Assembly: GCA_028694995.1 (NCBI GenBank) | Contig: JAQVJU010000001.1 | Location: forward strand, 80,492 to 144,491 | Direction: 5' to 3' | DNA: 64,000 nucleotides | DNA from: Minisyncoccota bacterium | GTDB taxonomy: Bacteria > Patescibacteriota > Minisyncoccia > UBA6257 | Part shown: positions 1 to 64,000 of the stretch, piece after piece | How the letters are laid out: each line of letters begins with the position of its first letter | Position numbering within the stretch: position 1 is the stretch's first letter | The notes under the pieces: generated by a model | Seen by the model: only the letters and a program-made list of their open reading frames with translations | Database searches by the model: none | Told to the model about the DNA's origin: nothing | Translations under genes and position numbers: made by a program

Positions 1-1284
1 AATTCCTTACCAAAATCACAACAAGAAATTGTAGTTTCTTTAAACCAAAAAGATCTTTTACCTTTTAAAGAAATTGCTTTAAAAGAATTGAATAAAGACC
101 TTCAAATTAATGGTTATCGTTTAGGCAAGGCTCCTTTGCCTATTGCTGAAAATCATCTTTCTCCGATGAAAGTTTCTGAAAGAATGGCTGCTTTGGCAAT
201 AGAGAAAATGTATCCTGAAATCATTTTAGAAAACAATATTCAGGTTATAGGTCGTCCAAATATTTACATCACAAAAATTGTTCCTGGTCAAGAGGTGGTG
301 TTTAAGATTGAAATTACCGTGATCCCTGAGATTAATTTGCCTGATTATCAAACAATCGCAAGGAACACTCAAAAGAAGAATGGGGATAAATTAACAATAA
401 CTGATAAAGAGATAACCGAAGCTCTTTCTTGGCTTCAAAACTCTCGCGCTGTTTTACAAACAGTAAATCGTCAAGCAAAAATTGATGATATTATTACTAT
501 TGATTATCAAATCAAAGAAAACGAAAATACTATTCCTCATGGCGAGGATAAGAATTATTCTTTTATTCTTGGAAAAGGAAATTTTATTCCTGGGTTTGAA
601 GACAATTTAATCAAGATGAAACCTGGAGATAAGAAAAACTTTGAAATTATAGTTCCTAAAAATTGGCCTGAAAAAAAACTTCAAGATAAAACTCTAGATA
701 TAGAGGTATCTTTAAAAGAAATTAAGATAAAAGAATTACCTGATTTAGATGATAAATTTGCTCAAGGTGTAGGTAAATTTAAGAACATGGAAGAATTGAA
801 AAAAAATATTAAAGATGGGTTATTAATAGAAAAACAACAAAAAGAAAAAGAAAAATGGCAAGCTGAAGTTTTGGAAAAAATATCTTCTGAAACTCAAATT
901 GAAATCCCAGAAATACTTGTGGAAAGCGAGTTGAACATTATGATTGGAGAATTAAGAAACCAACTAAATCAGATTCAATTACCTTTTGAAAAATACCTGG
1001 AACAAATTAAAAAAAATGAAGAAGATTTAAAGAAAGACTTAAAAGAATTAGCAAAAAAAAGAGTTGTTTCTTCTTTAGTTTTAAGAGAAATTGCTTCTTT
1101 GGAAAAAATTGAAGTTACAGAAAAAGAAATCCAAGATAAAATCAATGAAATATTAAAACAAATTCCAACACCTGAAATTAAAGAAAAAATCAATCAAGAA
1201 GATTTAAAAGAATTTGCTTTAAGTATTATTCGTAATGAAAAAGTTTTTAATTTTCTAGAGGGGCAACAAAGCCAGGGCAAATAA
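1..1284 (+). CDS. tig: Trigger factor (5' partial; reading frame is open to window start)
   Basis: The ORF track protein resembles trigger factor in both its N-terminal ribosome-binding and PPIase regions. The frame-1 translation remains open from nt 1, so the true start lies upstream of the window. Confidence 0.8.
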   Translation, partial: NSLPKSQQEIVVSLNQKDLLPFKEIALKELNKDLQINGYRLGKAPLPIAENHLSPMKVSERMAALAIEKMYPEIILENNIQVIGRPNIYITKIVPGQEVVFKIEITVIPEINLPDYQTIARNTQKKNGDKLTITDKEITEALSWLQNSRAVLQTVNRQAKIDDIITIDYQIKENENTIPHGEDKNYSFILGKGNFIPGFEDNLIKMKPGDKKNFEIIVPKNWPEKKLQDKTLDIEVSLKEIKIKELPDLDDKFAQGVGKFKNMEELKKNIKDGLLIEKQQKEKEKWQAEVLEKISSETQIEIPEILVESELNIMIGELRNQLNQIQLPFEKYLEQIKKNEEDLKKDLKELAKKRVVSSLVLREIASLEKIEVTEKEIQDKINEILKQIPTPEIKEKINQEDLKEFALSIIRNEKVFNFLEGQQSQGK

Positions 1285-3285
1285 AATTAAAACAATTAGG
1301 CTTGCCATTGACATTGTAAAACCTATCTTATCCCAAAGATTATAAGAATAATTTAAAATTACCTCTTGCTCAGTAGGAATAACAGCCATAAAGCTAGGAC
1401 TGATTAAATAAGGACCTTTACCTCCTTTTACCTGCCAACCAGGAAAATATGTATATTTTATTAAATGAAGTTTGCCTAATTGATTAGTTTTAAAAGATAG
1501 AGAGTCTTTTTCTATCTTTATTATCTCTATTGCTGCTTGTTTATTAGATGATTCTTTAGAATTTTCCAGATTGTCTTGAATATTTTTAAGTTCTTTTTTA
1601 TTTTTATAAAAAATGATTGGTTTTGATAAATCTGTTTCTTGATACCAATCAATAGATTGATCTAGCCAATGTTTGTTTTTCAAAATTAAGTCAAAATCTT
1701 CAAGAACTTCTACTAAATCTGAATTAGGCACTTCATAAACATTAAATTCTCCAATATTGTTTAATTTAATCAGGTGTTTATCTGCTAGGTTTTTAATATT
1801 TGGAGTAAAAGCAACAAAGTATTGAGCGCCAAAATATTGTAAATGCCTGACCCCTTTTTCAAAATCAAAGGGCGGATATTTTATTCCAGCTATGGCTGCT
1901 GTTGGTGTTTCTGTAGTTTCAGCTTGATTAAGAAAATGAAAATACCCAGAAAGAGAAGATTCAATTAATAAGCCTTCAAAGGTTGGTTTGTTAATCCAGA
2001 TCGGCAAATTTTCCAAAACCCTTGGGGTGCCAAATTTATCATATTCAGAACGATATTCCCACATTACTCTACCATATGGTAAATCAACTAAATAATCAGC
2101 TAGATCCTTTACTTCAGACCAGGTTTCCTTGCTTTGAAATCCCTCATAATTCCACTTTAGCCAAAAGGAAACATAAGATATATTCTCAGGCAGATAGAAG
2201 AAAATAAAACCAATTGAACATATTAAAAGACAAATAAAAGGAAGTAATTTTTTAGTTTTTTGCAACAAATAACCCAAACCATAAGCAGCTAACATTAAAT
2301 AACCCATGATAATAAAGGGCAAAAACCTAGTATTCCAAATGCTAGAATGATTTAAAACCAAAAATGGAATTAAAGAACTAATAATAATATAAAGAAAAGG
2401 AATAATTCTTTTTTCTTTTTTGATTAAAGCTAAGAAAAAACCTAAGATAGCCAATACTTGGAAAATTATTAAAGAAGAAGGAAAAATCTCACTAAGCTTA
2501 ATTACTTTTGTCCATTGCATTTTTGAGGTATAGGGTAAAAGCGCTAAAAAGGGTAAAGACCAAAATGCTGTTAAGGCAAAAGCCAGGCCAAATACTTTTG
2601 CTAAATACCAAAAAACTCTTTTGGTTTCTTTTTGTATTATGCTTTGAATAAAAAGAATAATACCAATTAAAACTGAAACCATTACTGGAAAAGGATGAAT
2701 AAGAACCATTAAAGATAAAATCGAGATGTTTAAAATTAAATACTTGTTTTCTTTAATTCCTTTTATTAATAAACCAACAAAAATAAAGAAAAGAGCAAAG
2801 GCGCAAGAATAAGAGAATTCACCAGCTAAAGTGCTTGGTATATTACCTCCATAAATAGAGAATTCTTCTAAAAAAAGATAACTTAAACTCAATAAAGCTC
2901 CAATTGATGGAATTGGAAACTTAAAATCAAGTAAATACAAACAAAGAAATATTGATAGAGGTAATAGAAAAGTTCCTGCTAAGGTAATTAATTTAAAAGC
3001 AATATTTAAAGGGATAAAAAAGCTCAAAATCACTGTTATATAATAGAGAAGAGGAGGATAAAAGTATAAAAATGGAAAACCAGCATACCAATCAGGAGAC
3101 CACCATTTTATTTTAGGAAAAATTTCCTGAGCATAATATGCAATATAATTATGCGAACCTGTATCGCCACCAGCAATCATCGTGTCAGTAAAAACTAATT
3201 TCCAGGGAATTTGATAAATCAAAAATCCATAAACCAAAACAAACATCAAAACAATGAAAATTTTCTGTAATTTAAGATATTTCAT
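1255..3285 (-). CDS. Large polytopic membrane protein, GT-C-like (ArnT/PMT/YfhO-type) putative glycosyltransferase with C-terminal extracytoplasmic domain
   Basis: The 676 aa protein has more than 10 predicted TM helices over its first ~420 aa, followed by a soluble domain. It sits in an operon with a GT2 glycosyltransferase, and the assignment rests on architecture only. Confidence 0.45.
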   Translation of the reverse strand: MKYLKLQKIFIVLMFVLVYGFLIYQIPWKLVFTDTMIAGGDTGSHNYIAYYAQEIFPKIKWWSPDWYAGFPFLYFYPPLLYYITVILSFFIPLNIAFKLITLAGTFLLPLSIFLCLYLLDFKFPIPSIGALLSLSYLFLEEFSIYGGNIPSTLAGEFSYSCAFALFFIFVGLLIKGIKENKYLILNISILSLMVLIHPFPVMVSVLIGIILFIQSIIQKETKRVFWYLAKVFGLAFALTAFWSLPFLALLPYTSKMQWTKVIKLSEIFPSSLIIFQVLAILGFFLALIKKEKRIIPFLYIIISSLIPFLVLNHSSIWNTRFLPFIIMGYLMLAAYGLGYLLQKTKKLLPFICLLICSIGFIFFYLPENISYVSFWLKWNYEGFQSKETWSEVKDLADYLVDLPYGRVMWEYRSEYDKFGTPRVLENLPIWINKPTFEGLLIESSLSGYFHFLNQAETTETPTAAIAGIKYPPFDFEKGVRHLQYFGAQYFVAFTPNIKNLADKHLIKLNNIGEFNVYEVPNSDLVEVLEDFDLILKNKHWLDQSIDWYQETDLSKPIIFYKNKKELKNIQDNLENSKESSNKQAAIEIIKIEKDSLSFKTNQLGKLHLIKYTYFPGWQVKGGKGPYLISPSFMAVIPTEQEVILNYSYNLWDKIGFTMSMASLIVLILFALALLPL

Positions 3286-3967
3286 AATGATGAAACTTAA
3301 TTTTAAACAAGTCAGTGAACATTCTAAGCATATGCGTTAGACGAAAAGTAGAAGCAGAAAATAATTCCTGTTTGACTATAATTTCAGTAATGGGATAATT
3401 TAATTTTCTTGCTAAATATAAAATCTCTATATCAATGGCAAATTCATTGGTGATTGATGCTGCTAGAATTTTCTTTCCAGCTTGTGTGTTAAAACCTTTA
3501 AGTCCGCATTGGGTATCAAGATATTTAAAACCAAAAAGAAGATATAATATTAGATAAAGAAAAGGCCTGAATAGTTTTTTATAAAAAACATCATTATAAA
3601 ACTCTTCACGGCGAGCAATGACAATAGCATTGCCTTGTTTTAATTTCTGAAAAACTCTTTCTATGTCTTGAGCTTTAAAAGGCAAATCAGCATCTGTAAA
3701 GATAATATATTTTCCTTGGGCTTGAGCAAACCCTTTTCGCAAGCTATAACCTTTTCCTTTATTTGTTTCATTTTCTAAATAAACAATTTGTTCTTGAAAA
3801 ATATCTTTGATTTCTTTAGTATTATCTGTACTGTCATCATTAATAATAATGATTTCCGCTTGAGGAAAATATTTAATTAAAGATAAAATTGTATTTTTAA
3901 TGGTTTTTTCTGATTGATAAGCAGGAATTACAATTGTTAATTCTTTTTGCCCTTTCTTTGTGTTCAT
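3272..3967 (-). CDS. Family 2 glycosyltransferase (polyprenyl-phosphate sugar synthase-like)
   Basis: It carries GT2 motifs (LTIVIPAYQSE, IIIINDDSTDNT, FTDADL DxD-like). It overlaps the upstream membrane protein gene, consistent with an operon. Confidence 0.8.
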   Translation of the reverse strand: MNTKKGQKELTIVIPAYQSEKTIKNTILSLIKYFPQAEIIIINDDSTDNTKEIKDIFQEQIVYLENETNKGKGYSLRKGFAQAQGKYIIFTDADLPFKAQDIERVFQKLKQGNAIVIARREEFYNDVFYKKLFRPFLYLILYLLFGFKYLDTQCGLKGFNTQAGKKILAASITNEFAIDIEILYLARKLNYPITEIIVKQELFSASTFRLTHMLRMFTDLFKIKFHHYEIS

Positions 3968-4068
3968 GATAATTTTATCATATCAATTTTATTCTTATTT
4001 TACCAGAAACTATTTTACAACTATTTACAAATTTGTTATAATAAAAACTACTTAAATAAGCGTTATTT

Positions 4069-4677
4069 ATGACTAATCAAAATTCTAATAATATGGTCTT
4101 AATCCCTACTGTGATTGAGAAAACTAATATTGGGGAAAGGGTTTATGATATTTATTCCCGTCTTTTAAAAGAAAGGATTATCTTCTTAGGTGGACCTATT
4201 GATGATGCCTTAGCCAATACTATTATTGCCCAATTATTGTTTTTAGAACATCAAGATAGCAATAAAGATATTCTTTTATATATTAATTCTCCTGGTGGCT
4301 CTGTCACCTCTGCCTTGGCTATCTATGATACAATGCAACATGTTAAATGCGATGTTTCTTCTTTATGCTTAGGCATGGCTGCTTCTGGAGCAGCTGTCCT
4401 CTTAGCTGCTGGCACTAAGGGAAAAAGATTTGCTTTGCCTAATGCAGAAATTCTTCTTCATCAGGTAATGGGACAAGCCGGTGGTCAGGCAACAGAAATA
4501 GAAATTGCTGCTAAGCAAATTCTCCGTGTTAAAAAACAATTAAATCAGCTTTTAGCTAAACATACAGGACAACCATTAACTAAAATCGCCAAAGAAACTG
4601 AAAGAGATTTTTGGTTAGTACCTGAAGAAGCTAAAAAATACGGTATTATAGATGAGATTATAAAACCTAAAAAATAA
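4069..4677 (+). CDS. clpP: ATP-dependent Clp protease proteolytic subunit
   Basis: It has ClpP signature regions ([43 protein letters not shown], the catalytic Ser in GMAASGAA and the His in LHQ). An extended -10 TGTTATAAT lies upstream at about 4037-4045. Confidence 0.9.
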
Positions 4678-4682
4678 AAAAC

Positions 4683-5849
4683 ATGTCAATTGAGACTCCA
4701 TCATTTGAAAACCTAAGAAGACAAACAGAGGAAGAAGTAACCGAAAGACTTGAAAAAGAAAGCCTACAAAGGAATATACAAGGAATGGATGAATTAAGAA
4801 GAGAACTAGATCAAGAATACAAAGAAATAGAAGAAAAGGAATACAAAGCTATTGAAGATAGAAATGAGATAGACAAAATCCAACAACAGCATGATAAACT
4901 GTCTTATTTAACTAAGGCCTATGAATTAGAATTAAAAGATATTGAACCAGATAAACCAGAATCAACATTAAAACCAACACCAAAAATAGATAAAGAAAGT
5001 ACACAGGCGCTAATAGCTAAAATAGATAATTGGAGAGAAAAATTAGATCAAGAATATGAAGAAATAGAAAAGAAAGAATACAAAATTCCTGAAGATTTTG
5101 AAGAACAGAAGATAATAGAAAAACAACATCAAAAATTATCTAATTTGGTAAAAAAACTAGAGCAAGAATTAAAAGAAGAGCCAAAAATAAAACTAAAACC
5201 AGAAAGCCCTTTGCCATCTTCAGAGGAAGAGTTTAAAGAATCTGCTGAACTTTTAAAAACGCTTCAAGAAGCTTCTGGGTATGAAGAAATATATGAAACT
5301 GAAGAACAAAACGATAAGAAAAACCAAGAAGAAAGCTTGGCAAAAGATACAAGTAAATCAGAAGCTGTTGAGCAAGAGAAAAAAGACAATGAAATAGAAA
5401 AAATAGAACTAGAGCTAAAAAGAACAGCTTTTAGGCATGGAAAAGACACTGAAAATATATGGCACCCAGATAATGTATGGCAACATATAAAAGACTCTTC
5501 TAATATATTTAATGATCCAGAAAAACAAAAGGATTTGATGGCCTTAAAAGATGATGTTGAAAAAATAGCAGAGGAAACAGATAATGCTTTTGAAAAACAT
5601 CCTCGTGCAATAAATAATGCATTTAAATTTATTAAAAAACAAGGAAAGAAAGGATTTGAAAAGCTTGGAACAATGAGCAAGAAAGGACTTGAAGTAATGG
5701 GGAAAGCAGGAAAAAAAGGAATTGAATCACTCGGAACAATTCTTGGTGTCTTTGCCTCAGGGATATTATTAGTATTAATCCTTTTTATGCTTTTAGAATT
5801 AAAAGCTGTTGATAAATTAGTTGATGCTGGTGGTAAAGTAAAAATTTAA
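4683..5849 (+). CDS. E/K-rich coiled-coil repeat protein with C-terminal TM anchor
   Basis: It contains two ~55 aa tandem repeats (LDQEY[KE]EIE.KEYK...) and three KKG[FLI]E.[LM]G. repeats, plus a C-terminal hydrophobic helix GILLVLILFMLL. It lies 5 nt after clpP and is not ClpX. Confidence 0.5.
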   Translation: MSIETPSFENLRRQTEEEVTERLEKESLQRNIQGMDELRRELDQEYKEIEEKEYKAIEDRNEIDKIQQQHDKLSYLTKAYELELKDIEPDKPESTLKPTPKIDKESTQALIAKIDNWREKLDQEYEEIEKKEYKIPEDFEEQKIIEKQHQKLSNLVKKLEQELKEEPKIKLKPESPLPSSEEEFKESAELLKTLQEASGYEEIYETEEQNDKKNQEESLAKDTSKSEAVEQEKKDNEIEKIELELKRTAFRHGKDTENIWHPDNVWQHIKDSSNIFNDPEKQKDLMALKDDVEKIAEETDNAFEKHPRAINNAFKFIKKQGKKGFEKLGTMSKKGLEVMGKAGKKGIESLGTILGVFASGILLVLILFMLLELKAVDKLVDAGGKVKI

Positions 5850-5894
5850 ACAATTTAGAATATTTAAAGGTCAAAATTTATTTAAAAAAATTAA

Positions 5895-6149
5895 ATGCTA
5901 CAAAATTTTTTAAAAAACTTTCCTCCAGAATTTGAAAAAACAATTACTGATTTATATGATATTATTTTGAAACGTTCTTTAATGAGAGCTTATGAAAATC
6001 TAGAAGATGAAAAAAAGGCAATGATGGCTAAAATCTTTAACTCAGAAAATGACACAGAAAAAAAAGATTTTCTTGAGAACTATTTAGGTGATTTGAATGA
6101 TATTATGTTTGAGGAAACAGAAAAATTACTACTTGAAATAAAAAAATAA
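5895..6149 (+). CDS. Small hypothetical protein (84 aa)
   Basis: ORF only; no recognisable domain. Confidence 0.3.
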   Translation: MLQNFLKNFPPEFEKTITDLYDIILKRSLMRAYENLEDEKKAMMAKIFNSENDTEKKDFLENYLGDLNDIMFEETEKLLLEIKK

Positions 6150-6195
6150 TTCGTTGGAAAACGAATTTTTCTTTTATCGTTTATTTTTCTTATAT

Positions 6196-6270
<75 letters not shown>

Positions 6271-6377
6271 AAATAAAAAAATATATTTTTAATTTAACCT
6301 TTTTAATAATAGCAATTTTTTAAATTAACGTCAATTGACTTTCAAGAAAATATCTTTAATATAGATAATAGAGAAGT

Positions 6378-6746
6378 ATGAATAAAAAAGTATTAGCAGA
6401 ATTAAAGAAAAAATTAGAAAGCGAAAGAACTCTTTTAAAAGAGAATTTGTTAAAATTTGCTGATAAAGATAAGAAAGTCGCTGGTGATTATGATACTCGG
6501 TTTCCAAGCTTTGGCGAGCGTTCTTCTTCTCCAGATGAAGAAGCAAAAGAAGTAGAAACCTATGAAAACCTTTTGGCTATTGAATATGCCCTAGAGCTTC
6601 GTTTAAAAGAGGTTAATGAGGCCTTAGAAAGGATTAAAAACAATACTTATGGTTATTGCGAGAATTGCAATAAAGAGATTGAATTAGGTCGTCTAAGAGC
6701 TAATCCAGCAGCTAAAACCTGTCTTTTATGCACTAATAAGCCATAA
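6378..6746 (+). CDS. DksA/TraR-family C4-type zinc-finger protein
   Basis: It has a C-terminal CENCNKEIELGRLRANPAAKTCLLC four-Cys motif and an N-terminal coiled coil. A TTGACT-N17-TAATAT-like promoter is present at about 6333-6365. Confidence 0.7.
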   Translation: MNKKVLAELKKKLESERTLLKENLLKFADKDKKVAGDYDTRFPSFGERSSSPDEEAKEVETYENLLAIEYALELRLKEVNEALERIKNNTYGYCENCNKEIELGRLRANPAAKTCLLCTNKP

Positions 6747-6768
6747 ATACTAATATGTTTTATAAAAA

Positions 6769-6800
6769 GCAGTGGTAATTCAAAATACCACTGTTTTTAT
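6769..6800. terminator. Bidirectional intrinsic terminator between convergent genes
   Basis: The hairpin CAGTGGTA-attcaaaa-TACCACTG is flanked by T-runs on both strands. Confidence 0.5.
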
Positions 6801-6856
6801 TTATTAGATTAAAAAATCAGCTAATAATAGCTGATCTTAAAAACAATATTGTTAAT

Positions 6857-7876
6857 TTACTGAACAAAAGGATTTTGAGCGCCATGAACTTCAAAATGAA
6901 GATGGCAACCATTAGAGTTTCCTGTATCGCCCATTCTACCTAATAAACTTCCTTGATAAACCTTATCTCCTGCTTTTACTAAAACTTCGCTTAAATGAGC
7001 ATAAACTGTCATTGTGCCATTATTATGCTGAACTTTAACTAAATTACCATATCCTAAATTATAGGCGCCTGATCCTTTAGCATCTATTACAATTCCATCT
7101 GCCGAAGCATAGATAGGGCTACCACAAGAACTAATAATATCAACTGCATTATAATAATGAAGAACGCCTTTGTTCCAACCACCAGAAACTGGAAAAGCAA
7201 AAAAATCATCATAGCAAGACCACGAACTTGTATCTTCTTTCATTGGCGTTAATCCAGAAGAAGAAACACTTGTTGTTTTCACTGTTGTGCTTGCTGAAGA
7301 ACCTGTAGAAGCAAGAATTCCTCCAGGAATGATAATTTCTTGTCCGGCTTGGATAGATTTTTCATCTTTTAGGTTGTTAAAACTAATAATATCATCAATT
7401 GATGCCTTGTATTTTGAAGCAATCGATGATAAAGATTCTCCGCTTTTAACCTTATGAGTCACTCCAGAAACAGGTAAAATAACAAGCTCTTGGCCTGGCT
7501 TAATAACTGATTTTGAATTAAGATCATTAGCCCATAAAACAGTATTTAAGCTAATGCCAAATTGAGCTGCTATTTTCCCAGGACTATCACCTTCTTTAAC
7601 TGTATAACTAATCGTTGTATTTCTTGAAATTAAAGGGATTGAAGATTCTGTTAGAGCATTCAAGCTTAAAAAACTGCTCTCATCTACAATCATAAGATAA
7701 TCAGGGGAATCTTCATCAGTTTTTTCATTTAAATCAGTTTCTAATATTTGACTGCCATCAACACAGATATTTTCTGAATAAGCATAAGCTGTTTTTGTTA
7801 ATTGATTAACTTCAATAGTTGTTGGATTAATATTCTCTTTAATTAAAAAACCCTCTCCTTGTCTTTGAACAACCAT
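6857..7876 (-). CDS. LysM-domain M23 family metallopeptidase (peptidoglycan hydrolase)
   Basis: It has two LysM-like segments (GDSPGKIAAQFGISLNTVLWANDL; GESLSSIASKYKASIDDIISFNNL) and a C-terminal M23 signature (GYGNLVKVQHNNGTMTVYAHL ... GDTGNSNGCHLHFEVH). Confidence 0.85.
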   Translation of the reverse strand: MVVQRQGEGFLIKENINPTTIEVNQLTKTAYAYSENICVDGSQILETDLNEKTDEDSPDYLMIVDESSFLSLNALTESSIPLISRNTTISYTVKEGDSPGKIAAQFGISLNTVLWANDLNSKSVIKPGQELVILPVSGVTHKVKSGESLSSIASKYKASIDDIISFNNLKDEKSIQAGQEIIIPGGILASTGSSASTTVKTTSVSSSGLTPMKEDTSSWSCYDDFFAFPVSGGWNKGVLHYYNAVDIISSCGSPIYASADGIVIDAKGSGAYNLGYGNLVKVQHNNGTMTVYAHLSEVLVKAGDKVYQGSLLGRMGDTGNSNGCHLHFEVHGAQNPFVQ

Positions 7877-8176
7877 AATTTGCGGAGAGAGGTAATAATT
7901 ACCAAAAAGGAAAGAAAATGCAAAGAAGCCAACAACGACTTGAAACAGAGGCGTGGTTATTATTTGTTGCTTTTTATCTATTAATTTCAGTTTATTCTTA
8001 ACAATCTCTATTCCTTTATTTAATTGTGTTTTCCAAGTAAAAATGTTAATTTAGAAGCAAATGTTCTATTTAAAAAGCCTTTTTCAAGGCTTTACAGTAT
8101 TTTATCAAAAGAATTGCAAAAGTCAACCCTTTTAAAAACCTAAAGCCAAAAGGATTTTAAGAAAAATATTTGTGTT

Positions 8177-8905
8177 TTATTCAGATAGTTCGCTTGGTAA
8201 TTTTATTGTTATTGGCTGACAATTAATTGCTTGTGTTTCAGAAATTAAAGGTGTGGCTCCAAATAAACCAAAGTCACGCAGATAAGCAACAATTATATTA
8301 TTAGGCAAGTAAACACCTTTGACTATTCCAAAAGGAATTTCTGTGCTTAACCATATTTCTGTTTCATAATCATCTACAAATTTGGCAGTTTGAATTGTTT
8401 TTCCAGTTTCTGTTGTATAGGTATCATATGTGTATCTGTTTATTGAGCTGTATTTGGCCGGAGTAACTATTGTGGGTAAATAAGCGGTTAGGGTTGGAAA
8501 TAATGTTTCCATTAAAGGAACATTAACACATATTATATCTTGACCTTGTTTTTCCTTGCTTGCCATTTTTACAATCTCATCATTAGTATAATCATACCAA
8601 ACCTGAAGAACAGAACCGGAGTTATTGTAAGCATTAGGATCTGTTTCCACTCCATAAATCCGTACTCCTTCTAAAGAAGACTCTCCAAGATAAATTGATC
8701 TTTGCAAACTTTCATTGCCTTCTTCATCATAGACTATTAATTCAGACCAGGCACCTTTTTCAGGCAATAGAAATCCTGTATAAATATCTGAATCCCAGCC
8801 AAGCTTGATTTTGTCTCTCTTTGAAAAAAAGAAAACAAAAAGCAAAAGACCAATTAAGAGCGCGCTAGCAAGAATAATGATTATTTTTTTATATTTTGGA
8901 TTCAT
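8177..8905 (-). CDS. N-terminally membrane-anchored exported hypothetical protein
   Basis: The ORF track gives 8177..8983. The likely start is the internal Met (MNPKYKKIIIILASALLIGLLL...), which avoids overlap with rsmA. There is a single N-terminal TM helix. Confidence 0.4.
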   Translation of the reverse strand: MNPKYKKIIIILASALLIGLLLFVFFFSKRDKIKLGWDSDIYTGFLLPEKGAWSELIVYDEEGNESLQRSIYLGESSLEGVRIYGVETDPNAYNNSGSVLQVWYDYTNDEIVKMASKEKQGQDIICVNVPLMETLFPTLTAYLPTIVTPAKYSSINRYTYDTYTTETGKTIQTAKFVDDYETEIWLSTEIPFGIVKGVYLPNNIIVAYLRDFGLFGATPLISETQAINCQPITIKLPSELSE

Positions 8906-8969
8906 TTTAATTGTTATTTTATTAAAATTCTTTCTCAACCTTGTAAATATTTTAACATAGCCACTAATT

Positions 8970-9785
8970 TTGTCAAAACACACTATGTCATTTATTAAAC
9001 AAAAAAAATTAGGTCAGGTTTTTCTTAAAGACCAGTCTTTTGTTAATAAAATCATCAAAGCAGGGCAAATTAATGAAAAGGATTTGGTTTTAGAAATTGG
9101 CGCTGGAAAAGGAATTTTAACCCAAGCATTGTTAAAAACTAAAGCTCAAGTCATTGCTATTGAGAAAGACCCAGGGCTTGTAAAATTTCTTAAAAAACGA
9201 TTTAAAAACAATTCAAATTTAAAAATTATCCAAGGAGATATTAGGGATTTTTTAATTTCTGATTCTCAAATCCTAAAATCTAATTTTAAGGTTATAGGTA
9301 ATATCCCTTATTATTTAACCTCACATTTAATCAAGTTATTATTAGAATTAGAAAAACAACCAAAGGATATTATTTTAATGATTCAGAAAGAAGTTGCTCA
9401 AAGAATAATTCAAAAACCTTCAAAAATGAATTTATTAGCTATTTCTGTTCAATTTTATGCTCATGCTAAAATTATTTCCTATGTGCCTAAAACTGCTTTT
9501 TCTCCAAAGCCAAAGATAGATTCAGCAATTATACAAATCACTCCTTTTATTGATATTAAAAGGACAAAGGCTGCTAAGCAATCTTTTTTTAAAATTGTTA
9601 AAGCTGGTTTTAAACAACCAAGAAAGCTTTTAATTAACAATCTTTGTTTAAATCTTAAAATTGACAAAAAGATTATTGAAAAATCTTTTAAAAAACTAAA
9701 TCTGCCTTTAAATATCAGGGCTCAAAACCTATCTTTAGACCAATGGACTTGTTTATCTTTATTATTAATAAATAATAAGTTATAA
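8970..9785 (+). CDS. rsmA: 16S rRNA (adenine1518/1519-N6)-dimethyltransferase
   Basis: It has KsgA motifs (LGQVFLKD, the SAM-binding LEIGAGKGILT, and NIPYYLTSHLI). Confidence 0.85.
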   Translation: MSKHTMSFIKQKKLGQVFLKDQSFVNKIIKAGQINEKDLVLEIGAGKGILTQALLKTKAQVIAIEKDPGLVKFLKKRFKNNSNLKIIQGDIRDFLISDSQILKSNFKVIGNIPYYLTSHLIKLLLELEKQPKDIILMIQKEVAQRIIQKPSKMNLLAISVQFYAHAKIISYVPKTAFSPKPKIDSAIIQITPFIDIKRTKAAKQSFFKIVKAGFKQPRKLLINNLCLNLKIDKKIIEKSFKKLNLPLNIRAQNLSLDQWTCLSLLLINNKL

Positions 9786-9821
9786 TAATACTGAATATTA
9801 TACAAATTTATTATTAAAAAT

Positions 9822-12209
9822 ATGAAAATAAAAAATGTATTTAAAATTGGGATTTTTGGCACTATCCTTTTGTTTTTATTAATAAGTCCTGTTTTTAAAT
9901 TCAATAACTTACAAGCATCTGCCTATACTTGCACTGAAGCTGGAGGAACATGTCGAGCAGGATGTAACAATGACGAAAAACCTGAATCACGGCTTACTTG
10001 TGCAGGTAGTTTCTTAAATACCAATTGTTGTGTCTCTGAGAAATTTAATTATGAACTATGGGTAGGGCAGCAAGAACTAAAATTACAACCTGTCTGTGTG
10101 CAAGCAGGATACATATGCAGGACCGCTTGTCATCAAGGAGAAGAAAGCATACAAGGGAATAACCTTTGCCCTATAGGACAAATGTGTTGTATGAATATTG
10201 CCACTGACAAGTTTCATCGAGAAGGATATGTTGAAGATGTGACTGGTACGGCTCAAGAATCAAATGCTGCAAAAATTTGTAATGCTCTTTTTTATGGAGG
10301 TGAAGACCCAAAAAGTAGGTTTGCTGAAATTTGGGGATGGGTAACAGGAGATGAAAACGCAAATGATACTTGGTGGGCACATAAAGCTTGTTTGGTTCAA
10401 ATAGGAGCTATTGAAGGACTTGGAAAAATGATTGGTGGAATGATTAATACATTAACAGGAAATATTCTTTGGGCTTTAAACCCTGATACTTATGGAGGGT
10501 TTGTTAAAAATCCTGGGGTAGTAGCAATTTGGGAAATCTTAAGAAATTTTATGAATTTAGCCCTTGTTTTAATCTTAATAATTATAGCTATTGCAACTAT
10601 TTTAGGAATTAAAAAATACCGCTGGCAAGACATCCTTTGGAAATTCATAGTTATTGCCTTACTTATTAACTTTAGCTTGGTTTTACCGGGCATAATATTA
10701 GATCTTTCTCAATTTACTACTTATGTATTCTTGAATTTATCTCGAGAAGCAACTGGCCAAAAAGATATTGCCCAAGCAATCATGGATAATTTTGCCACTA
10801 ATGAAATTTCAGGTGTTAAAAAATATAATTTTGCTTATGATGACAAAGCTGAAATTAAAACTATAACTGTAGAAGGGCAAGACATTAAGATGAGCACAAA
10901 AGGTTGGGGTCTTTCTTGGGGTAATTTCCTTCTTATTATCGCTGCCTTAGGTATAATTGGATTGTTTGTTTTTATCTCTTTAATCGCTATTTTCTTTGTT
11001 ATGGTTGCCCGGTCTTTTCTTATTATTATCTTACTTGCTGTTTCACCTATTGCTTTTGCTGCATGGGTATTGCCAAATACTGAAAAGTTTTGGAATTTAT
11101 GGTGGGGACAATTTTCTAAATGGTGTCTTTTTCCTATTACTTTTGCCATTTCTTTGTATGCAGGACTTGTTGTTGTATCTGAAATGAATGTTTTCCTTGC
11201 AAATCTTGGCGCTCAAGAAGAAAAATTAGGTATTATCACAATGATTATTCAAATAGTTCTCTTTTCTATGTTTTTAATTGGAGGATTAATTGTTTCAATC
11301 CAAAGTAGTGGCGCTGTGGGAAAAGTGGTTCAAAAACAAGTTAGTCGAGCTGGATGGCTTGCTGGAGCCTTTGTTGGGGCTAAAACAATTAAGGGAATTA
11401 AAGAAACTGGAATGTATAAAAAAGCAGGTGAAGCTTTGACTCATGTTCCTTTATTAAAAGGTGTTGGCCAAGAAATGTTAGTCACTGGAGAAAAAGCTAA
11501 GGCGACTAGAGTTAAAGAGTATGAAAAAGGCTTAGAGAATATAAGCTTGGGTAGCTTAAAGCAACTTGAAAAAGCTCCTTTACCATCTTCATTGGATAAA
11601 AATGCCTATGAAAAAAGAATTGCTTTGGTTAATAAATTAGCCGAGATGGGAGAATTAGGGGATGAATCTACGAAATTTATCAATCTCCATAAAGACGATG
11701 TTAGATTTAATAAAAAAGCTATCACTGAAGCAATTCCCCATGAATTTAAGGTAGAGGGAGGAAAATTAATTAATACCCCAGATTCAGTAGAAGAAAAAGT
11801 AGCAACTTTAACTTCATTAAAACCTGATAAATTAAAAGATAAAACCCAATTAAAAGATTTTGTTGAAAAAACTATAGACAAAGAATACCAAAAATCCATT
11901 GAGCAAGGAGCTTGGTTGCCCCATGAAACAGAAAAAGCCATGGAAGAAGCTTATGATAAGGTTTTCCAATCTTTAGTTAAAAAATTCTCAGCCTCACAAA
12001 TGGCTGCTTTTTGGAAAGGTTTAGGACCCAAGTATTTTAACGAAGAAAGACAAAAACTCTTTATAGAGTCAGTTAAGAGAGATCCTGCCGCATTAGCAAA
12101 ATTCAATAAACACATCAAAGATTCCCGGGCGCTAAGAGAAGAAAGTGGCATTGATCTAGAAAATACGCCTGATGCTTCAGCATGGGATAACATTTTTAAA
12201 GAAGAATGA
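9822..12209 (+). CDS. VirB6/TrbL-like polytopic membrane protein with N-terminal signal peptide and two tandem 6-Cys modules
   Basis: The 795 aa protein has a signal/anchor, then two C-x6-C-x3-C-x11/12-C-x5/8-CC modules, then at least 6 TM helices (aa ~230-500) and a charged C-terminal tail. It heads the T4SS-like cluster. Confidence 0.5.
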   Translation: MKIKNVFKIGIFGTILLFLLISPVFKFNNLQASAYTCTEAGGTCRAGCNNDEKPESRLTCAGSFLNTNCCVSEKFNYELWVGQQELKLQPVCVQAGYICRTACHQGEESIQGNNLCPIGQMCCMNIATDKFHREGYVEDVTGTAQESNAAKICNALFYGGEDPKSRFAEIWGWVTGDENANDTWWAHKACLVQIGAIEGLGKMIGGMINTLTGNILWALNPDTYGGFVKNPGVVAIWEILRNFMNLALVLILIIIAIATILGIKKYRWQDILWKFIVIALLINFSLVLPGIILDLSQFTTYVFLNLSREATGQKDIAQAIMDNFATNEISGVKKYNFAYDDKAEIKTITVEGQDIKMSTKGWGLSWGNFLLIIAALGIIGLFVFISLIAIFFVMVARSFLIIILLAVSPIAFAAWVLPNTEKFWNLWWGQFSKWCLFPITFAISLYAGLVVVSEMNVFLANLGAQEEKLGIITMIIQIVLFSMFLIGGLIVSIQSSGAVGKVVQKQVSRAGWLAGAFVGAKTIKGIKETGMYKKAGEALTHVPLLKGVGQEMLVTGEKAKATRVKEYEKGLENISLGSLKQLEKAPLPSSLDKNAYEKRIALVNKLAEMGELGDESTKFINLHKDDVRFNKKAITEAIPHEFKVEGGKLINTPDSVEEKVATLTSLKPDKLKDKTQLKDFVEKTIDKEYQKSIEQGAWLPHETEKAMEEAYDKVFQSLVKKFSASQMAAFWKGLGPKYFNEERQKLFIESVKRDPAALAKFNKHIKDSRALREESGIDLENTPDASAWDNIFKEE

Positions 12210-13243
12210 AAAAAGAAGAGTTCTTAAAAAAATTTGATGTTTTGCCAAAATCTCTCCAAGAAGCTCTTTATTCTGATAAAGTTATTTCTATCATCCAAGA
12301 CGCTGGCTCGCTTGCTGATTTAAATGAACAAGAGTTATTTATTTTAAATGAAATTGTTACTGATGTTCTTTTATTGAATATTTCTTCTGATGATTTTGTG
12401 ACAGAGTTAGAGTCTCGTTTAAAAATCAAGGATTCTTCTTTAAAGATTATCCATCAAATAATTCAAGATAAGATTTTTAATCAATACAAAAAAGAATTAC
12501 TGCAGTTTAAATCCAGGCCAATCACTTCTTTAGAAAAACCGCCAATGCAATTCAAAACACCAATTCTAGATAGTTTTGAAAAAAAACCTAAAAAAGAACT
12601 CTCTGAAAAAAATCAAATTACAAAAATTGATATTCAATCTGTTGCAGACAAAATAAAATCAGAGATAATAAAAGAACCCCTAGATCAATTCACTATACCT
12701 CAACCCAAAATTATTGAACCAAAAACAGAAAAACCTAAAGTAAAAATTACCGAATCAGAAATTACTAAACCTGAGCCAATTCCTGAATACATTACTCCTG
12801 AGCCAACAGAAATTAAAGTGACAAAACCAATAAATAAAGTAGAAGCGCTTAAAAAAGTTACCATACCAGAAACAACATTAATCAAACAAGAAAAAATCCG
12901 TAATAAATTGTTAGAAGCCATTACTAAAAAAGACACTCAACCTAAAATTGTAGAAGAAATAAAAAAAGTTTTAAAATCTAAAAAAGAAGATAAAGAAACA
13001 ATCGAAGAAAAACCTTTAGAGAAAAAGAAAACACCAGAAACAGAACCTTCCACTGTTTTGACAGGTAAAGGAGAAGAATTTAAAAGTGAAAAACCAATTC
13101 AAAAATCCACTGATAAAAAACCCTATGTTTTGGATGTTAAGTTACAAGAGATGAAAAAAAGATCAAAGGAAAAAGAGTTTGATCCTAAGCCAGTTCAATA
13201 TGAAAAGTATAAAAAGGAAAGTCCTTTTGGAAAAACATCATAA
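12206..13243 (+). CDS. K/P/E/T-rich low-complexity protein (T4SS-cluster associated)
   Basis: There are no TM segments and the protein is built of repetitive KP..E..K segments. The gene overlaps the upstream gene by 4 nt (operon). Confidence 0.35.
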   Translation: MKKEEFLKKFDVLPKSLQEALYSDKVISIIQDAGSLADLNEQELFILNEIVTDVLLLNISSDDFVTELESRLKIKDSSLKIIHQIIQDKIFNQYKKELLQFKSRPITSLEKPPMQFKTPILDSFEKKPKKELSEKNQITKIDIQSVADKIKSEIIKEPLDQFTIPQPKIIEPKTEKPKVKITESEITKPEPIPEYITPEPTEIKVTKPINKVEALKKVTIPETTLIKQEKIRNKLLEAITKKDTQPKIVEEIKKVLKSKKEDKETIEEKPLEKKKTPETEPSTVLTGKGEEFKSEKPIQKSTDKKPYVLDVKLQEMKKRSKEKEFDPKPVQYEKYKKESPFGKTS

Positions 13244-13249
13244 TTTATT

Positions 13250-13648
13250 ATGGCCTATCAAGTACCAAAATTTATAGAAGAAGAAACTAAATTAATGGGA
13301 TTAATTACCTTTACCCAGCTTTGGATTTTGTTAGGTTTTGCTATTATTCTTATTATCTTGTTTTTTCTTTTACAATTATGGCTTTGGTTTATTGTTTTTG
13401 CATTTATGGCACCATTTGGATTATTTCTTACCTTTGGTCAATTACATAACCAGCCAATTTATGCTCTGATCCTATCTGCTTTTCGTCATTTTTGGCTACC
13501 AAAATATTATCTTTGGCAAAAAGAACAAGTTATAAAAAAACCTTCTCCAGGTCCTTTATCCAAATATGAGAAAAGTGAAACAGTAACCACTCAAAAATCT
13601 TTAGACAAAGAAACACTTCAAAAATTAACTGAAATTTTAGATAAATAA
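13250..13648 (+). CDS. VirB3-like small two-TM protein
   Basis: The 132 aa protein has two adjacent hydrophobic helices (LMGLITFTQLWILLGFAIILIILFF.. / WLWFIVFAFMAPFGLFLTF). It lies immediately upstream of VirB4, as in Gram-positive-type T4SS. Confidence 0.45.
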   Translation: MAYQVPKFIEEETKLMGLITFTQLWILLGFAIILIILFFLLQLWLWFIVFAFMAPFGLFLTFGQLHNQPIYALILSAFRHFWLPKYYLWQKEQVIKKPSPGPLSKYEKSETVTTQKSLDKETLQKLTEILDK

Positions 13649-13649
13649 A

Positions 13650-14339
13650 ATGCCTCAAAAACAAAAAGAAAGTTTTAGTAGTCAATCACTTCTTTCTATT
13701 CATCAAATTAAAAAAGGAGTCGTTATCTTAAAAAACGGATCCTTACGTTCTGTTTTAGCTGTTTCTGGAATAAACCTAGATTTAAAATCAGAGCAAGAGC
13801 AATTTAGTATTTTAACTAATTGGCGCAATCTATTAAATAACCTGGATTTTACATTAGAAGTTATTGCTCATTCACGCCGTGTTCATATTGCGTCCTATTT
13901 AAACTTTCTTCAAGAAAAAATCAATCAAGAAACAAATACTTTGCTTAAATTACAAGGAGAAGATTATCACTCTTTTATTAAAGGCTTAGTTACTGAGAGT
14001 AATATTATGAAGAAAAAATTCTATGTGGTTATTCCTTATGATCCTATTATCCTTAAGCCAAAAGACATTTTTGGACAAATAGTGGAAGCATATAAAAACT
14101 TACTTAATTTAAAACATCAGGCTTTTTCTAAAACCCTTTCTTTGTCTAATGATGAATTTAATCAATATTATCAGCAACTGATGATTCGCCAAAACAATGT
14201 TATAAACAATTTCACTCGCATGAATTTACAAGCTCAGCCTTTGACAACTAAAGAATTGATAGAATTGTTTTTTAACTTATATAATCCAGAAACTTTTGAA
14301 AGAGAATCTATTCCTATTCCTTCAGAACTTAATGAATAA
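13650..14339 (+). CDS. VirB4/TraC-family ATPase, N-terminal domain encoded as separate ORF
   Basis: Its pattern (SIHQIKKGVVILKNGSLRSVLAVSGINLDLKSEQEQFSILTNWRNLLNNLDFTLEV) matches the conserved VirB4 N-terminus (..dGii.tkdg.y..il.v.piNf.LkseeEqe.i...f..fL..L). It ends 11 nt before the ATPase ORF, in a different frame. Confidence 0.55.
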   Translation: MPQKQKESFSSQSLLSIHQIKKGVVILKNGSLRSVLAVSGINLDLKSEQEQFSILTNWRNLLNNLDFTLEVIAHSRRVHIASYLNFLQEKINQETNTLLKLQGEDYHSFIKGLVTESNIMKKKFYVVIPYDPIILKPKDIFGQIVEAYKNLLNLKHQAFSKTLSLSNDEFNQYYQQLMIRQNNVINNFTRMNLQAQPLTTKELIELFFNLYNPETFERESIPIPSELNE

Positions 14340-14350
14340 ATAATACTATT

Positions 14351-16147
14351 ATGAAATTACCTTTCTTCTCACGGAAAAAACAAATAAAACCTCAAGAAGC
14401 TATTTATACTGAAGCTTTTTCCACGCTTCAAAATTTAATTGCCCCAGCTGGATTGGAAATAAACACAAATTATCTTAAATTAGGAGAACAATATTGTGCT
14501 ACTCTTTTTGTTTTAACTTACCCAGATTATTTAGCCTCTAATTGGTTTTCTTCAGTTATTAATCTTGATGAGTCTTTTAATATTTCTATCTTTTTCCATC
14601 CTCTTGATATTAATAAAGTTTTAAGAAATTTAAGGAAAAAATCTGCGGAAATTCAAGCTCAGATTAACATTGAAGCTGAAAGAGGATTGGTTCGTAATCC
14701 TTTATTAGAAGCAGCTTTATCTAATGTTGAAAAATTAAGAGATACGATCCAACAAGGCAGTGAGAGATTGTTTGACGTTGGTGTTTATATCACTTTTTTT
14801 TCTAATAGCCAGGAAGGGCTTTCAAAAGTAGAGAGTAAAATCCGAAATATATTAGAACAACAACTTATTTATGCCAAACCTGCTGTTTTTAGGGAATTTG
14901 AGGGATTAGAAAGCACTATGCCTCTTGGAGTTAATAGATTACTTTTAACCACACCTTTAAATTCTCAACCAGCATCTACTCTTTTTCCTTTTTCTTCTTT
15001 AGATCTTTCAGATAATAAAGGGATTCTTTATGGCATTAATATTCATAATAATAGTTTAATAATTTTTGACCGTTTTTCTCTTCCAAATGCAAATATGGTG
15101 GTTTTTGCTCAAACTGGAGCTGGAAAAAGCTATGCTATTAAATTAGAAATTCTCCGTTCCCTTTTATTAGGCACTAATATTTTAATCATTGATCCGGAAA
15201 ATGAATATCAATATTTAGCTGAATCAATTGGCGGCAGCTATTTTAATATTGCCGTGGCTTCTGAAGATAATATTAATCCTTTTGAATTGCCTCTGGTAAA
15301 AGAAGATGAGGAAACAAATGAAGAAGTTTTTAGAAACCATGTTTTGAGTCTTATTGGACTTATCAAATTAATGCTTGGCGGATTAACTCCACAGGAAGAA
15401 TTGATTTTAGATCAAGCCATTATTCAAACTTATGCCAGTCGGGATATTTTTCCTGAAAACATGACTGAACAAAAAGCACCACCTTTAATGGAAGATCTGG
15501 AAAATGTTCTTGAGAATATTGAAGGGGGAGAAGATTTAGCAGCTAAACTTTATAAATTCACTAAAGGGACTTATGCTGGTTTTCTTAATAAACAATCAAA
15601 CATTGATATTAATAACCGACTGGTTGTTTTTGGCATTAGAGAACTAGCAGATGAATTAAGACCTATTGCCATGTATGTTGTTTTAAACTATATCTGGACA
15701 ATGATAAAGAAAGACCTTAGAAAAAGAATTGCTATTATTGATGAAGGTTGGTGGCTTTTAAATCATGAAGAAAGCGCTTCTTTCTTGTTCAGTTTAATAA
15801 AAAGAGCCAGAAAATATTATTTAGGAGTCACCTTTATCACCCAAGACATTGAGGACGCCTTAGCTTCTCCTTATGGCAAACCTATTATTACTAATTCCTC
15901 TCTATCATTATTGCTTCGTCAATCTCCAGCAAATATAGAAATAATTGGCAAGGCTTTAAATCTTACTGAACAAGAAAAAACAATTCTTTTACAATCTCCT
16001 GTAGGCACTGGTTTGTTTTTTGCCCAAGAAAAACATGCGGCCATTCAAATTGTAGCTTCTTATGCAGAAGACCAAATTATCACCTCAAATCCTGCTCAGC
16101 TTTTAGCTATTAAAGAAGCGAAAAAACAATTAAAATCTGAGTCTTAA
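14351..16147 (+). CDS. VirB4/TraC/CagE-family T4SS ATPase (middle plus C-terminal ATPase domains)
   Basis: It has Walker A FAQTGAGKSYAIKLEIL and Walker B IAIIDEGWWLL. It also carries the VirB4 middle region (YCATLFVLTYPDYLASNWFSSV). Confidence 0.8.
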   Translation: MKLPFFSRKKQIKPQEAIYTEAFSTLQNLIAPAGLEINTNYLKLGEQYCATLFVLTYPDYLASNWFSSVINLDESFNISIFFHPLDINKVLRNLRKKSAEIQAQINIEAERGLVRNPLLEAALSNVEKLRDTIQQGSERLFDVGVYITFFSNSQEGLSKVESKIRNILEQQLIYAKPAVFREFEGLESTMPLGVNRLLLTTPLNSQPASTLFPFSSLDLSDNKGILYGINIHNNSLIIFDRFSLPNANMVVFAQTGAGKSYAIKLEILRSLLLGTNILIIDPENEYQYLAESIGGSYFNIAVASEDNINPFELPLVKEDEETNEEVFRNHVLSLIGLIKLMLGGLTPQEELILDQAIIQTYASRDIFPENMTEQKAPPLMEDLENVLENIEGGEDLAAKLYKFTKGTYAGFLNKQSNIDINNRLVVFGIRELADELRPIAMYVVLNYIWTMIKKDLRKRIAIIDEGWWLLNHEESASFLFSLIKRARKYYLGVTFITQDIEDALASPYGKPIITNSSLSLLLRQSPANIEIIGKALNLTEQEKTILLQSPVGTGLFFAQEKHAAIQIVASYAEDQIITSNPAQLLAIKEAKKQLKSES

Positions 16148-16157
16148 TTAAATATTA

Positions 16158-16604
16158 ATGACAGAACAAGCACCAAATAAAGAAGGATCTTTAATAGAAC
16201 AACAACCAACAGAACCTGTAGAACAAGAAACCTCTCCTTCCATAGAAGAAAAAACTTCCTCTGAAGAGAAAAAACCAGAAACAAAGCCAAAAGAAAAGAA
16301 GATGGATATTATTATCTTTCTTTTGCTTCTTATCCCTGCTATAATGAAGGATATTATAGAGATAGTTTTAGGCCTAATTCCAGGAATTAATTTTTTTGTC
16401 TGGTTGATAGCTCTTCCTTTTTCCGCTTATATATTATTTATTAGTATTATCACTGGTATAAGAACAAAATTAATCTTAGGTGGTCAATTAATAGATTTAT
16501 TACCTTTGGCTAGCATTCTTCCGATTACCACTGGAACTGTTATCTTTGCTTATTTATCACAAGGGGCTGTTGAAAAGGTTGCTAAAAAATCTTCTAAAAT
16601 ATAA
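16158..16604 (+). CDS. Small polytopic membrane protein with E/K/P-rich N-terminus (T4SS-cluster component)
   Basis: The 148 aa protein has three predicted TM helices after a charged ~45 aa N-terminus. Confidence 0.35.
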   Translation: MTEQAPNKEGSLIEQQPTEPVEQETSPSIEEKTSSEEKKPETKPKEKKMDIIIFLLLLIPAIMKDIIEIVLGLIPGINFFVWLIALPFSAYILFISIITGIRTKLILGGQLIDLLPLASILPITTGTVIFAYLSQGAVEKVAKKSSKI

Positions 16605-16633
16605 AGAATCATTTTAAAAAAATAAATAAAAAC

Positions 16634-17536
16634 ATGAAACAAACAAATTTTTATAATAAGATATCTGTATTCTTTTTGATTGTTTTTGTTGTAAATTTTC
16701 TTTTTTGGAATTTATTAATAACTAAAGAAGCTTTGGCTGCTTCTCAAGCTCGTTATTCTTGTGATTCAGCAACTAAGGAATGTTATCGGGATGATGAAAA
16801 TGGAGAATATACTTGTAAAATTCTCTGTAATAATAAATGTTCTGGAGAATCTCCGTCTTCTGTTGACCCTTCGCCCTTAAATCCAGGGTGTGGTTGTGGT
16901 GGAGGCGAGGCACAACCTGTTTATATTGTAGGTTCAGTAGAACAATCTGCTGCTCAAACCGAAGCTGCTAGAAATATCAAAACTTTACAAGATTTAGCAG
17001 ATATTTCTGGGATTACAACAGATTTATTGGACGAAGTAGAAGATGTTATTATAACAGGAAAAAACATCCCAGAAAAATTACAGGGATATTTTAATAAAGT
17101 CAAAGATAAAGGCAACTTTTCTGTTACTGATAAAAACATATTAGGGAATGCTATTAGTCAAGGATTGCCAATTCCTGAAAACTTGCGCTCAGATTTCCTT
17201 GAAGCAGCAATTCAATTTGGTGATATAAGTGATTTGGTTCAGGACAAATTTTTAGACTTACTAGGCGTTGGTTTAGATGTTGATTGGATTTGTGGAATGC
17301 TATCAAATGCAGCTACTGCTCTTCCTTGGGGATTAGGAGTTCCTGTTTCCATGGCCATTGGTGCAGCTTGCCCTATAATCCTAAAAGAGTTATTAGCTTC
17401 TTTAGGCGCTTATTCAACAAAACAAACTACAGAAGAATTAGTACAAACAATACCTGTGCCTACATTTCGATTTTTTCAATGGGAAGTTGGTTTGCCTGGA
17501 TTTTTTAAACCAGGACAAATATTAAAGTTTAAATAA
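16634..17536 (+). CDS. Exported Cys-rich protein (T4SS-cluster component)
   Basis: It has an N-terminal signal/anchor, a CDSATKECYRDDENGEYTCKILCNNKCSG Cys cluster and a GCGCGGG motif. There is a C-terminal hydrophobic segment. Confidence 0.35.
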   Translation: MKQTNFYNKISVFFLIVFVVNFLFWNLLITKEALAASQARYSCDSATKECYRDDENGEYTCKILCNNKCSGESPSSVDPSPLNPGCGCGGGEAQPVYIVGSVEQSAAQTEAARNIKTLQDLADISGITTDLLDEVEDVIITGKNIPEKLQGYFNKVKDKGNFSVTDKNILGNAISQGLPIPENLRSDFLEAAIQFGDISDLVQDKFLDLLGVGLDVDWICGMLSNAATALPWGLGVPVSMAIGAACPIILKELLASLGAYSTKQTTEELVQTIPVPTFRFFQWEVGLPGFFKPGQILKFK

Positions 17537-17544
17537 AACAATAA

Positions 17545-18405
17545 ATGTTTCTGTCTTTAAATCAATATTGTAATTTTAAGAATATCACTCTGTTCTTGAT
17601 TGTATTCATCTGTTGTTTAAATTTTAGTCAAGGATTAGTTGTTGAGGCTGCAAATAATTTTTCCTCTGAAGTAGTTGAATTAGATGCTAAGAATTCAGTA
17701 ACGGAATTAATTAAATATCTAGTTCAATGGGCTTTTAGATTAGCTGGATTATTCGCTTTTATTATGATTATTTATGCTGGATTTCAATATCTTACTGCTG
17801 GGGGAAATGTTGAACAACAAAAAGAAGCTCAAGAAAGAATTTTTAATACTTTTATTGGAATTGTTTTATTGTTTTCTTTCTGGCTTATTCTAAATCAAAT
17901 TAATCCTAATATCCTCCAAACACCAGAACCAAAACCATCAACAGCTAAGCCATCAGTGGAAACAGAACAATTACCAGTAACTGTAGGTAATTTTGTTTTA
18001 ATTGGAGCAGGCTCTGGTAAATATTCTAATATCCCATTGAGTTGGGAATTTCCCAATGGTGCTTATATTGAAGAAAGCGTTGCTGAAAGTTTATTGAACT
18101 TAGCTAATAGTAATGCCCCAAAAGGATGGCAAGTCACAGAAGCTTGTGTCTCAATCATTGGAAACGAGTGCGTCACTACAGTCCACCATGTGTCAAATTG
18201 CCATAAAATCGGTACTTGCGTTGATGTAGGATTTGGTGGAGACCCAGGTATTTCAACAAGAGCAGCTTTCATTAAAGCTGCTAATACCTCTGGTTTTGAT
18301 GTTATCGATGAATATTCAGCTGCAGGATCCCAATATGGAAGTGGTTTCCATCTTGAAATTAATATGCCTAATTGCAAAACCGGTGGTGCCTTCTTTTGCT
18401 CTTAA
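17545..18405 (+). CDS. TrbC/VirB2-like pilin-domain protein with C-terminal Cys/His-rich extracellular domain
   Basis: It has a signal peptide, then two hydrophobic helices separated by a short polar loop (FRLAGLFAFIMIIYAGFQYLTAGGNVEQQKEAQERIFNTFIGIVLLFSFWLIL), typical of conjugative pilin folds. A ~150 aa C-terminal domain follows, with HHVSNCH/GTC/CKTGG. Confidence 0.4.
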   Translation: MFLSLNQYCNFKNITLFLIVFICCLNFSQGLVVEAANNFSSEVVELDAKNSVTELIKYLVQWAFRLAGLFAFIMIIYAGFQYLTAGGNVEQQKEAQERIFNTFIGIVLLFSFWLILNQINPNILQTPEPKPSTAKPSVETEQLPVTVGNFVLIGAGSGKYSNIPLSWEFPNGAYIEESVAESLLNLANSNAPKGWQVTEACVSIIGNECVTTVHHVSNCHKIGTCVDVGFGGDPGISTRAAFIKAANTSGFDVIDEYSAAGSQYGSGFHLEINMPNCKTGGAFFCS

Positions 18406-18412
18406 TTAAAAA

Positions 18413-18886
18413 TTATTTCTCTTGGGGTTTAATTACAATATGTCTTTCTTTGTTTTCGCCAACACTTTCAGTGACAACATCACTTCTTAAAGCAATTTCT
18501 AAATGAATAATCCTTCTGTCTCGGGCTCTCATTGGAGGTAATTCCATTATCTGATTAGTTAAGGCTACTTGGTGGGCTATTTTCCTAGCAAATTCTCTTA
18601 ATTTCTCTTCTTGAATTGCCCGATAATTATTAATATCTAAGATAATACGCCATTGTATCTCTATGGCGTTTTTTCTTAAAGGCATATTTAAAAGATATTC
18701 TAAAGCCTGTAGATTTTCTCCATCCCTACCAATTAACAAACCACTATCATCAATTCGAGAATCAGTTTTTAAAAAAACTTGTATTAAATTATCTTGAGGA
18801 TTTTCTTGAATATTAATTTCAAAATCTGAAAAACCGATAATAGATAAGATATTTTCTAAAAATTGTTTGATTTCTATTGTTTTCAT
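18413..18886 (-). CDS. Jag/KhpB-like R3H-domain RNA-binding protein
   Basis: It has a C-terminal R3H-like segment (ELPPMRARDRRIIHLEI). It occupies the conserved position downstream of yidC. Confidence 0.7.
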   Translation of the reverse strand: MKTIEIKQFLENILSIIGFSDFEINIQENPQDNLIQVFLKTDSRIDDSGLLIGRDGENLQALEYLLNMPLRKNAIEIQWRIILDINNYRAIQEEKLREFARKIAHQVALTNQIMELPPMRARDRRIIHLEIALRSDVVTESVGENKERHIVIKPQEK

Positions 18887-18899
18887 TTAAATAAAAACT

Positions 18900-19583
18900 T
18901 TATTGGGTTTTGTTATTATTTATAACAATTTCTTGTTTTTTTCTGAATTTAATAAAAAACTCTTGCGAGATATTAACTAAGCTAAAACCAATCCAATAAA
19001 GAATAACAACTGCGGAGAATTTTTTATAAAAAAGCAAGATAATAAAAGGTAAAAGAAGCATCATTGTTTTGTTTTGTCCAACTGAAGATTGGGAAAAAGC
19101 TAAAGTTGAATTTAAAGAAGCAGATACAATAGCTAAAATCAAACTAGGCATTTTTAAATCAATTAATCCTAGAAACAAATAGTTTATTTCCGTATTTAAC
19201 TTAATAAATGGATAAAGAAATGAGGACCAATCACTATTAATAGCCTGGTTAAAAAATGCAAATAAAATTAAAAAAATAAAGAGTTGGGCGATCAAAAAAA
19301 GATAAGCCCCTCCTAAACTAACGTTTTCTTCCTGAAATATCTTCATCACTTCTTGATTTGCTTTTACTGGATCTTGTTTGTATTTATTCTGAATTTCTTT
19401 AACTTTTGGCTGTAATTGAGATATCTTTTTTTGACTATCCATTGCTTTTTGGTGCCAGGGCCAGATAATCAAACGAATTAAAGCTGCTAAAACTAAAATT
19501 GCCCATCCTAATTCACCCTGAAAGATATTTAGGAAAATAGTTAAAATATTGTACAGAGGTTGATAAATTAATAATTGAATCAT
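18900..19583 (-). CDS. yidC: Membrane protein insertase YidC/Oxa1 (short form)
   Basis: It has the short Gram-positive-type YidC TM pattern. Its context is rnpA-yidC-jag. Confidence 0.8.
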   Translation of the reverse strand: MIQLLIYQPLYNILTIFLNIFQGELGWAILVLAALIRLIIWPWHQKAMDSQKKISQLQPKVKEIQNKYKQDPVKANQEVMKIFQEENVSLGGAYLFLIAQLFIFLILFAFFNQAINSDWSSFLYPFIKLNTEINYLFLGLIDLKMPSLILAIVSASLNSTLAFSQSSVGQNKTMMLLLPFIILLFYKKFSAVVILYWIGFSLVNISQEFFIKFRKKQEIVINNNKTQ

Positions 19584-19586
19584 TTT

Positions 19587-19919
19587 TTATAATATTCTTA
19601 ATAAAAATTCTTTGAGTTGAGTTTGTAATTCTTGAAAACTTAAATCAAGACAACCTTTTTTAATGTAAACAAGAACATCAAAACCTTTGGGAAGAGAATT
19701 TATTAATTCTCTTAAAATATTTTTTACTCTTCTTTTTATTAAATTTCTTTTTACTGCCAAACGATAATTTTTTGAACTAACAATAACTGCAAAACGGGAT
19801 TTTTTAAGATTGTTCTTAAGAAACAAAACTCTAAAATATGAATGTTCTTTTCTTTGGCCTCGTTGCAGAATTTCTTTGAAAATAATAGAAGAATTAATTC
19901 TATTACTCTTAGGCAACAT
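19587..19919 (-). CDS. rnpA: Ribonuclease P protein component
   Basis: The 110 aa basic protein has the FAVIVSSKNYRLAVKRNLIKRRVKNILREL motif. It sits between rpmH and yidC. Confidence 0.75.
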   Translation of the reverse strand: MLPKSNRINSSIIFKEILQRGQRKEHSYFRVLFLKNNLKKSRFAVIVSSKNYRLAVKRNLIKRRVKNILRELINSLPKGFDVLVYIKKGCLDLSFQELQTQLKEFLLRIL

Positions 19920-19967
19920 TGATTATTTTATTATAAAAAAACTTGAGCTATTAAAGGCAGCTCAAAT

Positions 19968-20102
19968 TTAAGGACTGAGTTTTTTTCTTTTCTTTCTACG
20001 TCGTTGAGTGATAATTTTTTTCCCACCAGGAGAAGACATTCTTTTTAAAAATCCATGCGTTCGGGCTCTTTTTTTCTTTTTGGGTTGATAGGTGACAGAC
20101 AT
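19968..20102 (-). CDS. rpmH: 50S ribosomal protein L34
   Basis: Manual translation of the minus strand gives [44 protein letters not shown] (44 aa). It is below the ORF-track size cutoff. Confidence 0.85.
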
Positions 20103-20299
20103 TTTAAATTAATTAAATTATATTTATTTAGAAAACTTCTTTAGCATCTAATAGCATAACAAAATCTTTGTATAATATCAAATTCACTAATTATCAACAC
20201 CTTATCCACTAAACTGGTTGTAAAATTTGGAAGAAGAATTAATTTGTTTTATACTTATATTAACTTTTGTTAATTATTATTGTTATTTAAATTTATTTT
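20103..20299. promoter_or_regulatory. Divergent rpmH/dnaA promoter region with DnaA-box-like sites
   Basis: TTATCAACA sits at 20191-20199 and TTATCCACT at 20202-20210. The region is AT-rich. Confidence 0.45.
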
Positions 20300-21670
20300 A
20301 TGGATTTTCAAGAGCTCTGGGAATCAGCTTTAGGAGAAATAAAATTAAATATTTCTAAAGCTAATTATTTAACTTGGCTTAAAGACGCTTTTATTGTGGA
20401 TTTTAAGGAAAGTACTATTTTCTTAGGCGTCCCTTCTAATTTTACAAAAGAATGGTTAAAGAATAAATACAATAAACAAATCTTAGGCGCTCTTTGTAAT
20501 TTAGAACCCACAATAAAACAAATTGAATACATTGTGACTACAGACAAGACCGCTCTAAAGAAAATTAGTCAGGTTAAAAAAAAGCAATCTATTCAATCAA
20601 AAAAAACATCTGTTCTTGATGAACCTTTGGAATTTAATATTGATCCAGATACTAATTTAAATCCTAAATATACTTTTGAAAATTTTATTGTGGGTACTAA
20701 TAATGAATTGGCTAATGCTGCTGCTTTAGCCATTACAGAAAACTTAGGTAGTAAATACAATCCTTTGTTTATTTATGGCGGTGTCGGATTAGGGAAAACC
20801 CATTTATTACAGGCAATTGGTAATCGATTAAAATCAGAAAATAAAAAACTAAAAATTAAATATGCTTCTTCTGAAAAATTCACTGATGAGCTTATTAATG
20901 CTATTCGTAATCAGAAAATGACTGATTTTAAAAAAAGTTTCCGTAATTTAGACTTACTTTTAATAGATGATATTCAGTTTATTGCTGGAAAAGATAAAAC
21001 TCAAGAAGAACTCTTTCATACTTTTAATAATCTGCATGGAAAAAACAAACAAATTGTTTTTACTTCTGATCGGCCACCAAAATCCATTCCTTCAATTGAA
21101 GAACGTTTAAGATCTCGTTTTGAAGGAGGGATGATTGCTGATATTGGTTATCCTGATTTTGAAACTCGTTTGGCTATTTTAAAAGCCAAAAGTCAGGAAG
21201 TCAGTCATTTAATTGGAGAAGATGTTTTAAAATATATTGCTGAAACTATTTCTCGTAATATTAGAGAATTAGAAGGAGCTCTTAATAGAGTTATTGTTCA
21301 TGCTCGATTAAAAAATGGAATGATTACCATAGATGAAGTAAAAAAAATCTTATCTTCAATTTTAAATAAGGCTAATCAATATATTCCACCTAAGGAAGTT
21401 ATAAAAAAAATTGCCTCTTTTTATGACTTAAGTGAAAGTGAAATTTTAGGACATTCAAAAAAGAAAGAATTAGTAAAACCAAGACAAATTGTAATGTATC
21501 TTTTAAGAGAAGAATTTAAATATTCTTACACTAATATTGCTGAGAAAATAGGGAATCGAGATCATACTACAATTATCCATGCTTATAAAAAAATTGATAA
21601 AGAAATAGAAGAAAATCCAGTATTTGCTCAAGAAGTAAATATCTTAAAAGAGATAATTTATAACAAATAA
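20300..21670 (+). CDS. dnaA: Chromosomal replication initiator protein DnaA
   Basis: It has AAA+ motifs (GGVGLGKTHLLQAIGN, LLLIDDIQFIAGK) and a C-terminal DNA-binding domain. Confidence 0.95.
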   Translation: MDFQELWESALGEIKLNISKANYLTWLKDAFIVDFKESTIFLGVPSNFTKEWLKNKYNKQILGALCNLEPTIKQIEYIVTTDKTALKKISQVKKKQSIQSKKTSVLDEPLEFNIDPDTNLNPKYTFENFIVGTNNELANAAALAITENLGSKYNPLFIYGGVGLGKTHLLQAIGNRLKSENKKLKIKYASSEKFTDELINAIRNQKMTDFKKSFRNLDLLLIDDIQFIAGKDKTQEELFHTFNNLHGKNKQIVFTSDRPPKSIPSIEERLRSRFEGGMIADIGYPDFETRLAILKAKSQEVSHLIGEDVLKYIAETISRNIRELEGALNRVIVHARLKNGMITIDEVKKILSSILNKANQYIPPKEVIKKIASFYDLSESEILGHSKKKELVKPRQIVMYLLREEFKYSYTNIAEKIGNRDHTTIIHAYKKIDKEIEENPVFAQEVNILKEIIYNK

Positions 21671-21939
21671 TTCCTTGTTGATATTTGGTGAATAAATTGT
21701 GTTTTAAAAGTGAGTCTTCTGTTGTATAAACTAAGTAAATCATTTTCATCTATTTTAACCCACTTTTTATTCTCAAAATATCCAATAGTTTTCAACATTT
21801 TATCCCTATATTAATTCATTAGAAAAGACTTAATAAAAACATTAAAAACATTTATCCCCAAAAAAAACAAGTTCTTAATAATAACAATAATTTATATTAT
21901 ATATTAATTTATTATTAAAAAATTAAAATAATTAAAAAT
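21671..21939. promoter_or_regulatory. Putative oriC (dnaA-dnaN spacer): DnaA boxes plus AT-rich unwinding element
   Basis: TTATCCCTA sits at 21799-21807 and TTATCCCCA at 21852-21860. A nearly pure A/T stretch lies at about 21880-21935. Confidence 0.5.
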
Positions 21940-23076
21940 ATGAAATTTACTACTTTAGTGGAAACAATTAAAAAAGCAATTAATTCTGCTGAGAAAATAA
22001 CCGGGAAAAATTTAACCCTTCCTGTTTTAAGTAATATCCTTTTAAAAACAAATACAAATAAACTTCATATCTTTGCCACTGATTTGGAAATTGGAATTGA
22101 GTTAGTGATTACTGGAAAAACTGAAAAAGAAGGTAAGTTTGTTATTCCAGCTAAAACTTTTTCTAATTTCTTGAATAATCTTTCAGAAGAAAAGATAAGT
22201 TTGGAAGAAAAAAACAATAATCTGATTGTTAAAAGCGGAAAATACAATACAACTTTTCAGGGATTTAATCCTGAAGAATTTCCTATTATCCCAGAAACAA
22301 AAGCAGATAAGTATATAGAAATAGGAAAAAGTGATTTTGAACAAGCTCTAATTCAGATTTTACCAAGTGTGAGTTATTCTTCTCCTAAGGCTGAATTAAA
22401 TGGAGTTTTGTTTAAATTAGAAATCTCAGAAAGTAAAAATACATTAAAATTAGTGGGCACAGATAGTTTTCGTTTAGCAGAAAAAATATTTCCTTCTTCT
22501 CAAGTAAAAACAAATATTAAAAATGATATTGAAGTAATTATTCCTTTAAGAACCGCTCAAGAAGTTTTAAGATTAGTTCAAGAGAATATGGAAAATGATG
22601 AATCTTTAATTAGAATAACTCCTGAATCAAATCAAATTCAATTTTCTTTTTCTAATATTCGGGTTATTTCACGCTTAATCAATGCTGATTATCCAAAATA
22701 TTCCTCAATTATTCCTAAGGATTTTGAGAATAAAATTATCTTTGAAAAAAAAGAATTAGCTGAAGCAGTGAAGATAGTGGGTTTATTCAGTGGTCGGGTT
22801 AATGATGTTAAATTCAGTTTTAATCCTGATAAAAAAGAGATTATTCTTGAAGCTCAAGATCTGTCTTTAGGTAAAAGCCAAACGGTATTAACCCCAAAAG
22901 AAATATCAGGCAATGCTTTAGAAATCAGTTTTAATTACAGGTTCTTACTAGATGGATTAAATGCTATCAAGAACGAAGAAGTTTTTATTGGTTTGAATAA
23001 AGAATCAAATCCTGGATTGATTAGAGATAAAGATAGTGATAATTTTGTATATATCTTAATGCCGATAAAGATTTAA
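21940..23076 (+). CDS. dnaN: DNA polymerase III beta sliding clamp
   Basis: The 378 aa protein has a three-domain clamp pattern. It is positioned after dnaA. Confidence 0.9.
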   Translation: MKFTTLVETIKKAINSAEKITGKNLTLPVLSNILLKTNTNKLHIFATDLEIGIELVITGKTEKEGKFVIPAKTFSNFLNNLSEEKISLEEKNNNLIVKSGKYNTTFQGFNPEEFPIIPETKADKYIEIGKSDFEQALIQILPSVSYSSPKAELNGVLFKLEISESKNTLKLVGTDSFRLAEKIFPSSQVKTNIKNDIEVIIPLRTAQEVLRLVQENMENDESLIRITPESNQIQFSFSNIRVISRLINADYPKYSSIIPKDFENKIIFEKKELAEAVKIVGLFSGRVNDVKFSFNPDKKEIILEAQDLSLGKSQTVLTPKEISGNALEISFNYRFLLDGLNAIKNEEVFIGLNKESNPGLIRDKDSDNFVYILMPIKI

Positions 23077-23080
23077 ATCT

Positions 23081-23377
23081 GTGGCTTTTATTCCAATTAA
23101 AAATATTCTAAATTCTTGGTTACAAGCTGATAAATTTAAATCAGTTATTTCTGGACGTCAGGTGGTTAGTTTAGCTAATCAATATTTTAGAGATAATAAA
23201 AAATGGCCTTCTAATGCAATTCGGGCCATTTCTTTTGATAAGGGACGTTTGACTATTCAATGTTTTCAAAATGTTATTTCATCAGAATTACGTTTAGATG
23301 AATTGAATTTCAGAAAATACTTGGAGGAAAAAGTTCCTGGGATTAAAATTAATAAAATTTTCTATAAAATTAAATAG
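23081..23377 (+). CDS. DUF721-family protein (DciA-like helicase-loader candidate)
   Basis: The small protein lies in the dnaN-downstream position typical of DUF721/DciA. The assignment comes from size and context. Confidence 0.4.
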   Translation: MAFIPIKNILNSWLQADKFKSVISGRQVVSLANQYFRDNKKWPSNAIRAISFDKGRLTIQCFQNVISSELRLDELNFRKYLEEKVPGIKINKIFYKIK

Positions 23378-23379
23378 AA

Positions 23380-25878
23380 TTATTTAAAGATAATGATAGA
23401 GTTTTCACCTTTTTGATTGAAGCTGTCCAAGGCTTCAATTTTAATTTCATTTTGACTAGTTAATTCATGCCAGTTAATCCTATAGGTATATTTATTATCT
23501 TCTGTTTTATTTAAAGAGCCTAAGAGTTTTTGATTTAAATAAATTTTAGTATCAATAATTCTATCTGTACTATTAATTTCTATTTCAATATTAAAATCTG
23601 AACTGACAAAAACACCATTGTCTGGAGAGATAAATTCTATTTGAGGGAGATCAGGAAATTCAATAATCTCTTCATTTTTTTGAATGGGTTTAAGGGGAAT
23701 ATATTCTGGTCCTAAGTTTTGATTATATTCTGTATCAAAATTAGGAATATTTCTCTGGGCCCATAAAAGAACTGGAGTTTCCCAGACCCAAAATTGAGAA
23801 TCACTAAGAGGATTAAGAGGAGGAGAATCCAAAAGATTGTTTTTATTGACATAATAAAGGATATTATGAACTTCTTTATTAATGATAATTTCTTCAGTAT
23901 TGATGTTTTTGTATTCTTGAGAACTGATATATTGACCATTAAGCATAGGGATGGAAGATCTAATAATATCTTCAGAAGTATAGGGTAAAGGTTTGTTAAA
24001 TGTTCCTGGGGGATAAAATTGAATGGCTTTTTCCATAAATTCATGCCAACAAGGAGCGGCTAGCATAGCGCCAGGGGCTCCAGTTTGACTAACAATTGAC
24101 CGGTCATTATTACCTACCCAAACCCCAGCAGTCAATGAAGTGGTATAACCAACAGTCCAGGCGTCACGATATTCAGAATCAGTACCAGTTTTAGCCGCTA
24201 CTTGGAAATTATTAAAATGCAATGGGTTATCCCAACTAAAGGTAGGGGCTCGAGCACTATTATCTGAAAGCACATCAGTGATTAAGCGAGCAGTTTGAAC
24301 ATTGATAACTTGTTTTTGTTCTAATGTAAATTCTTCCATAATTACTCCTTGACTATCTTTTATTTGAAGAATAGAGCTTTGGGGATGGAAAATTCCATCT
24401 TGATTGAAAACTGAATAAGCATGGACTAATTCAGTTAATTTAATACCACCACCACCTAAAACCAAACTTAATCCATAATGTTGGGGAGAATCAGTAAGAG
24501 TGGTAATGCCAAATTTTTTTGCACTATCAATAGTGTTTTGAACACCAGCTAAATACAATACTTTAACTGCAGGAATATTCAAAGATTCAGCTAAAGCAGT
24601 GCGTAAACTTACTGGTCCTCTAGTCTTACTGTCATAATTAGTAACTAGATATGGTGATTGAGGATTAGTAGAGAAATTAGCAGTGCGGCCATCAATGGCC
24701 ACATCAAAAACAATATTTTCTGGTAAAAATCCTTTTTCAAAAAGAGTGGCATAGACAATAGGTTTAAAAGAAGAACCAGGTTGACGGGTGCTCAGGGTTG
24801 TATTGACGTTTCCTTCAGCCTCTATATCCCAATAATCTCTTGAGCCTACCATGGCTAAAATCTGACCAGTATTTGGGTCTTCAGCAAGAAAGCCCATATT
24901 TTTAGCGCCTACTTGTTTTTCATTAAAATCACCATATTTTTCTACCAGATCCTCAGCTAAATTCTGAAGATTCATATCCAAGGTAGTAATAATGGTATAG
25001 CCTCCTTTTTCCAATTCTTCTTCACTGAATTTTTCATAAAGCAAACCGCGAACATACATTACAAAATGGGGGGCTAAGAATTCTCCTTTATCTGAAGGGC
25101 TGAAAACAACTTTTTCTTGGCGGGCATTTTCTACTTCTTCTTTGGAATAATACTCCAGAAGTTCAATTCTGGATAAAATCCATTCTTTTCTTGACTCTAA
25201 ATCCTCAAGATGATTGCCAAAAGGAGATAAGTAATTAGGAGATTGAATAAGGGCAATTAAATAAGTGGCTTCTGCTAAGGTAAGATTTTCTGCTTCTTTG
25301 TTAAAGTAAAATTTACTGGCAGATTCAATACCATAAACATTATGGCCAAAATTTATTTGATTAAGATAGAGTTCTATAATCTCATCTTTAGAATAATTTT
25401 TTTCAATTTTTATTGTTAAAAGCGCTTCACGAATCTTTCTGACCATTGTTTTATCAAGGGTTAGGAAAGCGTTTCGGGCTAATTGTTGAGTGATTGTTGA
25501 GCCTCCACGAAGTTGAGAAGGATTTAGTAAATTTTGAATCATTGCTCGGGCAAAACCTTTGATTGAAAAACCATGATGTTTGTAAAAATTATGGTCTTCA
25601 GCTGCTAAAACAGCTTTAAGAACATAGGGAGAAATTTTTTCTAAACTCACTACAGTTCTTTTTTCACCGCCATGGATTTCATAAAGCAAAATCTTTCCTG
25701 TGCGGTCATAGATTTTAGTTGATTGGGGCACAACCCGATCATCAAAAGCAGAAGGGTCAGGTAATCCCTGAGCAAGGAAAAACACAAACAAACCAGCAAA
25801 AACACAGGCAATAATTAATATTAATCCAATAAGGGAAAAAGTTTTTTTAGTCATTTTAATGTTTTGTTTTTGAATCAT
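23380..25878 (-). CDS. Class A penicillin-binding protein (transglycosylase/transpeptidase) with C-terminal extension
   Basis: It has an N-terminal TM helix, GT51 motifs (AEDHNFYKHHGF, GGSTITQQLARN) and transpeptidase SxxK (SRQPGSSFKP). Confidence 0.85.
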   Translation of the reverse strand: MIQKQNIKMTKKTFSLIGLILIIACVFAGLFVFFLAQGLPDPSAFDDRVVPQSTKIYDRTGKILLYEIHGGEKRTVVSLEKISPYVLKAVLAAEDHNFYKHHGFSIKGFARAMIQNLLNPSQLRGGSTITQQLARNAFLTLDKTMVRKIREALLTIKIEKNYSKDEIIELYLNQINFGHNVYGIESASKFYFNKEAENLTLAEATYLIALIQSPNYLSPFGNHLEDLESRKEWILSRIELLEYYSKEEVENARQEKVVFSPSDKGEFLAPHFVMYVRGLLYEKFSEEELEKGGYTIITTLDMNLQNLAEDLVEKYGDFNEKQVGAKNMGFLAEDPNTGQILAMVGSRDYWDIEAEGNVNTTLSTRQPGSSFKPIVYATLFEKGFLPENIVFDVAIDGRTANFSTNPQSPYLVTNYDSKTRGPVSLRTALAESLNIPAVKVLYLAGVQNTIDSAKKFGITTLTDSPQHYGLSLVLGGGGIKLTELVHAYSVFNQDGIFHPQSSILQIKDSQGVIMEEFTLEQKQVINVQTARLITDVLSDNSARAPTFSWDNPLHFNNFQVAAKTGTDSEYRDAWTVGYTTSLTAGVWVGNNDRSIVSQTGAPGAMLAAPCWHEFMEKAIQFYPPGTFNKPLPYTSEDIIRSSIPMLNGQYISSQEYKNINTEEIIINKEVHNILYYVNKNNLLDSPPLNPLSDSQFWVWETPVLLWAQRNIPNFDTEYNQNLGPEYIPLKPIQKNEEIIEFPDLPQIEFISPDNGVFVSSDFNIEIEINSTDRIIDTKIYLNQKLLGSLNKTEDNKYTYRINWHELTSQNEIKIEALDSFNQKGENSIIIFK

Positions 25879-26341
25879 TGAGTTTATTAATACCGGCTAA
25901 GGCCACAGCTAAGGCATCAGCTATATCATCAGGTTTGGGCATTACTTCTAAAGAAAAAAAACATTGAATAGTTTTTTGAACGTCTTTTTTATCTGCCCGG
26001 CCATAACCAATTAAGTTTCGTTTAATTTCTAATGGGGTTAATTCAATGTATGGTAGATGATTTTTTTCAAGAGTTAGAATAATAACACCAATAGCTTCAC
26101 TGACACTCATTACCGTTTTAGCATTTTTAAAAAAGAAAACCTTTTCAATGGCCACTATAGATGGTTGGTGTTCTTTTATGGCTTGATTTAGGTTTTTAGA
26201 TATTTTTAATAGTCTTTGGCCCTGAGTTGTTTTATTTGTTTCCCAACAACCATAATCAATTGGTTTGACATTGTTTTTAGTTGCTTTTAATACAGCCCAA
26301 CCAATACGAGTGGTGCCTGGATCAATGCCTAGGATAATCAT
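25856..26341 (-). CDS. ruvC: Crossover junction endodeoxyribonuclease RuvC
   Basis: It has MIILGIDPGTTRIGWAVL and the conserved acidic residues. Confidence 0.85.
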   Translation of the reverse strand: MIILGIDPGTTRIGWAVLKATKNNVKPIDYGCWETNKTTQGQRLLKISKNLNQAIKEHQPSIVAIEKVFFFKNAKTVMSVSEAIGVIILTLEKNHLPYIELTPLEIKRNLIGYGRADKKDVQKTIQCFFSLEVMPKPDDIADALAVALAGINKLNDSKTKH

Positions 26342-26349
26342 AAATTAAT

Positions 26350-27069
26350 TTATTGTACATTAGAATAAATTTCTTCCACATCATTATGTTCATCTAGTTC
26401 ATTAAATAATTGTTCTAATTTGTTTTTTATTTCAGGGTCAGTAATATTAATTGGTTGTTGGCTGATAAAATCAATTTCAGTTTTAAGAAATTCATCATTT
26501 ACATGTTCTGATAGGAAATTTTTCATCTGGGAGAAATTTTGAAAAGCAGTGTAAACAATTACTTGATTATCTTCTTCCTTAATTTCTTCAGCGCCTTTTT
26601 CTATTGCCGCTAAGGAAATTTCATCATTCCAGAATTTTTTTGGCAGAATAATTTTTCCCATTTCCTTAAATGACCATAAAACACTTCCGGTATCAGCCAT
26701 TTTAGCCTGATTTTTTTGTAAAATATGTTTTATCTTGGCAATAGTGCGGTTTTTATTATTAGTAATAGCTTGAATTAATAAGGCTGAACCTCCGGGAGCA
26801 TAAGCCTCACACATAATTTCTTCTAATTTTTCTCCTTCTTTTGTTTCTCCAGAGCCTCTTTTAATGGCTTTTTCTATATTCTCTTTAGGCATGCCTATTT
26901 CCTTAGCTTTATCAACAGCCATTCTTAATTTTGGATTTGACTCAATATCGCCGCTATCTTTAGCGGCAACAGTTATTAAAGCAGATAACTTAGAAAAAGC
27001 TTTACTCCTTTTTGGATCTTTGGCAGCTTTTTGATATTTTACTTTTGCCCATTTAGAATGTCCAGCCAT
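26350..27069 (-). CDS. YebC/PmpR-family transcriptional regulator
   Basis: It begins MAGHSKWAKVKYQKAAKD and has the family size. Confidence 0.85.
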   Translation of the reverse strand: MAGHSKWAKVKYQKAAKDPKRSKAFSKLSALITVAAKDSGDIESNPKLRMAVDKAKEIGMPKENIEKAIKRGSGETKEGEKLEEIMCEAYAPGGSALLIQAITNNKNRTIAKIKHILQKNQAKMADTGSVLWSFKEMGKIILPKKFWNDEISLAAIEKGAEEIKEEDNQVIVYTAFQNFSQMKNFLSEHVNDEFLKTEIDFISQQPINITDPEIKNKLEQLFNELDEHNDVEEIYSNVQ

Positions 27070-27200
27070 AATAAATAAAAATGAAATATTATTGAATTAA
27101 AATCAGTATATCTCTTTTTGGTGATTTGCGCAATTTATCTAATTTTTAGGGGTTGAAAAAAGCATCATTTTAGCGTAAACTTATAGATATAAGAAAAGAA

Positions 27201-28196
27201 ATGGATTTAGAAAAATTAGCGCAACAAGCTAAAACAAGTATTTCTTTAATAGAAGAATCGTCAGGATTAGAACAATGGCGGATTCAATATTTAGGGAGGA
27301 AAAGCGCCCTTTCTTTATTTTTTAATTCTTTAGCTCAATTATCTCCTGAAGAAAAAAAACATTTAGGAGGAAAAGCTAATAAGATTCATAAGGAATTAGT
27401 ATTATTGTATAAAAATAAAAAGGAAGAAATAGAGAAGAATATTTTTAAAAAAAAGGATAGTTTTCTAGATATTACCCAGCCAGGGGAAAAACAAATCTTA
27501 GGACATTTGCATCCCCTGACTTTAACAGCTAGGGAAATTATTTCTTCATTTGAAAAAATGGGTTTTTCAATTATTGAAGGACCAGAGATAGAAACTGAGT
27601 ATTATAATTTTGATGCTTTGAATATTCCTGAAGATCATCCAGCAAGAGAAATGTGGGATACGCTTTGGATAAAACCAAAAACCATAAAAGAAAAATCAAG
27701 ATTGTTATTAAGAACGCATACTAGTCCGATGCAGATGCGTTATATGGAAAAACATCAACCGCCATTTCGTATTATTGTGCCTGGAAAATGCTTTCGTTAT
27801 GAGGCCACTGATGCTTCTCATGAAATTCAGTTTTTTCAGATAGAAGGATTAATGGTTGGAGAAAATATTACTCTGGCTAATTTTAAGGCGGTTATTAATG
27901 AATTAATGAAAAATATTTTCCAACAAGAAGTTGAAGTGCGTTTTAGACCTAGTTATTTTCCTTTTGTAGCTCCAGGCGTAGAAGTGGATATAAGGTTAAA
28001 AAATGGTGATTGGTTGGAAATTATGGGAGCAGGTATGGTGCACCCTGAATTATTTAAAAAAGCAGGTTATAAAAATAATCAATGGCAAGGATTTGCCTTT
28101 GGTTTAGGAATAGAAAGAATTGCTATGATTAAATACAAAATTAACGATATTAGGTTGTTTTTTAATTCAGATATTAGATTTCTTGAACAATTTTAA
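27201..28196 (+). CDS. pheS: Phenylalanine--tRNA ligase alpha subunit
   Basis: It has class II aaRS motifs (FRYEATDASHEIQFFQIEG, GFAFGLGIERI). Confidence 0.9.
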   Translation: MDLEKLAQQAKTSISLIEESSGLEQWRIQYLGRKSALSLFFNSLAQLSPEEKKHLGGKANKIHKELVLLYKNKKEEIEKNIFKKKDSFLDITQPGEKQILGHLHPLTLTAREIISSFEKMGFSIIEGPEIETEYYNFDALNIPEDHPAREMWDTLWIKPKTIKEKSRLLLRTHTSPMQMRYMEKHQPPFRIIVPGKCFRYEATDASHEIQFFQIEGLMVGENITLANFKAVINELMKNIFQQEVEVRFRPSYFPFVAPGVEVDIRLKNGDWLEIMGAGMVHPELFKKAGYKNNQWQGFAFGLGIERIAMIKYKINDIRLFFNSDIRFLEQF

Positions 28197-28208
28197 AATA
28201 TTCATACA

Positions 28209-30254
28209 ATGAAAGTTTCGTTTAATTGGTTAAAAGATTTATTAAAATTAAAACAAACGCCAAAACAATTGGCAGAGATTTTAACAATGTATTTTGCTGA
28301 AACCACAGTTAAGAGTTTGGGCAAAAGACCAATTTTAGAAGTTGAATTATTATCTAATCAAATTGGTTGGGCTTCTGGTCATCTCAGCTTGGCAAGGGAA
28401 ATAAGTGCTTATTTGAATCAACGTTTTAATTTTCCAGAGCCTGTTTTAAAAGAAGATAAAAAAAATTCAATTAATAATTTATTATCTTTAGATATTCAGA
28501 CAATAAGTTGCAGATATTATTCAGCAAGGGTTTTGCAAGGAGTTAAGGTTAAGGAATCTCCTCAATGGTTAAAACAGAGGTTGCAAGATTGTGGCATTAG
28601 ACCAATCAATAATTTAGTTGATGCCGCTAACTATATTATGTTAGAAACCGGACAGCCTTTGCATGTATTTGATTTTGATACAATTGATTCTCAGAATTCT
28701 AAAAAAAAGATTATTATCAGACAGGCAAAAAACAAAGAAACACTCAATGCCCTTGATGATCAAAAATATCTTTTAAATAAAGAAATGATGGTTATTGCTG
28801 ATAGTAAAACACCCATTGCTTTAGCTGGTATTAAAGGAGGCCAGGAAACAGCTGTTAGTAAAAAAACCCAGAATATCATTTTAGAAAGTGCTAATTTTAG
28901 AGGGAGTAATATTCGTTTAACTTCTAAATCTCTAGGTTTGGCCACAGATGCTTCTTGGAGATTTGAACATGATGTGCCTCTAGAATTAACTTCTTATGCT
29001 CTAGATCGTTTAGCAGAATTAATTCAACAAATAGCCGGAGGTAATATTATAAAAGGAAAGGTAGAAAAAATAAAAGATATTAATAGTTGGCAAAGTGTTA
29101 AAAAGCCCATTTCTATTAAATGGGAAAATTGGGAAAAGTTTTTAGGCTGGTCAATAAAAAAAGAAAGAATATTAAAAAATCTTGATTTATTAGGTTTTTC
29201 ATTTACAAAGCATAAAAACCATCTTTTAGTTATTCAACCTAGGTTTCGTAATGATATCTTAATTAAAGAAGATGTTATGGGAGAGGTAGCGAGGTTAGAG
29301 GGTATTGACTTAATTGAATCTATTTTACCTAAAGAAGAATTAAAATCTCCTATTAGAAATGAATTTTGGTTGTTTCGTGAAAAAATCAAAGACCAATTTA
29401 AAGAATACAAATTAAATGAAATTTACAATTATTCTTTCATTTCCAATAAAGATAAAAATATCTTACCCCAACAATGGCAGCAAAAGATAATTGAAATAGA
29501 AAATCCAACCAGTTCTTTAACTCAATACTTACGATCAACTCTTTTAATTAATCTTCTAAAAAATATTAGAGATAACTTTCGCTTTGTTGATAAGATTAGG
29601 TTTTTTGAATTAGGAAATATTTATTCTTTTAAAAAAGAAGAATATGTTTTTGGTGGAATTTTGGCTCAGAAGACCAAGTTAGATAATAATCAATTATTCT
29701 ATCAAGCTAAAGGAATGATTGAAGATTTATTTGTTAGCCTTGGTATTAATCAGCATGATTGTATTTTTAAAGATTTAAAGAAAACAGAATATGCAGATTT
29801 ATTAGAGCAAGGAGCAGGAATTTTTGTTAATCAAAAGTTTATTGGTGTTTTAGGCAAACCTCAAGAGTTTTTTAAAAAATATTATGATTGTCAAGGAGAA
29901 ACAATGTTTTGGGAAATTGAATTAAAATCTTTGTTTGATTTAGCTAAAAAAGAAAAAGAATTTCAGGCTTTACCTAAATTCCCAGCTGTTATCAGAGATA
30001 TTTCTTTTGTAATTTCAAAAGATATTCTCATTGGTGAGATTTTAAATATTTTACAAAAAACTTCTCCTTCTTTCTTAAAGGAAATAGATTTATTTGATGT
30101 TTATATGGGTAAAAACCTGCCTTTAGAAAGTAAAAGCTTATCTTTTCATCTTATGTTTAGATCATCAAAATACACCTTAACTAATATTGAGGTTGATAAA
30201 GAAATGGAAAAGATTTACAAAACCTTAAAAGATTTAGGCGCGAAAATTAGATAA
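28209..30254 (+). CDS. pheT: Phenylalanine--tRNA ligase beta subunit (short form lacking N-terminal tRNA-binding OB domain)
   Basis: The 681 aa protein is alignable to PheT B3/4, B5 and catalytic-like domains. The EMAP/OB region that normally follows the first ~40 aa is absent. Confidence 0.8.
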   Translation: MKVSFNWLKDLLKLKQTPKQLAEILTMYFAETTVKSLGKRPILEVELLSNQIGWASGHLSLAREISAYLNQRFNFPEPVLKEDKKNSINNLLSLDIQTISCRYYSARVLQGVKVKESPQWLKQRLQDCGIRPINNLVDAANYIMLETGQPLHVFDFDTIDSQNSKKKIIIRQAKNKETLNALDDQKYLLNKEMMVIADSKTPIALAGIKGGQETAVSKKTQNIILESANFRGSNIRLTSKSLGLATDASWRFEHDVPLELTSYALDRLAELIQQIAGGNIIKGKVEKIKDINSWQSVKKPISIKWENWEKFLGWSIKKERILKNLDLLGFSFTKHKNHLLVIQPRFRNDILIKEDVMGEVARLEGIDLIESILPKEELKSPIRNEFWLFREKIKDQFKEYKLNEIYNYSFISNKDKNILPQQWQQKIIEIENPTSSLTQYLRSTLLINLLKNIRDNFRFVDKIRFFELGNIYSFKKEEYVFGGILAQKTKLDNNQLFYQAKGMIEDLFVSLGINQHDCIFKDLKKTEYADLLEQGAGIFVNQKFIGVLGKPQEFFKKYYDCQGETMFWEIELKSLFDLAKKEKEFQALPKFPAVIRDISFVISKDILIGEILNILQKTSPSFLKEIDLFDVYMGKNLPLESKSLSFHLMFRSSKYTLTNIEVDKEMEKIYKTLKDLGAKIR

Positions 30255-30265
30255 ATACTTTAATT

Positions 30266-32353
30266 ATGGTAAAAAAAATAAAACAAAAACCAACAGAAAA
30301 AAAAGAAATCTTAAATGATAACAATTCATATACGGCTAAGGATATTTATGTTTTAGAAGGATTAGATCCAGTTCGGAAAAGACCAGGAATGTATATTGGC
30401 TCCACTGGAGTTGATGGTCTTCATCATTTAATTTGGGAAGTAGTGGATAATAGCATTGATGAAGCAATGGCTGGGTTTGCCAAGAATATTTTAATTGAAA
30501 TCCTAGCAGAAAATGAAGTGGCTATAACTGATGATGGTAGAGGAATTCCAGTTGATACTCATGAAAAAACTAAAAAATCAGCCTTGGAAATTGTTTTAAC
30601 CACTCTTCATGCTGGAGGTAAGTTTGGAGGCAAATCATATAAAGTGGCTGGGGGTTTGCATGGAGTTGGCGTTTCAGTGGTCAATGCTCTTTCAGAACAT
30701 TTACAAGCAGAGATTTGTCGTGAAGGAGCTTTGTATCAACAAGAATACAGTCGGGGGAAAGCAATAACTAAATTAAAAAAAGTAGGTAAATCCAATCAAG
30801 AAGGAACAAAGATTATCTTTAAGCCAGACCCAGAGATTTTTAAAGATATTAAGTTTGATACAAAGAAAATCTTAGATCATTTGCGCCAGCAAGCTTACTT
30901 AACCCCAGGGACAACAATTAGGTTTAAGGATTATCGTGAAGGAACTAAACTCTCTTCTTATACTTTTCATTTTGAAAGTGGAATCATTGCCTTAATAAGA
31001 TACTTGGCCAGAGACTATAAAAGACTAACTAGAAATGTATTTTATGTTAGTCAAGAGAAAGAAAATATTTTAGTAGAAGTAGCCTTAGCTTATATAGATG
31101 ATAATGAAAGCACTGAAGCGTCTTTTGCTAATAATATTTATACGCCTGAAGGAGGGATGCATTTAACTGGTTTTCGCTCAGCCTTAACAAGAAGTTTAAA
31201 TGATTATGCAAAAGAACAAGAGATTTTTAAAAATGGCAATGGTAGTTTTGCAGGAGAAGATACGCGTGAAGGTTTAATAGCAGTAATTAGCGTTAAATTA
31301 CAAGAACCTCAATTTGAAGGTCAAACTAAAGCCAAATTAGGCAATCCAGAGGTAAGAACTGCAGTAGAGCAGATAGTTAGTGAAAGTTTTAAAGAATTCT
31401 TAGAAATTAACAAAGAAGACGCAAAGAGAATTATTGAAAAATCATTATTAAGCGCTAAAGCGCGGGAAGCGGCAAAAAAAGCAAGGGAGAATATTTTAAG
31501 AAAAGGAATTTTAGAAGGAACAACTTTACCTGGAAAATTAGCTGATTGTATTTCCCGTCGAGCTGAAGAATCAGAATTGTTTATTGTTGAAGGAGATAGT
31601 GCTGGGGGCAGCGCTAAGACTGGAAGAGATCGCAATACGCAAGCGATTCTTCCTTTAAGAGGGAAGATTTTGAATATAGAAAAAAGTCGTTTTGATAGGA
31701 TGATGTCTTCAGAAGAAATAAAGTCTTTAATTGTGGCTTTGGGTACAGCCATAAGTGAAGATTTTAATTTGAATAAACTTCGTTATCATAAGGTTGTTAT
31801 TATGACTGACGCAGATTCTGATGGCGCTCATATCAGGACTCTTTTATTAACGCTTTTCTTTAGATATTTTCGTCCGATTATAGATCATGGTTATCTCTAT
31901 ATTGCTCAACCACCTCTTTATCGTATTCAAAAAGGCAAGGAAGTTCATTATGCTTATAATGAAGCAGAAAAACAGGAAGTTTTAGATAAAATTCAAGGCA
32001 AGACAAAGGAAAAAGAAACTTCAAAATCAAAGGTAAGAAAATTGAAATTAGTTTCTGAAAGCAAAGAAGAATCAATTTTAGCTGTAGAAGAGCCAATGCC
32101 TGAATCAAAAACTGATGAGCTTGCTGAATTAAAAGGAATATCAATCCAACGCTACAAAGGTTTGGGAGAAATGAATCCAGATCAATTATGGGAAACAACC
32201 ATGGATCCAGCACAAAGGGTTTTGAAATTAGTCACCATTGAAAATGCTGAAAATGCTGATAGATTGTTTGATATCTTAATGGGTAAAGAAGTTTTACCAC
32301 GTAAGAAATTTATTCAAGCCTATGCTCAGAAAGTTCAAAACTTGGATGTTTAG
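30266..32353 (+). CDS. gyrB: DNA gyrase subunit B
   Basis: It has the GHKL ATPase, the TOPRIM (EGDSAGG, PLRGKILN) and a GyrB C-terminal domain. The origin-proximal position favours GyrB over ParE. Confidence 0.85.
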   Translation: MVKKIKQKPTEKKEILNDNNSYTAKDIYVLEGLDPVRKRPGMYIGSTGVDGLHHLIWEVVDNSIDEAMAGFAKNILIEILAENEVAITDDGRGIPVDTHEKTKKSALEIVLTTLHAGGKFGGKSYKVAGGLHGVGVSVVNALSEHLQAEICREGALYQQEYSRGKAITKLKKVGKSNQEGTKIIFKPDPEIFKDIKFDTKKILDHLRQQAYLTPGTTIRFKDYREGTKLSSYTFHFESGIIALIRYLARDYKRLTRNVFYVSQEKENILVEVALAYIDDNESTEASFANNIYTPEGGMHLTGFRSALTRSLNDYAKEQEIFKNGNGSFAGEDTREGLIAVISVKLQEPQFEGQTKAKLGNPEVRTAVEQIVSESFKEFLEINKEDAKRIIEKSLLSAKAREAAKKARENILRKGILEGTTLPGKLADCISRRAEESELFIVEGDSAGGSAKTGRDRNTQAILPLRGKILNIEKSRFDRMMSSEEIKSLIVALGTAISEDFNLNKLRYHKVVIMTDADSDGAHIRTLLLTLFFRYFRPIIDHGYLYIAQPPLYRIQKGKEVHYAYNEAEKQEVLDKIQGKTKEKETSKSKVRKLKLVSESKEESILAVEEPMPESKTDELAELKGISIQRYKGLGEMNPDQLWETTMDPAQRVLKLVTIENAENADRLFDILMGKEVLPRKKFIQAYAQKVQNLDV

Positions 32354-32430
32354 AAAATAAATCTAAAAATGCCAAATGAATATATTTGACATTTAGTAAT
32401 AAATTCAGTAATAATGTTATATCAAAAATC

Positions 32431-32958
32431 ATGTTAATATTAAGATTTCAAAAACAAGGAAAAAAGAAAGATTTTGTTTTTCGGATTATAGCGGTTGATT
32501 CTAGGGTGGCAGTAAATAGTGGAAAAGCAAAAGAGATTTTAGGTTGGTATAATCCTAAGACAAAACAAACAGAATTAAAAAAAGAAAGAATTCTTTATTG
32601 GCTTAATCAAGGAGCCCAGGTTTCAGATACCTGTTATAATTTTTTAATCCAAAACAAAGTTATTCAAGGCAAGAAACGGCCAATTAAAATTAGTAAAAAG
32701 AAAGTTAAGAAAGAAGAACCTATTGAAAAAACAGAGCAGGCAAAACAAGAGCAAGTAACAGAAGACATAAAAGAAGAAATTAAATCAGAAACAGAATCTC
32801 AAGAAAAGGTTTTTGAAAAAGAAGAAACTGATTTAGAAACAAAAGAAGAAACAAAAGAAAAATTACCCGAGAAAGAAATAGAAATTAAAACAGAAAAACA
32901 AAGAGAAGAAAAAACAGAAGAGAAAGAAGAAGAGAAAGAAGAAGAGAAAGACTCGTGA
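32431..32958 (+). CDS. rpsP: 30S ribosomal protein S16 with long E/K-rich C-terminal extension
   Basis: The S16 core (FRIIAVDSRVAVNSGKAKEILGWYNP ... ERILYWLNQGAQVS) is present. The ORF track starts at 32386. The start at 32431 (MLILRF) fits the S16 N-terminus better. Confidence 0.75.
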   Translation: MLILRFQKQGKKKDFVFRIIAVDSRVAVNSGKAKEILGWYNPKTKQTELKKERILYWLNQGAQVSDTCYNFLIQNKVIQGKKRPIKISKKKVKKEEPIEKTEQAKQEQVTEDIKEEIKSETESQEKVFEKEETDLETKEETKEKLPEKEIEIKTEKQREEKTEEKEEEKEEEKDS

Positions 32959-33069
32959 AATTAAAATACCTTATAATTTTTTAAATTTTTTCTATTAGAT
33001 TGTCCTTTATTAATTTATTCTTCGATTGAAACTATAGCTAAAATTATTGCTTTCATATTTTTTAAATTT

Positions 33070-33957
33070 TTAATTTAACGTATCTACAAAAAATACTCGT
33101 TGGCAAAAGGCACTAATCCCTATGCCATTAGTAGCATTAGTTTGTATTCTGTAAGTTGGTACGTTGTTTATATAAATAGTGTATCCTACACCTGAATCTT
33201 TTTTAGCCTCGATTAGATGAGCGATTTTTACTTCTTTTTCTATGGGTTTATAAACAACTGTGCCTTTTGAATTAGCGATAATTACATAAAGATCTTCGTC
33301 TTGAGCATCTAAGATAAAATTTAAAAACTTAGATTTATCTTCTATTGGCAAGTTATTAAAAGCCTTTAAGCATAACTTATTAAGTTTTAATTGGTATTGC
33401 TGGCCATTATTTGTTGCCCATTTTAGTAATTTCTTATTTTCTAGAATCTTTTTCTTTAATTCACTTTGTGATATTTGAGGTTTATCTATATATTTTTTTA
33501 GTTTCTGCCACATTTCTTTATACTCAGGTTCAAAATTTATACCTAAATATTTTTTTAAACTTCTCATTCCTAGATTTTTTATTGTTCCAGTTCCGCTTTG
33601 AGCAATGGATTTTATTGAGAATCTTGTAAATTTATGAGTTATGTGTTCAGTGTCCACGTCCGATGTTGTTTTTATGGTGAGTTTTCTGCCTACCCATAAT
33701 ACCTCAATAATTTTTCCTTTTTTTGATATTTCAAAATCCAAAATATCTTTTAGAATTTTAATTAATTTTAATAAATTATCGTTTTGTAATTTTAATCGTT
33801 CTTCCCCGTTCGGTAATTCAAGAACCTGATTAGATAATAAAGCTAAATTTTTACTATAAACAAATCTAATATTGTAAAGATGGCAAATATACTGAACAAT
33901 TAATAATTCAAAATAATCTGCTTGGGCTCTATTTGATTTAACTTTTCTGTTTTTCAT
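33070..33957 (-). CDS. Putative restriction endonuclease partnered with adjacent MTase
   Basis: The 295 aa protein overlaps the 3' end of the MTase gene by 20 nt (operon). It has a possible PD-(D/E)xK-like D..D.EH..HK segment. There is no confident family match from sequence alone. Confidence 0.35.
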   Translation of the reverse strand: MKNRKVKSNRAQADYFELLIVQYICHLYNIRFVYSKNLALLSNQVLELPNGEERLKLQNDNLLKLIKILKDILDFEISKKGKIIEVLWVGRKLTIKTTSDVDTEHITHKFTRFSIKSIAQSGTGTIKNLGMRSLKKYLGINFEPEYKEMWQKLKKYIDKPQISQSELKKKILENKKLLKWATNNGQQYQLKLNKLCLKAFNNLPIEDKSKFLNFILDAQDEDLYVIIANSKGTVVYKPIEKEVKIAHLIEAKKDSGVGYTIYINNVPTYRIQTNATNGIGISAFCQRVFFVDTLN

Positions 33958-35407
33958 ATTTTTTTATATACTTTATGATTATTTTATTAATACTATTTTG
34001 ATATTTTTTAAAGTCAAAGGCATAATTTTTCTTTAAATTATCAATAATAAATTTCGAAGTTTGGGAAATTTGCTTTAAATCCTTTTTAGAAAATTTTAGC
34101 ATTGGTAATTTCCTAATATCTCTTATTTGAATAGAATTAGTATGGTTTATTATTTTGATTAATTCATTATATGGTTTACTGTTTAATAACCCTATAAAGA
34201 AGTAAACAGGATATTTTCTTGGATTTTTTGGGAAAAAGCACATTGCTTTATTACTTTCCCACATTGCTCCTTTATAGGCTAAACGAGCTGAAAGGCTAGA
34301 GCATACTCCTGATATAATGAACCCCTGTTTTTCTTTATATTGTTCCAACCCATTTAGCATTTTATATTTTTTTATTACTTCTTTGTTCCATTTAATAGCA
34401 TATTTGGGTTTTTTATAATACTTGTTATTTCCACCGGTTTTGTGATATATTTTCCAACCATTTCCTTGTTTTATATTTTGGAACAATACAATATTCTTAT
34501 TTTTTTTATTCAATTGAATATTTTCGTCTTTGTAATCTATTAGTGCTAAATATTGCTTATTATTAGTTGTATGCATACCAAGTCCTCCTTCTAAGAAATC
34601 TACTAATTTTTCATTAGCTGAAGTTAGAACATTTAAGAGGTTAATATTATTTTTAAAGTAGAAAACATAATCTGGGTATTTTAAAATATCTAATTGAGAA
34701 ACCATCCAGATTTTTCCTTTATAGTCACCTAATTCGTTTTTTCTACAATCATTAAATTTAATTTTATGATTTTTAGGAAATTTATTTTTAACCAAATGAA
34801 TAATACTGGTTTGGATCATAGTGCCACTATCTTTAAATAAGGATGGGGGACAAAGGGTAATTTCCTTAATAGTGAAATTATTTAGAATCCAATATCTTAA
34901 TTTTTTATGAATTCCAAGAGTTCTATAGGTATCACTTATTATGAAAACAAGTTCACCATTTTGAGATAAAAGATTGCCACATAAGTAAATAAACATAGCA
35001 TATGTATCGTTAACTCCTATTTCCTTATAGATTTTTTTAAGTTTATTTTTATTGTTTTTAATATATAAGCTTTGTTTATTTAAATAGGGTGGATTTCCAA
35101 TAACATGGGTAAAGATAGGTTGAAATGATGATTTTAGATTTGTTTCTAAAAGTGTGTCTTTTACTGTAAATTTTACGCCTAAGTTTTTAATGTTTTTCTC
35201 TACTTGTAGATTTATGTCCCATACTTCAATTTGCTTAGGTTTTAAGAGTTTTTTATTTAATATAGATTTAATAAAAATTCCATCGCCACCACATGGCTCA
35301 AGAAGTTTAGCTTTTTCATTTAATTTATTAAATAAGCTAATCATATAACTTGCTGTGTGGGCAGGAGTATAAAATGCACCCAAATCTTTTTTTAATTGTT
35401 TATTCAT
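33938..35407 (-). CDS. N6-adenine-specific DNA methyltransferase (gamma-class, TaqI/Eco57I-like)
   Basis: It has N-terminal DLGAFYTPAHTASYM (the FxTP motif) and a catalytic NPPY (VIGNPPYLNKQS). Confidence 0.8.
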   Translation of the reverse strand: MNKQLKKDLGAFYTPAHTASYMISLFNKLNEKAKLLEPCGGDGIFIKSILNKKLLKPKQIEVWDINLQVEKNIKNLGVKFTVKDTLLETNLKSSFQPIFTHVIGNPPYLNKQSLYIKNNKNKLKKIYKEIGVNDTYAMFIYLCGNLLSQNGELVFIISDTYRTLGIHKKLRYWILNNFTIKEITLCPPSLFKDSGTMIQTSIIHLVKNKFPKNHKIKFNDCRKNELGDYKGKIWMVSQLDILKYPDYVFYFKNNINLLNVLTSANEKLVDFLEGGLGMHTTNNKQYLALIDYKDENIQLNKKNKNIVLFQNIKQGNGWKIYHKTGGNNKYYKKPKYAIKWNKEVIKKYKMLNGLEQYKEKQGFIISGVCSSLSARLAYKGAMWESNKAMCFFPKNPRKYPVYFFIGLLNSKPYNELIKIINHTNSIQIRDIRKLPMLKFSKKDLKQISQTSKFIIDNLKKNYAFDFKKYQNSINKIIIKYIKKYEKQKS

Positions 35408-35416
35408 AAATACCTG

Positions 35417-35593
35417 CTATTTTATTTCTAATTTGTTTAAAAATTTATTAAATTCTTTTTTACCTATTCTAAATTCCTTACTCATTTTATAAGCCTTTAA
35501 TTTTCTTGCTTTAATATAGCGGTAAATAGTCATTATATTTACCCTTAACTTATCGGCTAATTCTTGGGCCGTATAATATTCTTGTTGTTGCAT
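35417..35593 (-). CDS. Excisionase/AlpA-family helix-turn-helix DNA-binding protein (possible R-M controller or Xis)
   Basis: Manual translation gives MQQQEYYTAQELADKLRVNIMTIYRYIKARKLKAYKMSKEFRIGKKEFNKFLNKLEIK (58 aa). It fits the Xis-type HTH consensus (..eaAelLgvs..TiyrlikeGklpavkiG.r.rI...dl..fl). It is below the ORF-track size cutoff. Confidence 0.6.
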   Translation of the reverse strand: MQQQEYYTAQELADKLRVNIMTIYRYIKARKLKAYKMSKEFRIGKKEFNKFLNKLEIK

Positions 35594-35824
35594 ACAGTTG
35601 TATTATACTTTACAATTCTTTACATAGCAAAGTAGATAATTCTATACAGATATGTTTTAAAACATTGCCTAGGCCTTAATCCAGATGTAACATTTCTTTT
35701 AACTAATAAAGTTTTATTTAATATTTAACATTGACTTTATCTTAATTTAGTGATATAGTATACACATTGAGTTGTGAGTTTTTTTGTTCTTTGAAATTTA
35801 ATAAATAAGAAAGGAGAGGTAATC

Positions 35825-36151
35825 ATGTTAATTAAGAAAAGACTAATAAAAAGCAATGGAATAAGGTTTTCAGCCCAAATCAACGGGAAGGAAGTGGGTA
35901 GAGCCTATCTCTATGTTCTCTTTAATGATTTACACCCTAAGCCTTTTGGGTTGTTAGAAGATGTGTTTGTTGAAGAAGAGTTTAGAGGTAAAGGAATAGG
36001 AACATCTTTAACCAAGGCTGTAATAGAAGAAGCTAAGCCTTTGTGTTATAAACTAATTGCTACTAGCAGGTATTATAGGCCTGCAGTGCATCAGTTGTAT
36101 CAAGGGCTAGGGTTTATGCATTGGGGGAAAGAATTTAGAATAGATTTTTAA
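35825..36151 (+). CDS. GNAT-family N-acetyltransferase (small)
   Basis: It has acetyl-CoA binding motif A (EDVFVEEEFRGKGIGTSLTKAVIEEA). A strong RBS AAAGGAGAGG lies 6 nt upstream. Confidence 0.7.
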   Translation: MLIKKRLIKSNGIRFSAQINGKEVGRAYLYVLFNDLHPKPFGLLEDVFVEEEFRGKGIGTSLTKAVIEEAKPLCYKLIATSRYYRPAVHQLYQGLGFMHWGKEFRIDF

Positions 36152-36169
36152 AAACAAAAGGAGGTGGCA

Positions 36170-36658
36170 GTGGTGAGAACAAGAAGACAAAAGTTTTTAA
36201 TAGTTTTGTTTGCAGTATTGCTATTTATAGTTTTGCAAGCAGAAGCCAAAGGGATAGAAGAATACAAGATAAGCTTTACATTTTGCGCCAATGACAATAA
36301 TTGCGTAGTAAGGCTTAAGGATCCTTTTGGAGAATTGTCTTATAATGAAACACTAGAGGTAGCTCCTTTATTAATAGATGGAACAGACTGGGATATTTTT
36401 CTTCCTTTAAAAGACTTGGTAAGAATGATGGGGGGATTTATTCGTTGGTATCCTAGGAATAAACAGGTTGAGGTAATTTTTCAAGGAGACCAAGTGTTTT
36501 GGGTTTTTTCTTTAATTGATAATCCTAAAATTCTTGTTTTTCATGGGAAAATAATGATTTCTACAAAATTTGTTGTTGAAAACTTAATTCCAAGCGAGGT
36601 GTTCAGGAACAAGGCTTTAAAGACTATAATTTTAACCTGGCCTCTTTCTCTAGATTAA
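36170..36658 (+). CDS. Exported protein with copper-amine-oxidase-N-terminal-like (Firmicutes-type) domain
   Basis: It has a signal peptide and segments (VAPLLIDGTDWDIFLPLKDLVRMMGGFIRWYPRNKQVEVIF) that resemble the Cu-amine-oxidase N-domain repeat. The RBS is AAAGGAGG, and the GTG start was chosen by spacing (the track starts at 36164). Confidence 0.4.
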   Translation: MVRTRRQKFLIVLFAVLLFIVLQAEAKGIEEYKISFTFCANDNNCVVRLKDPFGELSYNETLEVAPLLIDGTDWDIFLPLKDLVRMMGGFIRWYPRNKQVEVIFQGDQVFWVFSLIDNPKILVFHGKIMISTKFVVENLIPSEVFRNKALKTIILTWPLSLD

Positions 36659-36676
36659 AAGAAAGGAGAGAAAGAA

Positions 36677-36847
36677 ATGGAAAAGAAAACAAAAGATAAA
36701 TGTGTAATTTGTGGAATTGAAACCAGATATAAAAACAATGTACATATTCAGCTAAGAGAAAATTATATCGAAGGTGGAGGACAATTATGTCAGGATTGTT
36801 GGGAGGATTTATATAAAAAGAAAAAATATAAAAAAGAAAGGAGGTAA
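36677..36847 (+). CDS. Small CxxC...CxxC zinc-ribbon protein (56 aa), paralog of next gene
   Basis: Manual translation gives MEKKTKDKCVICGIETRYKNNVHIQLRENYIEGGGQLCQDCWEDLYKKKKYKKERR. The RBS is GAAAGGAGAG. Confidence 0.5.
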   Translation: MEKKTKDKCVICGIETRYKNNVHIQLRENYIEGGGQLCQDCWEDLYKKKKYKKERR

Positions 36848-36851
36848 AAGA

Positions 36852-37061
36852 ATGGACACAAAAGTTAAATGTTCTGCCTGTGGCGGTAAAACAGCTTATA
36901 ATTCATTGAATAGAAAAAGGTTCGTTGAAGGATGGGGGCAACTATGTGTAAGTTGTTGGAGGGACTTGGGAGAGAGTTACCCTTTCCCAATGTTTCTTGA
37001 AAGAAAGAACTTCTCCAAAAAAAAGAAAATTTTCTGGGGGAGGAAAAATAAAAGGAGGTAA
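36852..37061 (+). CDS. Small CxxC...CxxC zinc-ribbon protein (69 aa)
   Basis: The protein is MDTKVKCSACGGKTAYNSLNRKRFVEGWGQLCVSCWRDLGE.... The RBS is AAAGGAGGT. The ORF track's longer N-terminus (36774) overlaps the previous gene and lacks an RBS. Confidence 0.5.
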   Translation: MDTKVKCSACGGKTAYNSLNRKRFVEGWGQLCVSCWRDLGESYPFPMFLERKNFSKKKKIFWGRKNKRR

Positions 37062-37072
37062 AGATAAAACAA

Positions 37073-37104
37073 CAAGGAGGATAAAAATATCCTCCTTTTT
37101 ATTT
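37073..37104 (+). terminator. Intrinsic terminator closing the island operon
   Basis: A hairpin is followed by TTTTTA. Confidence 0.6.
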
Positions 37105-37145
37105 AATTTGTTTTTATTATATCGGTGTAGTAATATAATGAAAAG

Positions 37146-38405
37146 ATGGATATTTTAGATGATTTACAATACAGAGGATTAATCTATCAGGTTAGTAATT
37201 TAGAAGGATTAAAGAAAGAGCTTAAAAAAAGGCGACTTGTTTTGTATTGTGGATTTGATCCAACAGCAGATAGTCTTCAGGTTGGGAATTTGGTGCCTTT
37301 ATTGACTTTAAAAAGGTTTCAAGAAGCAGGGCATCAAATAATTGTTTTGATAGGCGGTGGAACTGGTTTGATTGGTGATCCAAGTGGGAAAAAAGATGAA
37401 AGAATTTTAAATCCTGAAAAAACAGTTAAAAAATGGGGTTCTTTGTTTAAAAAACAAATAGAAGGATTAATAGATTTTAAGAGAAAAGATAATCCGGCTT
37501 TAATAGATGACAATTACAATTGGTTAGCTAAGATAAAAACCATAGATTTCTTAAGAGATATTGGTAAACATTTTACTATCCCTTATATGTTAGCTAAAGA
37601 TGCAGTAAAGATGCGATTAGAAAGCGGAATTTCTTTTACAGAATTCAATTACATGGTTTTACAGGCTTATGATTTTTTGTGTTTGTTTAAAAAATACAAT
37701 TGTCAGATGCAGATAGGAGGCAGTGATCAATGGGGTAATATTACTGCAGGAATAGATTTGATACGGAAAAAAGAAGAAAAAGAGGTTTTTGGATTAACCG
37801 TGCCCTTGGTTTCTAAAGCCAGTGGAGAAAAATTTGGGAAAACAGAAACAGGCACTATTTGGTTAGATGGTCAAAAAACTTCTCCTTATCAGTTTTATCA
37901 ATTTTGGGTAAATACTGATGATAGAGATGTGATACAGTTTTTGAAATATTTTACCTTTTTGTCTAAAGAAGAAATTAATAATTTAGAAAAAAGTTTTCAA
38001 AAAAATCCAGAAAAAAGAGAACCGCAAAAAGCTTTGGCCAAAGAAGTTACCGCTTTGGTTCATGGAAAAGAAATGTCTTTAATGGCAGAAATGATTTCTC
38101 AAAAATTATTTTACAATGATTTTAAGAGTTTTTCTCAAAAAGAATTAGAAATGATTTTTAAGAATATTCCCTTAACTGTAATTGAAAAAATCAAGAACAT
38201 TGATTTAATTGAACTTTTAGTTAAAGCCAAGGTTTGTTCTTCAAAAAGACAGGCGAGGGAAGATATTAAAAATGGAATAATATTTATTAATGACAAGGCT
38301 TTTAAAGATAGTGAGATGCTAATTAGGCAAGGAGATTGTTTTTATGGTAAATATTTAATAGTTAAGAAAGGTAAGAAAAATTATTACTTTGTCTTGTGGA
38401 AGTAA
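37146..38405 (+). CDS. tyrS: Tyrosine--tRNA ligase
   Basis: It has a class I HIGH-region variant (CGFDPTADSLQVGNLVPL), a KMSKS-like KFGKTE and a C-terminal S4-like domain. Confidence 0.9.
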   Translation: MDILDDLQYRGLIYQVSNLEGLKKELKKRRLVLYCGFDPTADSLQVGNLVPLLTLKRFQEAGHQIIVLIGGGTGLIGDPSGKKDERILNPEKTVKKWGSLFKKQIEGLIDFKRKDNPALIDDNYNWLAKIKTIDFLRDIGKHFTIPYMLAKDAVKMRLESGISFTEFNYMVLQAYDFLCLFKKYNCQMQIGGSDQWGNITAGIDLIRKKEEKEVFGLTVPLVSKASGEKFGKTETGTIWLDGQKTSPYQFYQFWVNTDDRDVIQFLKYFTFLSKEEINNLEKSFQKNPEKREPQKALAKEVTALVHGKEMSLMAEMISQKLFYNDFKSFSQKELEMIFKNIPLTVIEKIKNIDLIELLVKAKVCSSKRQAREDIKNGIIFINDKAFKDSEMLIRQGDCFYGKYLIVKKGKKNYYFVLWK

Positions 38406-38484
38406 GAAAAATTTGTTAAGCTCTTTTCATTGACTTCAGCTTTAATAAGTTGAATAAAATAAACAACAAATAAATAATAAAAAT

Positions 38485-39450
38485 ATGAAGAAAATAAATA
38501 TTTCTTTTCTCTTGATTATTCTAATGGTGGTTGCTTTTTTAATTGGCTATGGCAGTAAAAATGGAATTTCAGCCAAATTATTTAATAATAAAAAGGCAGA
38601 AACCTTGGCGCAAAAAGCTGTTGATTATATCAACTTTAATTTTTTTGGCTTAACAGAAGAAGAAGGCGGAGCAGTTTTAGTTTCTGTTGTTGAAGAAAGC
38701 GGAGTTTATAAATTCAAAATGAAGATTGATGATATAGAATATGATTCTTTTGTGACTAAAGATGGGAAAATTCTTTTTCCTGAAGGAATCACAATGCAAG
38801 AAGAAGAACAAAAAGTAGCTCAAACTTGTGAAGATTTAAATAAAAAAGAACAACCAGTTTTAGAAGCCTTTGTTGTTAGCTATTGCCCCTTTGGCACTCA
38901 AATGTTGAGAATTTTAAATGAAATAGTGAAAAATATTCCTGAATTAAGCAATTATATTAAGGTTGCCTATATGGGAGAAATTCAAAATGGGCAAATAGTA
39001 GCCATGCATGGAGATGAAGAAGCTGAAGAAAATTTAAGGCAGATTTGTATTAGAGATGAACAAAAAGACAAATATTGGCAATATGTTGATTGTTTTCTTA
39101 AAGAAGGCGAAACAGGAGAATGCTTGGCATTAGCTTCTGTAGATACCAATGTTTTAGAACAATGTATGCAAGACGAACTTAAAGGAATAAAATATGCTCA
39201 AGGAGATTTTAACAATCAAGATAAATATGAAGTGACTGGTTCACCAACATTGATTCTTAATGAAGAGAATGTTAGTGAATTTGATTTTGGTGGCCGAACA
39301 GCAGAAGCGGTAAAAACAGTAATCTGTTGTGGTTTTAATAAGGCGCCAGAATTTTGTTCTCAAGTATTAACAGAAGAACAAGCAGCAGCAGGGTTTTCTC
39401 CTTCTTATGAAGATCCAGATTTAATAGGGGGTAATGCTAATTGTGAATAA
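38485..39450 (+). CDS. Exported thioredoxin-fold (DsbA-like) protein, Cys-rich C-terminus
   Basis: It has a signal/anchor, an FVVSYCPFGTQ thioredoxin-like active-site region, and CCGFNKAPEFC near the C-terminus. The family assignment is tentative. Confidence 0.35.
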   Translation: MKKINISFLLIILMVVAFLIGYGSKNGISAKLFNNKKAETLAQKAVDYINFNFFGLTEEEGGAVLVSVVEESGVYKFKMKIDDIEYDSFVTKDGKILFPEGITMQEEEQKVAQTCEDLNKKEQPVLEAFVVSYCPFGTQMLRILNEIVKNIPELSNYIKVAYMGEIQNGQIVAMHGDEEAEENLRQICIRDEQKDKYWQYVDCFLKEGETGECLALASVDTNVLEQCMQDELKGIKYAQGDFNNQDKYEVTGSPTLILNEENVSEFDFGGRTAEAVKTVICCGFNKAPEFCSQVLTEEQAAAGFSPSYEDPDLIGGNANCE

Positions 39451-39455
39451 AAAAC

Positions 39456-39695
39456 ATGACAATTAAAATTTATTCAACTCCAAATTGTCCCTGGTGTGTT
39501 GCGGCTAAAGATTTTTTTAAATCAATAGATATGCCTTTTGAAGATATAGATGTTAGTCTTGATGAAAAAGCTGCTCAGTTAATGATAGAGAAAAGCGGTC
39601 AAACAGGGGTTCCAGTGATAGAAATAGGAGATAAGATTATTATTGGTTTTAATAAGCCATTAATAGAAGAAATACTGGCACTTAATGAATCATAA
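39456..39695 (+). CDS. Glutaredoxin/NrdH-like redoxin
   Basis: It has the glutaredoxin signature KIYSTPNCPWCVAAKDFF ... GVPVIEIGDKIIIGF. Confidence 0.7.
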   Translation: MTIKIYSTPNCPWCVAAKDFFKSIDMPFEDIDVSLDEKAAQLMIEKSGQTGVPVIEIGDKIIIGFNKPLIEEILALNES

Positions 39696-39704
39696 AATTA
39701 AGAA

Positions 39705-39733
39705 AACAGCGCTGGGTAAAGCGCTGTTTTTTG
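39705..39733 (+). terminator. Intrinsic terminator
   Basis: ACAGCGCT-gggtaa-AGCGCTGT is followed by TTTTTT. Confidence 0.65.
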
Positions 39734-39765
39734 AAGGTTAACTTGTTTATGTTATAATTAGGTAG

Positions 39766-40449
39766 ATGATAAGAAAATCTTATTACCCTCTAATTTTAAT
39801 TTTTGTGATCATGGGATTGCTTATGTGGAGTCTTCCTTTAACTCTTATAGCGCCTAAGAAAAATTCAGAAAATCTTTTAGATGAAGAATCTTTTAAAAAA
39901 AATTTATTAGAAACAATGGAAGAAAAAAAGAAAATTTTAATGGTAGTTTCTTTTGATGATTTTCGGGACGAAGAATATTTTATTCCCAAAGAGATATTTG
40001 AACAAGCGGGTTTTGAAGTGGAAACAACCAGTTTGCAAAAAGGAATAGCCAAGGGTATTTTAGGCGGTGAGGCTGTTATTGATTTGATAGTTGAAGATGT
40101 TCAAGTAATAAAATATGAAGCAGTGGTTTTTTGCGGAGGTTCTGGAATGGCTGAAAAATTAGATAATGAAGTGTTTCAAAACTTAGCAAAAGATTTTAAT
40201 AAAGAAAATAAATTAATAACAGCAATTTGCGTGGCTCCAGCTCTTTTAGCTAAGGCAGGGATTCTTAAAGATAAAGAGGCAACAGTTTGGTCATCAGCTT
40301 TAAACAAAGATTACATTGAAATTTTAAAAGAAAAGGGGACGACTTATAAAGATGAATCAGTGGTAATTAGCGGACAAGTTGTTACGGCTAATGGACCTGA
40401 AGCAGCTAAAAAGTTTGGAGAAACAATTATTAGATTATTAAAAAATTAA
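39766..40449 (+). CDS. DJ-1/PfpI-family protein with N-terminal TM anchor
   Basis: It has the nucleophile elbow AICVAPALLAKAGIL and the PfpI fold size. Confidence 0.65.
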   Translation: MIRKSYYPLILIFVIMGLLMWSLPLTLIAPKKNSENLLDEESFKKNLLETMEEKKKILMVVSFDDFRDEEYFIPKEIFEQAGFEVETTSLQKGIAKGILGGEAVIDLIVEDVQVIKYEAVVFCGGSGMAEKLDNEVFQNLAKDFNKENKLITAICVAPALLAKAGILKDKEATVWSSALNKDYIEILKEKGTTYKDESVVISGQVVTANGPEAAKKFGETIIRLLKN

Positions 40450-40465
40450 TTTTCATTTTAAAAAT

Positions 40466-41476
40466 ATGCGTATTGCAATTAATGGTTTTGGTAGGATTGG
40501 AAGATCTTTTTTTCGTTTAGCTTTTGAAGACCCAATGATAGAAATTGTTGCCATTAATGATTTGGCAGAAATAGAAAACCTAACTTATCTTTTAAAACAT
40601 GATACTGTTTATGGAAGATATGATAAAGAAGTGATACCTGTTTTTGAAGGAACAAAAGGGAAATTAAAAGTAGAAGATAAAAACATTGCATTTTTTCAGG
40701 AAAAAGATCCTAAGAATCTTCCTTGGAAAGAGTTAAGAATAGATGTGGTAATAGAGGCAACTGGTGTCTTTACTGATTATTCTAAAGCCCAAGCTCATAT
40801 TAAGGCTGGAGCTAAAAAAGTTATTATTACCGCTCCAGCTGGACAAGGAGAAGAACAAGAAGGCAGAACAGTGCTTTTAGGCATTAATGATGAAGATTTT
40901 AAAAAATTTGCTGTAATTTCTAATGGTTCTTGCACTACTAATGCGGTTGCGCCAGCTATTCAGATATTAGAAGAAACCATTGGTGTTAAAAAAGCTGTTT
41001 TGAATACTATTCATGCTTATACTTCTTCTCAGCGCTCTGTTGATGGTCCTGATTTAAAAGATTGGCGTCGGGGAAGAGCAGCAAGCCAGAATATAATACC
41101 TTCCACTACAGGGGCAGCTAAATGCGTAACCAAGGTTATAAAAAATCTTAAAGATAAGTTTGATGGCATTGCCTTAAGAGTGCCTGTGGTTTGTGGCTCA
41201 ATTGCTGATATTACTTTTGTTTCTAAAAAACCAACCTCAGTGGAAGAAATCAATGAAATTTTTAAACAAGCAATAAAAGAAAAAAAATGGCAGGGAATTG
41301 TTGAGATAACAGAATCCTCAATAGTTTCTTCTGATATAATTGGGACTTTGGCGCCGGCGATTATAGATTTGAGTTTTACCAAAGTGATTGATAAAGATTT
41401 AGTGAAAATTCTTGTTTGGTATGATAATGAATGGGCCTATTCTTCAACTTTATTGCAGCAGATTAAAAAATCATAA
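40466..41476 (+). CDS. gap: Glyceraldehyde-3-phosphate dehydrogenase
   Basis: It has INGFGRIGR and SNGSCTTNAVAP. Confidence 0.9.
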   Translation: MRIAINGFGRIGRSFFRLAFEDPMIEIVAINDLAEIENLTYLLKHDTVYGRYDKEVIPVFEGTKGKLKVEDKNIAFFQEKDPKNLPWKELRIDVVIEATGVFTDYSKAQAHIKAGAKKVIITAPAGQGEEQEGRTVLLGINDEDFKKFAVISNGSCTTNAVAPAIQILEETIGVKKAVLNTIHAYTSSQRSVDGPDLKDWRRGRAASQNIIPSTTGAAKCVTKVIKNLKDKFDGIALRVPVVCGSIADITFVSKKPTSVEEINEIFKQAIKEKKWQGIVEITESSIVSSDIIGTLAPAIIDLSFTKVIDKDLVKILVWYDNEWAYSSTLLQQIKKS

Positions 41477-41477
41477 C

Positions 41478-41918
41478 ATGCTATATCTAGGAGCAGATCA
41501 TCGAGGCTTTCATCTCAAAGAAGAAATTAAAAACTTTTTAAACAAAGAGAAAATAGAGTTTGTTGATTTGGGTAATTCAAAATATGATTTAGAAGATGAT
41601 TATCCTGATTTTGCTATTAAAGTTGCTTTAAAAGTTTCTGAGAGTAAAAAGAATCAAGGAATTTTAATTTGTGGTTCTGGGATTGGAATGAGTATTGTGG
41701 CTAATAAGTTTAAAGGCATTAGAGCAGGTCTTTGTCTTACTGATTCAATGGCAAAAGAAGCTAAAAAAGCCATAGATATTAATATTTTATGTTTGGCTGC
41801 TGATTCTACAGAGCCTACTAAGGCTAAATTAATTGTTGCTCAGTGGTTAAAGGCTGATTTTAAACAAGAGCCTCGTTATTTAAGAAGAATTAAAAAAATC
41901 AATCAATTACCTAAATAA
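41478..41918 (+). CDS. rpiB: Ribose-5-phosphate isomerase B
   Basis: It starts MLYLGADHRGF and has ILICGSGIGMSIVANK. The ORF-track start at 41412 would overlap gap. The ATG at 41478 matches the RpiB N-terminus. Confidence 0.8.
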   Translation: MLYLGADHRGFHLKEEIKNFLNKEKIEFVDLGNSKYDLEDDYPDFAIKVALKVSESKKNQGILICGSGIGMSIVANKFKGIRAGLCLTDSMAKEAKKAIDINILCLAADSTEPTKAKLIVAQWLKADFKQEPRYLRRIKKINQLPK

Positions 41919-41941
41919 AATAAATTTATTGTTTTATTATT

Positions 41942-42595
41942 GTGGCTAATCTTATTCCAGTTATTAATACAAAAACAATTCAAAAATTAAAAGAAAGAAT
42001 TCGCTTACTTCAAGATTTTGATGGTTTGTTTCAGATTGATATTGCTGATGGTAAATTTACAGCTTGGAAAACATGGAATAGTCCAGAGGTTTTAAAAAAA
42101 ATCAAGAAAATAGAAAAGAAATTTGAATTACATCTGATGATTCATAATCCAGAATTAATGCTTCCCTATTGGTTAGAAGTAGTTCCTAAAAGAGTGATAA
42201 TTCATCTTGAAACAATAAAAAACTTTGATTTGCTTTTAAGTCTTTGCAAAGAAAAAGAAATTGAATTAGGGATAGCTATTAATCCAGAAACTCCTTTTGA
42301 GGATCTTAATCAGTATTTGAGTAAGATTAATTTTGTAACCATTCTAGGGGTTTCACCTGGACCTTCAGGGCAAAAGTTTCAGTGGTTTGTATTAGATAGA
42401 ATAAAAAAAATTAAATCTAATTTTCCTCAGATTAGGTGCGAGATAGATGGAGGCATTAATGAAGAGAATATAAGAGAGGTGAAAAAATCTGGAGTGGATT
42501 TTGTAGCCATTGGGTCAGCTATTTTTGAAAACAAAGATCCTTTAGAAAGAATTATGTGTTTTCAAAATATCTTAACAACTCCAGAAAGGAATTAA
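41942..42595 (+). CDS. rpe: Ribulose-phosphate 3-epimerase
   Basis: It has the ...QIDIADGKF... and HLMIHNP motifs. The start is GTG. Confidence 0.8.
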   Translation: MANLIPVINTKTIQKLKERIRLLQDFDGLFQIDIADGKFTAWKTWNSPEVLKKIKKIEKKFELHLMIHNPELMLPYWLEVVPKRVIIHLETIKNFDLLLSLCKEKEIELGIAINPETPFEDLNQYLSKINFVTILGVSPGPSGQKFQWFVLDRIKKIKSNFPQIRCEIDGGINEENIREVKKSGVDFVAIGSAIFENKDPLERIMCFQNILTTPERN

Positions 42596-42638
42596 TTTGC
42601 TTTTTAGATGATTTTTCGCTACAATAAGCAGGAATAAT

Positions 42639-43346
42639 ATGGAAAAACTAATTTTAAAAGCTGAAAAAAGGAATATTTTTGGCAAGAAAAGTAAAAATTT
42701 AAGAAAAAAAGGATTAATTCCAGCCATTCTTTATGGTAAAAAAACAGAAAATTATCCCTTAGAGATTAAGGCGCAAGATTTTCATACAATTTATAAAAAA
42801 TCAGGAGATACAAATATTATAGATTTGGAATTTGAAGAACAAGGGAAAAAACAAGTAAGAAATGTTTTAGTACAAGATGTGAGCTATCATTTTCTAAATG
42901 GTCAGCCAATGCATATTGACTTTTATGAAGTGGAAATGGATAAGCTAATAAAGGCCCATATCCCAGTGAATTTCTTTGGTGAATCTCCGGCAATTGCCAA
43001 AGGCGGAATTTTAATCAAATCAATGAATGAAATAGAAGTGGAAGCATTGCCAAAAGATTTACCCCATGAAATTCCAGTTGATATTTCCAAGTTAATTAAT
43101 TTTAACCAGACTATCTATATCAGGGATATTAAATTTCCTTCAGGGATTAAAGTGTTAGTTGATGAGGATACTCCAGTAGCAAGTATTAGTGAACCTATCT
43201 CAGAAGAAGAACTGGAAAAAGAATTAGGAGAAGCGAAGACCGTAGAAGAAGTTGAAGTAGAAGGGGAAACTGAAAAAGCTGATAAAGAAGAAGAAAAAGA
43301 AGAAGCAAGTAAAGAAGAAGAGCAACCAGAGGAAAAAAAAGATTAA
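42639..43346 (+). CDS. rplY: 50S ribosomal protein L25/general stress protein Ctc with acidic C-terminal tail
   Basis: It begins LKAEKRNIFGKKSKNLRKKGLIPAILYG. Confidence 0.8.
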   Translation: MEKLILKAEKRNIFGKKSKNLRKKGLIPAILYGKKTENYPLEIKAQDFHTIYKKSGDTNIIDLEFEEQGKKQVRNVLVQDVSYHFLNGQPMHIDFYEVEMDKLIKAHIPVNFFGESPAIAKGGILIKSMNEIEVEALPKDLPHEIPVDISKLINFNQTIYIRDIKFPSGIKVLVDEDTPVASISEPISEEELEKELGEAKTVEEVEVEGETEKADKEEEKEEASKEEEQPEEKKD

Positions 43347-43356
43347 TTTTATTCTA

Positions 43357-44841
43357 ATGCACATTAAATCAATTACTAGAAAAAAAGTTAGAGATATTTC
43401 TTCTTTAGATAAAACAAATCAAGTTTTAGAAAAAAAGAAGAATACTTTTTGTTTTTCTTTTTGGAATAAAAAAATAATCCAACAAAAAACCCTTTCTTTT
43501 GTGGTTTTGTTTTTTCTTTTATTCTCGGTTATTCAGAATAATGTAATGGCGCCTATTTTCTTTCAATCACGGGAAGCAATTGCTTCTAATGATGAAGAAA
43601 GGGCAAGATTGGAAAGAGAACTAGAGGCAGTGGAAAAAGAAATTGCAGAATATGAAGGATTAGTGGCTACCACGCAACAGGAAAAAGCTGCCTTACAAAA
43701 TAAAATCAATGAATTAAAAGGCAAAGCAGACAAAATTAATTTACAAATCAAATCCACTAATCTTAATCTGGAATATCTCAATGTAAGGATTGATGAAACA
43801 ACAACTTCAATTGTCCAGACAAATGATAAAATCAATACCACTAAGAATAATTTATCTAATTTACTTCAAACTTATTCTCAATTAAACCAAACCTCTCTAG
43901 TGGAAATATTACTTGGCTCAGAAACAATTAGTGAGTTTTTTGATTATTCAAATGCCTTGCATAGTATTCAAGAAAAAATCTTAGAGAATATTAAAGAATT
44001 AGGAGAATTAAAAGTTACTTTAAACAATCAGAGCCAAGAATTAACAAGCAATAAGGAAGAAACACAATTATTATTAGCAATGCAAATGTTGCAGCAACAA
44101 GATTTAGAAAAAACAAGAAAAGAGCAGAGTAATTTATTAGAAACAACTAAGGGTAATGAGCAAAAATATCAGCAAATGCTAGCTGAATCTAGGCAAAAAG
44201 CCACAGAAATCAAAGGTAGAATTTATCAATTGTTAGGAGTTAAAACTCAAGTTACTTTTGGTGAAGCTTTAGACATAGCTAATTGGGTTAGCAGTCGTCT
44301 TGGAGTGAGACCAGCCTTGCTCTTAGCGGTGTTAACTCAAGAATCTAACTTAGGACAAAATGTTGGCACTTGTAATCGGGCTGGAGACCCAGCATATAAA
44401 AGCTGGCGTCAAGTGATGAAACCTGATAGAGATCAAGCTCCATTTTTGAAAATTTGCCAAGAATTAGGATTAGATCCTGATACAACTCCTGTATCTTGCC
44501 CAATGTATCAAGGAGGACAACAAATGGGTTGGGGCGGAGCAATGGGACCAGCGCAGTTTATACCTTCAACCTGGATGCTATACAAAGACCAGGTTTCTAG
44601 TATCACTGGTAATTATCCAGCAAATCCTTGGGATATTAAAGACGCTTTTGTTGCTGCAGGTTTGTATCTGGCCAAATGGGGAGCCACACAACAAACAAGG
44701 GATGCAGAATGGAGAGCAGCAATGATTTATTTCTCTGGGAGCACAAATACAAAATATCGTTTTTATGGTGATAGTGTCTTAGCTATTGCTGACAAATACG
44801 CACAGGATATCTCTTATCTTAAAAGTGTGGCTAAACAGTAA
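43357..44841 (+). CDS. Membrane-anchored coiled-coil protein with C-terminal lytic-transglycosylase (SLT-like) domain
   Basis: It has a long heptad-like region (aa ~80-280). The C-terminus has [10 protein letters not shown] ... [13 protein letters not shown], an SLT-like catalytic Glu plus the AMG.MQF.P.T motif. Confidence 0.5.
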
Positions 44842-44858
44842 TATTAATTTTAAAGTTT

Positions 44859-45059
44859 ATGAATCAATGCTATTTTTGTCTTCAGAATAAAAAGGAAATA
44901 GATTACAAAGATGTTGAATCCTTGAAACGTTTTATTTCAAGTCAGATGAAGATTCTTCCTAGAAGAAAAACTTATCTTTGTGCTAAACATCAACGTTTAT
45001 TGAAAAAAGCAGTTAAAAGAGCCCGGGTGGCTGGATTGCTTCCTTTTATGAATTATTAA
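44859..45059 (+). CDS. rpsR: 30S ribosomal protein S18
   Basis: It has the S18 motif [48 protein letters not shown]. Confidence 0.85.
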
Positions 45060-45067
45060 GTTAATTA

Positions 45068-45550
45068 ATGAAAAATATTGATAAACAATTTCATTCTCCC
45101 AGTGGGAAAGCTTTTACCTATAAAGAACTTTTAAAAGAAGTGCTTTTTTATATCAAAGAAGAACCCCAAGAGAAATACAAGATTATTATTGGTACTGATT
45201 CTGCTAATCATGGCACCACAGATTTTGTAAGCGCAATTGTAGTTTATCGGGAAGGGCATGGAGGAAGATTTTTTTGGCGACGACTCAATCAGAAAAAGAT
45301 AGATAGTCTTAGAGCAAGAATTTACCAAGAAGTGATGATGTCTTTAAAATTGGCTGGAGAGGTTTTATTAAATTTATCGCAAAACAAAGATATTGTTTTT
45401 GATTTTGAAGTTCATGTTGATATTGGCAGTAAAGGAGCCACTAGGGATATGCTTCAAGAAATTATTGGTATGGTAAGAGGTTATGGTTTTCAGGTTAAAA
45501 CCAAACCAGAATCATATGGGGCAACTAAAGTGGCAGATAGATATACTTAA
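45068..45550 (+). CDS. DUF458/YkuK-like RNase-H-fold protein
   Basis: It has IIIGTDSANHGTTDFVSAIVVYREGHGG.. It was recalled as the YkuK-family pattern, with low certainty. Confidence 0.3.
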   Translation: MKNIDKQFHSPSGKAFTYKELLKEVLFYIKEEPQEKYKIIIGTDSANHGTTDFVSAIVVYREGHGGRFFWRRLNQKKIDSLRARIYQEVMMSLKLAGEVLLNLSQNKDIVFDFEVHVDIGSKGATRDMLQEIIGMVRGYGFQVKTKPESYGATKVADRYT

Positions 45551-45629
45551 AATTAAAAAAAGAAGGTTTTAAAACGGGGGTTTATTAAAGCCCCTTTTTA
45601 TGTTAAAATACCTAATGTGATTTAATAAA

Positions 45630-47780
45630 ATGGCTAAAAAAAGAGGAAAGGGTTTAAAGATTAATTTTTTGAATTCTGGAAAAAATTTCTTTAGAAGAAT
45701 TATTCCAGAAGAAACTTTAGATACTGAAGTAAAAAACAGTCTTTTAGCTGTGCTTTTTTTAGCTATTTCTTTAGTATTATTATTAAGCGCTTTTGATTTA
45801 GCTGGTCCTTTTGGAAAAAATGTTTTTAAGGTTTTAGATTATCTCTTAGGTTGGGGTTATTTTATTCTGCCAGGTTTATTAATTGTTATAGCTATTAATT
45901 ATTTGCGTTCTCTGACAAAAAAAATCAATTTAAATTTCTTTACCTTTTTAGGTTGTTTTCTTATTCTTTTATCTCTCTTGTCCATTTCAGAAATTTTCTT
46001 AAAAGAAAAAGGAGGTTTGATTGGTTTATTTGGCGGCTCTCTGGAACATTATCTAGGACCCTGGGCTACCTTAATTATTTATTTAGCAGTTTTGGTTTCT
46101 GGGTTTTTGTTGATATTAAACATTCCACTTAAGTTTTTTCAAAAAAAAGAAAAAGAACCAGAAGCAACTTTATCGCCTACACTTTCTAAAGCTGAAGAAG
46201 CGGCGATTTTTGAAGCTGAAGTTTTAAATAAAGAAGCTCAAAAACAAGAAAAACTTAAGGAAGAAATTAAAGAGCCTATAAAAACAAAAGAAGAAAAAGC
46301 TGTTATTAGTCCATTAAAATTAAAAGGTAAATACAAGTTTCCTTCCTTATCTCTTTTAGACACTGAATATACTCAGCCACGAGTTGGCGATATTAAAATA
46401 AACGCTAATATAATAAAAAGAACTCTTCAAGGTTTTGGCATAGAAGTTGAAATGGGAGAGGTTAATGTAGGGCCAACAGTAACCCAATATACTCTAAAAC
46501 CAATTGAGGGAGTAAAGCTTTCAAATATTACTACACTTCAAAATGATTTGGCCCTGGCTTTAGCGGCTCATCCTTTAAGAATAGAAGCTCCAATTCCTGG
46601 CAGGTCTTTAGTGGGTATTGAGGTGCCTAATAAATCAATATCTTTAGTCAGATTAGGCAGTTTATTTAAAGAAACTGATTTTCAAAAAACTGCTGCTCCT
46701 TTATTATTTATCTTAGGTAGAAATGTAAAAGGAGAACCTTTATTAGCTGATTTAAGTAAAATGCCTCATTTATTGATTGCCGGAGCCACTGGAGCTGGAA
46801 AATCTGTTTGTATTCATAGTATTCTTTCTTCTTTTCTTTTTAAAAATTCTCCAGAAACCTTGAGATTGGTTTTAATAGATCCTAAAAGGGTAGAATTGTC
46901 TTCTTACAATGATATTAGTCATTTGATTACGCCGGTGATTACTGATAATAAAAAAGTTTTACCAGTTCTTCGCTGGGTGGTAAATGAAATGGAGAAAAGA
47001 TATGCCTTATTAGCTGATTATCAAGTACGGGATATAGAAAGATTTAATTCTAAAGCAATTGCTCAAAAAGAATCAATTTTACCATATATAGTGATATTTA
47101 TAGATGAATTGGCAGATTTAATGGTCAGTTATGGTCGTGATTTAGAGGCTTTGATTATTAGGATTGCTCAGATGGCTCGGGCAACTGGAATCCATTTGGT
47201 TTTATCCACCCAAAGACCTTCAGTTGAGGTAATCACTGGTTTGATAAAAGCAAATATTACCACACGCATTGCTTTTCAAGTGGCCTCTCAAGTAGACTCT
47301 AGGACCATTCTAGATATGGGTGGTGCAGAAAAATTATTAGGCAGTGGAGATATGCTTTATTTAGCTCCTGATTCTCCTAAGCCAATTCGAGTGCAAAGTC
47401 CATATGTTTCAGAACAAGAAGTGAGTAAATTAATTGGATTTATCAAAGAATCAAGTAAAGAAATGGAAACAGAAGAAAATGGATTAGCAGGTGATTTGGA
47501 AGAATTTGTAAAAGCACCGCCGTCTTTTGAAGAAATAGATTTAGATCAATGGAGCAATATAGAAGAAGATGAATTGTATCCAGAGGCATATGAAATAGTT
47601 GTTAAGGCAGGAAAAGCTTCAGCTTCATTATTGCAAAGAAGATTAAGAATTGGCTATGCTAGGGCTGCGCGTCTTTTAGATGTTTTAGAGGAAAACGGGA
47701 TTATTGGTCCTGTTGATGGGGCAAAACCGCGGGAAGTTTTTGTAAAGCAAAGTCAAAAAGATGATTATGGCAGAGAATAA
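45630..47780 (+). CDS. ftsK: DNA translocase FtsK/SpoIIIE
   Basis: It has N-terminal TM helices, Walker A LIAGATGAGKSV, Walker B VIFIDELADL and a C-terminal gamma winged-helix (ASASLLQRRLRIGYARAARLLDVLEENGII). Confidence 0.9.
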   Translation: MAKKRGKGLKINFLNSGKNFFRRIIPEETLDTEVKNSLLAVLFLAISLVLLLSAFDLAGPFGKNVFKVLDYLLGWGYFILPGLLIVIAINYLRSLTKKINLNFFTFLGCFLILLSLLSISEIFLKEKGGLIGLFGGSLEHYLGPWATLIIYLAVLVSGFLLILNIPLKFFQKKEKEPEATLSPTLSKAEEAAIFEAEVLNKEAQKQEKLKEEIKEPIKTKEEKAVISPLKLKGKYKFPSLSLLDTEYTQPRVGDIKINANIIKRTLQGFGIEVEMGEVNVGPTVTQYTLKPIEGVKLSNITTLQNDLALALAAHPLRIEAPIPGRSLVGIEVPNKSISLVRLGSLFKETDFQKTAAPLLFILGRNVKGEPLLADLSKMPHLLIAGATGAGKSVCIHSILSSFLFKNSPETLRLVLIDPKRVELSSYNDISHLITPVITDNKKVLPVLRWVVNEMEKRYALLADYQVRDIERFNSKAIAQKESILPYIVIFIDELADLMVSYGRDLEALIIRIAQMARATGIHLVLSTQRPSVEVITGLIKANITTRIAFQVASQVDSRTILDMGGAEKLLGSGDMLYLAPDSPKPIRVQSPYVSEQEVSKLIGFIKESSKEMETEENGLAGDLEEFVKAPPSFEEIDLDQWSNIEEDELYPEAYEIVVKAGKASASLLQRRLRIGYARAARLLDVLEENGIIGPVDGAKPREVFVKQSQKDDYGRE

Positions 47781-48492
47781 AAAAATACATATTGAAGATA
47801 AGAATATTGATGGGAAGTTTGAAGAAACAACATCTTGCGGAGAATTTTTAAAACGAATACGCCTAGATAAAGGGTATAGTATAGAAAAAACCGCTGAAGA
47901 AACAAAGATATTGGCTTCTATTATCAAGGATATAGAAAATAATGCTTATGAAAATTTACCGCCCCCAGTTTATTTAAGAGGCATTATTAAAAAATACGCT
48001 AATTTTTTAAAATTAGATGAAGAAAAAACATTAGCTCTTTATCAGAAAAGTAATGGCAGGAATTTGTCTTCTGGTAAAAATGATTTACCACCTAAAAACA
48101 GATTCTTTATCAATGAATCAAAGTTTTCCTTGTTTTTTAAAAATGTTTTACCGCAATTTTTAAGATGGATATTTTGGTTTTTAATTTTATCCTACTTTAT
48201 TTACGAAGCAAGTTTTTTCATTCTGCCAGCAAAGATAATTCTCTATTCGCCATTGGAAGATTTTACTACGATTCAGCCAGAGCTTAAGATATCAGGCAAG
48301 GTTATTCGCGCTAAGGGATTTTTTGTTAAAGACAAGGAGATATTTTTAGAAAAAAATGGTGAATTTAATGATAAGATTATGCTTTTGCCTGGACTTAATA
48401 ATATTGAATTTAAGGCAATAAATATTTTAAATCACATTAGCTCAATTGAACGACAAATTATTTATACCCCGATTGATTTGTCTGATGAATAA
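47761..48492 (+). CDS. RodZ-like HTH (XRE-type) membrane protein
   Basis: It has an N-terminal HTH ([22 protein letters not shown]), a central TM helix and a C-terminal extracytoplasmic domain. Confidence 0.45.
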
Positions 48493-48545
48493 AAAGATGT
48501 AAGTTGCAGAACTTTTTAATAATTGTTAATATAATTTTTATTAAT

Positions 48546-49571
48546 ATGGCAAAAAAATCATTAAAGACAATAAAAAACAAACCAGAGAATAAAGGAACAA
48601 AAGAAGATCAGGTTTTAGAACAAACCTTGAAAGATTTACAAGATAGATTTGGAGAAGGAGCAATAATGAAATTAGGAGGGGTTAAAAAAGTTAATGTTGA
48701 TGTTATTCCTACTGGTTCTCCTTCTTTAGATTTAGCTCTTGGAGTTGGTGGAATCCCTCGTGGCAGAATTACAGAAATTTATGGCGCTGAGTCTTCAGGC
48801 AAAACAACATTAGTTCTTCATATTGTTGCTGAAGTGCAAAAAAAAGGAGGTAAGGCTGCTTTTATAGATTCAGAACATGCTCTAGATCCAGATTATGCTC
48901 AAAAGATTGGAGTTAAAGTTAAGGATTTATTAATTTCCCAACCAGACAATGGAGAACAGGCCTTAGATATTGTTGAGTCTTTGGTTCGTTCAGGAGTTAT
49001 TAATTTGATTATTGTTGATTCTGTGGCCGCTTTAACACCACAGGCTGAGATAGAAGGAGAAATGGGAGATCAGACCATAGGTTTGCAAGCGCGTTTAATG
49101 AGCCGGGCTTTAAGAAAATTAACAGCCATTGCTGCAAAAACCAACACGGCAATCATTTTTACTAATCAGACAAGGATGCAAATAGGAATGGTTATGTTTG
49201 GCAATCCAACCACAACACCAGGAGGCAAGGCATTAAAGTTTTACAGCTCAGTCAGGATTGAATTAAGGAGAACCGCTCAGATTAAAAAAGGCGATGAGAT
49301 TATTGGTTCGCGAATTAAAGCAAAAGTGGTTAAGAATAAAGTGGCGCCTCCATTTAGAGAAACAGAATTTGATATTCTTTATAACGAAGGAATATCTTTT
49401 AGCGGTGATTTATTAAATTTGGGATTAAAAAAAGAAATAGTAACAAAATCTGGATTGACCTTTAGTTTTGGGGATATAAAGTTAGGGGCTGGATTTGAAA
49501 CAGCCAGAAATTTCTTAAAAGAAAATCCAAAGATAGCAAAAGATCTTTGGCAACAAATAATAAAAACATAG
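48546..49571 (+). CDS. recA: Recombinase RecA
   Basis: It has Walker [11 protein letters not shown] and the L1/L2 loop regions. The start chosen is MAKKSLK (the track starts at 48504). Confidence 0.95.
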
Positions 49572-49575
49572 CATT

Positions 49576-50058
49576 ATGGTGAAAAAAGAAAAAAATATTT
49601 GTAATTATGAATTAACTCTTTGGCTTTCTCCAGAGTTTAATGAAAAGGAAGCTGAATTAAAGTTTAATAGTTTGTTAAAAGAATTAGAGGGAATGGGCGC
49701 AATCATAAATGTTTCCCAATTGCCTCAATTAAAACCCTTGGGCTATCCCATAAGGAAAAACAAGGCTATTCATCTGAATGCCTATTTTGCCTTTATTCAA
49801 TTTGGATTAGGTGGAGATTTGATGAATGCTTTACAGAAAAAATTAAATCTTAATACTGATTTGATTCGTTTTATTATTGTGCGTAAGGAAATAAAACAAA
49901 CAATTAAAATTTCTCCTTCTACTTTTAAAAAATCACTATTAAAATCACAAATAAAAGAGGATAAAAAATTAGAAAAAACTTTAAAAGATAAAAAACCAGA
50001 AACAGAAATTAGCGTAGAGGAATTAGATAAAAAGCTAAATGAGATTTTGAACAAATAA
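49576..50058 (+). CDS. rpsF: 30S ribosomal protein S6 with K/E-rich C-terminal extension
   Basis: It matches the S6 core blocks (YELTLWLSPEF / LGYPIRKNKAIHLNAYFAF / LIRFIIVRKE). It lies immediately upstream of ssb. Confidence 0.65.
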   Translation: MVKKEKNICNYELTLWLSPEFNEKEAELKFNSLLKELEGMGAIINVSQLPQLKPLGYPIRKNKAIHLNAYFAFIQFGLGGDLMNALQKKLNLNTDLIRFIIVRKEIKQTIKISPSTFKKSLLKSQIKEDKKLEKTLKDKKPETEISVEELDKKLNEILNK

Positions 50059-50094
50059 ACGGTGGTTTTGGTCGAAAATTAACAATAAAAAACC

Positions 50095-50538
50095 ATGTAT
50101 TTAAATAAAGTTTTCATTATTGGAAATTTAACTCGGGATGTTGATCTTCGAACCACTCCTTCAGGGCGCTCAGTGGCTAATTTTGGAGTGGCAACTAATC
50201 GGGTTTGGAATGATGCTAATGGGCAAAGACAACAGGAAACAGAATTTCATAATGTGGTTGTTTGGGGGAAAATGGCTGAGCTTTGTAATCAATATCTTGC
50301 AAAAGGGCGGTCAGTGTTAGTAGAGGGGAGAATAAGAACAAGAAGTTGGGTTGATTCAAATGAGCAAAAAAGGACCAGGACAGAGATTGTGGCTGAGAAT
50401 GTTAGATTTGGTCCAAGGAGAGTGCAAGAAGAAGATCAATTTAAAATGCCTCCAGAGCAACCAGAGGCAGGAATTGAAGATTTGCCAGTTTTAGAAGAAG
50501 ATTCAGGAGAAATTATGTCTGATGATATTCCTTTTTAA
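50095..50538 (+). CDS. ssb: Single-stranded DNA-binding protein
   Basis: It has the OB fold ([29 protein letters not shown]) and the acidic tail DDIPF. Confidence 0.9.
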
Positions 50539-51562
50539 ACGCTTGTATAATATCTTTTAATCCTTCTCCGCTTAAAACTTCATCTATATGATGCCATGAT
50601 TTTTTTAAGCGGTGGTCAGTAATACGATCTTGAGGAAAGTTATAGGTACGTATTTTTTCACTTCTTTCGGCGCTGCCTATTTGGTCGCGCCTTTCTTTTT
50701 TTGCCTTACCAATCAATTCTTCTTCCTGAAGGTCATATAATTTATTTTTTAAAATCTCAAGGGCTTTTTCCCTGTTTTGGTTTTGATGCCTTTCACTTTG
50801 ACAGGCAACAAAGATGCCAGTAGGTTTATGAAAAAGACGAACAGCAGTCTCTACTTTATTGACATTCTGACCGCCAGGACCAGAAGATCTAAAAAAGGTT
50901 TCTTCAATTTCTTCTGGTTTAATTGTTATCTCAATATTTTTCATTTGGGGTAAGATAGCCACAGTAGCTGTGGAAGTATGGATTCGTCCTGATTTTTCTG
51001 TAATGGGGACTCTTTGCACTCGATGAACCCCAGCTTCTTGTTTTAATTCATTAAAAGATTCTTTGCTGTCTATTTCTAAAATACCCTCTTTTAAGCCCCC
51101 AAGAGAGGTTTTGCTAATATCAATTACTTTTATTGGCCAACCTTGGATATTAGCATAGCGACTATACATTGTGAATAAATCTAAGGCAAATAAACCTGCT
51201 TCTTCACCTCCAGTGCCAGCTCTAATTTCAAGAATAATACTTTTAATATTATTTAAATCATTGCTTGAGGTCTGTTCGGTTTGTAATTTTTGAGATAAAG
51301 ATTCTTTTAAATCTGTGTTTTTCTGCAATTCTTCCTTAGCTAAGGTCAAGAGTTCATTATCAGTTTCTTCTGCTAAGATCTCTTCTGCTTCTTTTATCTT
51401 TTTTTCTGCTCGCGCTATCTCTTTTTGAGTATTAAGTTCTTTTTCAATTTTTTTTAATTCACGAGAAGCTTGTTCAAATTTTGTTTTATCAGAAAGAAAC
51501 TCAGGGTCACTGAGTTTCTTTAAAAGTTCTTCTTTTTTCTTTTGTAATTCATTCAAATTCAT
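50513..51562 (-). CDS. prfA: Peptide chain release factor 1
   Basis: It has GGQ ([16 protein letters not shown]) and the RF1-type tripeptide region [16 protein letters not shown] (PxT). It is full length at 349 aa. Confidence 0.9.
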
Positions 51563-51852
51563 TTGGTTTCTTTTTTGGTTTTGGATTTTCGGCGTGATTC
51601 TTTGTCTTTTTTGACTTTTTTCTTAGGGGATTTTTTAACAGCTAAGGTTTCTGTCTTTTCAAGACGTTTTTTAAATTTTTGCACTTGTCCTGTAGTGTCA
51701 ACTAATTTTTTTTGTCCAGTATAAAAAGGATGACACTGAGAACAGATTTCCACTTCTATTTTTTCTGTTGTTGCCCCCACAGTAAACTCAGCGCCGCAAG
51801 TGCAAGTTGCTTTTGCTTTGTTATAATATGGGGGATGAATGTTCTTTTTCAT
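51559..51852 (-). CDS. rpmE: 50S ribosomal protein L31 with K-rich C-terminal tail
   Basis: It begins [10 protein letters not shown] and has a CxxC...CxxC zinc ribbon. Confidence 0.85.
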
Positions 51853-51896
51853 AGCAAACCTATAATAGCAGAAAAAACTTTTAAAATCAATTAGGA

Positions 51897-51998
51897 CTTG
51901 ACTTATAATTAAAAAGATGCTAATATACTAGTGTCCTCTTGTAAAGAGGGTAACCCCACTGGAACGCTGTGATTTTTAACAATCACAGCGTTTTTTTA
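51897..51998 (+). promoter_or_regulatory. Promoter (TTGACT-N17-TAATAT) driving a short two-hairpin transcript ending in an intrinsic terminator/attenuator, upstream of rpsB
   Basis: The -35/-10 lie at about 51897-51925. Hairpin 1 is CCTCTTgtaaAGAGGG. Hairpin 2 is AACGCTGTGATT-tttaac-AATCACAGCGTT, followed by TTTTTTT (51963-51998). Confidence 0.35.
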
Positions 51999-52056
51999 TT
52001 GAAATTATTTGCTTTTCTTGATTCCAGGCGCTTTTTATGGTAAATTAAAACACACT

Positions 52057-52794
52057 ATGACAGAAAATAAACAATCACAAATAATTGACCCAGAAGAGGT
52101 ATTAGATGCTGAAAAGAATCAAAAAGACAATGATTTGGAAGAAATGAAAAAAGCAGGCTTGCATTATGGGCATAAGAGAACTTACAATCATCCTCGAGCT
52201 GATTATTTTACCTTAAAATCGTCAGCAGAAATTGCTTTAATTGATTTAGATGAAACAAAAAAAGGACTTCAGGCAGCGGTAGATTTTATTAAAGAAATAA
52301 TTAAAAACAAAGGGGTGATTCTTTTTGTTGGCACTACAGGAGGCGCGCAAAAAGCAGTAAAAGAATTGAGTAAAAAACATGATTTTCCTTATGTGATAAA
52401 CCGATGGTTAGGAGGAACTTTGACAAATTTTCAAACACTTAGTGATAGGATTAAACATCTACAAGAATTAGAAGACAAGCAAAAATCAGGTGAATGGAGT
52501 AATTATACTAAACAAGAAAAAAAGAAGTTAGAGGAAGAGATTTATGATTTAGAACAGAAGTTTATTGGTTTGAAGAATATGTCTCGACTACCAGATGCTT
52601 TGTTTGTTGTTGACCCTAAGATTCATAAAACAGCAATTAGAGAAGCTCAAAAAAAAGAAATTCCTATTATTTCCATTCTGGATACTGATGATGATCCCAC
52701 TAAGGTTAATTATCCGATTCCAGCTAATGATAGTGCTAAATCTTCAATAGAATATATTTTATCTAAAATTGATGCAATAATAGAAAAACCTTAA
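52057..52794 (+). CDS. rpsB: 30S ribosomal protein S2
   Basis: It has the S2 core (LHYGHKRTYNHPRADYF, VILFVGT). The start chosen is MTENKQ (the track starts at 52009). Confidence 0.9.
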   Translation: MTENKQSQIIDPEEVLDAEKNQKDNDLEEMKKAGLHYGHKRTYNHPRADYFTLKSSAEIALIDLDETKKGLQAAVDFIKEIIKNKGVILFVGTTGGAQKAVKELSKKHDFPYVINRWLGGTLTNFQTLSDRIKHLQELEDKQKSGEWSNYTKQEKKKLEEEIYDLEQKFIGLKNMSRLPDALFVVDPKIHKTAIREAQKKEIPIISILDTDDDPTKVNYPIPANDSAKSSIEYILSKIDAIIEKP

Positions 52795-52816
52795 ATTTAA
52801 TAACTATACAAATACA

Positions 52817-53404
52817 ATGAAAGCTAAAATACAAGATGTTCAAAAATTAAGAGAGCAAACTCAAGCACCAGTAATAGAATGTAAAAAAGCCTTAGAAGAA
52901 GCTGAGGGGAATTTAGAAAAAGCTGGTCAAATTTTAAAAAAAAGAGGAGAATTAAGAGCAGAAAAAAAAGAAGAAAGTAGCACTAAGAGTGGAGTGGTTG
53001 AATCTTATATCCACTCAAATCATCAGGTTGGAGCTTTAATAGAATTGCGTTGTGAAACAGATTTTGTAGCTAAGAATACAGAATTTAAACAATTGGCTTA
53101 TAATCTGGCTATGCAAGTTACTGCTTTAAATCCAAAATATGTTTCCTTTGATCAAATGCCTCAGGAAATTATTGAAGCACAGAAAAAAGAATATGCTGAA
53201 GAATTAAAAGATTCAAAAAAACCACCTGAGATAGTAGAAAAGATAATAAAAGGCAAATTAGAAAAGGATTTTTTGGAACTTTGTTTAGAGCAGCAAATAT
53301 ACATTAAAGATGAAACAAAAACTATTGAACAATTGATTAAAGAAGCAACAGCTAAATTTGGTGAGAAAATAGAAATTAGTCGTTTTATTCGTTTTCAAAT
53401 CTAA
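52817..53404 (+). CDS. tsf: Elongation factor Ts (short form)
   Basis: It has the N-terminal UBA-like VQKLREQTQAPVIECKKALEEAEGNLEKA and is 195 aa. Confidence 0.85.
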   Translation: MKAKIQDVQKLREQTQAPVIECKKALEEAEGNLEKAGQILKKRGELRAEKKEESSTKSGVVESYIHSNHQVGALIELRCETDFVAKNTEFKQLAYNLAMQVTALNPKYVSFDQMPQEIIEAQKKEYAEELKDSKKPPEIVEKIIKGKLEKDFLELCLEQQIYIKDETKTIEQLIKEATAKFGEKIEISRFIRFQI

Positions 53405-53407
53405 GAT

Positions 53408-54007
53408 ATGTTTAATATTATTCCCTCCCTTCTTATTATCTTGGGAATTGCCGGATTGGTTTACATATTTCAACACAGGCAAAATAAAGAATCTATTATT
53501 AAGGGAGAGGAGGAATTTGCAAAAATAAAAAAAGAAAAGAAAAAACTGCTAGAAAAATTACAGACAAAGTTAAGTTATCAAAAAGTTGGTAGTGGTATTT
53601 ATTCTTTAACAGAGAAAGTATTGGTTCGTTCTCGGATAATAGTATTAAGGATTGATAAAACTATTTCAGCAAATTTAACAAAGATAAGAATTAGGAAAAA
53701 AACTCCTGATTTTAAAGGAAGCGAAGATATTATAAAATCTTTTACTGAGAAAACATCTTTGGAAAATAGCGCAGAAATAGATAATAAGCTTGATAGTTTG
53801 CAAGAAGAAAAAAAATTATTAAAAAAAATCAATAGAAATCCAGAAAGCTTAGCTGCTTTTAAAAATTTGGCTCGTATTTATCTCTGGCGAAAAGATTTTT
53901 CTTCTGCTCGTTGGGCTTTGCTTCAAGCTTATCATCTAGATAAAGAAGATAATGTTGTTCAGGATTTATTAATTGAATTGTATGAAAAAAGAGGCGGGGC
54001 GAGATAA
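53408..54007 (+). CDS. Membrane-anchored hypothetical protein with charged coiled-coil and TPR-like C-terminus
   Basis: It has a single N-terminal TM helix. There is no family match. Confidence 0.3.
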   Translation: MFNIIPSLLIILGIAGLVYIFQHRQNKESIIKGEEEFAKIKKEKKKLLEKLQTKLSYQKVGSGIYSLTEKVLVRSRIIVLRIDKTISANLTKIRIRKKTPDFKGSEDIIKSFTEKTSLENSAEIDNKLDSLQEEKKLLKKINRNPESLAAFKNLARIYLWRKDFSSARWALLQAYHLDKEDNVVQDLLIELYEKRGGAR

Positions 54008-54018
54008 TTATTTTTAAT

Positions 54019-54090
54019 GCCGAGGTAGCTCAACGGCAGAGCAACGGTTTTGTAAACCGTAGGTTGGAGGTTCAAATCCTCTCCTCGGCT
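54019..54090 (+). tRNA. tRNA-Thr (anticodon UGU)
   Basis: GCCGAGGTAGCTCAACGGCAGAGCAACGGTTTTGTAAACCGTAGGTTGGAGGTTCAAATCCTCTCCTCGGCT forms a cloverleaf with an anticodon stem ACGGT/ACCGT. Confidence 0.85.
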
Positions 54091-54098
54091 CTTAATCT

Positions 54099-54185
54099 GG
54101 GCAGGTGGCAGAGTGGACAATTGCACGAGACTGTAAATCTCGCGGCCTTAGGCCTCCATAGGTTCGAATCCTATCCTGCCCACCA
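54099..54185 (+). tRNA. tRNA-Tyr (anticodon GUA), long variable arm, CCA encoded
   Basis: GGGCAGGTGGCAGAGTGG...GACTGTAAATCTCG...GGTTCGAATCCTATCCTGCCCACCA. Confidence 0.85.
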
Positions 54186-54193
54186 GAACCTAA

Positions 54194-54265
54194 GCCGAAG
54201 TAGTTCAGTGGCAGAACGCTTTCTTGGTAAGAAAGAGGTCGTGGGTTCAATTCCCACCTTCGGCT
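54194..54265 (+). tRNA. tRNA-Thr (anticodon GGU)
   Basis: GCCGAAGTAGTTCAGTGGCAGAACGCTTTCTTGGTAAGAAAGAGGTCGTGGGTTCAATTCCCACCTTCGGCT. Confidence 0.85.
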
Positions 54266-54295
54266 CAGAACAATAATAAATAGCAAAAATCAGTC

Positions 54296-54454
54296 ATGAA
54301 AAAAGAACATATTGTTAAATTACAATGCACAGAATGCAAACAAATAAATTATTATACTCGACGTAATAAGAAATTAGTTGAGCGTAAGTTAGAATTTAAA
54401 AAATATTGCCCTTGGTGTCGTAAACATACAATTCATAAAGAAGGCAAAAAATAA
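54296..54454 (+). CDS. rpmG: 50S ribosomal protein L33
   Basis: Manual translation gives [52 protein letters not shown] (52 aa, zinc ribbon). It is below the ORF-track cutoff. Confidence 0.85.
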
Positions 54455-54480
54455 CAATATTTGATAAAATACATTCTAGA

Positions 54481-54553
54481 AGGGGCGTAGCTCAATTGGC
54501 AGAGTAGCGGTCTCCAAAACCGTTGGTTACAGGTTCGAGTCCTGTCGCCCCTG
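54481..54553 (+). tRNA. tRNA-Trp (anticodon CCA)
   Basis: AGGGGCGTAGCTCAATTGGCAGAGTAGCGGTCTCCAAAACCGTTGGTTACAGGTTCGAGTCCTGTCGCCCCTG has an anticodon loop CTCCAAA. Confidence 0.8.
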
Positions 54554-54558
54554 CTCAT

Positions 54559-54582
54559 AAATCGCTTTAAGGGCGATTTTTT
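54559..54582 (+). terminator. Intrinsic terminator after tRNA cluster
   Basis: AAATCGC-tttaagg-GCGATTT is followed by TTT. Confidence 0.6.
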
Positions 54583-54597
54583 GATACAATAAAATAC

Positions 54598-55527
54598 ATG
54601 GAAAATATTATTGAAGTTAAACAATTAAAGAAAGATTTTGATGGTTTTGATGCAGTGAATAATATTACCTTTAATGTGAAAAAAGGTGAGGTTTTTGGTT
54701 TGTTAGGACCTAATGGAGCTGGCAAAACCACAACCATAAGAATGTTAATAGGAATATTAAAACCAACTCAAGGTGAGGTTTTTATAAAAGAATACAATGT
54801 TAGGAAAGAACCAATTAAAGTAAAGCAAATAATGGGAATTGTTCCTGAATTTGCTGATGCTTATACAGATTTATCTGCTTTGAGAAATCTTTTATTAACT
54901 GGAGAATTATATGGAATAGAAAGAAAGAAAAGTATTCAAAAAGCTATATCTTTATTAAAAAAGTTTGAATTATATGAAAAAAGACATCAAAAAGTAAAAA
55001 CTTTTTCAAAAGGAATGAGGCAGAGATTGATTTTAGCCATGGCCTTAATGAATGATGCAGAAATTTTGTTTTTAGATGAACCCACCTCTGGATTAGATGT
55101 AGAAAGTACAAGATTAATCAGGCAACTTATTAGAAAATTTAACAAAGATGGGGTTACTATTTTTCTTACTACTCATAATATAGAAGAAGCAGATTTACTT
55201 TGTGACCGAGTGGCCATAATGAATCAAGGGAAAATTATAGCTATTGATCGCCCTGAATTATTAAAAAACATTATGAAAAAGATTTCTTCTATAGAAGTGG
55301 CTTTTAAAAAAGATTTAAAGGAGGAAGATTTGTATTTTAAGGGAGTTGAAAAGGTTAATAAGATGGGGGATAAATTTCGTATATTTGGTGAAAAAACATT
55401 AGAGATTATTCTCTCTTTAATAAAATATTCTAGAAAATCTGAAAATGAAATCATTTCTTTAAGAATGATAGAGCCAAGTTTAGAAGATATTTTTGTAAAA
55501 TTAACAAATAAAAATGAAAATCCTTGA
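54598..55527 (+). CDS. ABC transporter ATP-binding protein (ABC-2/export type)
   Basis: It has Walker A GPNGAGKTT, the signature SKGMRQRL and Walker B LFLDEPTSGLD. Confidence 0.85.
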   Translation: MENIIEVKQLKKDFDGFDAVNNITFNVKKGEVFGLLGPNGAGKTTTIRMLIGILKPTQGEVFIKEYNVRKEPIKVKQIMGIVPEFADAYTDLSALRNLLLTGELYGIERKKSIQKAISLLKKFELYEKRHQKVKTFSKGMRQRLILAMALMNDAEILFLDEPTSGLDVESTRLIRQLIRKFNKDGVTIFLTTHNIEEADLLCDRVAIMNQGKIIAIDRPELLKNIMKKISSIEVAFKKDLKEEDLYFKGVEKVNKMGDKFRIFGEKTLEIILSLIKYSRKSENEIISLRMIEPSLEDIFVKLTNKNENP

Positions 55528-56254
55528 ACAATTAAAAAGATCTTTTGCGATTACTAAAAAAGATTTATCCATTTATTATTTAAAAGGATCAGTTATTATT
55601 CAGGGATTATTAATTCCAGGCTTTGTTTTTATTTCTTTTATTTTTAGAAGAGAAATGCCTATTGATTCAATAATTCCTGGTTTACTAGGTATGGCTTTGT
55701 TTTTTACAGTTTCTGCTATTACACCAGTAATTACTCCCTGGGAAACAAGGATGAGAACTTTTGAAAGATTAGTTTCTTCGCCAATTTATCTTTGGACAAT
55801 TATTTTAGGGGATATTGTAGCTTCGGTTTTATTTGGTCTTTTTGTGGTTTCCTTTATTATGCTAGCCGGTATTTTATTATTAGGTGTGGAGATTATTAGT
55901 TTTCCTTTAATTTTAGGAACTATAGTTGCTGCCTTTTGTTTTTCTAGTTTAGGGACTTTAATTTCAGCTCCACCAGCTGATAAACCCTCTGATATTATGC
56001 TCATTGCTTCTTTGATTAAATTTCCTTTAATTTTTATTAGTGGAGTTTTTGTTCCAATTACTGAAATGGGAAAACTTAAAATTTTATCTTTTTTTTCTCC
56101 TTTAACTTATTATACAGATTTGGCTAGATATTCTATGCAGGGGATTAGTTTACTTTCTCCCTTTGTTAATATTTTAATTCTTTTTATTTTTACGATTTTA
56201 TTGTTCTTGTTTTCTTTAATATGGCATCACAAGAGTTTAGATAAGAGATTTTAA
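55514..56254 (+). CDS. ABC-2 family transporter permease
   Basis: The 246 aa protein has 6 predicted TM helices. It overlaps the ATPase gene by 14 nt. Confidence 0.75.
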   Translation: MKILEQLKRSFAITKKDLSIYYLKGSVIIQGLLIPGFVFISFIFRREMPIDSIIPGLLGMALFFTVSAITPVITPWETRMRTFERLVSSPIYLWTIILGDIVASVLFGLFVVSFIMLAGILLLGVEIISFPLILGTIVAAFCFSSLGTLISAPPADKPSDIMLIASLIKFPLIFISGVFVPITEMGKLKILSFFSPLTYYTDLARYSMQGISLLSPFVNILILFIFTILLFLFSLIWHHKSLDKRF

Positions 56255-56304
56255 GAATAATTTATCTACAACAAATTAGGAGTTTTAGTTAGTATTTTTG
56301 TCAG

Positions 56305-56333
56305 TTGACCAATTTATATTCTAGTGGTATTAT
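56305..56333 (+). promoter_or_regulatory. Sigma70-like promoter copy A (TTGACC-N17-TATTAT)
   Basis: The consensus hexamers have 17-nt spacing. A near-identical copy lies at 57626-57654. Confidence 0.5.
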
Positions 56334-56389
56334 ATAAGATATCTTTTTGGGAATATTTTTTCTTAAAAAGAAAGAACTTTACAAAAAAA

Positions 56390-56533
56390 ATGAAAGAATC
56401 GATAAAAACAGAGCTTCAAAATCAAATTCAAGTATTGGAGCAAGAACAAATAAGAGTCGAAAATTTTATAGGAGAACAAGAAGGAAAGTTTAATTTATTT
56501 AGCTGGTTGATAAAATGGTTTAATAACGGCTAG
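56390..56533 (+). CDS. Small coiled-coil peptide (47 aa)
   Basis: The protein is MKESIKTELQNQIQVLEQEQIRVENFIGEQEGKFNLFSWLIKWFNNG. The ATG sits within the conserved leader. The track ORF 56324 has an implausible N-terminus overlapping the promoter. Confidence 0.35.
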   Translation: MKESIKTELQNQIQVLEQEQIRVENFIGEQEGKFNLFSWLIKWFNNG

Positions 56534-56629
56534 TTAATTTAGTTAGAAAAAAATAAATTTTAAAAGAGTAATCCATTAGAAGAAAACCCCGATAAAATAA
56601 AACATTATTTCGATAAGTAAGTTTGAGCG

Positions 56630-56645
56630 TTATCTATTAGGCTCT
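56630..56645. repeat. 16-bp direct repeat TTATCTATTAGGCTCT copy 1 (copy 2 at 57282-57297)
   Basis: The copies match exactly over 16 nt. The flanking AGC-N also matches. Confidence 0.6.
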
Positions 56646-56761
56646 GCCAAATATTGACTTTTAACATAAAATATGGTATATTTATAATACTCTAAAATAG
56701 AGTATTTTTAGTTCTTTAACAAAAATTAAAATATAAAAATTATAAGAAAGGAGAGAAGATA

Positions 56762-57196
56762 ATGGAAAATAAGATTAAGTTTTTTAATGATTTAAAAGAT
56801 TTGCCAAAAAAAGAAGAAATTCTTGAAATGAAGGTTGCAAAATGGATAAAATGGAGATATGATTTTGTGCCTGCTACAAGAGAAGGAAATAACTTCAGTG
56901 TATTAAACTTTGGACATGTGGAACAAGGGTTTCAAGAGATGGAACCAAATATTGTTGCAATTTTGGACCCAAAATACTGCTGGTTCGTTAGATTTTTCAT
57001 CGTCGAAGATTATGATGTTATAAGTTTAATCAATCTAAGCGATAAAGAAAATTGGACTATGGAAATATATGGTCGGGCGTATGTTGACTGTTTAACAAGA
57101 TTGGCAAAAAAGATGGCAAGAGATTTTAATGTTTCAATATCTTGTCATCTAGTCAAAGAAAAACCAGGATTTCTAAGTATTCCATACGTATGGTAA
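56762..57196 (+). CDS. Hypothetical protein (144 aa) in repeat-flanked cassette
   Basis: It has a strong RBS AAGAAAGGAGAG. No recognisable domain is present. Confidence 0.4.
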   Translation: MENKIKFFNDLKDLPKKEEILEMKVAKWIKWRYDFVPATREGNNFSVLNFGHVEQGFQEMEPNIVAILDPKYCWFVRFFIVEDYDVISLINLSDKENWTMEIYGRAYVDCLTRLAKKMARDFNVSISCHLVKEKPGFLSIPYVW

Positions 57197-57226
57197 AAAC
57201 AAAAGTTAAAATTTCTTTATCAATAT

Positions 57227-57261
57227 GCCCCAACAAAATTATTAATAGTTGGGGCTTTTTT
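57227..57261 (+). terminator. Intrinsic terminator
   Basis: GCCCCAAC-14 nt loop-TTGGGGC is followed by TTTTTT. Confidence 0.6.
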
Positions 57262-57281
57262 ATATTAAACAGGTTTAAGCA

Positions 57282-57297
57282 TTATCTATTAGGCTCT
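57282..57297. repeat. 16-bp direct repeat TTATCTATTAGGCTCT copy 2
   Basis: See copy 1. Confidence 0.6.
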
Positions 57298-57625
57298 ACT
57301 CATAAAATCGCTCTTAAAGGCGATTTTATGATTCAAATGAAGTTTATATAAAAAATAATGTTTAGGTTAAATAAAAGCTTTTAAAAATAACTTATCCACT
57401 ATTGACAATGCTCTTGCTTGCTATAAAATTTATATCAGAGGATTAATGGGTTGGTCTTCCATTTCCTTAGTAACTATAAAAAGAGTTTGAATTGTTTTTA
57501 ACAGTTTAAAATCTTTAAAAAATATGGCCAAAAAAAAGAAAGGCGGCAAAAAAAAGAAATAGTCGCTTAATGGAAATTGTTTAATCTGGCGTCAGTATTT
57601 ATTACTGGCGCTTTTTATTTATCAA

Positions 57626-57654
57626 TTGACTAATTTAGATTATAGTGTTATTAT
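57626..57654 (+). promoter_or_regulatory. Sigma70-like promoter copy B (TTGACT-N17-TATTAT)
   Basis: It is a paralog of the promoter at 56305. Together with the leader, about 80% identity extends over ~100 nt. Confidence 0.5.
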
Positions 57655-57734
57655 ATGAATACCTTTTAGGATAAAAATAATCTTAAAAAGAAAGAACTTT
57701 GACAAAAAAATATGAAAGAAAGGAGGTGATTTAG

Positions 57735-58271
57735 GTGAAAAAAGACAAGGAAAAAGAATTGCTTGATAAGACAGAAGTGTATGAAAGGAATATAAAAAAG
57801 ATTAAAAGCCATAGTTCTCTAGAAAGTGCTTACATAATTTTCCCTTATAATCAAAAAGAGCTTTTAGTGCCAGATAAGGATTTTTGGCTTGATATTACAA
57901 ACAAGATGAGCTTAAGGGATTTAATTATTTGCTCTCCAAATGCTTTGATAAATAGTCAACCAGAGATTGTCGAAAATCAATGTTTGATTACTGCAAATGA
58001 ATTTACTTTTAAATATTGGGAAGAAGTAAAGACTTACTTAATGATTGCAGGAATTACTAACTTGATAATTATTAGTTCTGATATACATCTTCCCAGGATT
58101 TTACGAGATTTTTCCTTTGTGTTTAAGAATAAAAGAGAAAATTTGCATGTGGGAATTAAAACAATCAGGATTGCAAATTCTTTTTGGAAAATGGTTTATA
58201 AGATTAGAGAGAGAATTGTTGCCTTACTTCCATTAAATTTTTATAAATATTTAGGAGAAGAAAGGATGTAG
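57735..58271 (+). CDS. DUF218 (YdcF/SanA/ElyC)-like domain protein
   Basis: ISSDIHLPRI resembles the DUF218 S..HM.RA motif. It has a GTG start with RBS AAGGAGGTGA. Confidence 0.35.
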   Translation: MKKDKEKELLDKTEVYERNIKKIKSHSSLESAYIIFPYNQKELLVPDKDFWLDITNKMSLRDLIICSPNALINSQPEIVENQCLITANEFTFKYWEEVKTYLMIAGITNLIIISSDIHLPRILRDFSFVFKNKRENLHVGIKTIRIANSFWKMVYKIRERIVALLPLNFYKYLGEERM

Positions 58272-58273
58272 AG

Positions 58274-58672
58274 ATGTTAAAGAATCATTTGGAAAGAAAT
58301 ATATTGAGAAATCGGCCGTATTTTGGAGGGCTAGAAAGTGATCAGGTTAGAAATATTCCTGATCTAAATCACTGCGACGAGGGAGAATGTATTCTAACTT
58401 TTAATATCCATTCAGGGGTAGGTGGATTATTTAAAGTTATTAGTTGTCCGTTTAAGGGTCAAGATGGTTATTGGCGTATTTTCTTAGAGGAACAAGGTCC
58501 TTATTGCAGAGTGCATGACATTCAAGTTAGATTAGATGAATATAGTGTAGTTTGTTATCCCAACCTTGAGTGGGAAAAAGAGTGGTGTTTTTTAAAAACA
58601 AGCATTACTGCTTTCAAAGAATTAAAGAAATTAAGAATACACAGGGAAGATTATCTTCCAGTGTATTATTAA
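58274..58672 (+). CDS. Cys-rich hypothetical protein (132 aa)
   Basis: It has HCDEGEC, ISCPF, PYCRVHD and VVCYP. It is translationally coupled to the upstream gene. Confidence 0.35.
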   Translation: MLKNHLERNILRNRPYFGGLESDQVRNIPDLNHCDEGECILTFNIHSGVGGLFKVISCPFKGQDGYWRIFLEEQGPYCRVHDIQVRLDEYSVVCYPNLEWEKEWCFLKTSITAFKELKKLRIHREDYLPVYY

Positions 58673-58685
58673 TTTACTAAAAATA

Positions 58686-58716
58686 AAGCCCTTGCTGTTA
58701 TTCAGGAGGGCTTTTA
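58686..58716 (+). terminator. Intrinsic terminator
   Basis: AAGCCC-loop-GGGCTT is followed by TTTT. Confidence 0.55.
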
Positions 58717-58753
58717 AATTTTAAAATGTTTTTATGTTATACTGATTGTATAT

Positions 58754-59437
58754 ATGTCTTCTCAGCAAGAATTGATTCAAGAAACAATTGATCTTGGTTA
58801 TTTAAAATCTCCTCAGATTATAGAGGCTTTTTTAGCTATAGACCGAAAAGATTTTGTTATTCCTGAAAACCAAAATGAAGCTTATTTAAACACTCCTTTA
58901 TCAATAGGTTTTAGTCAAACAATTTCTCAGCCTTTAACAGTTGCTTTTATGTTGGAATTGTTACAACCCAAGATTGGGGATGTGGTTTTGGATATTGGTT
59001 CTGGCTCTGGGTGGACTAGTGCCTTGCTTTCATATTTAGTAAGTGATGGCGGAAAGAATAAACAAGGAAAGGTAATTGCTATTGAAAGAATTTTAGAATT
59101 AAAAGAATTTGGTGAGAAAAATACAGCAAAATACAATTTTGTGGAGAAAAATATTATAAAATTTTTTTGTGCTGATGGTTCTAGGGATATATTAAAAATC
59201 AGTCAACAGCTTGATTTAAAAGAAGGATTTGATAAAATTCTTTGCTCAGCAACATTAGAACAAATGCCTCAAGAATGGATAGATTTATTAAAGACAGGAG
59301 GAAAAATTGTTGCTCCTTTTCCTGGAGAAATTCAGCTCTGGGTTAAACAAGATAAAAATACTTTTAAAAAAGAATTTTTTAAGGGATTTAGTTTTGTGCC
59401 TTTGATTTCTGATGATAAAGAATCCAGTTGTTTTTAA
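58754..59437 (+). CDS. pcm: Protein-L-isoaspartate O-methyltransferase
   Basis: It has the SAM motif VLDIGSGSGWTSALL and a C-terminal FVPL. Confidence 0.85.
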   Translation: MSSQQELIQETIDLGYLKSPQIIEAFLAIDRKDFVIPENQNEAYLNTPLSIGFSQTISQPLTVAFMLELLQPKIGDVVLDIGSGSGWTSALLSYLVSDGGKNKQGKVIAIERILELKEFGEKNTAKYNFVEKNIIKFFCADGSRDILKISQQLDLKEGFDKILCSATLEQMPQEWIDLLKTGGKIVAPFPGEIQLWVKQDKNTFKKEFFKGFSFVPLISDDKESSCF

Positions 59438-59459
59438 ATGTTAAATTTGCTAAAATTTT

Positions 59460-60215
59460 ATGGTGTTGAATATTAATAAAGATAAATACAGTATTCCTTT
59501 TGATTCTCGCAATATTACTTTATCAGTTTATGCAGGTGCTGGTGGTCGTGATGCTGAAGATTGGGCATTGATGTTACTGCGGATGTATCAAAGATATGCG
59601 GAAAAGAAAGGATGGAAATTCATTTTATTAGATAAGAAAGAAAATGAATTTGGCGGCATTAAACATGCAATAGTAGAGATCATAGGAAAGAATATTTATC
59701 AGATTTTTAAAAATGAAAATGGAGTGCATCGTTTAGTAAGAATTTCTCCTTTTTCTGCAGCAAAATTACGTCATACATCATTTGCCTTAATTGAAGTTTT
59801 ACCAATGATAGAAGCTAAGGAATTACCTTTGGATGAAAATGATTTAGAAATTGAGACTTTTCGTTCTTCAGGTCCAGGTGGGCAAAATGTTAATAAGGTG
59901 GAAACGGCTGTTAGGATTACTCATAAACCAACAGGAATAGTTGCTAGTTGTCAGGCAGAAAGATTGCAATCAAGGAATAAAGAAAAGGCAATGGCAATTT
60001 TAAGAACTAAATTGCATCAATTAGCTGAACAAGAAAAAGTAAAAACTTTAGCTGAATTAAAAGGCAAAAAAATCAAAATTGAATGGGGGAGTCAGATTCG
60101 TTCTTATGTTCTTCATCCATATAAAATTATCAGAGATGAAAAAACTGGTAAAAAATGGTCTAATATAGTAGAAGATGTATTAGCAGGTAATTTAGATTTA
60201 ATCTATAATATTTAA
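59460..60215 (+). CDS. prfB: Peptide chain release factor 2, N-terminally truncated (domains 2-4 only)
   Basis: It has the SPF tripeptide (VRISPFSAAKLRHTSF) and GGQ ([19 protein letters not shown]). At 251 aa it aligns to RF2 residues ~110 to the end. There is no room upstream for domain 1 or a frameshift site. Confidence 0.8.
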   Translation: MVLNINKDKYSIPFDSRNITLSVYAGAGGRDAEDWALMLLRMYQRYAEKKGWKFILLDKKENEFGGIKHAIVEIIGKNIYQIFKNENGVHRLVRISPFSAAKLRHTSFALIEVLPMIEAKELPLDENDLEIETFRSSGPGGQNVNKVETAVRITHKPTGIVASCQAERLQSRNKEKAMAILRTKLHQLAEQEKVKTLAELKGKKIKIEWGSQIRSYVLHPYKIIRDEKTGKKWSNIVEDVLAGNLDLIYNI

Positions 60216-60218
60216 TTT

Positions 60219-60902
60219 ATGTCCTTGGTTTATTTCAAAAATGTTTCTAAAGCTTATAACGGATCTTTAATTTTAGACAATGTTAGTTTTAAGATAGAGC
60301 CAGGTGAGTTTGTGTCTTTGGTTGGCAGGTCAGGAGTAGGGAAAACAACTCTTTTAAAAATGTTAATTAAAGAAGAGGCGCCTACTAAAGGGAGAATCTT
60401 TTTTAATGAAAAGGATATTAATAAAATTAAGCCAACTGAGGTAACATTATTGCGTCGTAAGATAGGAATGGTTTTTCAGGATTTTAAGCTTCTAACTCAA
60501 AAAACAGCATATGAAAATGTGGCTTTTGCTATGGAAGTGGCTGGTTATCCTGAAAATATGATTAAAAAAGATGCGCCTGAATTATTAAAATTAGTAAATC
60601 TAGAAAGCAGAGCTAATAATTTTCCTTTTCAGCTTTCTGCTGGAGAAAAACAAAGAGTGGTTATTGCTCGGGTTCTTGCTCAAAGACCAGAATTGATTTT
60701 GGCTGATGAGCCAACTGGAGATTTAGACCCAATTAATACCTGGGAGATAATAAAGCTTATCACTAAGATAAATGAATTAGGCACAGCAATCATTTTAGCT
60801 ACACACAATAAAGAAGTCATCAATACTTTAAATAAAAGAGTGATTAGCATAGATAGTGGTAAAATCATTCGGGATGAAGAAGAAGGGAGATATCTAATTT
60901 AA
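60219..60902 (+). CDS. ftsE: Cell division ATP-binding protein FtsE
   Basis: It has Walker A GRSGVGKTTL, the signature LSAGEKQRV and Walker B LILADEPTGDLD. Confidence 0.85.
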   Translation: MSLVYFKNVSKAYNGSLILDNVSFKIEPGEFVSLVGRSGVGKTTLLKMLIKEEAPTKGRIFFNEKDINKIKPTEVTLLRRKIGMVFQDFKLLTQKTAYENVAFAMEVAGYPENMIKKDAPELLKLVNLESRANNFPFQLSAGEKQRVVIARVLAQRPELILADEPTGDLDPINTWEIIKLITKINELGTAIILATHNKEVINTLNKRVISIDSGKIIRDEEEGRYLI

Positions 60903-60915
60903 TAATTTTTTAATT

Positions 60916-61824
60916 ATGTTTGTAATCTTAAAAAGAATTTTTCGCACTGCCTGGCAAGGTTTAATTAGAAACAATTGGCTTTCTATTGCTTGTATTTCAA
61001 TGTTGACAATAAGCTTGATGATCTTAGGATCAATTTTAATCTTTAATAATGTTAGCCATAATTTAATTGATGTTTTAGAAGAGAAAATGGATGTGAGTAT
61101 TTATTTTAATCGAGAAGTGCCTGAAGAAGATATTTTAAAAATTAGAAATGAACTTATTGGTAATGATAAGATTGCTAAAATTGAATATGTTTCTCAAGAG
61201 GAAGCTTTAAAAAGATTTGAAGAAAAAAGCAGTCAGAATCAAACCATTATGAAAGCTTTAGAAGAATTGGGAGAAAATCCTTTAGTGGCTTTTTTAAGTA
61301 TTAAAGCTAAAGATACATCTTATTATTCAGAAATTATTGAAGAAGTTAATAATTCTTCTTTTAAAGATAAATTAATGACTGTGGGTTTAGCGGAAAATCA
61401 GAGAGTAATTGAAAGAATTAATGCTTTGTCTAAAGGAATAAAATTTGGTTCTTTCTTTATTATTATCATTGCTACTATTTTGAGTGTTTTAATTAGTTTT
61501 AATACAATTAGAATGGCAATTTATTCTTTAAGAGGAGAGATAGAGATAATGAAATTAGTTGGGGCTTCTAATTGGTTTATCAGAGGGCCATTTCTTTTAG
61601 AAGGAGCAATTTATGGATTAACTGCTAGTGTTTTAGCTATAGTTATTTTCATGCCTTTGGTAATATGGATAAGTCCAAAATTAGAAACTTTTGTTTCAGA
61701 AATTAGCATTAGTTCATATTTTTGGTCACATTTTTGGTTTATTTTTGGTATTCAGACTTTATTTGGTATTGGTTTAGGAATGATTGCAGGTTTTTGGGCA
61801 ATGAATAAATACTTAAAAGCATAA
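60916..61824 (+). CDS. ftsX: Cell division permease FtsX
   Basis: It has four TM helices with a large first periplasmic loop and follows ftsE. Confidence 0.8.
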   Translation: MFVILKRIFRTAWQGLIRNNWLSIACISMLTISLMILGSILIFNNVSHNLIDVLEEKMDVSIYFNREVPEEDILKIRNELIGNDKIAKIEYVSQEEALKRFEEKSSQNQTIMKALEELGENPLVAFLSIKAKDTSYYSEIIEEVNNSSFKDKLMTVGLAENQRVIERINALSKGIKFGSFFIIIIATILSVLISFNTIRMAIYSLRGEIEIMKLVGASNWFIRGPFLLEGAIYGLTASVLAIVIFMPLVIWISPKLETFVSEISISSYFWSHFWFIFGIQTLFGIGLGMIAGFWAMNKYLKA

Positions 61825-61828
61825 AGAT

Positions 61829-61902
61829 TGCGGGGTGGTGTAAAGGTAGCACGTCTCCCTTTGGAGGAGAAGATCGGGGTTCGAGTCCCTGCCCCGCAGC
61901 CA
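61829..61902 (+). tRNA. tRNA-Gln (anticodon UUG), CCA encoded
   Basis: TGCGGGGTGGTGTAAAGGTAGCACGTCTCCCTTTGGAGGAGAAGATCGGGGTTCGAGTCCCTGCCCCGCAGCCA has an anticodon stem TCTCC/GGAGA and a loop CTTTGGA. Confidence 0.7.
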
Positions 61903-61935
61903 ATTAGAGCCAGCTCAAAGATAGGAAAATACCTT
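61897..61935. repeat. 39-bp imperfect direct repeat copy 1 (overlaps last 6 nt of tRNA-Gln); copy 2 at 63005-63043
   Basis: CAGCCAATTAGAGCCAGCTCAAAGATAGGAAAATACCTT matches CAGCCAATTAGGGCTAGCTTAGAGATAGGAAAATACCTT at 35 of 39 positions. Confidence 0.7.
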
Positions 61936-61951
61936 TGAAAGGGTATTTTTT
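61926..61951 (+). terminator. Intrinsic terminator after tRNA-Gln
   Basis: AAATACC-tttgaaa-GGGTATTT is followed by TTTT. Confidence 0.6.
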
Positions 61952-62056
61952 GTTATTCAAGGTAATTTACTATATACTATAAATATATTGGTAAATTACC
62001 ATAAAGTTGAGCTAAAGTTTAGGATGTATATTTAAATTAAGTAATATAATAAATAA

Positions 62057-62704
62057 ATGAGTTATGGAAGACGAAAATGGGAACAGTCTCAGATGGTAAA
62101 TTGGAAAAAGAATGAGGATGAAATATCTTCTTTCTTTGGGCGATTTAATTTAGATGTCAGAGATTTATATAAACACGTTATGAGCATAGATTATGATAAG
62201 ATGCAGGCAGTTTGTTATTTATTAAGTAAAATAGATAAAGCCATAAAAATATGCGATTTCTTGGATGGGTTAGAAAGGGGTAACCATGAAGATGTCGATG
62301 TTATAAAAATTTATATTTTAGTATCTCATGCTGAGATTTCATCACGAAGTTTAGGCAAGGAAAAAACAGGAATAAAGCTTGTTAAGGAATTTTTTAGTCC
62401 CGTAGCATCAAGCTTAAAGCACAGGATAAAACCTAGCCTTATAAGTAAAAAGAATCTCAATTTGAATTTTGCCGATATCTTATACAAACTAAGATGTGAA
62501 TACACACACGAAGGAAATTATACGGGTAGAATCTTTAAAAGAAAAGAAGATGGAAAGTGTTTTCTTTCCATTCGTTTTAAGATCGATGATGAGTATTTTT
62601 ATGGAAAGTGCGATCTTGCGTATAAGGAGTTTATTGAAATTTATATGGAAGCTTTAATCGAAAACATAAAAAAATTCTCCAATTATGGAAAACAAAGCAA
62701 ATAA
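62057..62704 (+). CDS. Hypothetical protein (215 aa) with HEPN-like R-x4-H motif
   Basis: It has LRCEYTHEGNY (R-x4-H) within a predicted helical protein. There is no confident family. Confidence 0.35.
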   Translation: MSYGRRKWEQSQMVNWKKNEDEISSFFGRFNLDVRDLYKHVMSIDYDKMQAVCYLLSKIDKAIKICDFLDGLERGNHEDVDVIKIYILVSHAEISSRSLGKEKTGIKLVKEFFSPVASSLKHRIKPSLISKKNLNLNFADILYKLRCEYTHEGNYTGRIFKRKEDGKCFLSIRFKIDDEYFYGKCDLAYKEFIEIYMEALIENIKKFSNYGKQSK

Positions 62705-62993
62705 TATAAGGAATGAATTTTTAAGAAAATTTACTGATTTAGAAAAACATGGTTTTTACGATTTTGTTGAATTCGGTGGAAAAATTATTGGATTTACCAT
62801 AAAGAAAAAACTAAAAAGGGAAAAAGAGAATGCAAGTATGATAGCTGCGGGTATTTACAACGAAGAATCACCAGAAAGAACCCCTTTATACATCAATATT
62901 ACTTATGGCAAAGAAAAAAATGAAAGAATTGCAGTGCGTCTATGGGAGACATGTCTAAAATTACCTAATTTACCCTCACAAAAGAGGTTTTAG
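62685..62993 (+). CDS. Hypothetical protein (102 aa), overlaps upstream gene by 20 nt
   Basis: ORF only; it is a likely operon partner. Confidence 0.3.
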   Translation: MENKANNIRNEFLRKFTDLEKHGFYDFVEFGGKIIGFTIKKKLKREKENASMIAAGIYNEESPERTPLYINITYGKEKNERIAVRLWETCLKLPNLPSQKRF

Positions 62994-63004
62994 GCCGATT
63001 GGGA

Positions 63005-63043
63005 CAGCCAATTAGGGCTAGCTTAGAGATAGGAAAATACCTT
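63005..63043. repeat. 39-bp direct repeat copy 2 (putative attR-like site)
   Basis: See copy 1 at 61897-61935. Confidence 0.7.
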
Positions 63044-63106
63044 ATTAATTCTTATTTCTTCCGTTCTATAAAAAGTAACTAGGGTATTGGAGAGAGTAAT
63101 TAATTA

Positions 63107-64000
63107 ATGAATGAATTAATTAAATTTATGGAAATTAATAATCAACAATCCATTGGTAGGGTTAGAAAAATAAATCCACGACAGATATGGAAGCATGAAT
63201 CCAAAGATTTTACTCCTTGGCTTGCAGAAAATATTGATTATTTAAATGATATCTTGGATATGGATATTGCGGTTCAAACTGTTGAGGGAAGTGTTGGGCC
63301 ATATTCTGTCGATATTTATGGTGAAGATAGTTCTGGTAACAAAGTTATCATAGAAAATCAATTAGAAAAATCTGATCATGCGCACCTTGGTCAAATATTA
63401 ACATATTTAGTTAATCTTGATGCAAATACTGCAATATGGATAACAACAAACCCATCAGAAGAACATCAACAAGTTGTTGAGTGGCTAAACGAAATTACGC
63501 CCGATGATATGTATTTTTATTTGATTCAAATAGAAGGTATTACAATAGAAGGTCAGGAATCTGTTGCCCCATTATTTACTATAATAGAAGGGCCAACTGA
63601 AGATCGAAAGAAAATTGGAGCAGAAAAGAAAGAGCATGCACAAAGGCATGCTGTTCGCCAGCAGTTTTGGTCACAGGTCATTAATGTTATGAATGAAAAA
63701 AATAATTTATGTCAAAATGTTAGTCCTAGTACGGATTCATGGATTGGTATTGGATTAGGCATATCGGGTGTGAGCTTAAATCTCGTAGTGTCACAAAGTT
63801 ATGCGCGTTCAGAAATATATATAAATAGAGGGGATAAACAAGAAAATAAGAAAGTCTTTGATTACTTTTTCAACTTGAAGGACAAAATTGAAAAAGATGT
63901 CGAAGATGCTCTTATTTGGAGGCGAATGGATAATAATGTTACTTCTCGTATACAATACCAATTAGATGGTGTAAATATTACTAATGAAAACGATTGGCCA
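63107..64000 (+). CDS. DUF4268-family protein with N-terminal PD-(D/E)xK-like nuclease region (3' partial; open to window end)
   Basis: Manual translation begins MNELIKFMEINNQQSIGRVRK.. and has VDIYGEDSSGNKVIIENQLEKSDHAHLGQILTY (D...E.Q-type nuclease motif) and a C-terminal KVFDYFFNLKDKIEKDVEDALIWRRMDNNVTSRIQYQ like the DUF4268 signature. Confidence 0.45.
   Translation, partial: MNELIKFMEINNQQSIGRVRKINPRQIWKHESKDFTPWLAENIDYLNDILDMDIAVQTVEGSVGPYSVDIYGEDSSGNKVIIENQLEKSDHAHLGQILTYLVNLDANTAIWITTNPSEEHQQVVEWLNEITPDDMYFYLIQIEGITIEGQESVAPLFTIIEGPTEDRKKIGAEKKEHAQRHAVRQQFWSQVINVMNEKNNLCQNVSPSTDSWIGIGLGISGVSLNLVVSQSYARSEIYINRGDKQENKKVFDYFFNLKDKIEKDVEDALIWRRMDNNVTSRIQYQLDGVNITNENDWP

Follow-up and report, generated by a model that had tools for sequence, protein, structure and literature searches.

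A probable horizontally acquired Type II restriction-modification cassette in place of a surface-protein locus between rpsP and tyrS in a Minisyncoccota bacterium

Between rpsP and tyrS of the 64-kb window (the whole stretch of DNA analysed here), a segment of approximately 2.9 kb with approximate ends (32795-35727) is probably a horizontally acquired Type II restriction-modification (R-M) cassette, and this degree of confidence applies jointly to its acquisition, its replacement of native genes, its identity as an R-M system and the mode of control that we propose for it. The minus-strand operon is predicted to encode, from its first gene onwards, a 58-aa DNA-binding protein of the HTH_17 excisionase family (35417..35593), a 489-aa gamma-class N6-adenine DNA methyltransferase (MTase; 33938..35407) and a 295-aa putative Type II restriction endonuclease (33070..33957), the last two genes sharing 20 nt (33938-33957). 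All seven open reading frames given for this locus by an earlier, sequence-only reading were found at its coordinates, and the minus-strand operon that it described, including the 58-aa and 489-aa products and the 20-nt overlap, was borne out by the HTH_17 match and the MTase motifs. Judging from sequence comparison, this operon is a horizontally acquired module, since it is absent from three relatives, has homologues across lineages and lies beside a decayed serine recombinase gene.

The three relatives (L134, L090 and L010) lack the R-M operon at the same site. L134 matches the window at 97.4% nucleotide identity over the left flank and 95.1% over the right, and its gene order at the site is rpsP, a 179-aa gene, a 1138-aa LTD surface-protein gene and GNAT; in L090 and L010 LTD is likewise followed by GNAT, with no R-M genes. 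Given that L134 is free of R-M genes and 95-97% identical to the window on both flanks, only the segment from about 32795 to 35727 appears to have been acquired and two genes to have been replaced, such that the cassette would have taken the place of the 179-aa and 1138-aa LTD genes between rpsP and the GNAT-tyrS block. The segment 35728-37100 is present in all three relatives. The sequence-only reading had proposed a single horizontally acquired island between rpsP and tyrS and had named the same genes at this position in orthologous genomes among the things that would refute it; comparison with the relatives upholds the R-M operon as acquired but returns the plus-strand GNAT, p164 and Zn-ribbon genes, which all three relatives carry, as native by synteny.

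The left joint is imprecise and sits in a low-complexity region: in the alignment against L134, the 97% homology stops at approximately 32795, within the KE-rich tail of rpsP (stop codon at 32958), and the divergent tail, which falls in a junction zone delimited by blastn and alignment at 32795..32997, may represent either a recombination joint or fast repeat evolution. On the right, 87 nt of junction DNA (35641..35727, limits from blastn) resembles neither the element family described below nor the relatives; it contains a 14-bp palindrome, ATGTTTTAAAACAT, matched no RNA family and showed nothing unusual in its predicted folding. It had also been suggested that remnants of attachment sites might be sought at both borders, and no att-like repeats were found. 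A mobility gene does lie at the border, as a serine recombinase remnant. Horizontally acquired R-M systems in Paceibacteria have been documented, and genomic islands that carry R-M genes have been described in Patescibacteria (PMC12455944). Our locus resembles such islands, and the defence hotspots of integrative elements, in that conserved genes of the element enclose interchangeable defence genes, that recombinases lie at the margin and that presence varies between strains. It differs in that only an internal fragment is present, with no working recombinase and no att sites, and in that the cassette replaced native genes rather than inserting beside a tRNA gene. The swap is ordinary strain-level gene traffic. 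With both flanks at 95-97% identity, it is a clean natural case, in an ultra-small CPR bacterium, in which an R-M cassette has taken the place of a surface-protein locus.

The remnant (32998..33056, minus strand) corresponds to the decayed 5' end of a large serine recombinase gene, about 20 codons long, that was detected by tblastn and blastn and is 85-88% identical in nucleotides to intact recombinases over 44-47 nt. It reads MKAIILAIVSIEE*INKGQS where intact recombinases read MKAIILARVSTEEQKEAGNS; in the conserved RVST stretch, which we take to be the region holding the catalytic serine, both R and T are mutated, and a Gln codon has become a stop. The 64 kb of the window held no other recombinase. 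Intact large serine recombinases come directly after the R-M cargo in three related loci (L124, L126 and L128). On these sequence grounds the cassette comes from the interior of a mobile element, one of a family whose design is a conserved promoter and HTH_17 gene, exchangeable R-M cargo and a large serine recombinase, in that order. WOR-3 and several CPR groups have endonuclease homologues that share 60-80% identity, each with gene surroundings of its own, and at 60-90% identity the endonuclease and HTH families together extend to other CPR lineages, WOR-3, Atribacteria and Defluviitoga.

Two other histories of the locus have to be weighed. One is that the R-M operon is ancestral here and was lost from L134, L090 and L010, with the LTD locus put in its place. 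In its favour, the codon usage of the R-M genes cannot be told apart from that of the host (GC3 of 0.203 against a background of 0.201, z=0.1; synonymous-codon score, z=0.13). Nevertheless, the LTD-GNAT order is common to three relatives spanning 70-98% protein identity and is therefore the more parsimonious ancestral state, and the cassette has mobile-element flanks (a promoter/HTH block found across phyla and the recombinase remnant), such that we regard ancestry as highly improbable. The other, the earlier proposal, treats the whole of 33070-37130 as a single Firmicutes-like island that includes GNAT, p164 and the Zn-ribbon genes, and was argued from strong Shine-Dalgarno (SD) sequences and a higher local GC. 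The plus-strand genes do have strong SDs and a raised GC3 (0.298 against 0.202, z=4.4) in a genome that is otherwise SD-less and low in GC3. The bulk GC did not turn out as claimed, however: it is 0.25-0.27 in the R-M half, against approximately 0.31 for the window, and 0.34 in the plus-strand half, which is within the range of the window. Against a single island, (i) L134 (95% nucleotide identity), L090 and L010, all of them without R-M genes, have the plus-strand operon together with its promoter and SDs at the syntenic position upstream of tyrS; (ii) homology to the relatives resumes exactly at the -35 box of the operon's promoter (35731..35759, plus strand; TTGACT-17-TATAGT with TG); and (iii) this GNAT family is one typically found in CPR and DPANN, the named homologues being from Parcubacteria, Paceibacterota, Magasanikbacteria and Nanoarchaeota, with no Firmicutes among the named matches listed. 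A common foreign origin is on this evidence barely credible. As the synteny in three R-M-free relatives indicates, GNAT, p164 and the Zn-ribbon genes form a separate native operon and not imported cargo. The windowed GC and codon-usage comparison that had been proposed as a check on the island thus fails to mark the acquired DNA: the R-M cassette is host-like in codon usage and the native operon is the atypical segment. Composition-based island calling can therefore mislead in these genomes, in which acquired DNA looks native and a native operon looks foreign.

As regards the identity of the system as R-M, the MTase matches Pfam Eco57I (5e-16) and N6_Mtase (1.6e-12) and, over its full length, the PADLOC model MTase_II (3.3e-37); it carries GAFYTP as well as EPCGGDG and NPPY, which supply the AdoMet-binding and catalytic (D/N)PP(Y/F) motifs of a Type II system, and it is 57-65% identical to the MTases that are paired with homologues of the endonuclease. 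Its family and motifs predict that it methylates adenine at N6 in a probably short site. Palindrome ratios in the window were 0.54 for GATC, 0.43 for GTAC and 0.70 for TGCA, a depletion that is not diagnostic in 64 kb.

The 295-aa protein and ten remote relatives gave no match in Pfam or NCBIfam, and a profile search against PDB sequences was negative. The AF2 model of the protein reached pLDDT 87, HinP1I and MspI are its best fold matches, and in its predicted fold it goes with the MspI/HinP1I-like PD-(D/E)XK endonucleases without belonging to their sequence family. HhaI, HinP1I and MspI have catalytic patterns of the form SD-Xn-(E/Q/N)xK. The candidate pattern here, E17, S99-D100 and S114-x-K116, resembles these, and E17, D100, S114 and K116 are kept even in homologues with only 22% identity. 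The genes for modification and restriction are separate and adjacent, as in Type II systems; the endonuclease family always adjoins a DNA MTase (a gamma N6A enzyme in most loci, an N6_N4 enzyme in L003), and the pairing is kept in nine of the nine related loci examined. On the basis of the fold matches, the conserved residues and the constant MTase neighbour, we read the protein as a putative MspI/HinP1I-like PD-(D/E)XK restriction endonuclease, which would cut the site of the MTase when it is unmethylated. It is similar in size to the monomeric Type IIP enzymes MspI, HinP1I and HhaI, and like them it has an N-terminal helix with a conserved Glu and, as a candidate catalytic pattern, S-D ... 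x-K (SD-X11-EAK in HhaI; PMC7026639). Unlike them it has no detectable sequence similarity to that group, has Ser as the middle residue of the pattern, is approximately 40-50 residues longer, with a long helical insert (residues 131-216), and has an N6-adenine rather than an m5C MTase as its partner. Given that partner, the target must contain A and would not be GCGC or CCGG. A family without a Pfam or NCBIfam model, with a predicted MspI/HinP1I-like fold and an adenine-methylase partner, is a candidate for a new specificity.

With regard to control, a consensus scan placed the R-M promoter at 35602..35630 on the minus strand (-35 TTGCTA, 35630-35625; 17-nt spacer; -10 TATAAT, 35607-35602), with the ATG 8 nt beyond the -10 box, and the invariance of a block within it across six loci agrees with this assignment. 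The spacer holds two direct TGTAAAG repeats (35624-35618 and 35614-35608) that form a putative operator; the conserved element at HTH promoters is TGTAAAG-N3-TGTAAAG fused to the -10 box, and six independent loci with different cargo share the 23-nt promoter/repeat block TGTAAA-NN-ATTGTAAAGTATAAT without variation. The three genes would be transcribed from this promoter as an essentially leaderless mRNA, translation of the endonuclease would be coupled to the end of the MTase gene through the overlap, and the HTH_17 protein, as the sequence suggests, may bind both repeats and repress its own operon. Such autorepression would let the genes be expressed when they enter a naive cell and keep them at a low steady level later. 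The sequence-only reading had offered a different operator, the palindrome TTGTA-N8-TACAA placed at 35594-35611. That palindrome exists, 4 nt away at 35598-35615, but it is not the conserved element, and its class does not exceed chance: for inverted repeats of 5+5 nt with 4-12-nt spacers, 231 nt of this DNA hold about 4.6 on average, and 96% of random stretches contain at least one. Related loci, moreover, do not keep its second arm.

More broadly, we raise, as a tentative possibility, that the HTH_17 gene and the 23-nt block form a portable, recombinase-independent front end that drives and autoregulates interchangeable restriction systems of every major type. This would cover Type I-like, II, ISP and III systems and stand-alone nucleases within one cross-phylum element family (CPR, Atribacteria, and Thermotogae in the form of Defluviitoga), with the front end on one side of the cargo and, on the other, a large serine recombinase that is conserved. 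Consistent with this idea, the HTH protein has more than 900 homologues at 74-90% identity across phyla, keeps about 80% identity between six loci whose cargo is unrelated, the putative recognition helix being invariant, and has homologues encoded directly upstream of MTase or nuclease genes from Type I-like, II, ISP and III systems; in L125 its place is taken by a LexA-like DNA-binding domain that forms one protein with the MTase. There is precedent for such control in the C-protein Type II systems (PvuII, AhdI and Esp1396I), in which a small Xre-type controller with palindromic C-box operators is encoded ahead of the endonuclease. The likenesses are a small HTH gene heading the operon, a putative site overlapping its own promoter, a leaderless-type transcript and a presumed role in timing or limiting R-M expression after transfer. 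The differences are that the regulator here is HTH_17 (MerR/excisionase-like; Pfam 3.3e-10, against only 0.088 for HTH_3) and not Xre-type (HTH_3/HTH_31), that a direct repeat between the -35 and -10 boxes, and not a palindromic C-box, is the putative operator, that the HTH gene precedes the MTase gene and not the endonuclease gene, and that the same regulator and promoter also front Type I-like, ISP and III systems. If the front-end reading is true, this would be a controller class distinct from the classical C proteins, and the conserved HTH-plus-promoter unit, if a regulator, would help to predict defence cargo in metagenomic data and would itself be of use as a compact control element.

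The assignments as endonuclease and as regulator each have a competitor. The 295-aa protein might be another MTase-associated DNA-binding or accessory protein and not a nuclease, the MTase then being an orphan; its want of a sequence-family assignment, a Foldseek search that found nothing and the atypical Ser in place of Glu, Gln or Asn would fit this. We think it improbable, given strict adjacency to MTases of two unrelated classes and invariant E, D and K at positions typical of PD-(D/E)XK enzymes. Somewhat less improbable, while still unlikely, is that the HTH_17 protein serves the parent element as its recombination directionality factor (excisionase) and is here a co-transcribed relic, not an R-M regulator. 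Its fold is indeed that of the excisionase family (TIGR01764, 'excise', 6.2e-10, 39.3 bits against a cutoff of 28.8; PHROG label 'excisionase and transcriptional regulator'), so that the earlier 'Xis-like' label was right as to family; in L126 and L130 its gene comes immediately after a tyrosine integrase, and in L124, L126 and L128 the cargo behind it is followed by a serine recombinase. Its constant partner, on the other hand, is not a single type of recombinase but the downstream MTase or nuclease gene, which begins 1-45 nt away in seven of seven contexts. Related loci carry recombinases of two unrelated kinds, the same approximately 80%-identical HTH protein accompanying both; the window and L133 are without any intact recombinase, the window having neither a partner recombinase nor att sites. 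The conserved repeats, furthermore, lie inside the HTH gene's own promoter spacer, and four independent assemblies have an intact, 100% identical HTH gene despite the decayed recombinase. We favor the regulator over the excisionase for these reasons.

The order of an HTH_17 gene and an N6A MTase gene also recalls mad1-mad2 of the MADS defence system (PADLOC mad1, 6.7e-11; mad2, 1.3e-17). MADS was rejected: NCBIfam MAD1 scored 27.5 where the cutoff is 80, none of the further mad genes is present, the native flanks enclose just three genes, and the MTase fits the plain Type II model far better.

The native operon (35825..37097, plus strand) comprises GNAT (35825-36151), the gene for the exported p164 (about 36170-36658), Zn1 (36677-36847), Zn2 (36852-37061) and a terminator found in the consensus scan (37074-37097). 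GNAT and the pair of Zn-ribbon miniproteins were as first described, Zn1 and Zn2 being paralogues with 49% identity; the likeness of p164 to a Cu-amine-oxidase N domain is sub-threshold (Cu_amine_oxidN1, 19.8 bits against a Pfam threshold of 24.2). Strong SDs do precede all four genes, although GGAGG, which had been ascribed to each, is found only at p164 and Zn2, with AGGAG at GNAT and Zn1. They are almost absent elsewhere, in line with the earlier reading: 54 housekeeping-type genes have A/T-only leaders, and the only other strong SDs form one small cluster (56.7-58.7 kb). An SD-less lineage thus keeps a conserved operon, of a mini-GNAT and basic Zn-ribbon miniproteins, under what appears to be strong Shine-Dalgarno control.

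Comparison with close relatives indicates that the acquired DNA is confined to the R-M operon. The metagenome contig L134, whose GNAT is 98% identical to that of the window, aligns with the window at 97.4% over 32179-32796 and at 95.1% over 35728-39996; between these flanks it carries 4.3 kb with a 179-aa gene and the 1138-aa LTD gene, whereas the window carries 2.9 kb with the R-M operon. In two further loci, L090 (TyrS 94% identical) and L010 (TyrS 70%), the LTD gene likewise lies directly upstream of GNAT and R-M is absent. Given that all three share this arrangement, LTD-GNAT is the probable ancestral state, in which two genes would have been replaced by R-M. No LTD gene was found anywhere in the 64-kb window, and its displacement would mean that a large surface protein was lost at the very locus where the R-M cassette sits. 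In L134 (892-4869) the 179-aa product is membrane-anchored and the 1138-aa LTD-domain product is a surface protein.

The sequence-only reading had proposed a horizontally acquired island between rpsP and tyrS made up of this operon and divergent "strong-RBS cargo genes". Its description of the locus was largely accurate, apart from a statement on GC and a palindrome, and every ORF that it listed is present; the R-M operon is indeed acquired, but the supposed cargo is a native, conserved operon. The event itself is of an ordinary kind, a Type II R-M system gained by one strain, and horizontally acquired R-M systems have been documented before in Patescibacteria (PMC12455944).

On the right, homology picks up again precisely at the -35 box in the GNAT-operon promoter (35731, TTGACT-17-TATAGT), and on the left it ends at about 32795, inside the repetitive tail of rpsP. 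The S16 protein has a long KE-rich C-terminal extension (rpsP 3' end, 32795-32958); the last ~54 codons are wholly unlike those of the otherwise 97%-identical L134, and 12-nt tandem repeats occupy 32904-32951. Att-like repeats, direct or inverted, were sought around the cassette, and only AT-rich chance matches came up. Between the cassette promoter and native DNA lie 87 nt (35641-35727) that match nothing examined; within them TGCCTAGGCC follows a perfect 14-bp palindrome, ATGTTTTAAAACAT. This segment may be what is left of a junction or att site; scanning the junction DNA for tRNAs and RNA families, and folding it, gave nothing.

The R-M operon is a decayed piece of a modular element that carries defence genes. 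Immediately beyond the REase stop codon, 33056-32998 reads MKAIILAIVSIEE*INKGQS, the beginning, now decayed, of a large serine recombinase. Intact recombinase genes starting MKAIILARVSTEEQ hold the same place after R-M cargo in the related loci L124, L126 and L128, and the remnant is 85-88% identical at the nucleotide level to those of L126 and L128 over 44-47 nt. A similarly decayed recombinase start follows an M-R pair that lacks the HTH gene in another genome (L001, 6889-6950; REase 74% identical), apparently with the same CAA-to-TAA stop; on the strength of this matching decay, the truncated cassette may have spread after losing its recombinase. At the other end of the operon, the 58-aa HTH_17/excisionase-family protein (35417-35593, minus strand; Pfam 3.3e-10, TIGR01764 6.2e-10) belongs to a very large and tight family, with more than 900 proteins at 74-90% identity from CPR, Atribacteria and Defluviitoga. 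In 7 of 7 contexts its gene is followed, 1-45 nt downstream, by an MTase or nuclease gene, and the system differs each time: this Type II pair (the window and L124), Type I-like M+S (L126), a Type ISP enzyme (L128), Type III Mod-Res (L130), and a VRR_NUC nuclease and a small N6_N4 MTase with nucleases (L133). In the last of these, a Nealsonbacteria chromosome (4001-6147), two HTH_17 copies lie 1 kb apart, one preceding the VRR_NUC nuclease and the other the small N6_N4 MTase with its nuclease-like genes. A tyrosine integrase and SpoVG lie upstream in L126 and L130. Neither the REase family nor the 22-mer promoter block matched IMG/VR viral contigs, and neither REase nor HTH matched phage or plasmid record collections. 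MADS membership of the HTH and MTase genes was considered and rejected.

The MTase (489 aa; 33938-35407, minus strand) is a gamma-class N6-adenine enzyme with motifs GAFYTP, EPCGGDG and NPPY, matching Pfam Eco57I and N6_Mtase and, over its full length, the PADLOC Type II MTase (3.3e-37). The 295-aa ORF (33070-33957, minus strand) overlaps its gene by 20 nt and had no match in Pfam, NCBIfam, PADLOC, PHROGs, or phmmer and profile searches of PDB; Pfam scans of ten remote relatives were also empty. The name under which this protein is recorded points to a Candidatus Pacebacteria MAG. Its family is compact, with 219 proteins at 60-80% identity and 84 clusters at 50% identity among 1.84 billion representatives, and its members come from several CPR groups and WOR-3. 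A DNA MTase gene lies immediately upstream in every context read; at most loci it encodes a gamma N6A MTase, but in WOR-3 the product is an 811-aa N6_N4 enzyme unrelated to these. AlphaFold, given 30 homologues, produced a confident model (pLDDT 87, pTM 0.81), and in an alignment reaching down to 22% identity E17, D100 and K116 do not vary, while conservation of S114 is at least 90%. The S99-D100 ... S114-x-K116 arrangement resembles the SD-Xn-(E/Q/N)xK sites of the HhaI/HinP1I/MspI group; HhaI, whose own motif is SD-X11-EAK, has a structure close to those of HinP1I and MspI (PMC7026639). Because a Foldseek search against PDB gave no significant match, we regard the fold assignment as moderate, not strong. 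Taking together the family, the constant MTase adjacency, the model and the conserved residues, we call the two proteins a Type II R-M pair, with a predicted target that contains A. A REase family without a Pfam or NCBIfam model is worth following up.

Several 4-bp palindromes are depleted across the window relative to Markov expectation (GATC 0.54, GTAC 0.43, GGCC 0.62, TGCA 0.70, TATA 0.69), consistent with past or present restriction pressure; no depleted 4-mer in the window could be assigned to this R-M or to any system.

The R-M operon promoter, which a consensus scan recovers independently, consists of a -35 box TTGCTA (35630-35625), a 17-nt spacer formed by two direct TGTAAAG repeats 10 nt apart, and a -10 box TATAAT (35607-35602). 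The ATG lies only 8 nt further on, so the R-M mRNA should be essentially leaderless. A block, TGTAAA-NN-ATTGTAAAGTATAAT, is invariant in six independent loci with unconserved flanks. It had been proposed that a palindrome beside the HTH gene could be its operator. That palindrome, which in fact lies at 35598-35615, overlaps both the -10 box and the second TGTAAAG repeat; the right arm shows no conservation, and comparable palindromes are commonplace in this AT-rich DNA. Nor is TTGTAAAG enriched in the window (6 observed against 5.6 expected), so the case for an operator is one of conservation across loci.

We favor the possibility that HTH_17 autoregulates its own operon. This is suggested by the putative operator inside the promoter spacer, by an invariant putative recognition helix and by the constant linkage of the HTH to a downstream MTase whatever recombinase is present. 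The excisionase-family match would also suit a recombination directionality factor rather than an R-M regulator, which we consider unlikely in view of that linkage. With regard to autoregulation, in the related locus L125 a LexA-like domain fused to the MTase stands in for the HTH, which argues that R-M systems of this family would need some DNA-binding control at that position. MTases encoded at L125 (3154-4995) and L124 (5474-7009) are fused to an N-terminal LexA DNA-binding domain and an S24 peptidase, one being a gamma N6A enzyme paired with a REase homologue and the other Dam-type D12; this suggests SOS-like, self-cleaving control of methylases. Our literature search on HTH_17 or excisionase-type R-M regulators found no description of this arrangement, and an ultra-conserved HTH/promoter front end common to many R-M types is worth following up.

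The plus-strand operon comprises GNAT (108 aa), p164 (exported, ~162 aa, with a Cu_amine_oxidN1 match under threshold) and two paralogous Zn-ribbon miniprotein genes, Zn1 (36677-36847) and Zn2 (36852-37061; products 49% identical), followed by a hairpin terminator at 37074-37097. Higher GC had been offered as a sign of its import, in a window of ~31% GC. The composition argues the opposite: R-M codon usage cannot be told apart from that of 54 background genes (GC3 0.203, z=0.1, where the background has 0.201; z=0.13 for the synonymous-codon score), its low bulk GC stemming from codon positions 1 and 2. It is the native plus-strand operon that deviates, with a GC3 of 0.298 (z=4.4) that none of 5000 resamples reached and an over-use of AGG and GGG.

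Strong SDs are rare in the window, as had been stated: the leaders of 54 housekeeping-type genes are A/T-only, and at no position between -25 and -1 does G occur in more than 8 of them; strong SDs occur only at the four plus-strand operon genes and three orphan ORFs at 56.7-58.7 kb. The counterpart operons of L134, L090 and L010 bear the same SDs and their neighbouring genes do not, so conservation of the SDs extends to relatives with 70% TyrS identity. In 24 other metagenome loci the GNAT homologues, 50-60% identical, have no SD, and named GNAT relatives come from Parcubacteria, Paceibacterota, Magasanikbacteria and Nanoarchaeota. For these reasons we do not regard the SDs as evidence of recent import. 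The anti-SD motif is reported absent in about half of Parcubacteria (PMC9297842); the 16S gene, and with it the 16S rRNA 3' end, is not within the window. An SD-led operon inside an SD-less genome is worth following up.

The two clusters with AGGAGG-type SDs also have raised GC3 (35825-37061, 0.298; 56762-58672, 0.257; rest 0.202), the second, that of the orphan ORFs, coming ~2 kb after a cluster of five tRNA genes (54019-54553). GGAGG occurs 46 times on the plus strand of the 64 kb, and eight of these occurrences fall within 36160-37076. Zn1 is a tandem extra copy (L090 has one copy, L134 two). Both Zn genes end AGG AGG TAA (Arg-Arg-stop), that of Zn1 doubling as the SD of Zn2 and that of Zn2 preceding the terminator by a few bases; the terminator stem is itself an SD/anti-SD-like pairing. 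Among the SD-led genes of L010, a 95-aa ORF is duplicated (1600-1887 and 3846-4133), each copy adjoining an RNase_T-type exonuclease gene, and the region looks like a repeated mobile segment.

Follow-up and report, generated by a model that had tools for sequence, protein, structure and literature searches.

Local duplication as the probable origin of a paired promoter-leader module beside orphan genes in a Paceibacteria genome

A promoter-plus-leader module of about 100 nt occurs twice within a 64,000-nt stretch of a Minisyncoccota contig (the window). We consider it likely that this module is the native promoter and leader of a two-gene operon, ORF178-ORF132, which was duplicated by local rearrangement when a 1.32-kb strain-specific block came in, and that it is not a dispersed element.

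Results

The first-pass annotation had described two similar promoter-plus-leader modules, and both were recovered as direct copies, A and B, of ~104 nt each (Table 1), spaced 1,320 to 1,321 nt apart on the + strand and about 75 to 80% identical (~80% by pairwise alignment). The promoter block (39 nt) was 85% identical and the leader block (53 nt) 77% identical, and a 19-nt leader core, CTTAAAAAGAAAGAACTTT, had the same letters in both copies. The TTGAC[CT]-N17-TATTAT promoters proposed at that stage were matched by each copy, in each case with a TGn, and the predicted promoters are of the sigma-70 type with an extended -10 element: TTGACC-17-(TGg)TATTAT in copy A and TTGACT-17-(TGt)TATTAT in copy B. 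The 35-nt promoter pattern, with up to 3 mismatches, was found only at A and B within the window and had 0 occurrences in 100 dinucleotide shuffles. The general form TTGAC-N15-19-TGnTAnnAT occurred five times in the window versus 0.18 expected, and the module promoter appears to belong to the ordinary strong promoter class of this genome. A similar TAGTGnTAT -10 flavour was observed at a third accessory cluster (35748). A weak third leader-like match (37000-37028) lay within the lysine-rich tail of an ORF and was rejected as a module copy. Independent assemblies from other samples (L001, SRR12486999; L003, ERZ27247361) carried the same 6-kb arrangement at 99.98 to 100% identity, and so the arrangement is not an assembly artefact.

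Table 1. Positions in the window of the features discussed in the text
Feature	Position	Strand	Description
Native segment 1	54551-54624	+	Last 4 nt of tRNA-Trp (54481-54554), terminator, first 27 nt of abcA
ABC transporter genes	54598-56254	+	ATPase, 54598-55527; ABC-2 permease, 55514-56254
Native segment 2	56246-56269	+	End of permease gene, stop codon, first intergenic bases; paralogous to 57376-57399
Module copy A	56297-56400	+	Adjoins permease side; promoter, stem-loop, GAACTTT box and A-run, ATG
Copy A predicted promoter	56305-56333	+	-35 TTGACC, 56305-56310; TG, 56325-56326; -10 TATTAT, 56328-56333
Copy A predicted +1	near 56339-56341	+	
Copy A stem-loop	56342-56371	+	12 bp; -11.1 kcal/mol, z = -3.4
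ORF47	56390-56533	+	Start codon and first three codons (MKE) from duplicated leader; remainder insert DNA
Repeat R1	56614-56645	+	GTTTGAGCGTTATCTATTAGGCTCT core; left member of 32-nt direct repeat pair
ORF144 cassette	56654-57262	+	Promoter-like sites, 56654-56688; strong SD GAAAGGAGAG; ORF144, 56762-57196
ORF144 cassette intrinsic terminator	57227-57261	+	Stem, 57227-57255, then T-run (to 57261)
Repeat R2	57266-57297	+	Right R member; same place as tRNA-Trp 3' end relative to copied terminator
Decayed copy U'	57296-57399	+	Copy of terminator and abcA start (ATG to ATA), abutting copy of permease end and stop
Extra 0.2 kb	57402-57616	+	Not in native intergenic region
Extra 0.2-kb predicted promoter	57402-57429	+	TTGACA-16-TAAAAT
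Predicted structured transcript	57436-57616	+	~180 nt; MFE -45.5 vs shuffles -30.4 +/- 3.5, z = -4.3
12-codon ORF	57525-57563	+	MAKKKKGGKKKK; in ~180-nt transcript
Terminator	57588-57612	+	Ends ~180-nt transcript
Module copy B	57618-57720	+	Adjoins ORF178; promoter, stem-loop, GAACTTT box
Copy B predicted promoter	57626-57654	+	-35 TTGACT, 57626-57631; -10 TATTAT, 57649-57654
Copy B predicted +1	near 57660-57662	+	
Copy B stem-loop	57664-57688	+	
Copy B uORF	57712-57729	+	Non-conserved; SD GGAGG, 57722-57726
ORF178-ORF132 operon	57735-58672	+	ORF178, 57735-58271 (GTG start); ORF132, 58274-58672

The sister lineages, whose core genes are 94 to 98% identical to those of the window strain, carry a single module directly between the ABC-2 permease gene and the ORF178-ORF132 operon. 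Their gene order (L005 to L010, L011 to L013 and L019) is permease, an intergenic region of ~150 nt, ORF178 homologue, ORF132 homologue and pcm. The module is therefore the native promoter and 5'-UTR of that operon. Its conserved left neighbour in all close lineages is the pair of ABC transporter genes, which have 94 to 97% nucleotide identity between the window strain and the sister lineages. The operon is present in all sister lineages yet hypervariable, with nucleotide identities to L005 and L011 of 87% and 68% for ORF178 and of 72% and 66% for ORF132. Only 13 representatives of the ORF178 family were detected among 1.84 billion proteins, and a Rossmann-like fold was predicted for it; assessed by sequence and fold, it is a candidate only for the DUF218/YdcF-like proteins. 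The promoter type is kept 5' of ORF178 homologues in distant Paceibacterota. Copy A retains the permease side of the native flanks, while copy B, which shares 92% identity with the lone L005 module, retains the Shine-Dalgarno (SD) sequence and the ORF178 side. Among contigs with the exact ORF178, its 99% variant or the permease gene, only insert-bearing or truncated ones were found and no insert-free strain of the same sub-lineage, so the pre-insertion state was deduced from lineages ~5% diverged. Instead of a gain in the window strain, there may have been a deletion in the relatives via recombination between the two repeats.

In the window strain, a strain-specific segment of 1,320 nt lies between the permease gene and ORF178, and the right part of this segment resembles the region upstream of it. 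Three pairs of pieces were colinear and in direct orientation: 54551-54624 with 57296-57374, 56246-56269 with 57376-57399, and the two modules themselves. Native segment 1 represents the source type of the decayed sequence at 57296-57374, and their local alignment score of 56 compared with a mean of 26.4 (standard deviation, 2.7; maximum, 41) in 300 shuffles. The 24-nt second pair had a score of 28, which was reached by 4 of 300 shuffles, and is marginally significant alone. The decayed copy, U', is without the ~1.6 kb of ABC coding sequence. Colinear pieces in the same orientation that are single copy in close relatives are the marks of a segmental duplication. A simple head-to-tail junction was not seen, as the 866 nt (56401-57265) that separate the end of copy A from the copied unit were unmatched. 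This interval holds the body of ORF47, R1 and ORF144 and is foreign-looking DNA at the junction; a plain tandem duplication would not put such DNA at its own junction. Where copies A and B differ, A agreed with L011 and B with L005 at eight sites and the reverse held at none, and the copies therefore go back to two different alleles or were converted by them. Unique changes numbered 11 in copy A versus 3 in copy B. The 75 to 80% likeness of the two copies would fit an old duplication, relaxed constraint on copy A or a donor allele. These comparisons indicated that the block contains a decayed copy of local upstream sequence and therefore that the two modules are paralogues and not members of a dispersed element family.

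The content of the remainder of the block was examined. As had been proposed from the first reading, the ATG of copy A opens a 47-codon reading frame. This frame, ORF47, has no SD motif; its codon score was 0.19, and its codon usage is gene-like, which is not decisive. Neither ORF47 nor ORF144 had any homologue other than itself among 5.8 billion proteins; ORF144 is a strict orphan. The four cassette ORFs had no meaningful family match in Pfam, PADLOC, PHROGs and NCBIfam: nothing fell below an E value of 0.1 in Pfam, PADLOC and NCBIfam, and the sole match was a weak PHROGs match for ORF144 (E = 0.048). A single-sequence structure prediction for ORF144 was uninformative (pLDDT, 38). No match was detected for the insert DNA in phage genomes or for ORF144 in plasmids. 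An origin of the ORF47 body or ORF144 as a decayed copy of rpmG, a tRNA, abcA or the permease gene was rejected, as DNA alignments were no better than those of shuffles; BLASTP of ORF144 gave best E values of 0.10 against AbcA and 0.52 against the permease, and the start-to-start resemblance of ATGGAAAATAAGATTAAGTT to ATGGAAAATATTATTGAAGTT is not significant alone. Two 16-nt matches to the insert (8387 and 9217) were both inside coding regions and were attributed to chance. No Rfam match was found for the region of the ~180-nt predicted transcript.

The ORF144 cassette is bracketed by the R1/R2 pair, whose 84% identity over 32 nt has an expectation of 0 by chance, and this nested pair would fit a mobile cassette gained by site-specific recombination, with the module or R as attachment site in a tRNA-linked islet or integron-like array. 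Such an origin would account for a strain-specific insert with orphan genes and direct repeats on both sides, for the location of R2 where the 3' end of tRNA-Trp is expected and for a slot from tRNA-Trp to the module that differs among lineages; the window also contains a second islet, bracketed by a 39-nt repeat whose start falls within the final 6 nt of tRNA-Gln. R2 shares ACAGGTT with the tRNA-Trp 3' end, but R scored no better than shuffles against the tRNA cluster and lacks significant tRNA resemblance, and R as a tRNA 3' fragment is retained as a positional observation only, one that is not significant by sequence. Moreover, no tyrosine or serine integrase or recombinase was found in or beside the insert, R was absent from viral contigs and the repeats, being long and just 80 to 84% identical, do not look like recent att cores. 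The right part of the insert copies the resident flank, including the abcA start and the permease end, and these fragments of resident genes point to local duplication and not to an incoming element. We therefore regard a mobile cassette as improbable.

The first-pass annotation had also raised a shared regulator-binding site and called for a search for further copies. A promoter signature degenerate enough to cover both copies and every orthologue was searched for in 185,579 species genomes and in JGI metagenomes. There was one match per genome, and every match in Paceibacterota lay 5' of an ORF178 homologue; within the window, the 64 kb of this strain's own genome that the search covered, no copies were present beyond A and B. 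An 18-mer of the leader had 66 matches in viral contigs, none of which had the TAGTG extended -10 element and just one of which (L093) had a partial promoter-like motif 5' of it (TTGAC.AAT); in the absence of the promoter context, these matches were rejected as chance hits to an A-rich word.

The results of this search bear on whether the module is the platform of one transcription factor for accessory cassettes, with its duplication having been selected. The -35/-10 geometry common to the two copies, the 19-nt identical block, the GAAC(C)TTT box, which is retained in distant orthologous leaders, and the -10 flavour at the third accessory cluster are all compatible with a shared operator. Nevertheless, since the relatives hold exactly one copy, at the orthologous position, and the signature matches once per genome, no regulon is visible and the analysis did not uphold a more widely shared regulatory element. 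The locus has no regulator gene and no dyad-symmetric DNA operator; the sole symmetry relies on G.U pairs and is hence strand specific, which points to RNA. Co-regulation of the two gene sets would also follow trivially from duplication with no need for a dedicated factor, and we judge a selected operator platform to be quite improbable.

The RNA-level features of the leader were then compared between versions of the module. A stem-loop was located directly 3' of the -10 element in every version examined, with G.U pairs in the + strand only. Compensatory differences were detected between copies A and B and across distant orthologues (ATG...CAT versus ATA...TAT). In the close group, there was only one conserved hairpin, with nine pairs, one of which had a double-sided change. 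Distant orthologues had a 7- to 8-bp hairpin followed by a T-run, which is terminator-like and may also serve to terminate the upstream gene. By eye, pairing of the CCUUU/CUUU box with the AAAGGAGG SD seemed feasible.

The copy B ATG opens a uORF across the GGAGG, as had been noted earlier: ATG AAA GAA AGG AGG TGA encodes MKERR and a stop, overlaps the GGAGG ahead of the GTG start of ORF178 and ends 6 nt ahead of that start codon. The frame opened by the leader ATG runs for 47 codons in copy A and for 5 in copy B, and in L005 it is a different, out-of-frame one of 17 codons. By our own reading, the L017 leader has an ATG at the equivalent spot, and so the leader ATG is not confined to the close relatives of the window strain.

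A riboswitch, a leader-peptide attenuator or an SD-sequestering thermosensor might be suggested by the conservation of the 5' stem-loop with some compensatory change, by the terminator-like hairpin of the distant orthologues and by the potential pairing of the box with the SD. Neither a riboswitch nor a leader peptide, both of which the first-pass annotation had entertained, was supported by the analysis. With Rfam 15, there was nothing at the gathering score, and neither module matched at an E value of <=10 over 56200-58800; RNAalifold predicted 0 pairs and no consensus structure for eight leaders; and whole-leader folds were no better than those of shuffles (z from -0.3 to -1.6). The ATG is missing in the L011/L012, L015 and L022 versions and the peptide differs where an ATG is present, while alternative terminator and antiterminator hairpins after the peptide were absent from the leader folds. 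As the leader is in addition short (~90 nt) and A-rich with no room for an aptamer, a cis-regulatory RNA is very improbable. It is unlikely that the stem-loop is a ligand- or peptide-sensing switch; most likely, it would be a structure of the RNA 5' end that affects mRNA stability.

Discussion

Our analysis upheld one part of the original proposal of a duplicated regulatory module, namely, that the module was duplicated and that different genes lie behind the two copies; a wider shared regulatory element, a leader peptide and a riboswitch were not sustained. The preferred explanation remains duplication of a native promoter and leader by local rearrangement. The native module would be a sigma-70-type promoter with a 5'-UTR of about 85 to 95 nt that serves a narrowly distributed two-gene operon of Paceibacteria. 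A 1.32-kb block would have come into the short intergenic region between the permease gene and ORF178 in this strain lineage. The right part of the block would be a decayed direct copy of the tRNA-Trp end and terminator, the abcA start, the permease end, the intergenic region and the module, from which the ABC genes themselves would have been lost. The route may have been a segmental duplication or an additive recombination between two alleles of the locus.

We infer that the promoters are active, where their +1 positions lie and what the stem-loop does. Copy A, which is still beside the permease gene, would now transcribe the new segment, and ORF47 would start at the leader's own ATG. No terminator was found between ORF47 and ORF144, and therefore copy A transcripts probably read into ORF144. 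The two terminators ahead of copy B would shield ORF178-ORF132 from transcription that begins further upstream, and copy B would therefore keep the operon expressed. With the same promoter and 5' stem-loop in both copies, expression of the orphan genes would be expected under the same conditions as that of the old operon.

The module can thus be seen as an ordinary strong promoter and leader that was doubled by local rearrangement, and a candidate "new RNA switch or regulon" is removed. The locus documents the wiring of a block of orphan genes to an existing promoter in uncultured Paceibacteria while the original operon keeps its own copy. The hypervariable two-gene operon and the variable slot 3' of tRNA-Trp may be useful as strain markers or for testing how orphan genes originate.

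The event is of a known kind. As in segmental (tandem-type) duplication with decay, colinear direct paralogous pieces are present that are absent from sister lineages, redundant ABC genes were lost from one copy and promoter and leader were kept at both ends. In contrast to this type of event, the junction contains ~0.9 kb of orphan DNA, and the copies are 75 to 80% identical and not near-identical. As the modules resemble two different alleles, inter-strain recombination or gene conversion must be joined to a simple duplication.

The insert also shares features with tRNA-adjacent islets: it is strain specific, has orphan cargo and direct repeats and occupies a variable slot 3' of tRNA-Trp, and a comparable islet occurs at tRNA-Gln in the same window. 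It differs from them in having diverged repeats, which are mostly tRNA-downstream sequence and promoter and not the 3' half of a tRNA, and in lacking an integrase. Small islets with imperfect direct repeats of resident sequence (30 to 100 nt) were seen three times in the window (the module, R and tRNA-Gln pairs), and, on a speculative reading that we consider improbable, these repeat-flanked islets could reflect an uncharacterised, integrase-independent form of gene addition in these bacteria.

A literature search on promoter duplication and de novo genes found nothing specific. ORF47 resembles de novo genes that arise on a pre-existing promoter in being an orphan directly behind a duplicated, presumably active promoter and in starting at an ATG that is meaningless and non-conserved in the 5'-UTR of the relatives. 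It differs in that its body is not demonstrably ancestral non-coding DNA, and it is a candidate ORF only. A speculative reading, to which we attach low probability, is that the locus is a snapshot of gene birth in a CPR (candidate phyla radiation) bacterium with a reduced genome, in which local duplication placed a spare, active promoter and 5'-UTR in front of DNA without coding ancestry, the leader ATG became the start of a new 47-amino-acid protein, ORF47, ORF144 was co-expressed from the captured promoter and repeat islets were perhaps a means of integrase-independent gene addition.

Stem-loops at the 5' terminus stabilise bacterial mRNAs, as in the ompA 5'-UTR of Escherichia coli and the aprE and ermC leaders of Bacillus subtilis. 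Every orthologue similarly has the module hairpin, which begins just a few nucleotides from the predicted +1 and is kept despite sequence change; an A-rich spacer with no structure and then the ribosome-binding site come after it. It differs from these leaders in the T-run that follows the hairpin in distant orthologues, and its placement at the 5' end is putative.

Two copies of a promoter-leader module

The window comes from an uncultured member of the Paceibacteria (Patescibacteria/CPR). The two promoter-leader blocks reported in the first-pass annotation, copies A and B, were both found where it had placed them and in the same orientation. Each had the claimed promoter, consisting of TTGAC[C/T], a 17-nt spacer, TGn and TATTAT, and the two shared an identical 19-nt core, CTTAAAAAGAAAGAACTTT. 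The 35-nt promoter pattern was detected only at these two sites of the window, even with 3 mismatches, and in 0 of 100 shuffled sequences. The description of a 47-codon ORF behind copy A (ORF47) and of a 5-codon MKERR uORF in copy B, overlapping a GGAGG at 57722-57726, was likewise accurate. Because independent assemblies from other samples carried the same arrangement at 99.98-100% identity, the contig is not a chimera. Several independent metagenome contigs broke off at or near the module or its A-run (L002 and L095 start at 57522, L004 starts at 57623 and L098 ends at 56386), as fits assembler behaviour at a repeat or strain-variable junction.

Features of the module region and of other variable sites
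Feature	Position	Strand	Description
tRNA cluster	54019-54554		Thr-TGT, Tyr, Thr-GGT, rpmG, Trp; directly precedes the ABC transporter genes
Copy A	56297-56400	+	~104-nt block, direct copy of B
ORF47	56390-56533		47 codons
R1	56614-56645		left member, 32-nt direct repeat
ORF144 cassette (ORF)	56762-57196		own predicted promoter, strong Shine-Dalgarno (SD) motif, terminator; self-contained
R2	57266-57297		right member, 32-nt direct repeat
Candidate small RNA gene	57402-57616		predicted promoter TTGACA-16-TAAAAT at 57402-57429
Copy B	57618-57720	+	direct copy, 1,320 nt from A
uORF	57712-57729		MKERR
tRNA-Gln	61829-61902
tRNA-Gln direct repeat	61897-61935 and 63005-63043		39 nt, 90% identical

The native role of the module

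ORF178, the gene behind copy B, had five homologues (99, 81, 78, 54 and 45% identity). The window was compared with two sister lineages, the 81% lineage (loci L005-L010 and L019, MAG STE_68) and the 54% lineage (L011-L013). Flanking core genes of both were 94-98% identical to those of the window; nucleotide identities in L005 and L011 were 87 and 68% for ORF178 and 72 and 66% for ORF132. Both lineages had the order ABC-2 permease gene, ~150-nt intergenic region with a single module, ORF178 homologue, ORF132 homologue and pcm. In alignments with these lineages, copy A retained the permease-side flank and copy B the flank with the SD motif, GTG and ORF178. These sequence comparisons indicated that the module is the native promoter and 5' UTR of the ORF178-ORF132 operon. 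In distant Paceibacterota (L015, L017, L022, L023, L025 and L028), a TTGACTA...TAGTG[G/T]TAT[A/G/T]AT promoter preceded the ORF178 homologue, and its upstream gene differed from that of the window. L015 shared the ORF178 5' end with the window and had a different leader. Across strains with 94-98% identical flanking genes, ORF178-ORF132 (57735-58672) was hypervariable and the variation mosaic, a pattern suggestive of diversifying selection or of frequent recombination between alleles.

The module had also been proposed to be a shared regulatory element, an RNA switch or a leader peptide. A degenerate signature built to fit A, B and every orthologue (TTGACYAWTNNATNNTNTAGTGKTATNAT) gave 5 matches in 185,579 species-representative genomes and 5 in JGI metagenome contigs. 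There was at most one match per genome, so the module is not dispersed, and all Paceibacterota matches lay upstream of an ORF178 homologue; the remaining four were unrelated promoters (Clostridia and elsewhere). The pattern TTGAC-N15-19-TGnTAnnAT occurred 5 times in the window versus 0.18 expected, and the promoter type is the ordinary strong class of this genome. The RNA switch was not borne out, with no Rfam match and no alignment-wide consensus structure of the leaders, nor was the leader peptide, as the uORF was not conserved among orthologous leaders.

A stem-loop directly followed the -10 element in every version of the module, with 12 bp in copy A (-11.1 kcal/mol, z = -3.4), 9 bp in copy B (-5.2 kcal/mol) and 7-8 bp followed by a T-run in distant orthologues. 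It had G.U pairs on the + strand and compensatory differences between versions. It is interpreted as a 5'-terminal mRNA structure that probably stabilises the transcript, with a possible second role in distant lineages as terminator of the upstream gene.

The insert between the copies

The 1,320 nt separating A and B were missing from the sister lineages and comprised, in order, the ORF47 body, R1, the ORF144 cassette, R2, a promoter, a ~180-nt transcript and a terminator. The R repeats (84% identity, core GTTTRAGCRTTATCTATTAGGCTCT) bracketed the ORF144 cassette exactly and were found nowhere else in the window or in viral contigs. Relative to the copied terminator described below, R2 occupies the position of the tRNA-Trp 3' end; comparison of R with tRNA detected no significant resemblance. 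Positions 56401-57265 had no match in the window, fetched loci, phage genomes or plasmids, and ORF47 and ORF144 had only self-matches among 5.8 billion proteins. The predicted ~180-nt transcript of the candidate small RNA gene folded far better than shuffles (z = -4.3), ended in an intrinsic terminator (57588-57612) and contained a 12-codon lysine-rich ORF (MAKKKKGGKKKK) without an SD motif. This gene had no Rfam match and was missing from the sister lineages.

ORF47, a putative coding sequence, is chimeric, taking its ATG and first three codons from the leader and the remainder from the insert. Its codon usage was gene-like, at a score equalled by 6-10% of wrong-frame ORFs, and it lacked an SD motif, as do most genes of this genome (an SD motif preceded 1 of 51 long ORFs, below the 10.5% of random 17-mers). 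A strong GAAAGGAG[GA] preceded ORF144 (56745-56761), ORF178 (57716-57734) and a four-gene cluster (35825-37061), and accessory genes seem to use other translation signals than core genes. Genes for a DNA methyltransferase and an excisionase-like HTH protein adjoin that cluster, whose region (35733-37061) has a module-like extended -10, TAGTGATATAGT.

Transcripts from copy A are predicted to start near 56339-56341 and, as no terminator was found between ORF47 and ORF144, would probably run to the terminator at 57227-57261. This terminator and that of the candidate small RNA would insulate ORF178-ORF132 from upstream transcription, leaving copy B to supply the operon's promoter.

The origin of the second copy

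Positions 57296-57374 aligned with 54551-54624, which run from the last tRNA-Trp nucleotides through the tRNA-Trp terminator to nucleotide 27 of abcA, the ABC transporter ATPase gene (score, 56; shuffles, 26.4 ± 2.7, maximum 41). Directly abutting this stretch, 57376-57399 aligned with 56246-56269 (permease stop and intergenic start), at a score reached in 4 of 300 shuffles, and copy B came next. The three pieces were colinear and in direct orientation, and the duplicate lacked the ABC coding sequence (1.6 kb). The alignments indicated that the sequence to the right of R2 was copied from resident DNA and has decayed, and that copy B is one part of a more extensive, collapsed duplication spanning tRNA-Trp to the module.

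Copies A and B were then compared site by site with L005 and L011 as outgroups. A matched L011 and B matched L005 at 8 sites and the converse pattern occurred at none; 11 changes were unique to A and 3 to B. The flanks were concordant, the intergenic region left of A being L011-like and ORF178 L005-like. This pattern indicated that the copies trace to two allelic lineages. The duplicated unit may have been acquired from a diverged strain through recombination; alternatively, an L005-like allele may later have replaced copy B and the hypervariable operon. The block may also have been lost in relatives through recombination between repeats.

Neighbouring variable sites

Between rpmG/tRNA-Trp and the module, gene content varied by lineage, with three additional genes ahead of abcA in L005 (4531-8058) and a 136-aa cysteine-containing protein replacing the ABC transporter in L017 (1-626), L022 (about 5250-5400), L023 and L025. 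At tRNA-Gln, whose last 6 nt start the 39-nt repeat, the repeat bracketed a 1.1-kb islet with two ORFs. Sister strains had a 190-aa gene directly after tRNA-Gln, indicating that the window strain has an island there; per locus L001, it extends into DUF4268, N6/N4 DNA methyltransferase and ResIII helicase genes. Small islets of this type, lying between imperfect direct repeats of resident DNA, recur within the window.

Overall, an ordinary promoter with its leader has genuinely been duplicated here, by a local rearrangement that wired a strain-specific orphan block to a pre-existing promoter. The points of interest are the possible birth of genes at ORF47 and ORF144 and the recurring islets. 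This kind of event is already known, and the present locus is a fresh instance of it.

Follow-up and report, generated by a model that had tools for sequence, protein, structure and literature searches.

Copies of a tRNA-end-like, att-site-like motif beside a one-gene cassette in a strain-variable locus of a Minisyncoccota bacterium

The window, the whole stretch of 64,000 nucleotides analysed here from a Minisyncoccota bacterium, has a GC content of about 31%. The genes around the repeats under study run in the order tRNA-Thr, tRNA-Tyr, tRNA-Thr, rpmG, tRNA-Trp, ABC ATPase, ABC-2 permease, ORF47, ORF144, ORF178, ORF132, PCMT, RF2, FtsE, FtsX and tRNA-Gln. A sequence-only reading had singled out two direct 16-bp repeats in this region, here called DR1 and DR2, and likened them to a target-site or attachment-site duplication around a small mobile cassette. 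The features of the locus are the following.

54481..54590, plus strand: tRNA-Trp (54481-54554) with its downstream hairpin, the reference site for the motif and flank copies
56297..56398, plus strand: repeat A1, duplicating the promoter and leader of ORF178, at the left edge of the 1,320-bp segment
56390..56533, plus strand: ORF47, a small, putatively coding ORF upstream of DR1
56614..56645, plus strand: DR1, a 32-nt motif like a tRNA 3' end, core 56630-56645
56654..56682, plus strand: promoter-like, sigma-70-like site TTGACT-17-TATATT with TG extension
56661-56688, plus strand: alternative promoter TTAACA-16-TATAAT
56687..56705, plus strand: hairpin AUACUCUAAAAUAGAGUAU of 8 bp, then a U-run
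56690-56704: palindrome ACTCTAAAATAGAGT
56750-56753: RBS GGAG, seven bases ahead of the ATG
56762..57196, plus strand: ORF144, the cargo gene, 144 aa
57227..57263, plus strand: intrinsic terminator of ORF144, GCCCCAAC, 13-nt loop, GUUGGGGC, UUUUUU
57266..57297, plus strand: DR2, second copy of the motif, core 57282-57297
57298..57399, plus strand: decayed copy of the tRNA-Trp downstream flank
57400..57617, plus strand: extra unit in the insertion, with promoter TTGACA-16-TAAAAT (57402-57429) and terminator 57588-57612
57618..57720, plus strand: repeat A2, the ORF178 promoter, leader and RBS, right border of the segment

DR1 and DR2 share the exact 16-mer TTATCTATTAGGCTCT, at 56630-56645 and 57282-57297 on the plus strand, and no other copy occurs in the window when up to 3 mismatches are allowed. 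These two copies are as the sequence-only reading had reported them. So is the AGC ahead of each, with one variable base following it (AGCG / AGCA), and the promoter, palindrome, RBS, 144-aa ORF and terminator that it had listed inside the interval were all found. The likeness extends upstream, where 56614-56645 matches 57266-57297 without gaps at 27 of 32 nt, an exact 16-nt core preceded by arms that are only 11/16 identical. The bare 16-mer alone is not significant and lies within chance expectation: 24 of 100 windows simulated from a first-order Markov model held at least one exact direct repeat of 16 nt or more within 1 kb. The significance of the repeat comes instead from its extension and from its homologues elsewhere.

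DR1 lies 3' of ORF47 and is directly followed by the ORF144 promoter, and DR2 starts 3 nt past the T-run of the ORF144 terminator and abuts the copy of the tRNA-Trp-type downstream flank. DR1 lies 2.06 kb past tRNA-Trp, beyond the intact, conserved ABC/permease operon. No real tRNA adjoins DR1 or DR2, and the end of the element does not abut an intact tRNA gene here; a tRNA-abutting end is present in the L016 island and in L099, both described below. No anomaly of base composition was seen. Terminal inverted repeats directly inside the direct repeats were looked for, and no inverted pair was found between 56646-56680 and 57240-57281.

ORF144 encodes a small alpha/beta protein, recurrent in island or mobile-element settings, which NCBI lists as hypothetical and assigns to a Candidatus Pacebacteria MAG. 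Proteins of its family, which is uncharacterised, are about 125-170 aa long and share the motif W.FE.YGR..V...LA..M...F.V.I..L..E. Searches of Pfam, PHROGs and PADLOC with ORF144, ORF47, ORF178 and ORF132 gave nothing significant. ORF144 is the sole ORF of the element, in which no transposase was found. Its terminator has a GC stem, with the arms written GCCCCAAC...GTTGGGGC and followed by the T-run. The promoter is conserved in L084, a contig with a related gene, where it also follows a copy of the motif. The palindrome has a counterpart at the equivalent place in L084, ACCCTGTATAGGGT, in which a compensatory change from T:A to C:G keeps the pairing. The hairpin at 56687..56705 could be an operator, a 5' leader hairpin or a weak terminator. 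The ORF47 and ORF144 units are otherwise unrelated, so no simple tandem duplication has DR1 and DR2 as its ends.

The ORF144 unit is part of a larger segment bordered by A1 and A2, which are 82% identical over 104 nt. The start and first three codons of ORF47 (ATGAAAGAA) fall within A1; in the other copy of the repeat, ATGAAAGAA belongs to an ORF of 5 codons that lies upstream and overlaps the RBS of ORF178. The ORF178 homologues P0003 (81% aa identity) and P0005 (54%) mark relatives that differ here, and on all contigs carrying either of them the ORF178 homologue lies about 152 nt after the permease. These contigs align to the window up to 56394-56398 and again from 57617-57618, and their single permease-ORF178 intergenic region aligns both with A1 and with A2. 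The relatives thus lack a segment that the window carries as about 1,320 bp of extra DNA (about 56399-57617), made up of ORF47, DR1, the ORF144 unit, DR2 and 320 nt more, and it is bordered by A1 and A2 and not by the 16-mer. The sequence-only reading had predicted an empty site with one repeat copy. No such site was found, since the relatives miss the larger, A1/A2-bordered segment and carry no 16-mer, and presence or absence of exactly the DR1-DR2 interval was not seen in the strains or relatives compared.

The 20-mer AGCRTTATCTATTAGGCTCT gave three matches only in a metagenome scan, all to unrelated coding sequences by chance, and scans of viral contigs with the motif and leader as queries gave nothing or chance matches. 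Searches for identical copies of the ORF144, ORF47, permease and ORF178 proteins gave no empty site, all matches being to collinear contigs of the same species; every contig encoding the exact ORF144 is collinear with the window. A scan of genome contigs with the ABC ATPase identified one syntenic relative, L032, the remaining matches being non-syntenic.

The DR1-DR2 interval itself is invariant among strains of the species. The strains do differ in the flanks of the segment. The permease is 93.8% identical in L013-L015 and the ABC gene 94.7% identical in L003, yet these contigs are 100% identical to the window over 56399-56687 or 56255-57274. L008 and L009 are 100% identical over 57522-58672 and about 97% further right. 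The identity of the block, which reaches from A1 to about ORF132/PCMT, in strains with diverged flanks points to its recent exchange among them through homologous recombination. recA is encoded in the window. Exchange of this larger block is the only movement with direct evidence, and independent movement of the DR1-DR2 unit was not observed. Contigs of independent assemblies start or end near the repeats at 56649, 56666, 56687, 57274, 56386, 57522 and 57623. This cluster may reflect branching of the assembly graph caused by co-existing variants, but a simple DR1xDR2 deletion does not account for the positions.

The 320 nt to the right of DR2 have two parts. The flank copy at 57298..57399 is a composite of a hairpin (57300-57331), about 9 of the first ABC ATPase codons, the last permease codons with the stop, and about 18 nt of intergenic DNA. 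Over 79 nt, 57296-57374 is 75% identical to 54551-54624, where the hairpin and the first part of the ABC gene follow tRNA-Trp. The composite alignment has a score of 35.5, shuffles scoring 6.6 +/- 3.2, and the hairpin has a z of -4.25. The stretch 57298-57399 is thus a duplicated ABC/permease unit that has lost its interior. The unit at 57400..57617, whose promoter-like site is a strong one, is predicted to give a transcript of about 185 nt with a stable fold (z -3.6). Rfam gave no significant match for it, and the transcript holds only a 12-codon, Lys-rich ORF that has no RBS; it is possibly a small RNA. Beyond A2, at window positions 57735-58672, the ORF178/ORF132 pair is hypervariable (54-81% aa between lineages, with flanks at 88-97% nt) and may be an allelic, diversifying two-gene module.

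The 32-nt motif resembles the 3' part of a tRNA. Aligned to tRNA-Trp, the motif copies read ACAGGTTCGA, a 5-nt insertion, and then ..CC..T.G.CCCTGC. For DR2 the alignment is ACAGGTT..AG, the 5-nt gap, and TC...T.G.C.CT.CTCAT. The match to tRNA-Trp is about 22/27 with the 5-nt gap for L084, weaker for DR1 and DR2, and not uniquely best for Trp; for the copy c1, tRNA-Tyr outscores tRNA-Trp. The 3' end of the motif falls exactly at the boundary of tRNA and flank, marked here by a slash: in the window the tRNA reads ...CCCCTG/CTCATAAATCGC and DR2 ...GCTCTA/CTCATAAAATCGC, and in L016 the tRNA reads ...CCCCTG/CTTTTTAAAAGCC and copy c3 ...ACCCTG/CTTTTAAAAAGCC. The copies of L016, L084 and the window have in common the 5-nt insertion and the string ..TC[CT]A[CT]TAG..., derived features that are absent from the real tRNA-Trp. 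Because they share what tRNA-Trp lacks, the motifs would descend from one another. No symmetric cores are present in the motif alignment, and no stable or conserved fold of the motif was found; the DR2 region folds as a weak 7-bp stem only, which is missing from the centroid structure, and an Rfam search at DR1 and DR2 gave no match. A role as a tRNA-like RNA was rejected, given the placement of the motif after terminators, the lack of a stable fold and the Rfam result.

L016 and L032 belong to a sister species of the host (about 92% nt identity), with L032 being the GTDB representative, Paceibacterota STE_68. Both have a 3.66-kb island immediately after tRNA-Trp (L016 1443-5186; L032 5408-8995). 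At the borders of the L016 island, 111 nt of the DNA between the tRNA and the ABC gene are repeated at 84% identity, and a motif of about 30 nt follows each of its three unrelated genes: AGGTTCGAACTTCATCCACTAGGCCCTGC, AGGTTCTAATATCGTCTAACTAGGGGAGC and AGGCTCGAACTTCGTCCATTAGACCCTGC. Two island genes encode proteins of 569 and 387 aa made of Cys-containing repeats of about 26 aa, with a 78-nt period, for which Pfam gave no significant match. An HMM built from the three L016 motifs only was run over both strands of the 64-kb window, and its top three hits are a tRNA T-arm, DR1 (second) and DR2 (third).

L084 is a 1-kb contig from another organism, in which a five-sequence HMM identified a further copy of the motif (E 8e-5). 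This copy, ACAGGTTCGAACGTTGTTCATTAGTCCCTGC, lies just past the terminator of P0007, the closest homologue of ORF144 at 41% aa identity. It is followed by a promoter, palindrome and leader that are the same module as the one after DR1 (76% over 97 nt, E 2e-13). The L084 order of gene, terminator, motif and promoter is a circular permutation of the order in the window, as expected of a cassette attP or a tandem junction.

L099, L100 and L101 are from a different bacterium and carry a more distant ORF144-family gene, P0034, directly after tRNA-Leu. The order in L099 is tRNA, hairpin flank, promoter-gene-terminator, AACAGGTTCGCACTAATTCAAGAATAGAGCA, a second hairpin flank (81% identity) and 17 nt that exactly repeat the tRNA-Leu 3' end. 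AACAGGTTCGCACTAATTCAAGAATAGAGCA is a looser version of the motif, and it came from a pattern search, not from the HMM. In L081, two tRNA-Ala genes enclose the ORF144-family gene P0031, an HTH_Tnp_1 gene and a gene encoding a serine-recombinase domain. No such features were found around P0021 in L096. The motif is known from only about five independent sites in four genomes.

The repeats are most likely copies of an att-site-like, tRNA-end-like motif that lies at the downstream edge of one-gene cassettes in this host and its relatives. DR1 and DR2 themselves may well be att-type junctions of small, integrase-less cassettes of the CIME or tRNA-island-remnant kind, a reading in which we place moderate confidence. 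An exact 16-nt core between diverged arms fits a crossover inside an att core. The attachment-site half of the earlier suggestion is thus retained, given the family of att-like motifs downstream of single genes in tRNA-linked variable islands, and the half that concerns a transposon target-site duplication is given up: there are neither terminal inverted repeats nor a transposase, which excludes it. ORF144-family genes do recur as cargo at such sites. Neither mobility of the DR1-DR2 unit nor a recombinase was found: a Pfam scan of 30 other window ORFs identified no site-specific recombinase, and none was seen near the L016, L084 or L099 sites.

Under the att-junction reading, the motif of about 32 nt would mimic the 3' part of a tRNA from the start of the T-arm (ACAGGTTCGA) to the 3' terminus (CCCTG/C). 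Cassettes of Paceibacteria that have their own promoter and no integrase would accumulate at tRNA 3' ends, with the motif forming their downstream edge. The ORF144 cassette would be one of these, consisting of promoter, palindrome, leader, ORF144 and terminator. The resident site before its entry would have been ORF47 ... motif / tRNA-Trp-type flank, and the cassette would have come in through a site-specific crossover within the identical 16-mer, made by a recombinase that is encoded outside the window and acts in trans. DR1 would then consist of the resident left arm, the core and the cassette promoter, and DR2 of the cassette terminator arm, the core and the resident flank. What remains would be a relic of two cassettes, now 2 kb from tRNA-Trp and bordering on a degraded second copy of the tRNA-Trp flank and the ABC/permease operon, and its present-day spread between strains would occur only within the larger block, by homologous recombination. 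Precise loss between DR1 and DR2 would leave the empty junction GAGCGTTATCTATTAGGCTCTACTCATAAAATCGC (also given as ...GTTTGAGCGTTATCTATTAGGCTCTACTCATAAAATCGC), and an excised or tandem cassette would show the circle or tandem junction TTTAAGCATTATCTATTAGGCTCTGCCAAATATTGAC (also given as ...GGTTTAAGCATTATCTATTAGGCTCTGCCAAATATTGACT).

Homologous recombination may also have made the duplications with no site-specific recombinase involved, which we regard as possible, if clearly less probable than att-type junctions. DR1/DR2, A1/A2 and the flank copies would then be duplicated homology arms, produced either by additive (Campbell-type or homology-facilitated) integration from related strains or by unequal crossing-over or segmental duplication with deletion, and the motif would be a rapidly decaying, non-functional tRNA-proximal segment that was dragged along. 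Several findings count against the att reading. DR1 and DR2 adjoin no real tRNA, their likeness to tRNA-Trp in particular is modest, independent motif sites are few, the bare 16-mer lacks significance, and no recombinase was identified in the ORFs and neighbourhoods scanned. No DR-bounded presence or absence occurs among the relatives compared, and the other repeats are long, imperfect and include non-tRNA DNA (104 nt at 82%; flanks of 39-111 nt at about 75-90%), which makes them look more like products of homologous recombination than like integrase cores. The repeats at the observed indels (104 nt at 82%, 111 nt at 84%, 39 nt at 90%) span promoters, leaders and hairpins, and the empty alleles resemble hybrids of A1 on the left and A2 on the right. 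The internally deleted ABC/permease duplicate at 57298-57399, the presence of recA with no integrase among the window ORFs scanned, and the 100%-identical blocks within strain flanks that differ by 3-6%, a sign of very active exchange at the locus, are all in keeping with this explanation. It accounts less well for the motif. The derived features common to L016, L084 and the window, and their travel with the ORF144 family to tRNA-Leu elsewhere, speak for a site that was propagated and not for separate decay events. The exact 16-nt core with its 11/16 arms and the exact 17-nt tRNA-Leu copy in L099 are typical of att cores, and the unrelatedness of the ORF47 and ORF144 units speaks against a simple tandem duplication.

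The motif could alternatively be a functional cis-element, such as an upstream promoter element, a regulator site or a 3' end/terminator module, that is repeated for that function. Both in DR1 and in L084 the motif does directly precede the -35 box of a conserved promoter-palindrome module, and this non-coding module is better kept (76% nt) than the cargo protein (41% aa). All copies are also within about 100 nt downstream of a stop codon (about 230 nt in L099), after a hairpin. We nevertheless consider a cis-element improbable: DR2, c1 and c3 precede a terminator-type hairpin and not that promoter, and the motifs sit past intrinsic terminators and would hence be mostly untranscribed. They have no stable or conserved fold or Rfam match, and a cis function leaves unexplained why they are placed at strain-variable borders beside flank duplications. 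Chance, or a target-site duplication left by a transposon, is far less probable again and effectively already refuted. An exact 16-mer does recur at a distance of 1 kb or less in about 24% of the simulations, but the similarity here reaches 27/32, DR1 and DR2 both rank at the top of the window with an independent HMM, and other genomes have homologous motifs. For a target-site duplication 16 bp is long, and there are no terminal inverted repeats and no transposase was found.

The reading as att-type junctions can be set beside several known systems. Integron cassettes are single genes with a short recombination site, they occur in arrays, and they are moved by a recombinase encoded elsewhere; in the cassette circle the 3' site is joined to the 5' end of the gene, and L084 shows this same arrangement. 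The differences are that the present motif lacks the imperfect palindrome of attC and resembles a tRNA 3' end, and that the cassettes have their own promoter and terminator. An integron attC was ruled out for these reasons (no palindromic fold, own promoter), and an intI/attI/Pc platform was not found, with no integrase among the 30 other window ORFs scanned. It is conceivable, though we think it doubtful, that CPR/Paceibacteria own an integron-like but unrelated system of single-gene cassettes with tRNA-end-mimic sites, circles and a trans-acting recombinase. Each gene would have its own promoter and terminator and end in a site of about 32 nt; after excision as a circle it would be put back at a tRNA 3' end or wherever a copy of the site already exists, so that ORF144-family cargo would be shuffled among tRNA-Trp, tRNA-Leu and secondary sites, and among organisms.

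CIMEs keep attL/attR-like repeats from the 3' end of the target gene and have no integrase or transfer genes (Pavlovic et al. 2004; PMC5704250). The array ORF47, DR1, ORF144, DR2, flank in the window and the three gene-motif pairs of L016 are like CIMEs and their tandem accretion. In contrast to CIMEs, no integrase-bearing partner is seen here, the cassettes are single-gene units of 0.65 kb, each with a promoter, and the motif is a diverged tRNA-end mimic and not an exact copy; the window array is also no longer adjacent to the tRNA. In the tRNA-proximal islands of Prochlorococcus, each further integration at a site displaces earlier elements inward, and degenerate remnants and partial tRNAs stay behind all over the island (bioRxiv 10.1101/2020.12.28.424599). 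The likeness lies in the variable DNA beside tRNA genes and in a host whose genome is streamlined and poor in classical mobile elements. Tycheposons, unlike the present units, carry tyrosine recombinases and replication modules, none of which are seen here; the units here are far smaller, and the host is a CPR bacterium. Dehalococcoides has islands at the tmRNA gene ssrA, whose repeat is reportedly a faithful copy of the ssrA end. These islands share with the present locus the use of a small-RNA-gene 3' end, a streamlined genome and strain-variable cargo at a fixed site, but they span several kb and carry a recombinase gene of their own (PMC3146451).

In the best-supported view, then, a tRNA-linked island of a CPR bacterium here preserves remnants of small integrative cassettes, a known kind of element. 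Gene gain and exchange in the tiny genomes of the CPR are very little understood. If the att-junction reading is right, tRNA-end-like motifs would be a simple signature of accessory genes and recombination sites in uncultured CPR bacteria, and the uncharacterised ORF144 family would be recurrent mobile cargo. As it stands, the locus is a strain-variable hot spot apparently shaped by att-like junctions and homologous recombination.

The tRNA-Gln island of the window (61829-63043) has a direct repeat of 39 nt at 90% identity, 61897-61935 with 63005-63043, and the second copy has a degenerate tRNA-Gln 3' end, GGTTTTAGGCCGATTGGGACAG, ahead of it. The repeats enclose ORFs of 215 and 102 aa that have no Pfam match. 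With a pseudo 3' end and a repeated flank, this island has the same build as the motif islands. The related strain L008 parts from the window exactly at the tRNA-Gln end, and L001 encodes a DUF4268 protein, an N6/N4 methylase and a ResIII helicase downstream. Elsewhere in the window, the ranges 17545-18405, 20300-23076, 33070-35407 and 48504-49571 include the dnaA-dnaN origin region, a T4SS-pilin-like ORF, recA, and an Eco57I-like N6 methylase on the minus strand beside an unassigned 295-aa ORF.

Follow-up and report, generated by a model that had tools for sequence, protein, structure and literature searches.

A release factor 2 without domain 1 or a frameshift site at the prfB-ftsE-ftsX locus of a Minisyncoccota bacterium

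The prfB locus and its neighbours

The DNA considered here, referred to as the window, is a stretch of 64,000 nucleotides from a Minisyncoccota bacterium (GCA_028694995.1, JAQVJU010000001.1:80492-144491). It carries genes for both class-I release factors, release factor 1 (RF1, encoded by prfA) and release factor 2 (RF2, encoded by prfB), the second of which is in a short form and forms a tightly packed cluster with pcm, ftsE and ftsX. The features on which the following account draws are these.

50513..51562, minus strand: prfA, full-length RF1 with domain 1; 349 aa, with PCRF (positions 2-194 of 194) and RF-1 domains and a PIT motif
51559..51852, minus strand: rpmE (L31), Pfam Ribosomal_L31; upstream of prfA with an ATGA overlap, UGA-terminated
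57735-58271, strand not given: orf178, unannotated neighbour with no Pfam match
58274-58672, strand not given: orf132, unannotated neighbour with no Pfam match
58754..59437, plus strand: pcm, protein-L-isoaspartate O-methyltransferase (Pfam PCMT, E 7e-40); upstream neighbour of prfB
59428..59459, plus strand: 3' end of pcm, its stop and the 22-nt spacer, with a promoter-like element recognised from sequence and from conservation in relatives
59460..60215, plus strand: prfB, short form; 251 aa, domains 2, 3 and 4 only
59745..59753, plus strand: SPF codons (residues 96-98), the tripeptide 'anticodon' for U(A/G)A
59877..59885, plus strand: GGQ codons (residues 140-142), the peptidyl-tRNA hydrolysis motif
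60219..60902, plus strand: ftsE (Pfam ABC_tran), beginning 3 nt past the prfB stop
60916..61824, plus strand: ftsX (Pfam FtsX_ECD and FtsX), the last protein gene of the cluster
61829-61902, strand not given: tRNA-Gln, directly after ftsX

ORF calling places prfB where a sequence-only reading of the window had put it, as a 251-aa frame at 59460-60215 on the plus strand, and pcm does lie on the same strand and end 22 nt upstream of the prfB ATG, as that reading held. Three codons ahead of that ATG, an in-frame TAA (59451-59453) closes the frame. This stop is itself part of a -10-like hexamer, TAAAAT (59451-56), which is preceded by TG (59448-9) and is separated by 17 nt from TTGTTT (59428-33), giving the junction a promoter-like appearance. 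The corresponding consensus, TTGTyT-17 nt-TGyTAAnAT, ends 3 nt before the prfB ATG and is conserved in five relatives (L001, L002, L005, L006 and L007), and the junction element as a whole is conserved in relatives even where it is non-coding. A scan of the cluster with sigma-70 and terminator consensus patterns gave nothing above shuffled expectation and did not call the junction element. Its conservation suggests, hypothetically, an internal extended -10 promoter that would give rise to a near-leaderless message.

No recognisable Shine-Dalgarno sequence is found ahead of prfB. In L002 and L005 an ATG is present at the second codon only, and the true start of the window gene may therefore be its second codon, GTG at 59463, rather than the ATG at 59460. 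With gaps of just 22, 3 and 13 nt between its genes, the pcm-prfB-ftsE-ftsX cluster is probably the unit from which prfB is expressed.

Identity of the short protein

The protein aligns with RF2 from about residue 110 of the E. coli sequence onwards, that is from the boundary between domains 1 and 2, with both SPF and GGQ intact, all of which had been proposed from the sequence. Pfam recognises a complete RF-1 domain and positions 96-193 of the 194 in the PCRF profile and, with a domain-1 profile also negative (see below), the earlier claim that domain 1 is gone holds. Among the family models, NCBIfam TIGR00020 (prfB) matches best, with 326.9 bits over profile positions 112-346 of 353, ahead of prfA (217-218 bits), prfH (98.6 bits) and arfB (51.1 bits). 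The prfB score nevertheless falls below the curated whole-protein cut-off of 370 bits, because profile positions 1-111 are unmatched. Against solved RF2 chains the match runs end to end, from chain residues ~115-119 to ~355, with 44-45% identity. The NCBI label on homologs of the protein is only 'PCRF domain-containing protein', and domain-1-less sequences are already public under such generic names.

The stretch that forms the decoding loop, RISPFSAAKLRHTSF, corresponds to residues 94-108 and contains SPF; across 50 aligned homologs S96 and F98 never vary, and the conservation of P97 is 90% or more. The same alignment has 55 invariant columns, among them S96, F98 and the blocks GVHRLVR, SGPGGQNV (with GGQ), RHTSF and IRSY, and all 55 are kept in the short RF2; the block around GGQ, residues 137-146, is invariant. 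The PxT tripeptide of the prfA type is not present, SPF standing instead, and the prfA model scores 110 bits lower than that for prfB.

An AlphaFold2 model based on the 50-sequence alignment (mean pLDDT 82, pTM 0.71) is poorly defined only at residues 1-11 and 204-209, and domains 2-4 are predicted to be intact. The best PDB match found with Foldseek is the free RF2 of T. thermophilus, 2IHR (TMq 0.85, rmsd 2.7 A over 238 columns), followed by that of E. coli, 1GQE (0.83). RF2 chains in the extended, ribosome-bound state match in sequence but have a large rmsd to the model, as is expected from the compact-to-open transition. By motif, model ranking, fold and locus the ORF is an RF2; it departs from the family in its four-domain architecture and in the curated score, and the common frameshift is also missing.

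Absence of domain 1 and of the frameshift site

The programmed +1 frameshift of RF2, which depends on an in-frame UGA near codon 26, is common though not universal. Neither an ORF0 nor a CTTTGA-type site lies upstream of the window prfB, so the reported lack of the autoregulatory site stands. For domain 1, an HMM was built from 14 full-length RF2 sequences and run on all six frames. Its sole match in the 64-kb window is a weak one to the N-terminus of prfA (E 2.8e-4), and the N-terminal parts of six full-length CPR RF2s, used as tblastn queries, gave nothing significant there. A separate upstream ORF for domain 1, which the sequence-only reading had recommended looking for, was thus found in the window by neither approach.

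The absence extends to relatives. With the same HMM, nothing was returned for the short clades among 80 GTDB loci and five 17-21-kb contexts, there were zero matches in any frame within +-3 kb in the 18 GTDB species with a short RF2, and the 20-kb contexts L081, L082 and L087 are equally devoid of domain 1 around the short prfB. In 18 of the 18 species an in-frame stop precedes the aligned region by 0-53 codons, in most cases by 0-3, which is too short a distance to encode domain 1.

Not every short RF2 in the databases is of this kind. Two entries, P0086 (249 aa) and P0089 (255 aa), are miscalled frameshifted full-length genes and were taken out of the short-form count. For instance, P0089 results from an internal-start call, where the supposed 360-nt intergenic region (L084) holds ORF0 (MEKEISEKLKNLEVTIRRMADWL, ended by a stop) and CTT TGA C, and encodes ORF0 and domain 1. 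Many RF2 calls of 275-345 aa are likewise miscalled frameshifted full-length genes, and in L047, a long-read MAG, domain 1 is split. The window clade differs from such entries in that upstream of its prfB there is physically no space for domain 1, nor any domain-1 signal.

Release factor 1 and the use of UGA

The prfA gene is full length, as had been read from the sequence, and the best 120 relatives of the window RF1 are all 344-357 aa. The longest contigs of the same size (327,676, 533,161, 28,602 and 21,134 bp) appear in several full-RF1 and short-RF2 clusters, and L081 and L082 carry full RF1 and short RF2 genes directly; on these grounds the window lineage appears to pair a full RF1 with a short RF2. 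As a separate observation, L11 in L081 keeps both of its domains.

A census of the 65 non-overlapping ORFs in the window, where the GC content is 30.7%, gives TAA as the stop in 55, TAG in 6 and TGA in 4. Three of the four TGA stops fall where a gene briefly overlaps the start of the following one, in two cases as ATGA, including that of rpmE and prfA. Long conserved genes, namely dnaA, gyrB, pheT, ftsK and that of a class A PBP, are uninterrupted by in-frame TGA, which makes UGA a stop rather than a sense codon. The count of UGA usage that had been recommended shows, for the 64-kb window, a codon that is rare (4/65 ORFs) but still serves as a stop. In the flanks of relatives, TGA accounts for 12/113 stops in the short clade (11%, GC 32%), for 14% in a class with RF2 of intermediate length (GC 40%) and for 18% in Patescibacteria with full-length RF2 (GC 52%). 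The TGA fraction was considered as a correlate of truncation and set aside, as it tracks GC content and is not separable from base composition.

Distribution, selection and origin

The closest homologs, some 80 top protein clusters with 64-97% identity, are all 234-258 aa, so the feature is not peculiar to the window genome; it is lineage-typical, the outcome that the sequence-only reading had linked to homologs of one shared length. The MAGs from which the short-RF2 homologs derive are labelled Paceibacterota, Parcubacteria or Minisyncoccia, and a scan of GTDB species genomes found the short form in 18 species (L001-L018), among them L007, where the ortholog, on a 328-kb contig of MAG STE_68, is 97% identical. 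Clusters at 50% identity are represented by longer RF2s (best 58% identity, 348 aa) and are uninformative on the short form. The short RF2 is a property of a large Parcubacteria/Paceibacteria clade and, with ~80 clusters and 18 GTDB species of like length and a position in the ancestral prfB-ftsEX locus, the suggestion of a lineage-specific minimal RF2 gains support.

Against L007, from which the short prfB differs at 29 nt, dN/dS is 0.075; the values for L001 and L006 are 0.06 and 0.11. At the protein level prfB is 97% identical to its counterpart in L007, compared with 99% for ftsE, 98% for ftsX, 92% for pcm and 65-82% for the two unannotated ORFs. Truncation falls at one clean domain boundary in ~100 sequences. 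The low dN/dS, the invariant columns and the short form shared across relatives mean that the short prfB is under strong purifying selection and is neither an assembly nor an annotation accident.

The synteny of prfB, ftsE and ftsX is common to the short clade (L001-L017), the mid-length class and full-length Patescibacteria loci, the last including L019, L020 (Portnoybacteria), L033, L036 and the Saccharimonadia loci L043, L044, L051, L054, L055 and L064. In L084 the order of genes is that of the window, with pcm followed by a full-length prfB that has the canonical CTT TGA C +1 frameshift and then by ftsE-ftsX, and CTTTGA sites are present in the relatives L019, L020, L029 and L084. Given the shared locus and the frameshifted full-length genes of L084, L019 and L020, the short gene is the ortholog of a frameshift-regulated ancestor and arose by deletion of ~108 codons at the domain 1/2 boundary. 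The upstream neighbour of prfB varies in the more distant genomes of the short clade, so this deletion is not tied to pcm.

Alternative explanations

What else could give rise to such a gene? The real miscalls in the RF2 family (P0086, P0089, the many of 275-345 aa, L084 and L047) lend some weight to the notion of an artefact, in which the gene is truly full length and its N-terminus lies in another frame, through a programmed +1 frameshift or an indel, or was lost by misassembly. However, the gap from the end of pcm to the ATG is a mere 22 nt, with the frame already closed by TAA three codons before that ATG, the domain-1 HMM picks out no missing N-terminus in the window, nor in 18 independent species genomes or several metagenome contigs from different projects, and the pcm-prfB junction sequence is conserved across relatives; an artefact is scarcely credible and has effectively been refuted already. 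It is also extremely unlikely that the gene is degenerating, or is a pseudogene, en route to the loss of RF2 as UGA termination becomes dispensable, which was the other suggestion made from the sequence and is rejected here. Such a course is known, in that Gracilibacteria and Absconditabacteria (CPR) and the Mollicutes have lost RF2 and reassigned UGA, and it would fit with the rarity of UGA among stops (6% in the window ORFs, 11% in relatives) and with the lost autoregulatory frameshift. Against it stand a dN/dS of 0.06-0.11, the 55 invariant columns kept, a predicted fold that is intact, a prfB that is 97% identical to that of L007 (ftsE 99%, ftsX 98%, pcm 92% and the two unannotated ORFs 65-82%), catalytic and decoding motifs that are invariant over a clade diverging to 64% identity, the same clean boundary in ~100 sequences and the persistence of UGA stops.

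The absence of domain 1 also characterises PrfH, according to PMC1586002 and PMC6514570, and this brings into consideration a specialised paralog, a PrfH- or ArfB-like factor for rescue or atypical signals, with the housekeeping RF2 located elsewhere or UGA handled otherwise. This is very unlikely, since the gene lies where relatives have a full-length frameshifted prfB, at the ancestral prfB-ftsEX and pcm-prfB position, has the canonical SPF and decoding loop of RF2, whereas the PrfH loop is altered, and reaches only 98.6 bits with the prfH model (cut-off 166.65) versus 326.9 with that for prfB. Moreover, RtcB is encoded neither in the window cluster nor in L081, the full-length RF2s closest to the window protein make up a clade of their own, found in other genomes with the same synteny, and no assembly occurs twice among the 80 GTDB loci when judged by accession prefixes, a pattern-based scan and as such weak evidence. 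An equally small chance attaches to the provision of domain 1 in trans, for example by a small helical protein or by the unannotated neighbours orf178 and orf132. Both of these are conserved beside pcm-prfB in the closest relatives, but they have no HMM or tblastn similarity to domain 1 and are missing from the distant short-RF2 loci L004, L008, L013-L017, L083 and L087. The reading preferred to all of these, and very probably the right one, is that of a genuine orthologous prfB which, by an in-locus deletion of ~108 codons, has become a minimal class-I release factor that would work independently of RF3.

Probable mode of termination by a minimal release factor

With a genuine but shortened RF2, the ancestral deletion would have removed the helical domain 1 and the +1 frameshift site, with its UGA at codon ~25, together, while the decoding superdomain of domains 2 and 4, with the SPF loop, and domain 3, with GGQ, would be retained in the 251-aa product. 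The short RF2 would bind in the A site and read UGA and UAA by means of the SPF loop, after which GGQ would swing into the peptidyl-transferase centre and the peptide would be released. Because domain 1 is gone, docking on the L11/L7-L12 stalk through this domain and recycling by RF3 would be impossible, and the factor would be expected to depart spontaneously from the ribosome. Its synthesis would no longer be tuned by RF2-dependent frameshifting and would instead follow expression of the pcm-prfB-ftsE-ftsX cluster, possibly from an extended -10 promoter of its own.

The biochemistry of domain 1 is consistent with such a scheme. As Mora et al. 2003 are summarised in PMC1586002, codon-specific release in vitro proceeds without domain 1, which is required only to stimulate nucleotide exchange on RF3, and this makes RF3-independent termination with spontaneous release the most likely mode for the short factor. 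According to a referee comment printed there, the two truncated factors are functional in vivo at the cost of slow growth, and a referee comment also has it that domain 1 in E. coli is seemingly more important for RF2 than for RF1, so that its loss from RF2 with RF1 intact is the less expected. PMC1586002 also states that prfC orthologs had not been identified in small genomes. In PMC6514570 domain 1 is described as the GTPase (RF3)-interacting module, and both sources agree with the earlier statement that the domain contacts RF3 and the L7/L12 stalk. Literature searches on truncated RF2 or RF1 in Patescibacteria/CPR found no description of a domain-1-less form, and searches for prfC/RF3 in Patescibacteria returned nothing.

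The short RF2 is ordinary within its lineage and is of interest for the biology of translation termination. RF3 and the L11/L7-L12 stalk are contacted through domain 1 of RF1 and RF2, and laboratory truncations have found this domain dispensable for catalysis and costly for growth. The fixation under purifying selection of an RF2 (and elsewhere of an RF1) without domain 1 implies that a 'minimal' release factor is viable in nature. If the proposed mode of action is true, then a large group of bacteria ends translation with no help from RF3 in recycling and, in the case of RF2, with no autoregulation by frameshifting, and would offer a natural model for minimal RF3-independent termination as well as, possibly, a stage towards the loss of RF2 and UGA reassignment seen in other CPR lineages. 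What does domain 1 contribute to termination, how are class-I factors recycled without RF3, and what replaces the near-universal UGA-frameshift feedback on prfB? The short RF2s are ready-made proteins for asking these questions. There is a practical side too, in that the TIGR00020 cut-off demotes the short prfB, and marker-gene, completeness and genetic-code pipelines may therefore miscount RF2 in Patescibacteria; the converse risk is that a real full-length frameshifted prfB is often miscalled as short.

Comparison with known release factors

The window protein is most like canonical RF2 (TIGR00020; 1GQE and 2IHR), with which it shares the family, the orthologous locus, SPF and GGQ, domains 2-4 at 44-45% identity and TM values of 0.83-0.85 to the free forms; the prfB-ftsEX linkage of other Patescibacteria is also present in the window. 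It differs in the lack of domain 1 (~108 residues), of the +1 frameshift site and of ~6-8 residues of the C-terminal helix. The same architecture has been made artificially in the domain-1-less E. coli RF1 and RF2 (Mora, Zavialov, Ehrenberg and Buckingham 2003, Mol Microbiol 50:1467, as relayed in PMC1586002). Whereas these laboratory versions reportedly gave slow growth, the window holds a natural counterpart that is fixed in a large clade under purifying selection.

With the RtcB-associated PrfH, or RFH (TIGR03072), the window RF2 has only the absence of domain 1 in common. The decoding loop of PrfH is altered, and PrfH, a partner of RtcB, has a sporadic distribution due to horizontal transfer, in contrast to the canonical SPF, the prfB locus and the absence of RtcB that mark the window RF2. 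The factors ArfB (YaeJ), ICT1 and C12orf65 have in common with it the GGQ catalytic domain, the match extending over only ~35 residues (residues ~120-154); ArfB-type factors have no codon-recognition domains 2/4 and carry a basic C-terminal tail, whereas the window RF2 does have domains 2/4. Finally, a domain-1-less RF1 (L058/P0121 and at least 119 further clusters) has the same clean N-terminal deletion in the same phylum, at the rpmE-prfA locus. This is nonetheless the other paralog, with a PxT-type motif for UAA/UAG, and belongs to other lineages, RF1 being full length in that of the window.

Loss of domain 1 elsewhere in Parcubacteria

The short form is not restricted to a single clade. 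A second, Yanofskybacteria-like clade of short RF2s (bootstrap 100) was verified in two contigs, L083, in which an ftsH on the opposite strand lies 110 nt upstream of the short prfB, and L087, in which a tRNA gene is upstream; an RF1 gene was not found within 10 kb of the short RF2 in either contig. A third clade, Zambryski-/Campbellbacteria-like (bootstrap 99), has an RF2 of ~285 aa and no shift site. Proteins of this mid-length class begin with a remnant of ~45 residues (M..E.Q.KI.ELE..M..PDFWSD..KAQ..IKE...LK) that is joined directly to domain 2. In the distance-based trees (UPGMA and NJ-bootstrap) clades S1, S2 (100%), mid (99%) and full-length (94%) were recovered, and the branching order was not.

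With RF1, the Paceibacterota MAG L058 encodes a protein of 241 aa with an RVPSTEK motif, directly after rpmE, and its best 120 relatives, at 71-77% identity, range from 237 to 286 aa, with all but a few at 237-253 aa. These relatives are labelled as Zambryski-, Jorgensen-, Lipton-, Brenner- and Colwellbacteria, and the contexts on two long contigs are in agreement; an RF2 gene was not found within 10 kb of the short RF1 (L085, L086). Loss or reduction of domain 1 is seen in RF2 in two clades, as an RF2 mini-domain in a third and in RF1 in many other candidate phyla. The broader proposition, that the class-I release factors of Parcubacteria/Paceibacteria (Minisyncoccota) have repeatedly shed the domain that interacts with RF3 and the L11 stalk, is about evenly poised between being right and being wrong. 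A search for compensatory changes in RF2 brought out six clade-specific positions, at one of which, residue 232, a change from E to K is common to both short clades, the only one of the six to be so.

Partial and apparent truncation of RF2

The relatives' loci L021, L026, L030, L042, L050, L053, L057 and L059 encode an RF2 of intermediate architecture, about 285 aa long; the gene starts some 100-130 nt ahead of the point at which the match from a scan of GTDB species genomes begins. These mid-length proteins retain a remnant of domain 1, the N-terminal helical domain, of about 45 residues, consisting of one helix pair with a PDFWSD motif that is joined straight to domain 2, and they form a clade with a bootstrap value of 99%. 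The frameshift site is absent from these genes. The regions upstream of them have a tRNA-like look, as judged from translated frames only.

A truncated RF2 is not identifiable by length alone. At a further relative's locus, L084:3706-4768, an ORF0 (MEKEISEKLKNLEVTIRRMADWL*) is followed by CTT TGA C at 3772, and both lie ahead of the called RF2 start. The +1 frameshift can yield miscalled short or mid-length entries, such as the database protein clusters P0086 and P0089, with direct verification for P0089 only, and many of the RF2 database entries of 275-345 aa are probably gene-calling artefacts of this kind.

Residue 232 and the C-terminus of the short RF2

Residue 232 of the short RF2 (window 60153-60155) is Lys in 99-100% of both fully truncated clades, that of the window and a second, Yanofskybacteria-like one, and the equivalent position is Glu in 97-100% of the full-length and mid-length proteins. 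This Lys is the only substitution common to the two short clades. The RF2 of the window's clade also misses some 6-8 residues of the C-terminal helix.

The pcm-prfB junction and upstream ORFs

The following features lie at or upstream of pcm-prfB:

57735-58271, ORF of 178 aa, no Pfam match
58274-58672, ORF of 132 aa, no Pfam match
59428-59459, promoter-like element (TTGTyT, 17 nt, TGyTAAnAT), ending 3 nt before the prfB ATG

The two ORFs are kept upstream of pcm-prfB in the closest relatives only (35-82% identity), and comparison of both with RF domain 1 gave no similarity. The promoter-like element is kept in five relatives, even where it lies between genes, a conservation that points to an extended -10 promoter inside the cluster and to a prfB-ftsEX message that is nearly leaderless. 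In the window prfB has GTG as its second codon (at 59463), where four relatives have ATG.

RF1 without domain 1 and TGA stops near release-factor genes

RF1 genes that lack domain 1 occur at three relatives' loci:

L058:2986-3711 (+), RF1 of 241 aa, RVPSTEK decoding motif, GGQ intact
L085:10001-10726, RF1
L086:10001-10738, RF1

The best 120 database relatives of the L058 protein, at 71-77% identity, measure 237-286 aa, nearly all of them 237-253 aa, and are labelled as Zambryski-, Jorgensen-, Lipton-, Brenner- and Colwellbacteria. RF1, too, has therefore been hit by domain 1 loss, in other Parcubacteria lineages. The L058 gene, from a Paceibacterota MAG, is immediately preceded by rpmE. In the window rpmE (L31; 51559-51852, -) shares an ATGA overlap with the start of prfA (50513-51562, -) and ends in TGA, so that translation of the gene directly upstream of RF1 ends at an RF2-specific codon. 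At two more places in the window (12206-12209 and 55514-55527) a TGA stop falls where the end of a gene briefly overlaps the start of the one that follows.

Other genes of the window

9822-18405, cluster whose members include a P-loop ATPase resembling TraG/VirB4 (14351-16147) and a protein of 795 aa without a Pfam match
20300-21670, dnaA
23380-25878 (-), class A PBP
30266-32353, gyrB
33938-35407 (-), Eco57I-type N6 methylase

The presence of dnaA and gyrB (20300-32353) places the window close to the chromosomal replication origin. The cluster at 9822-18405 may represent the type IV secretion or DNA-uptake-like system reported for Patescibacteria. The window likewise contains pheT.
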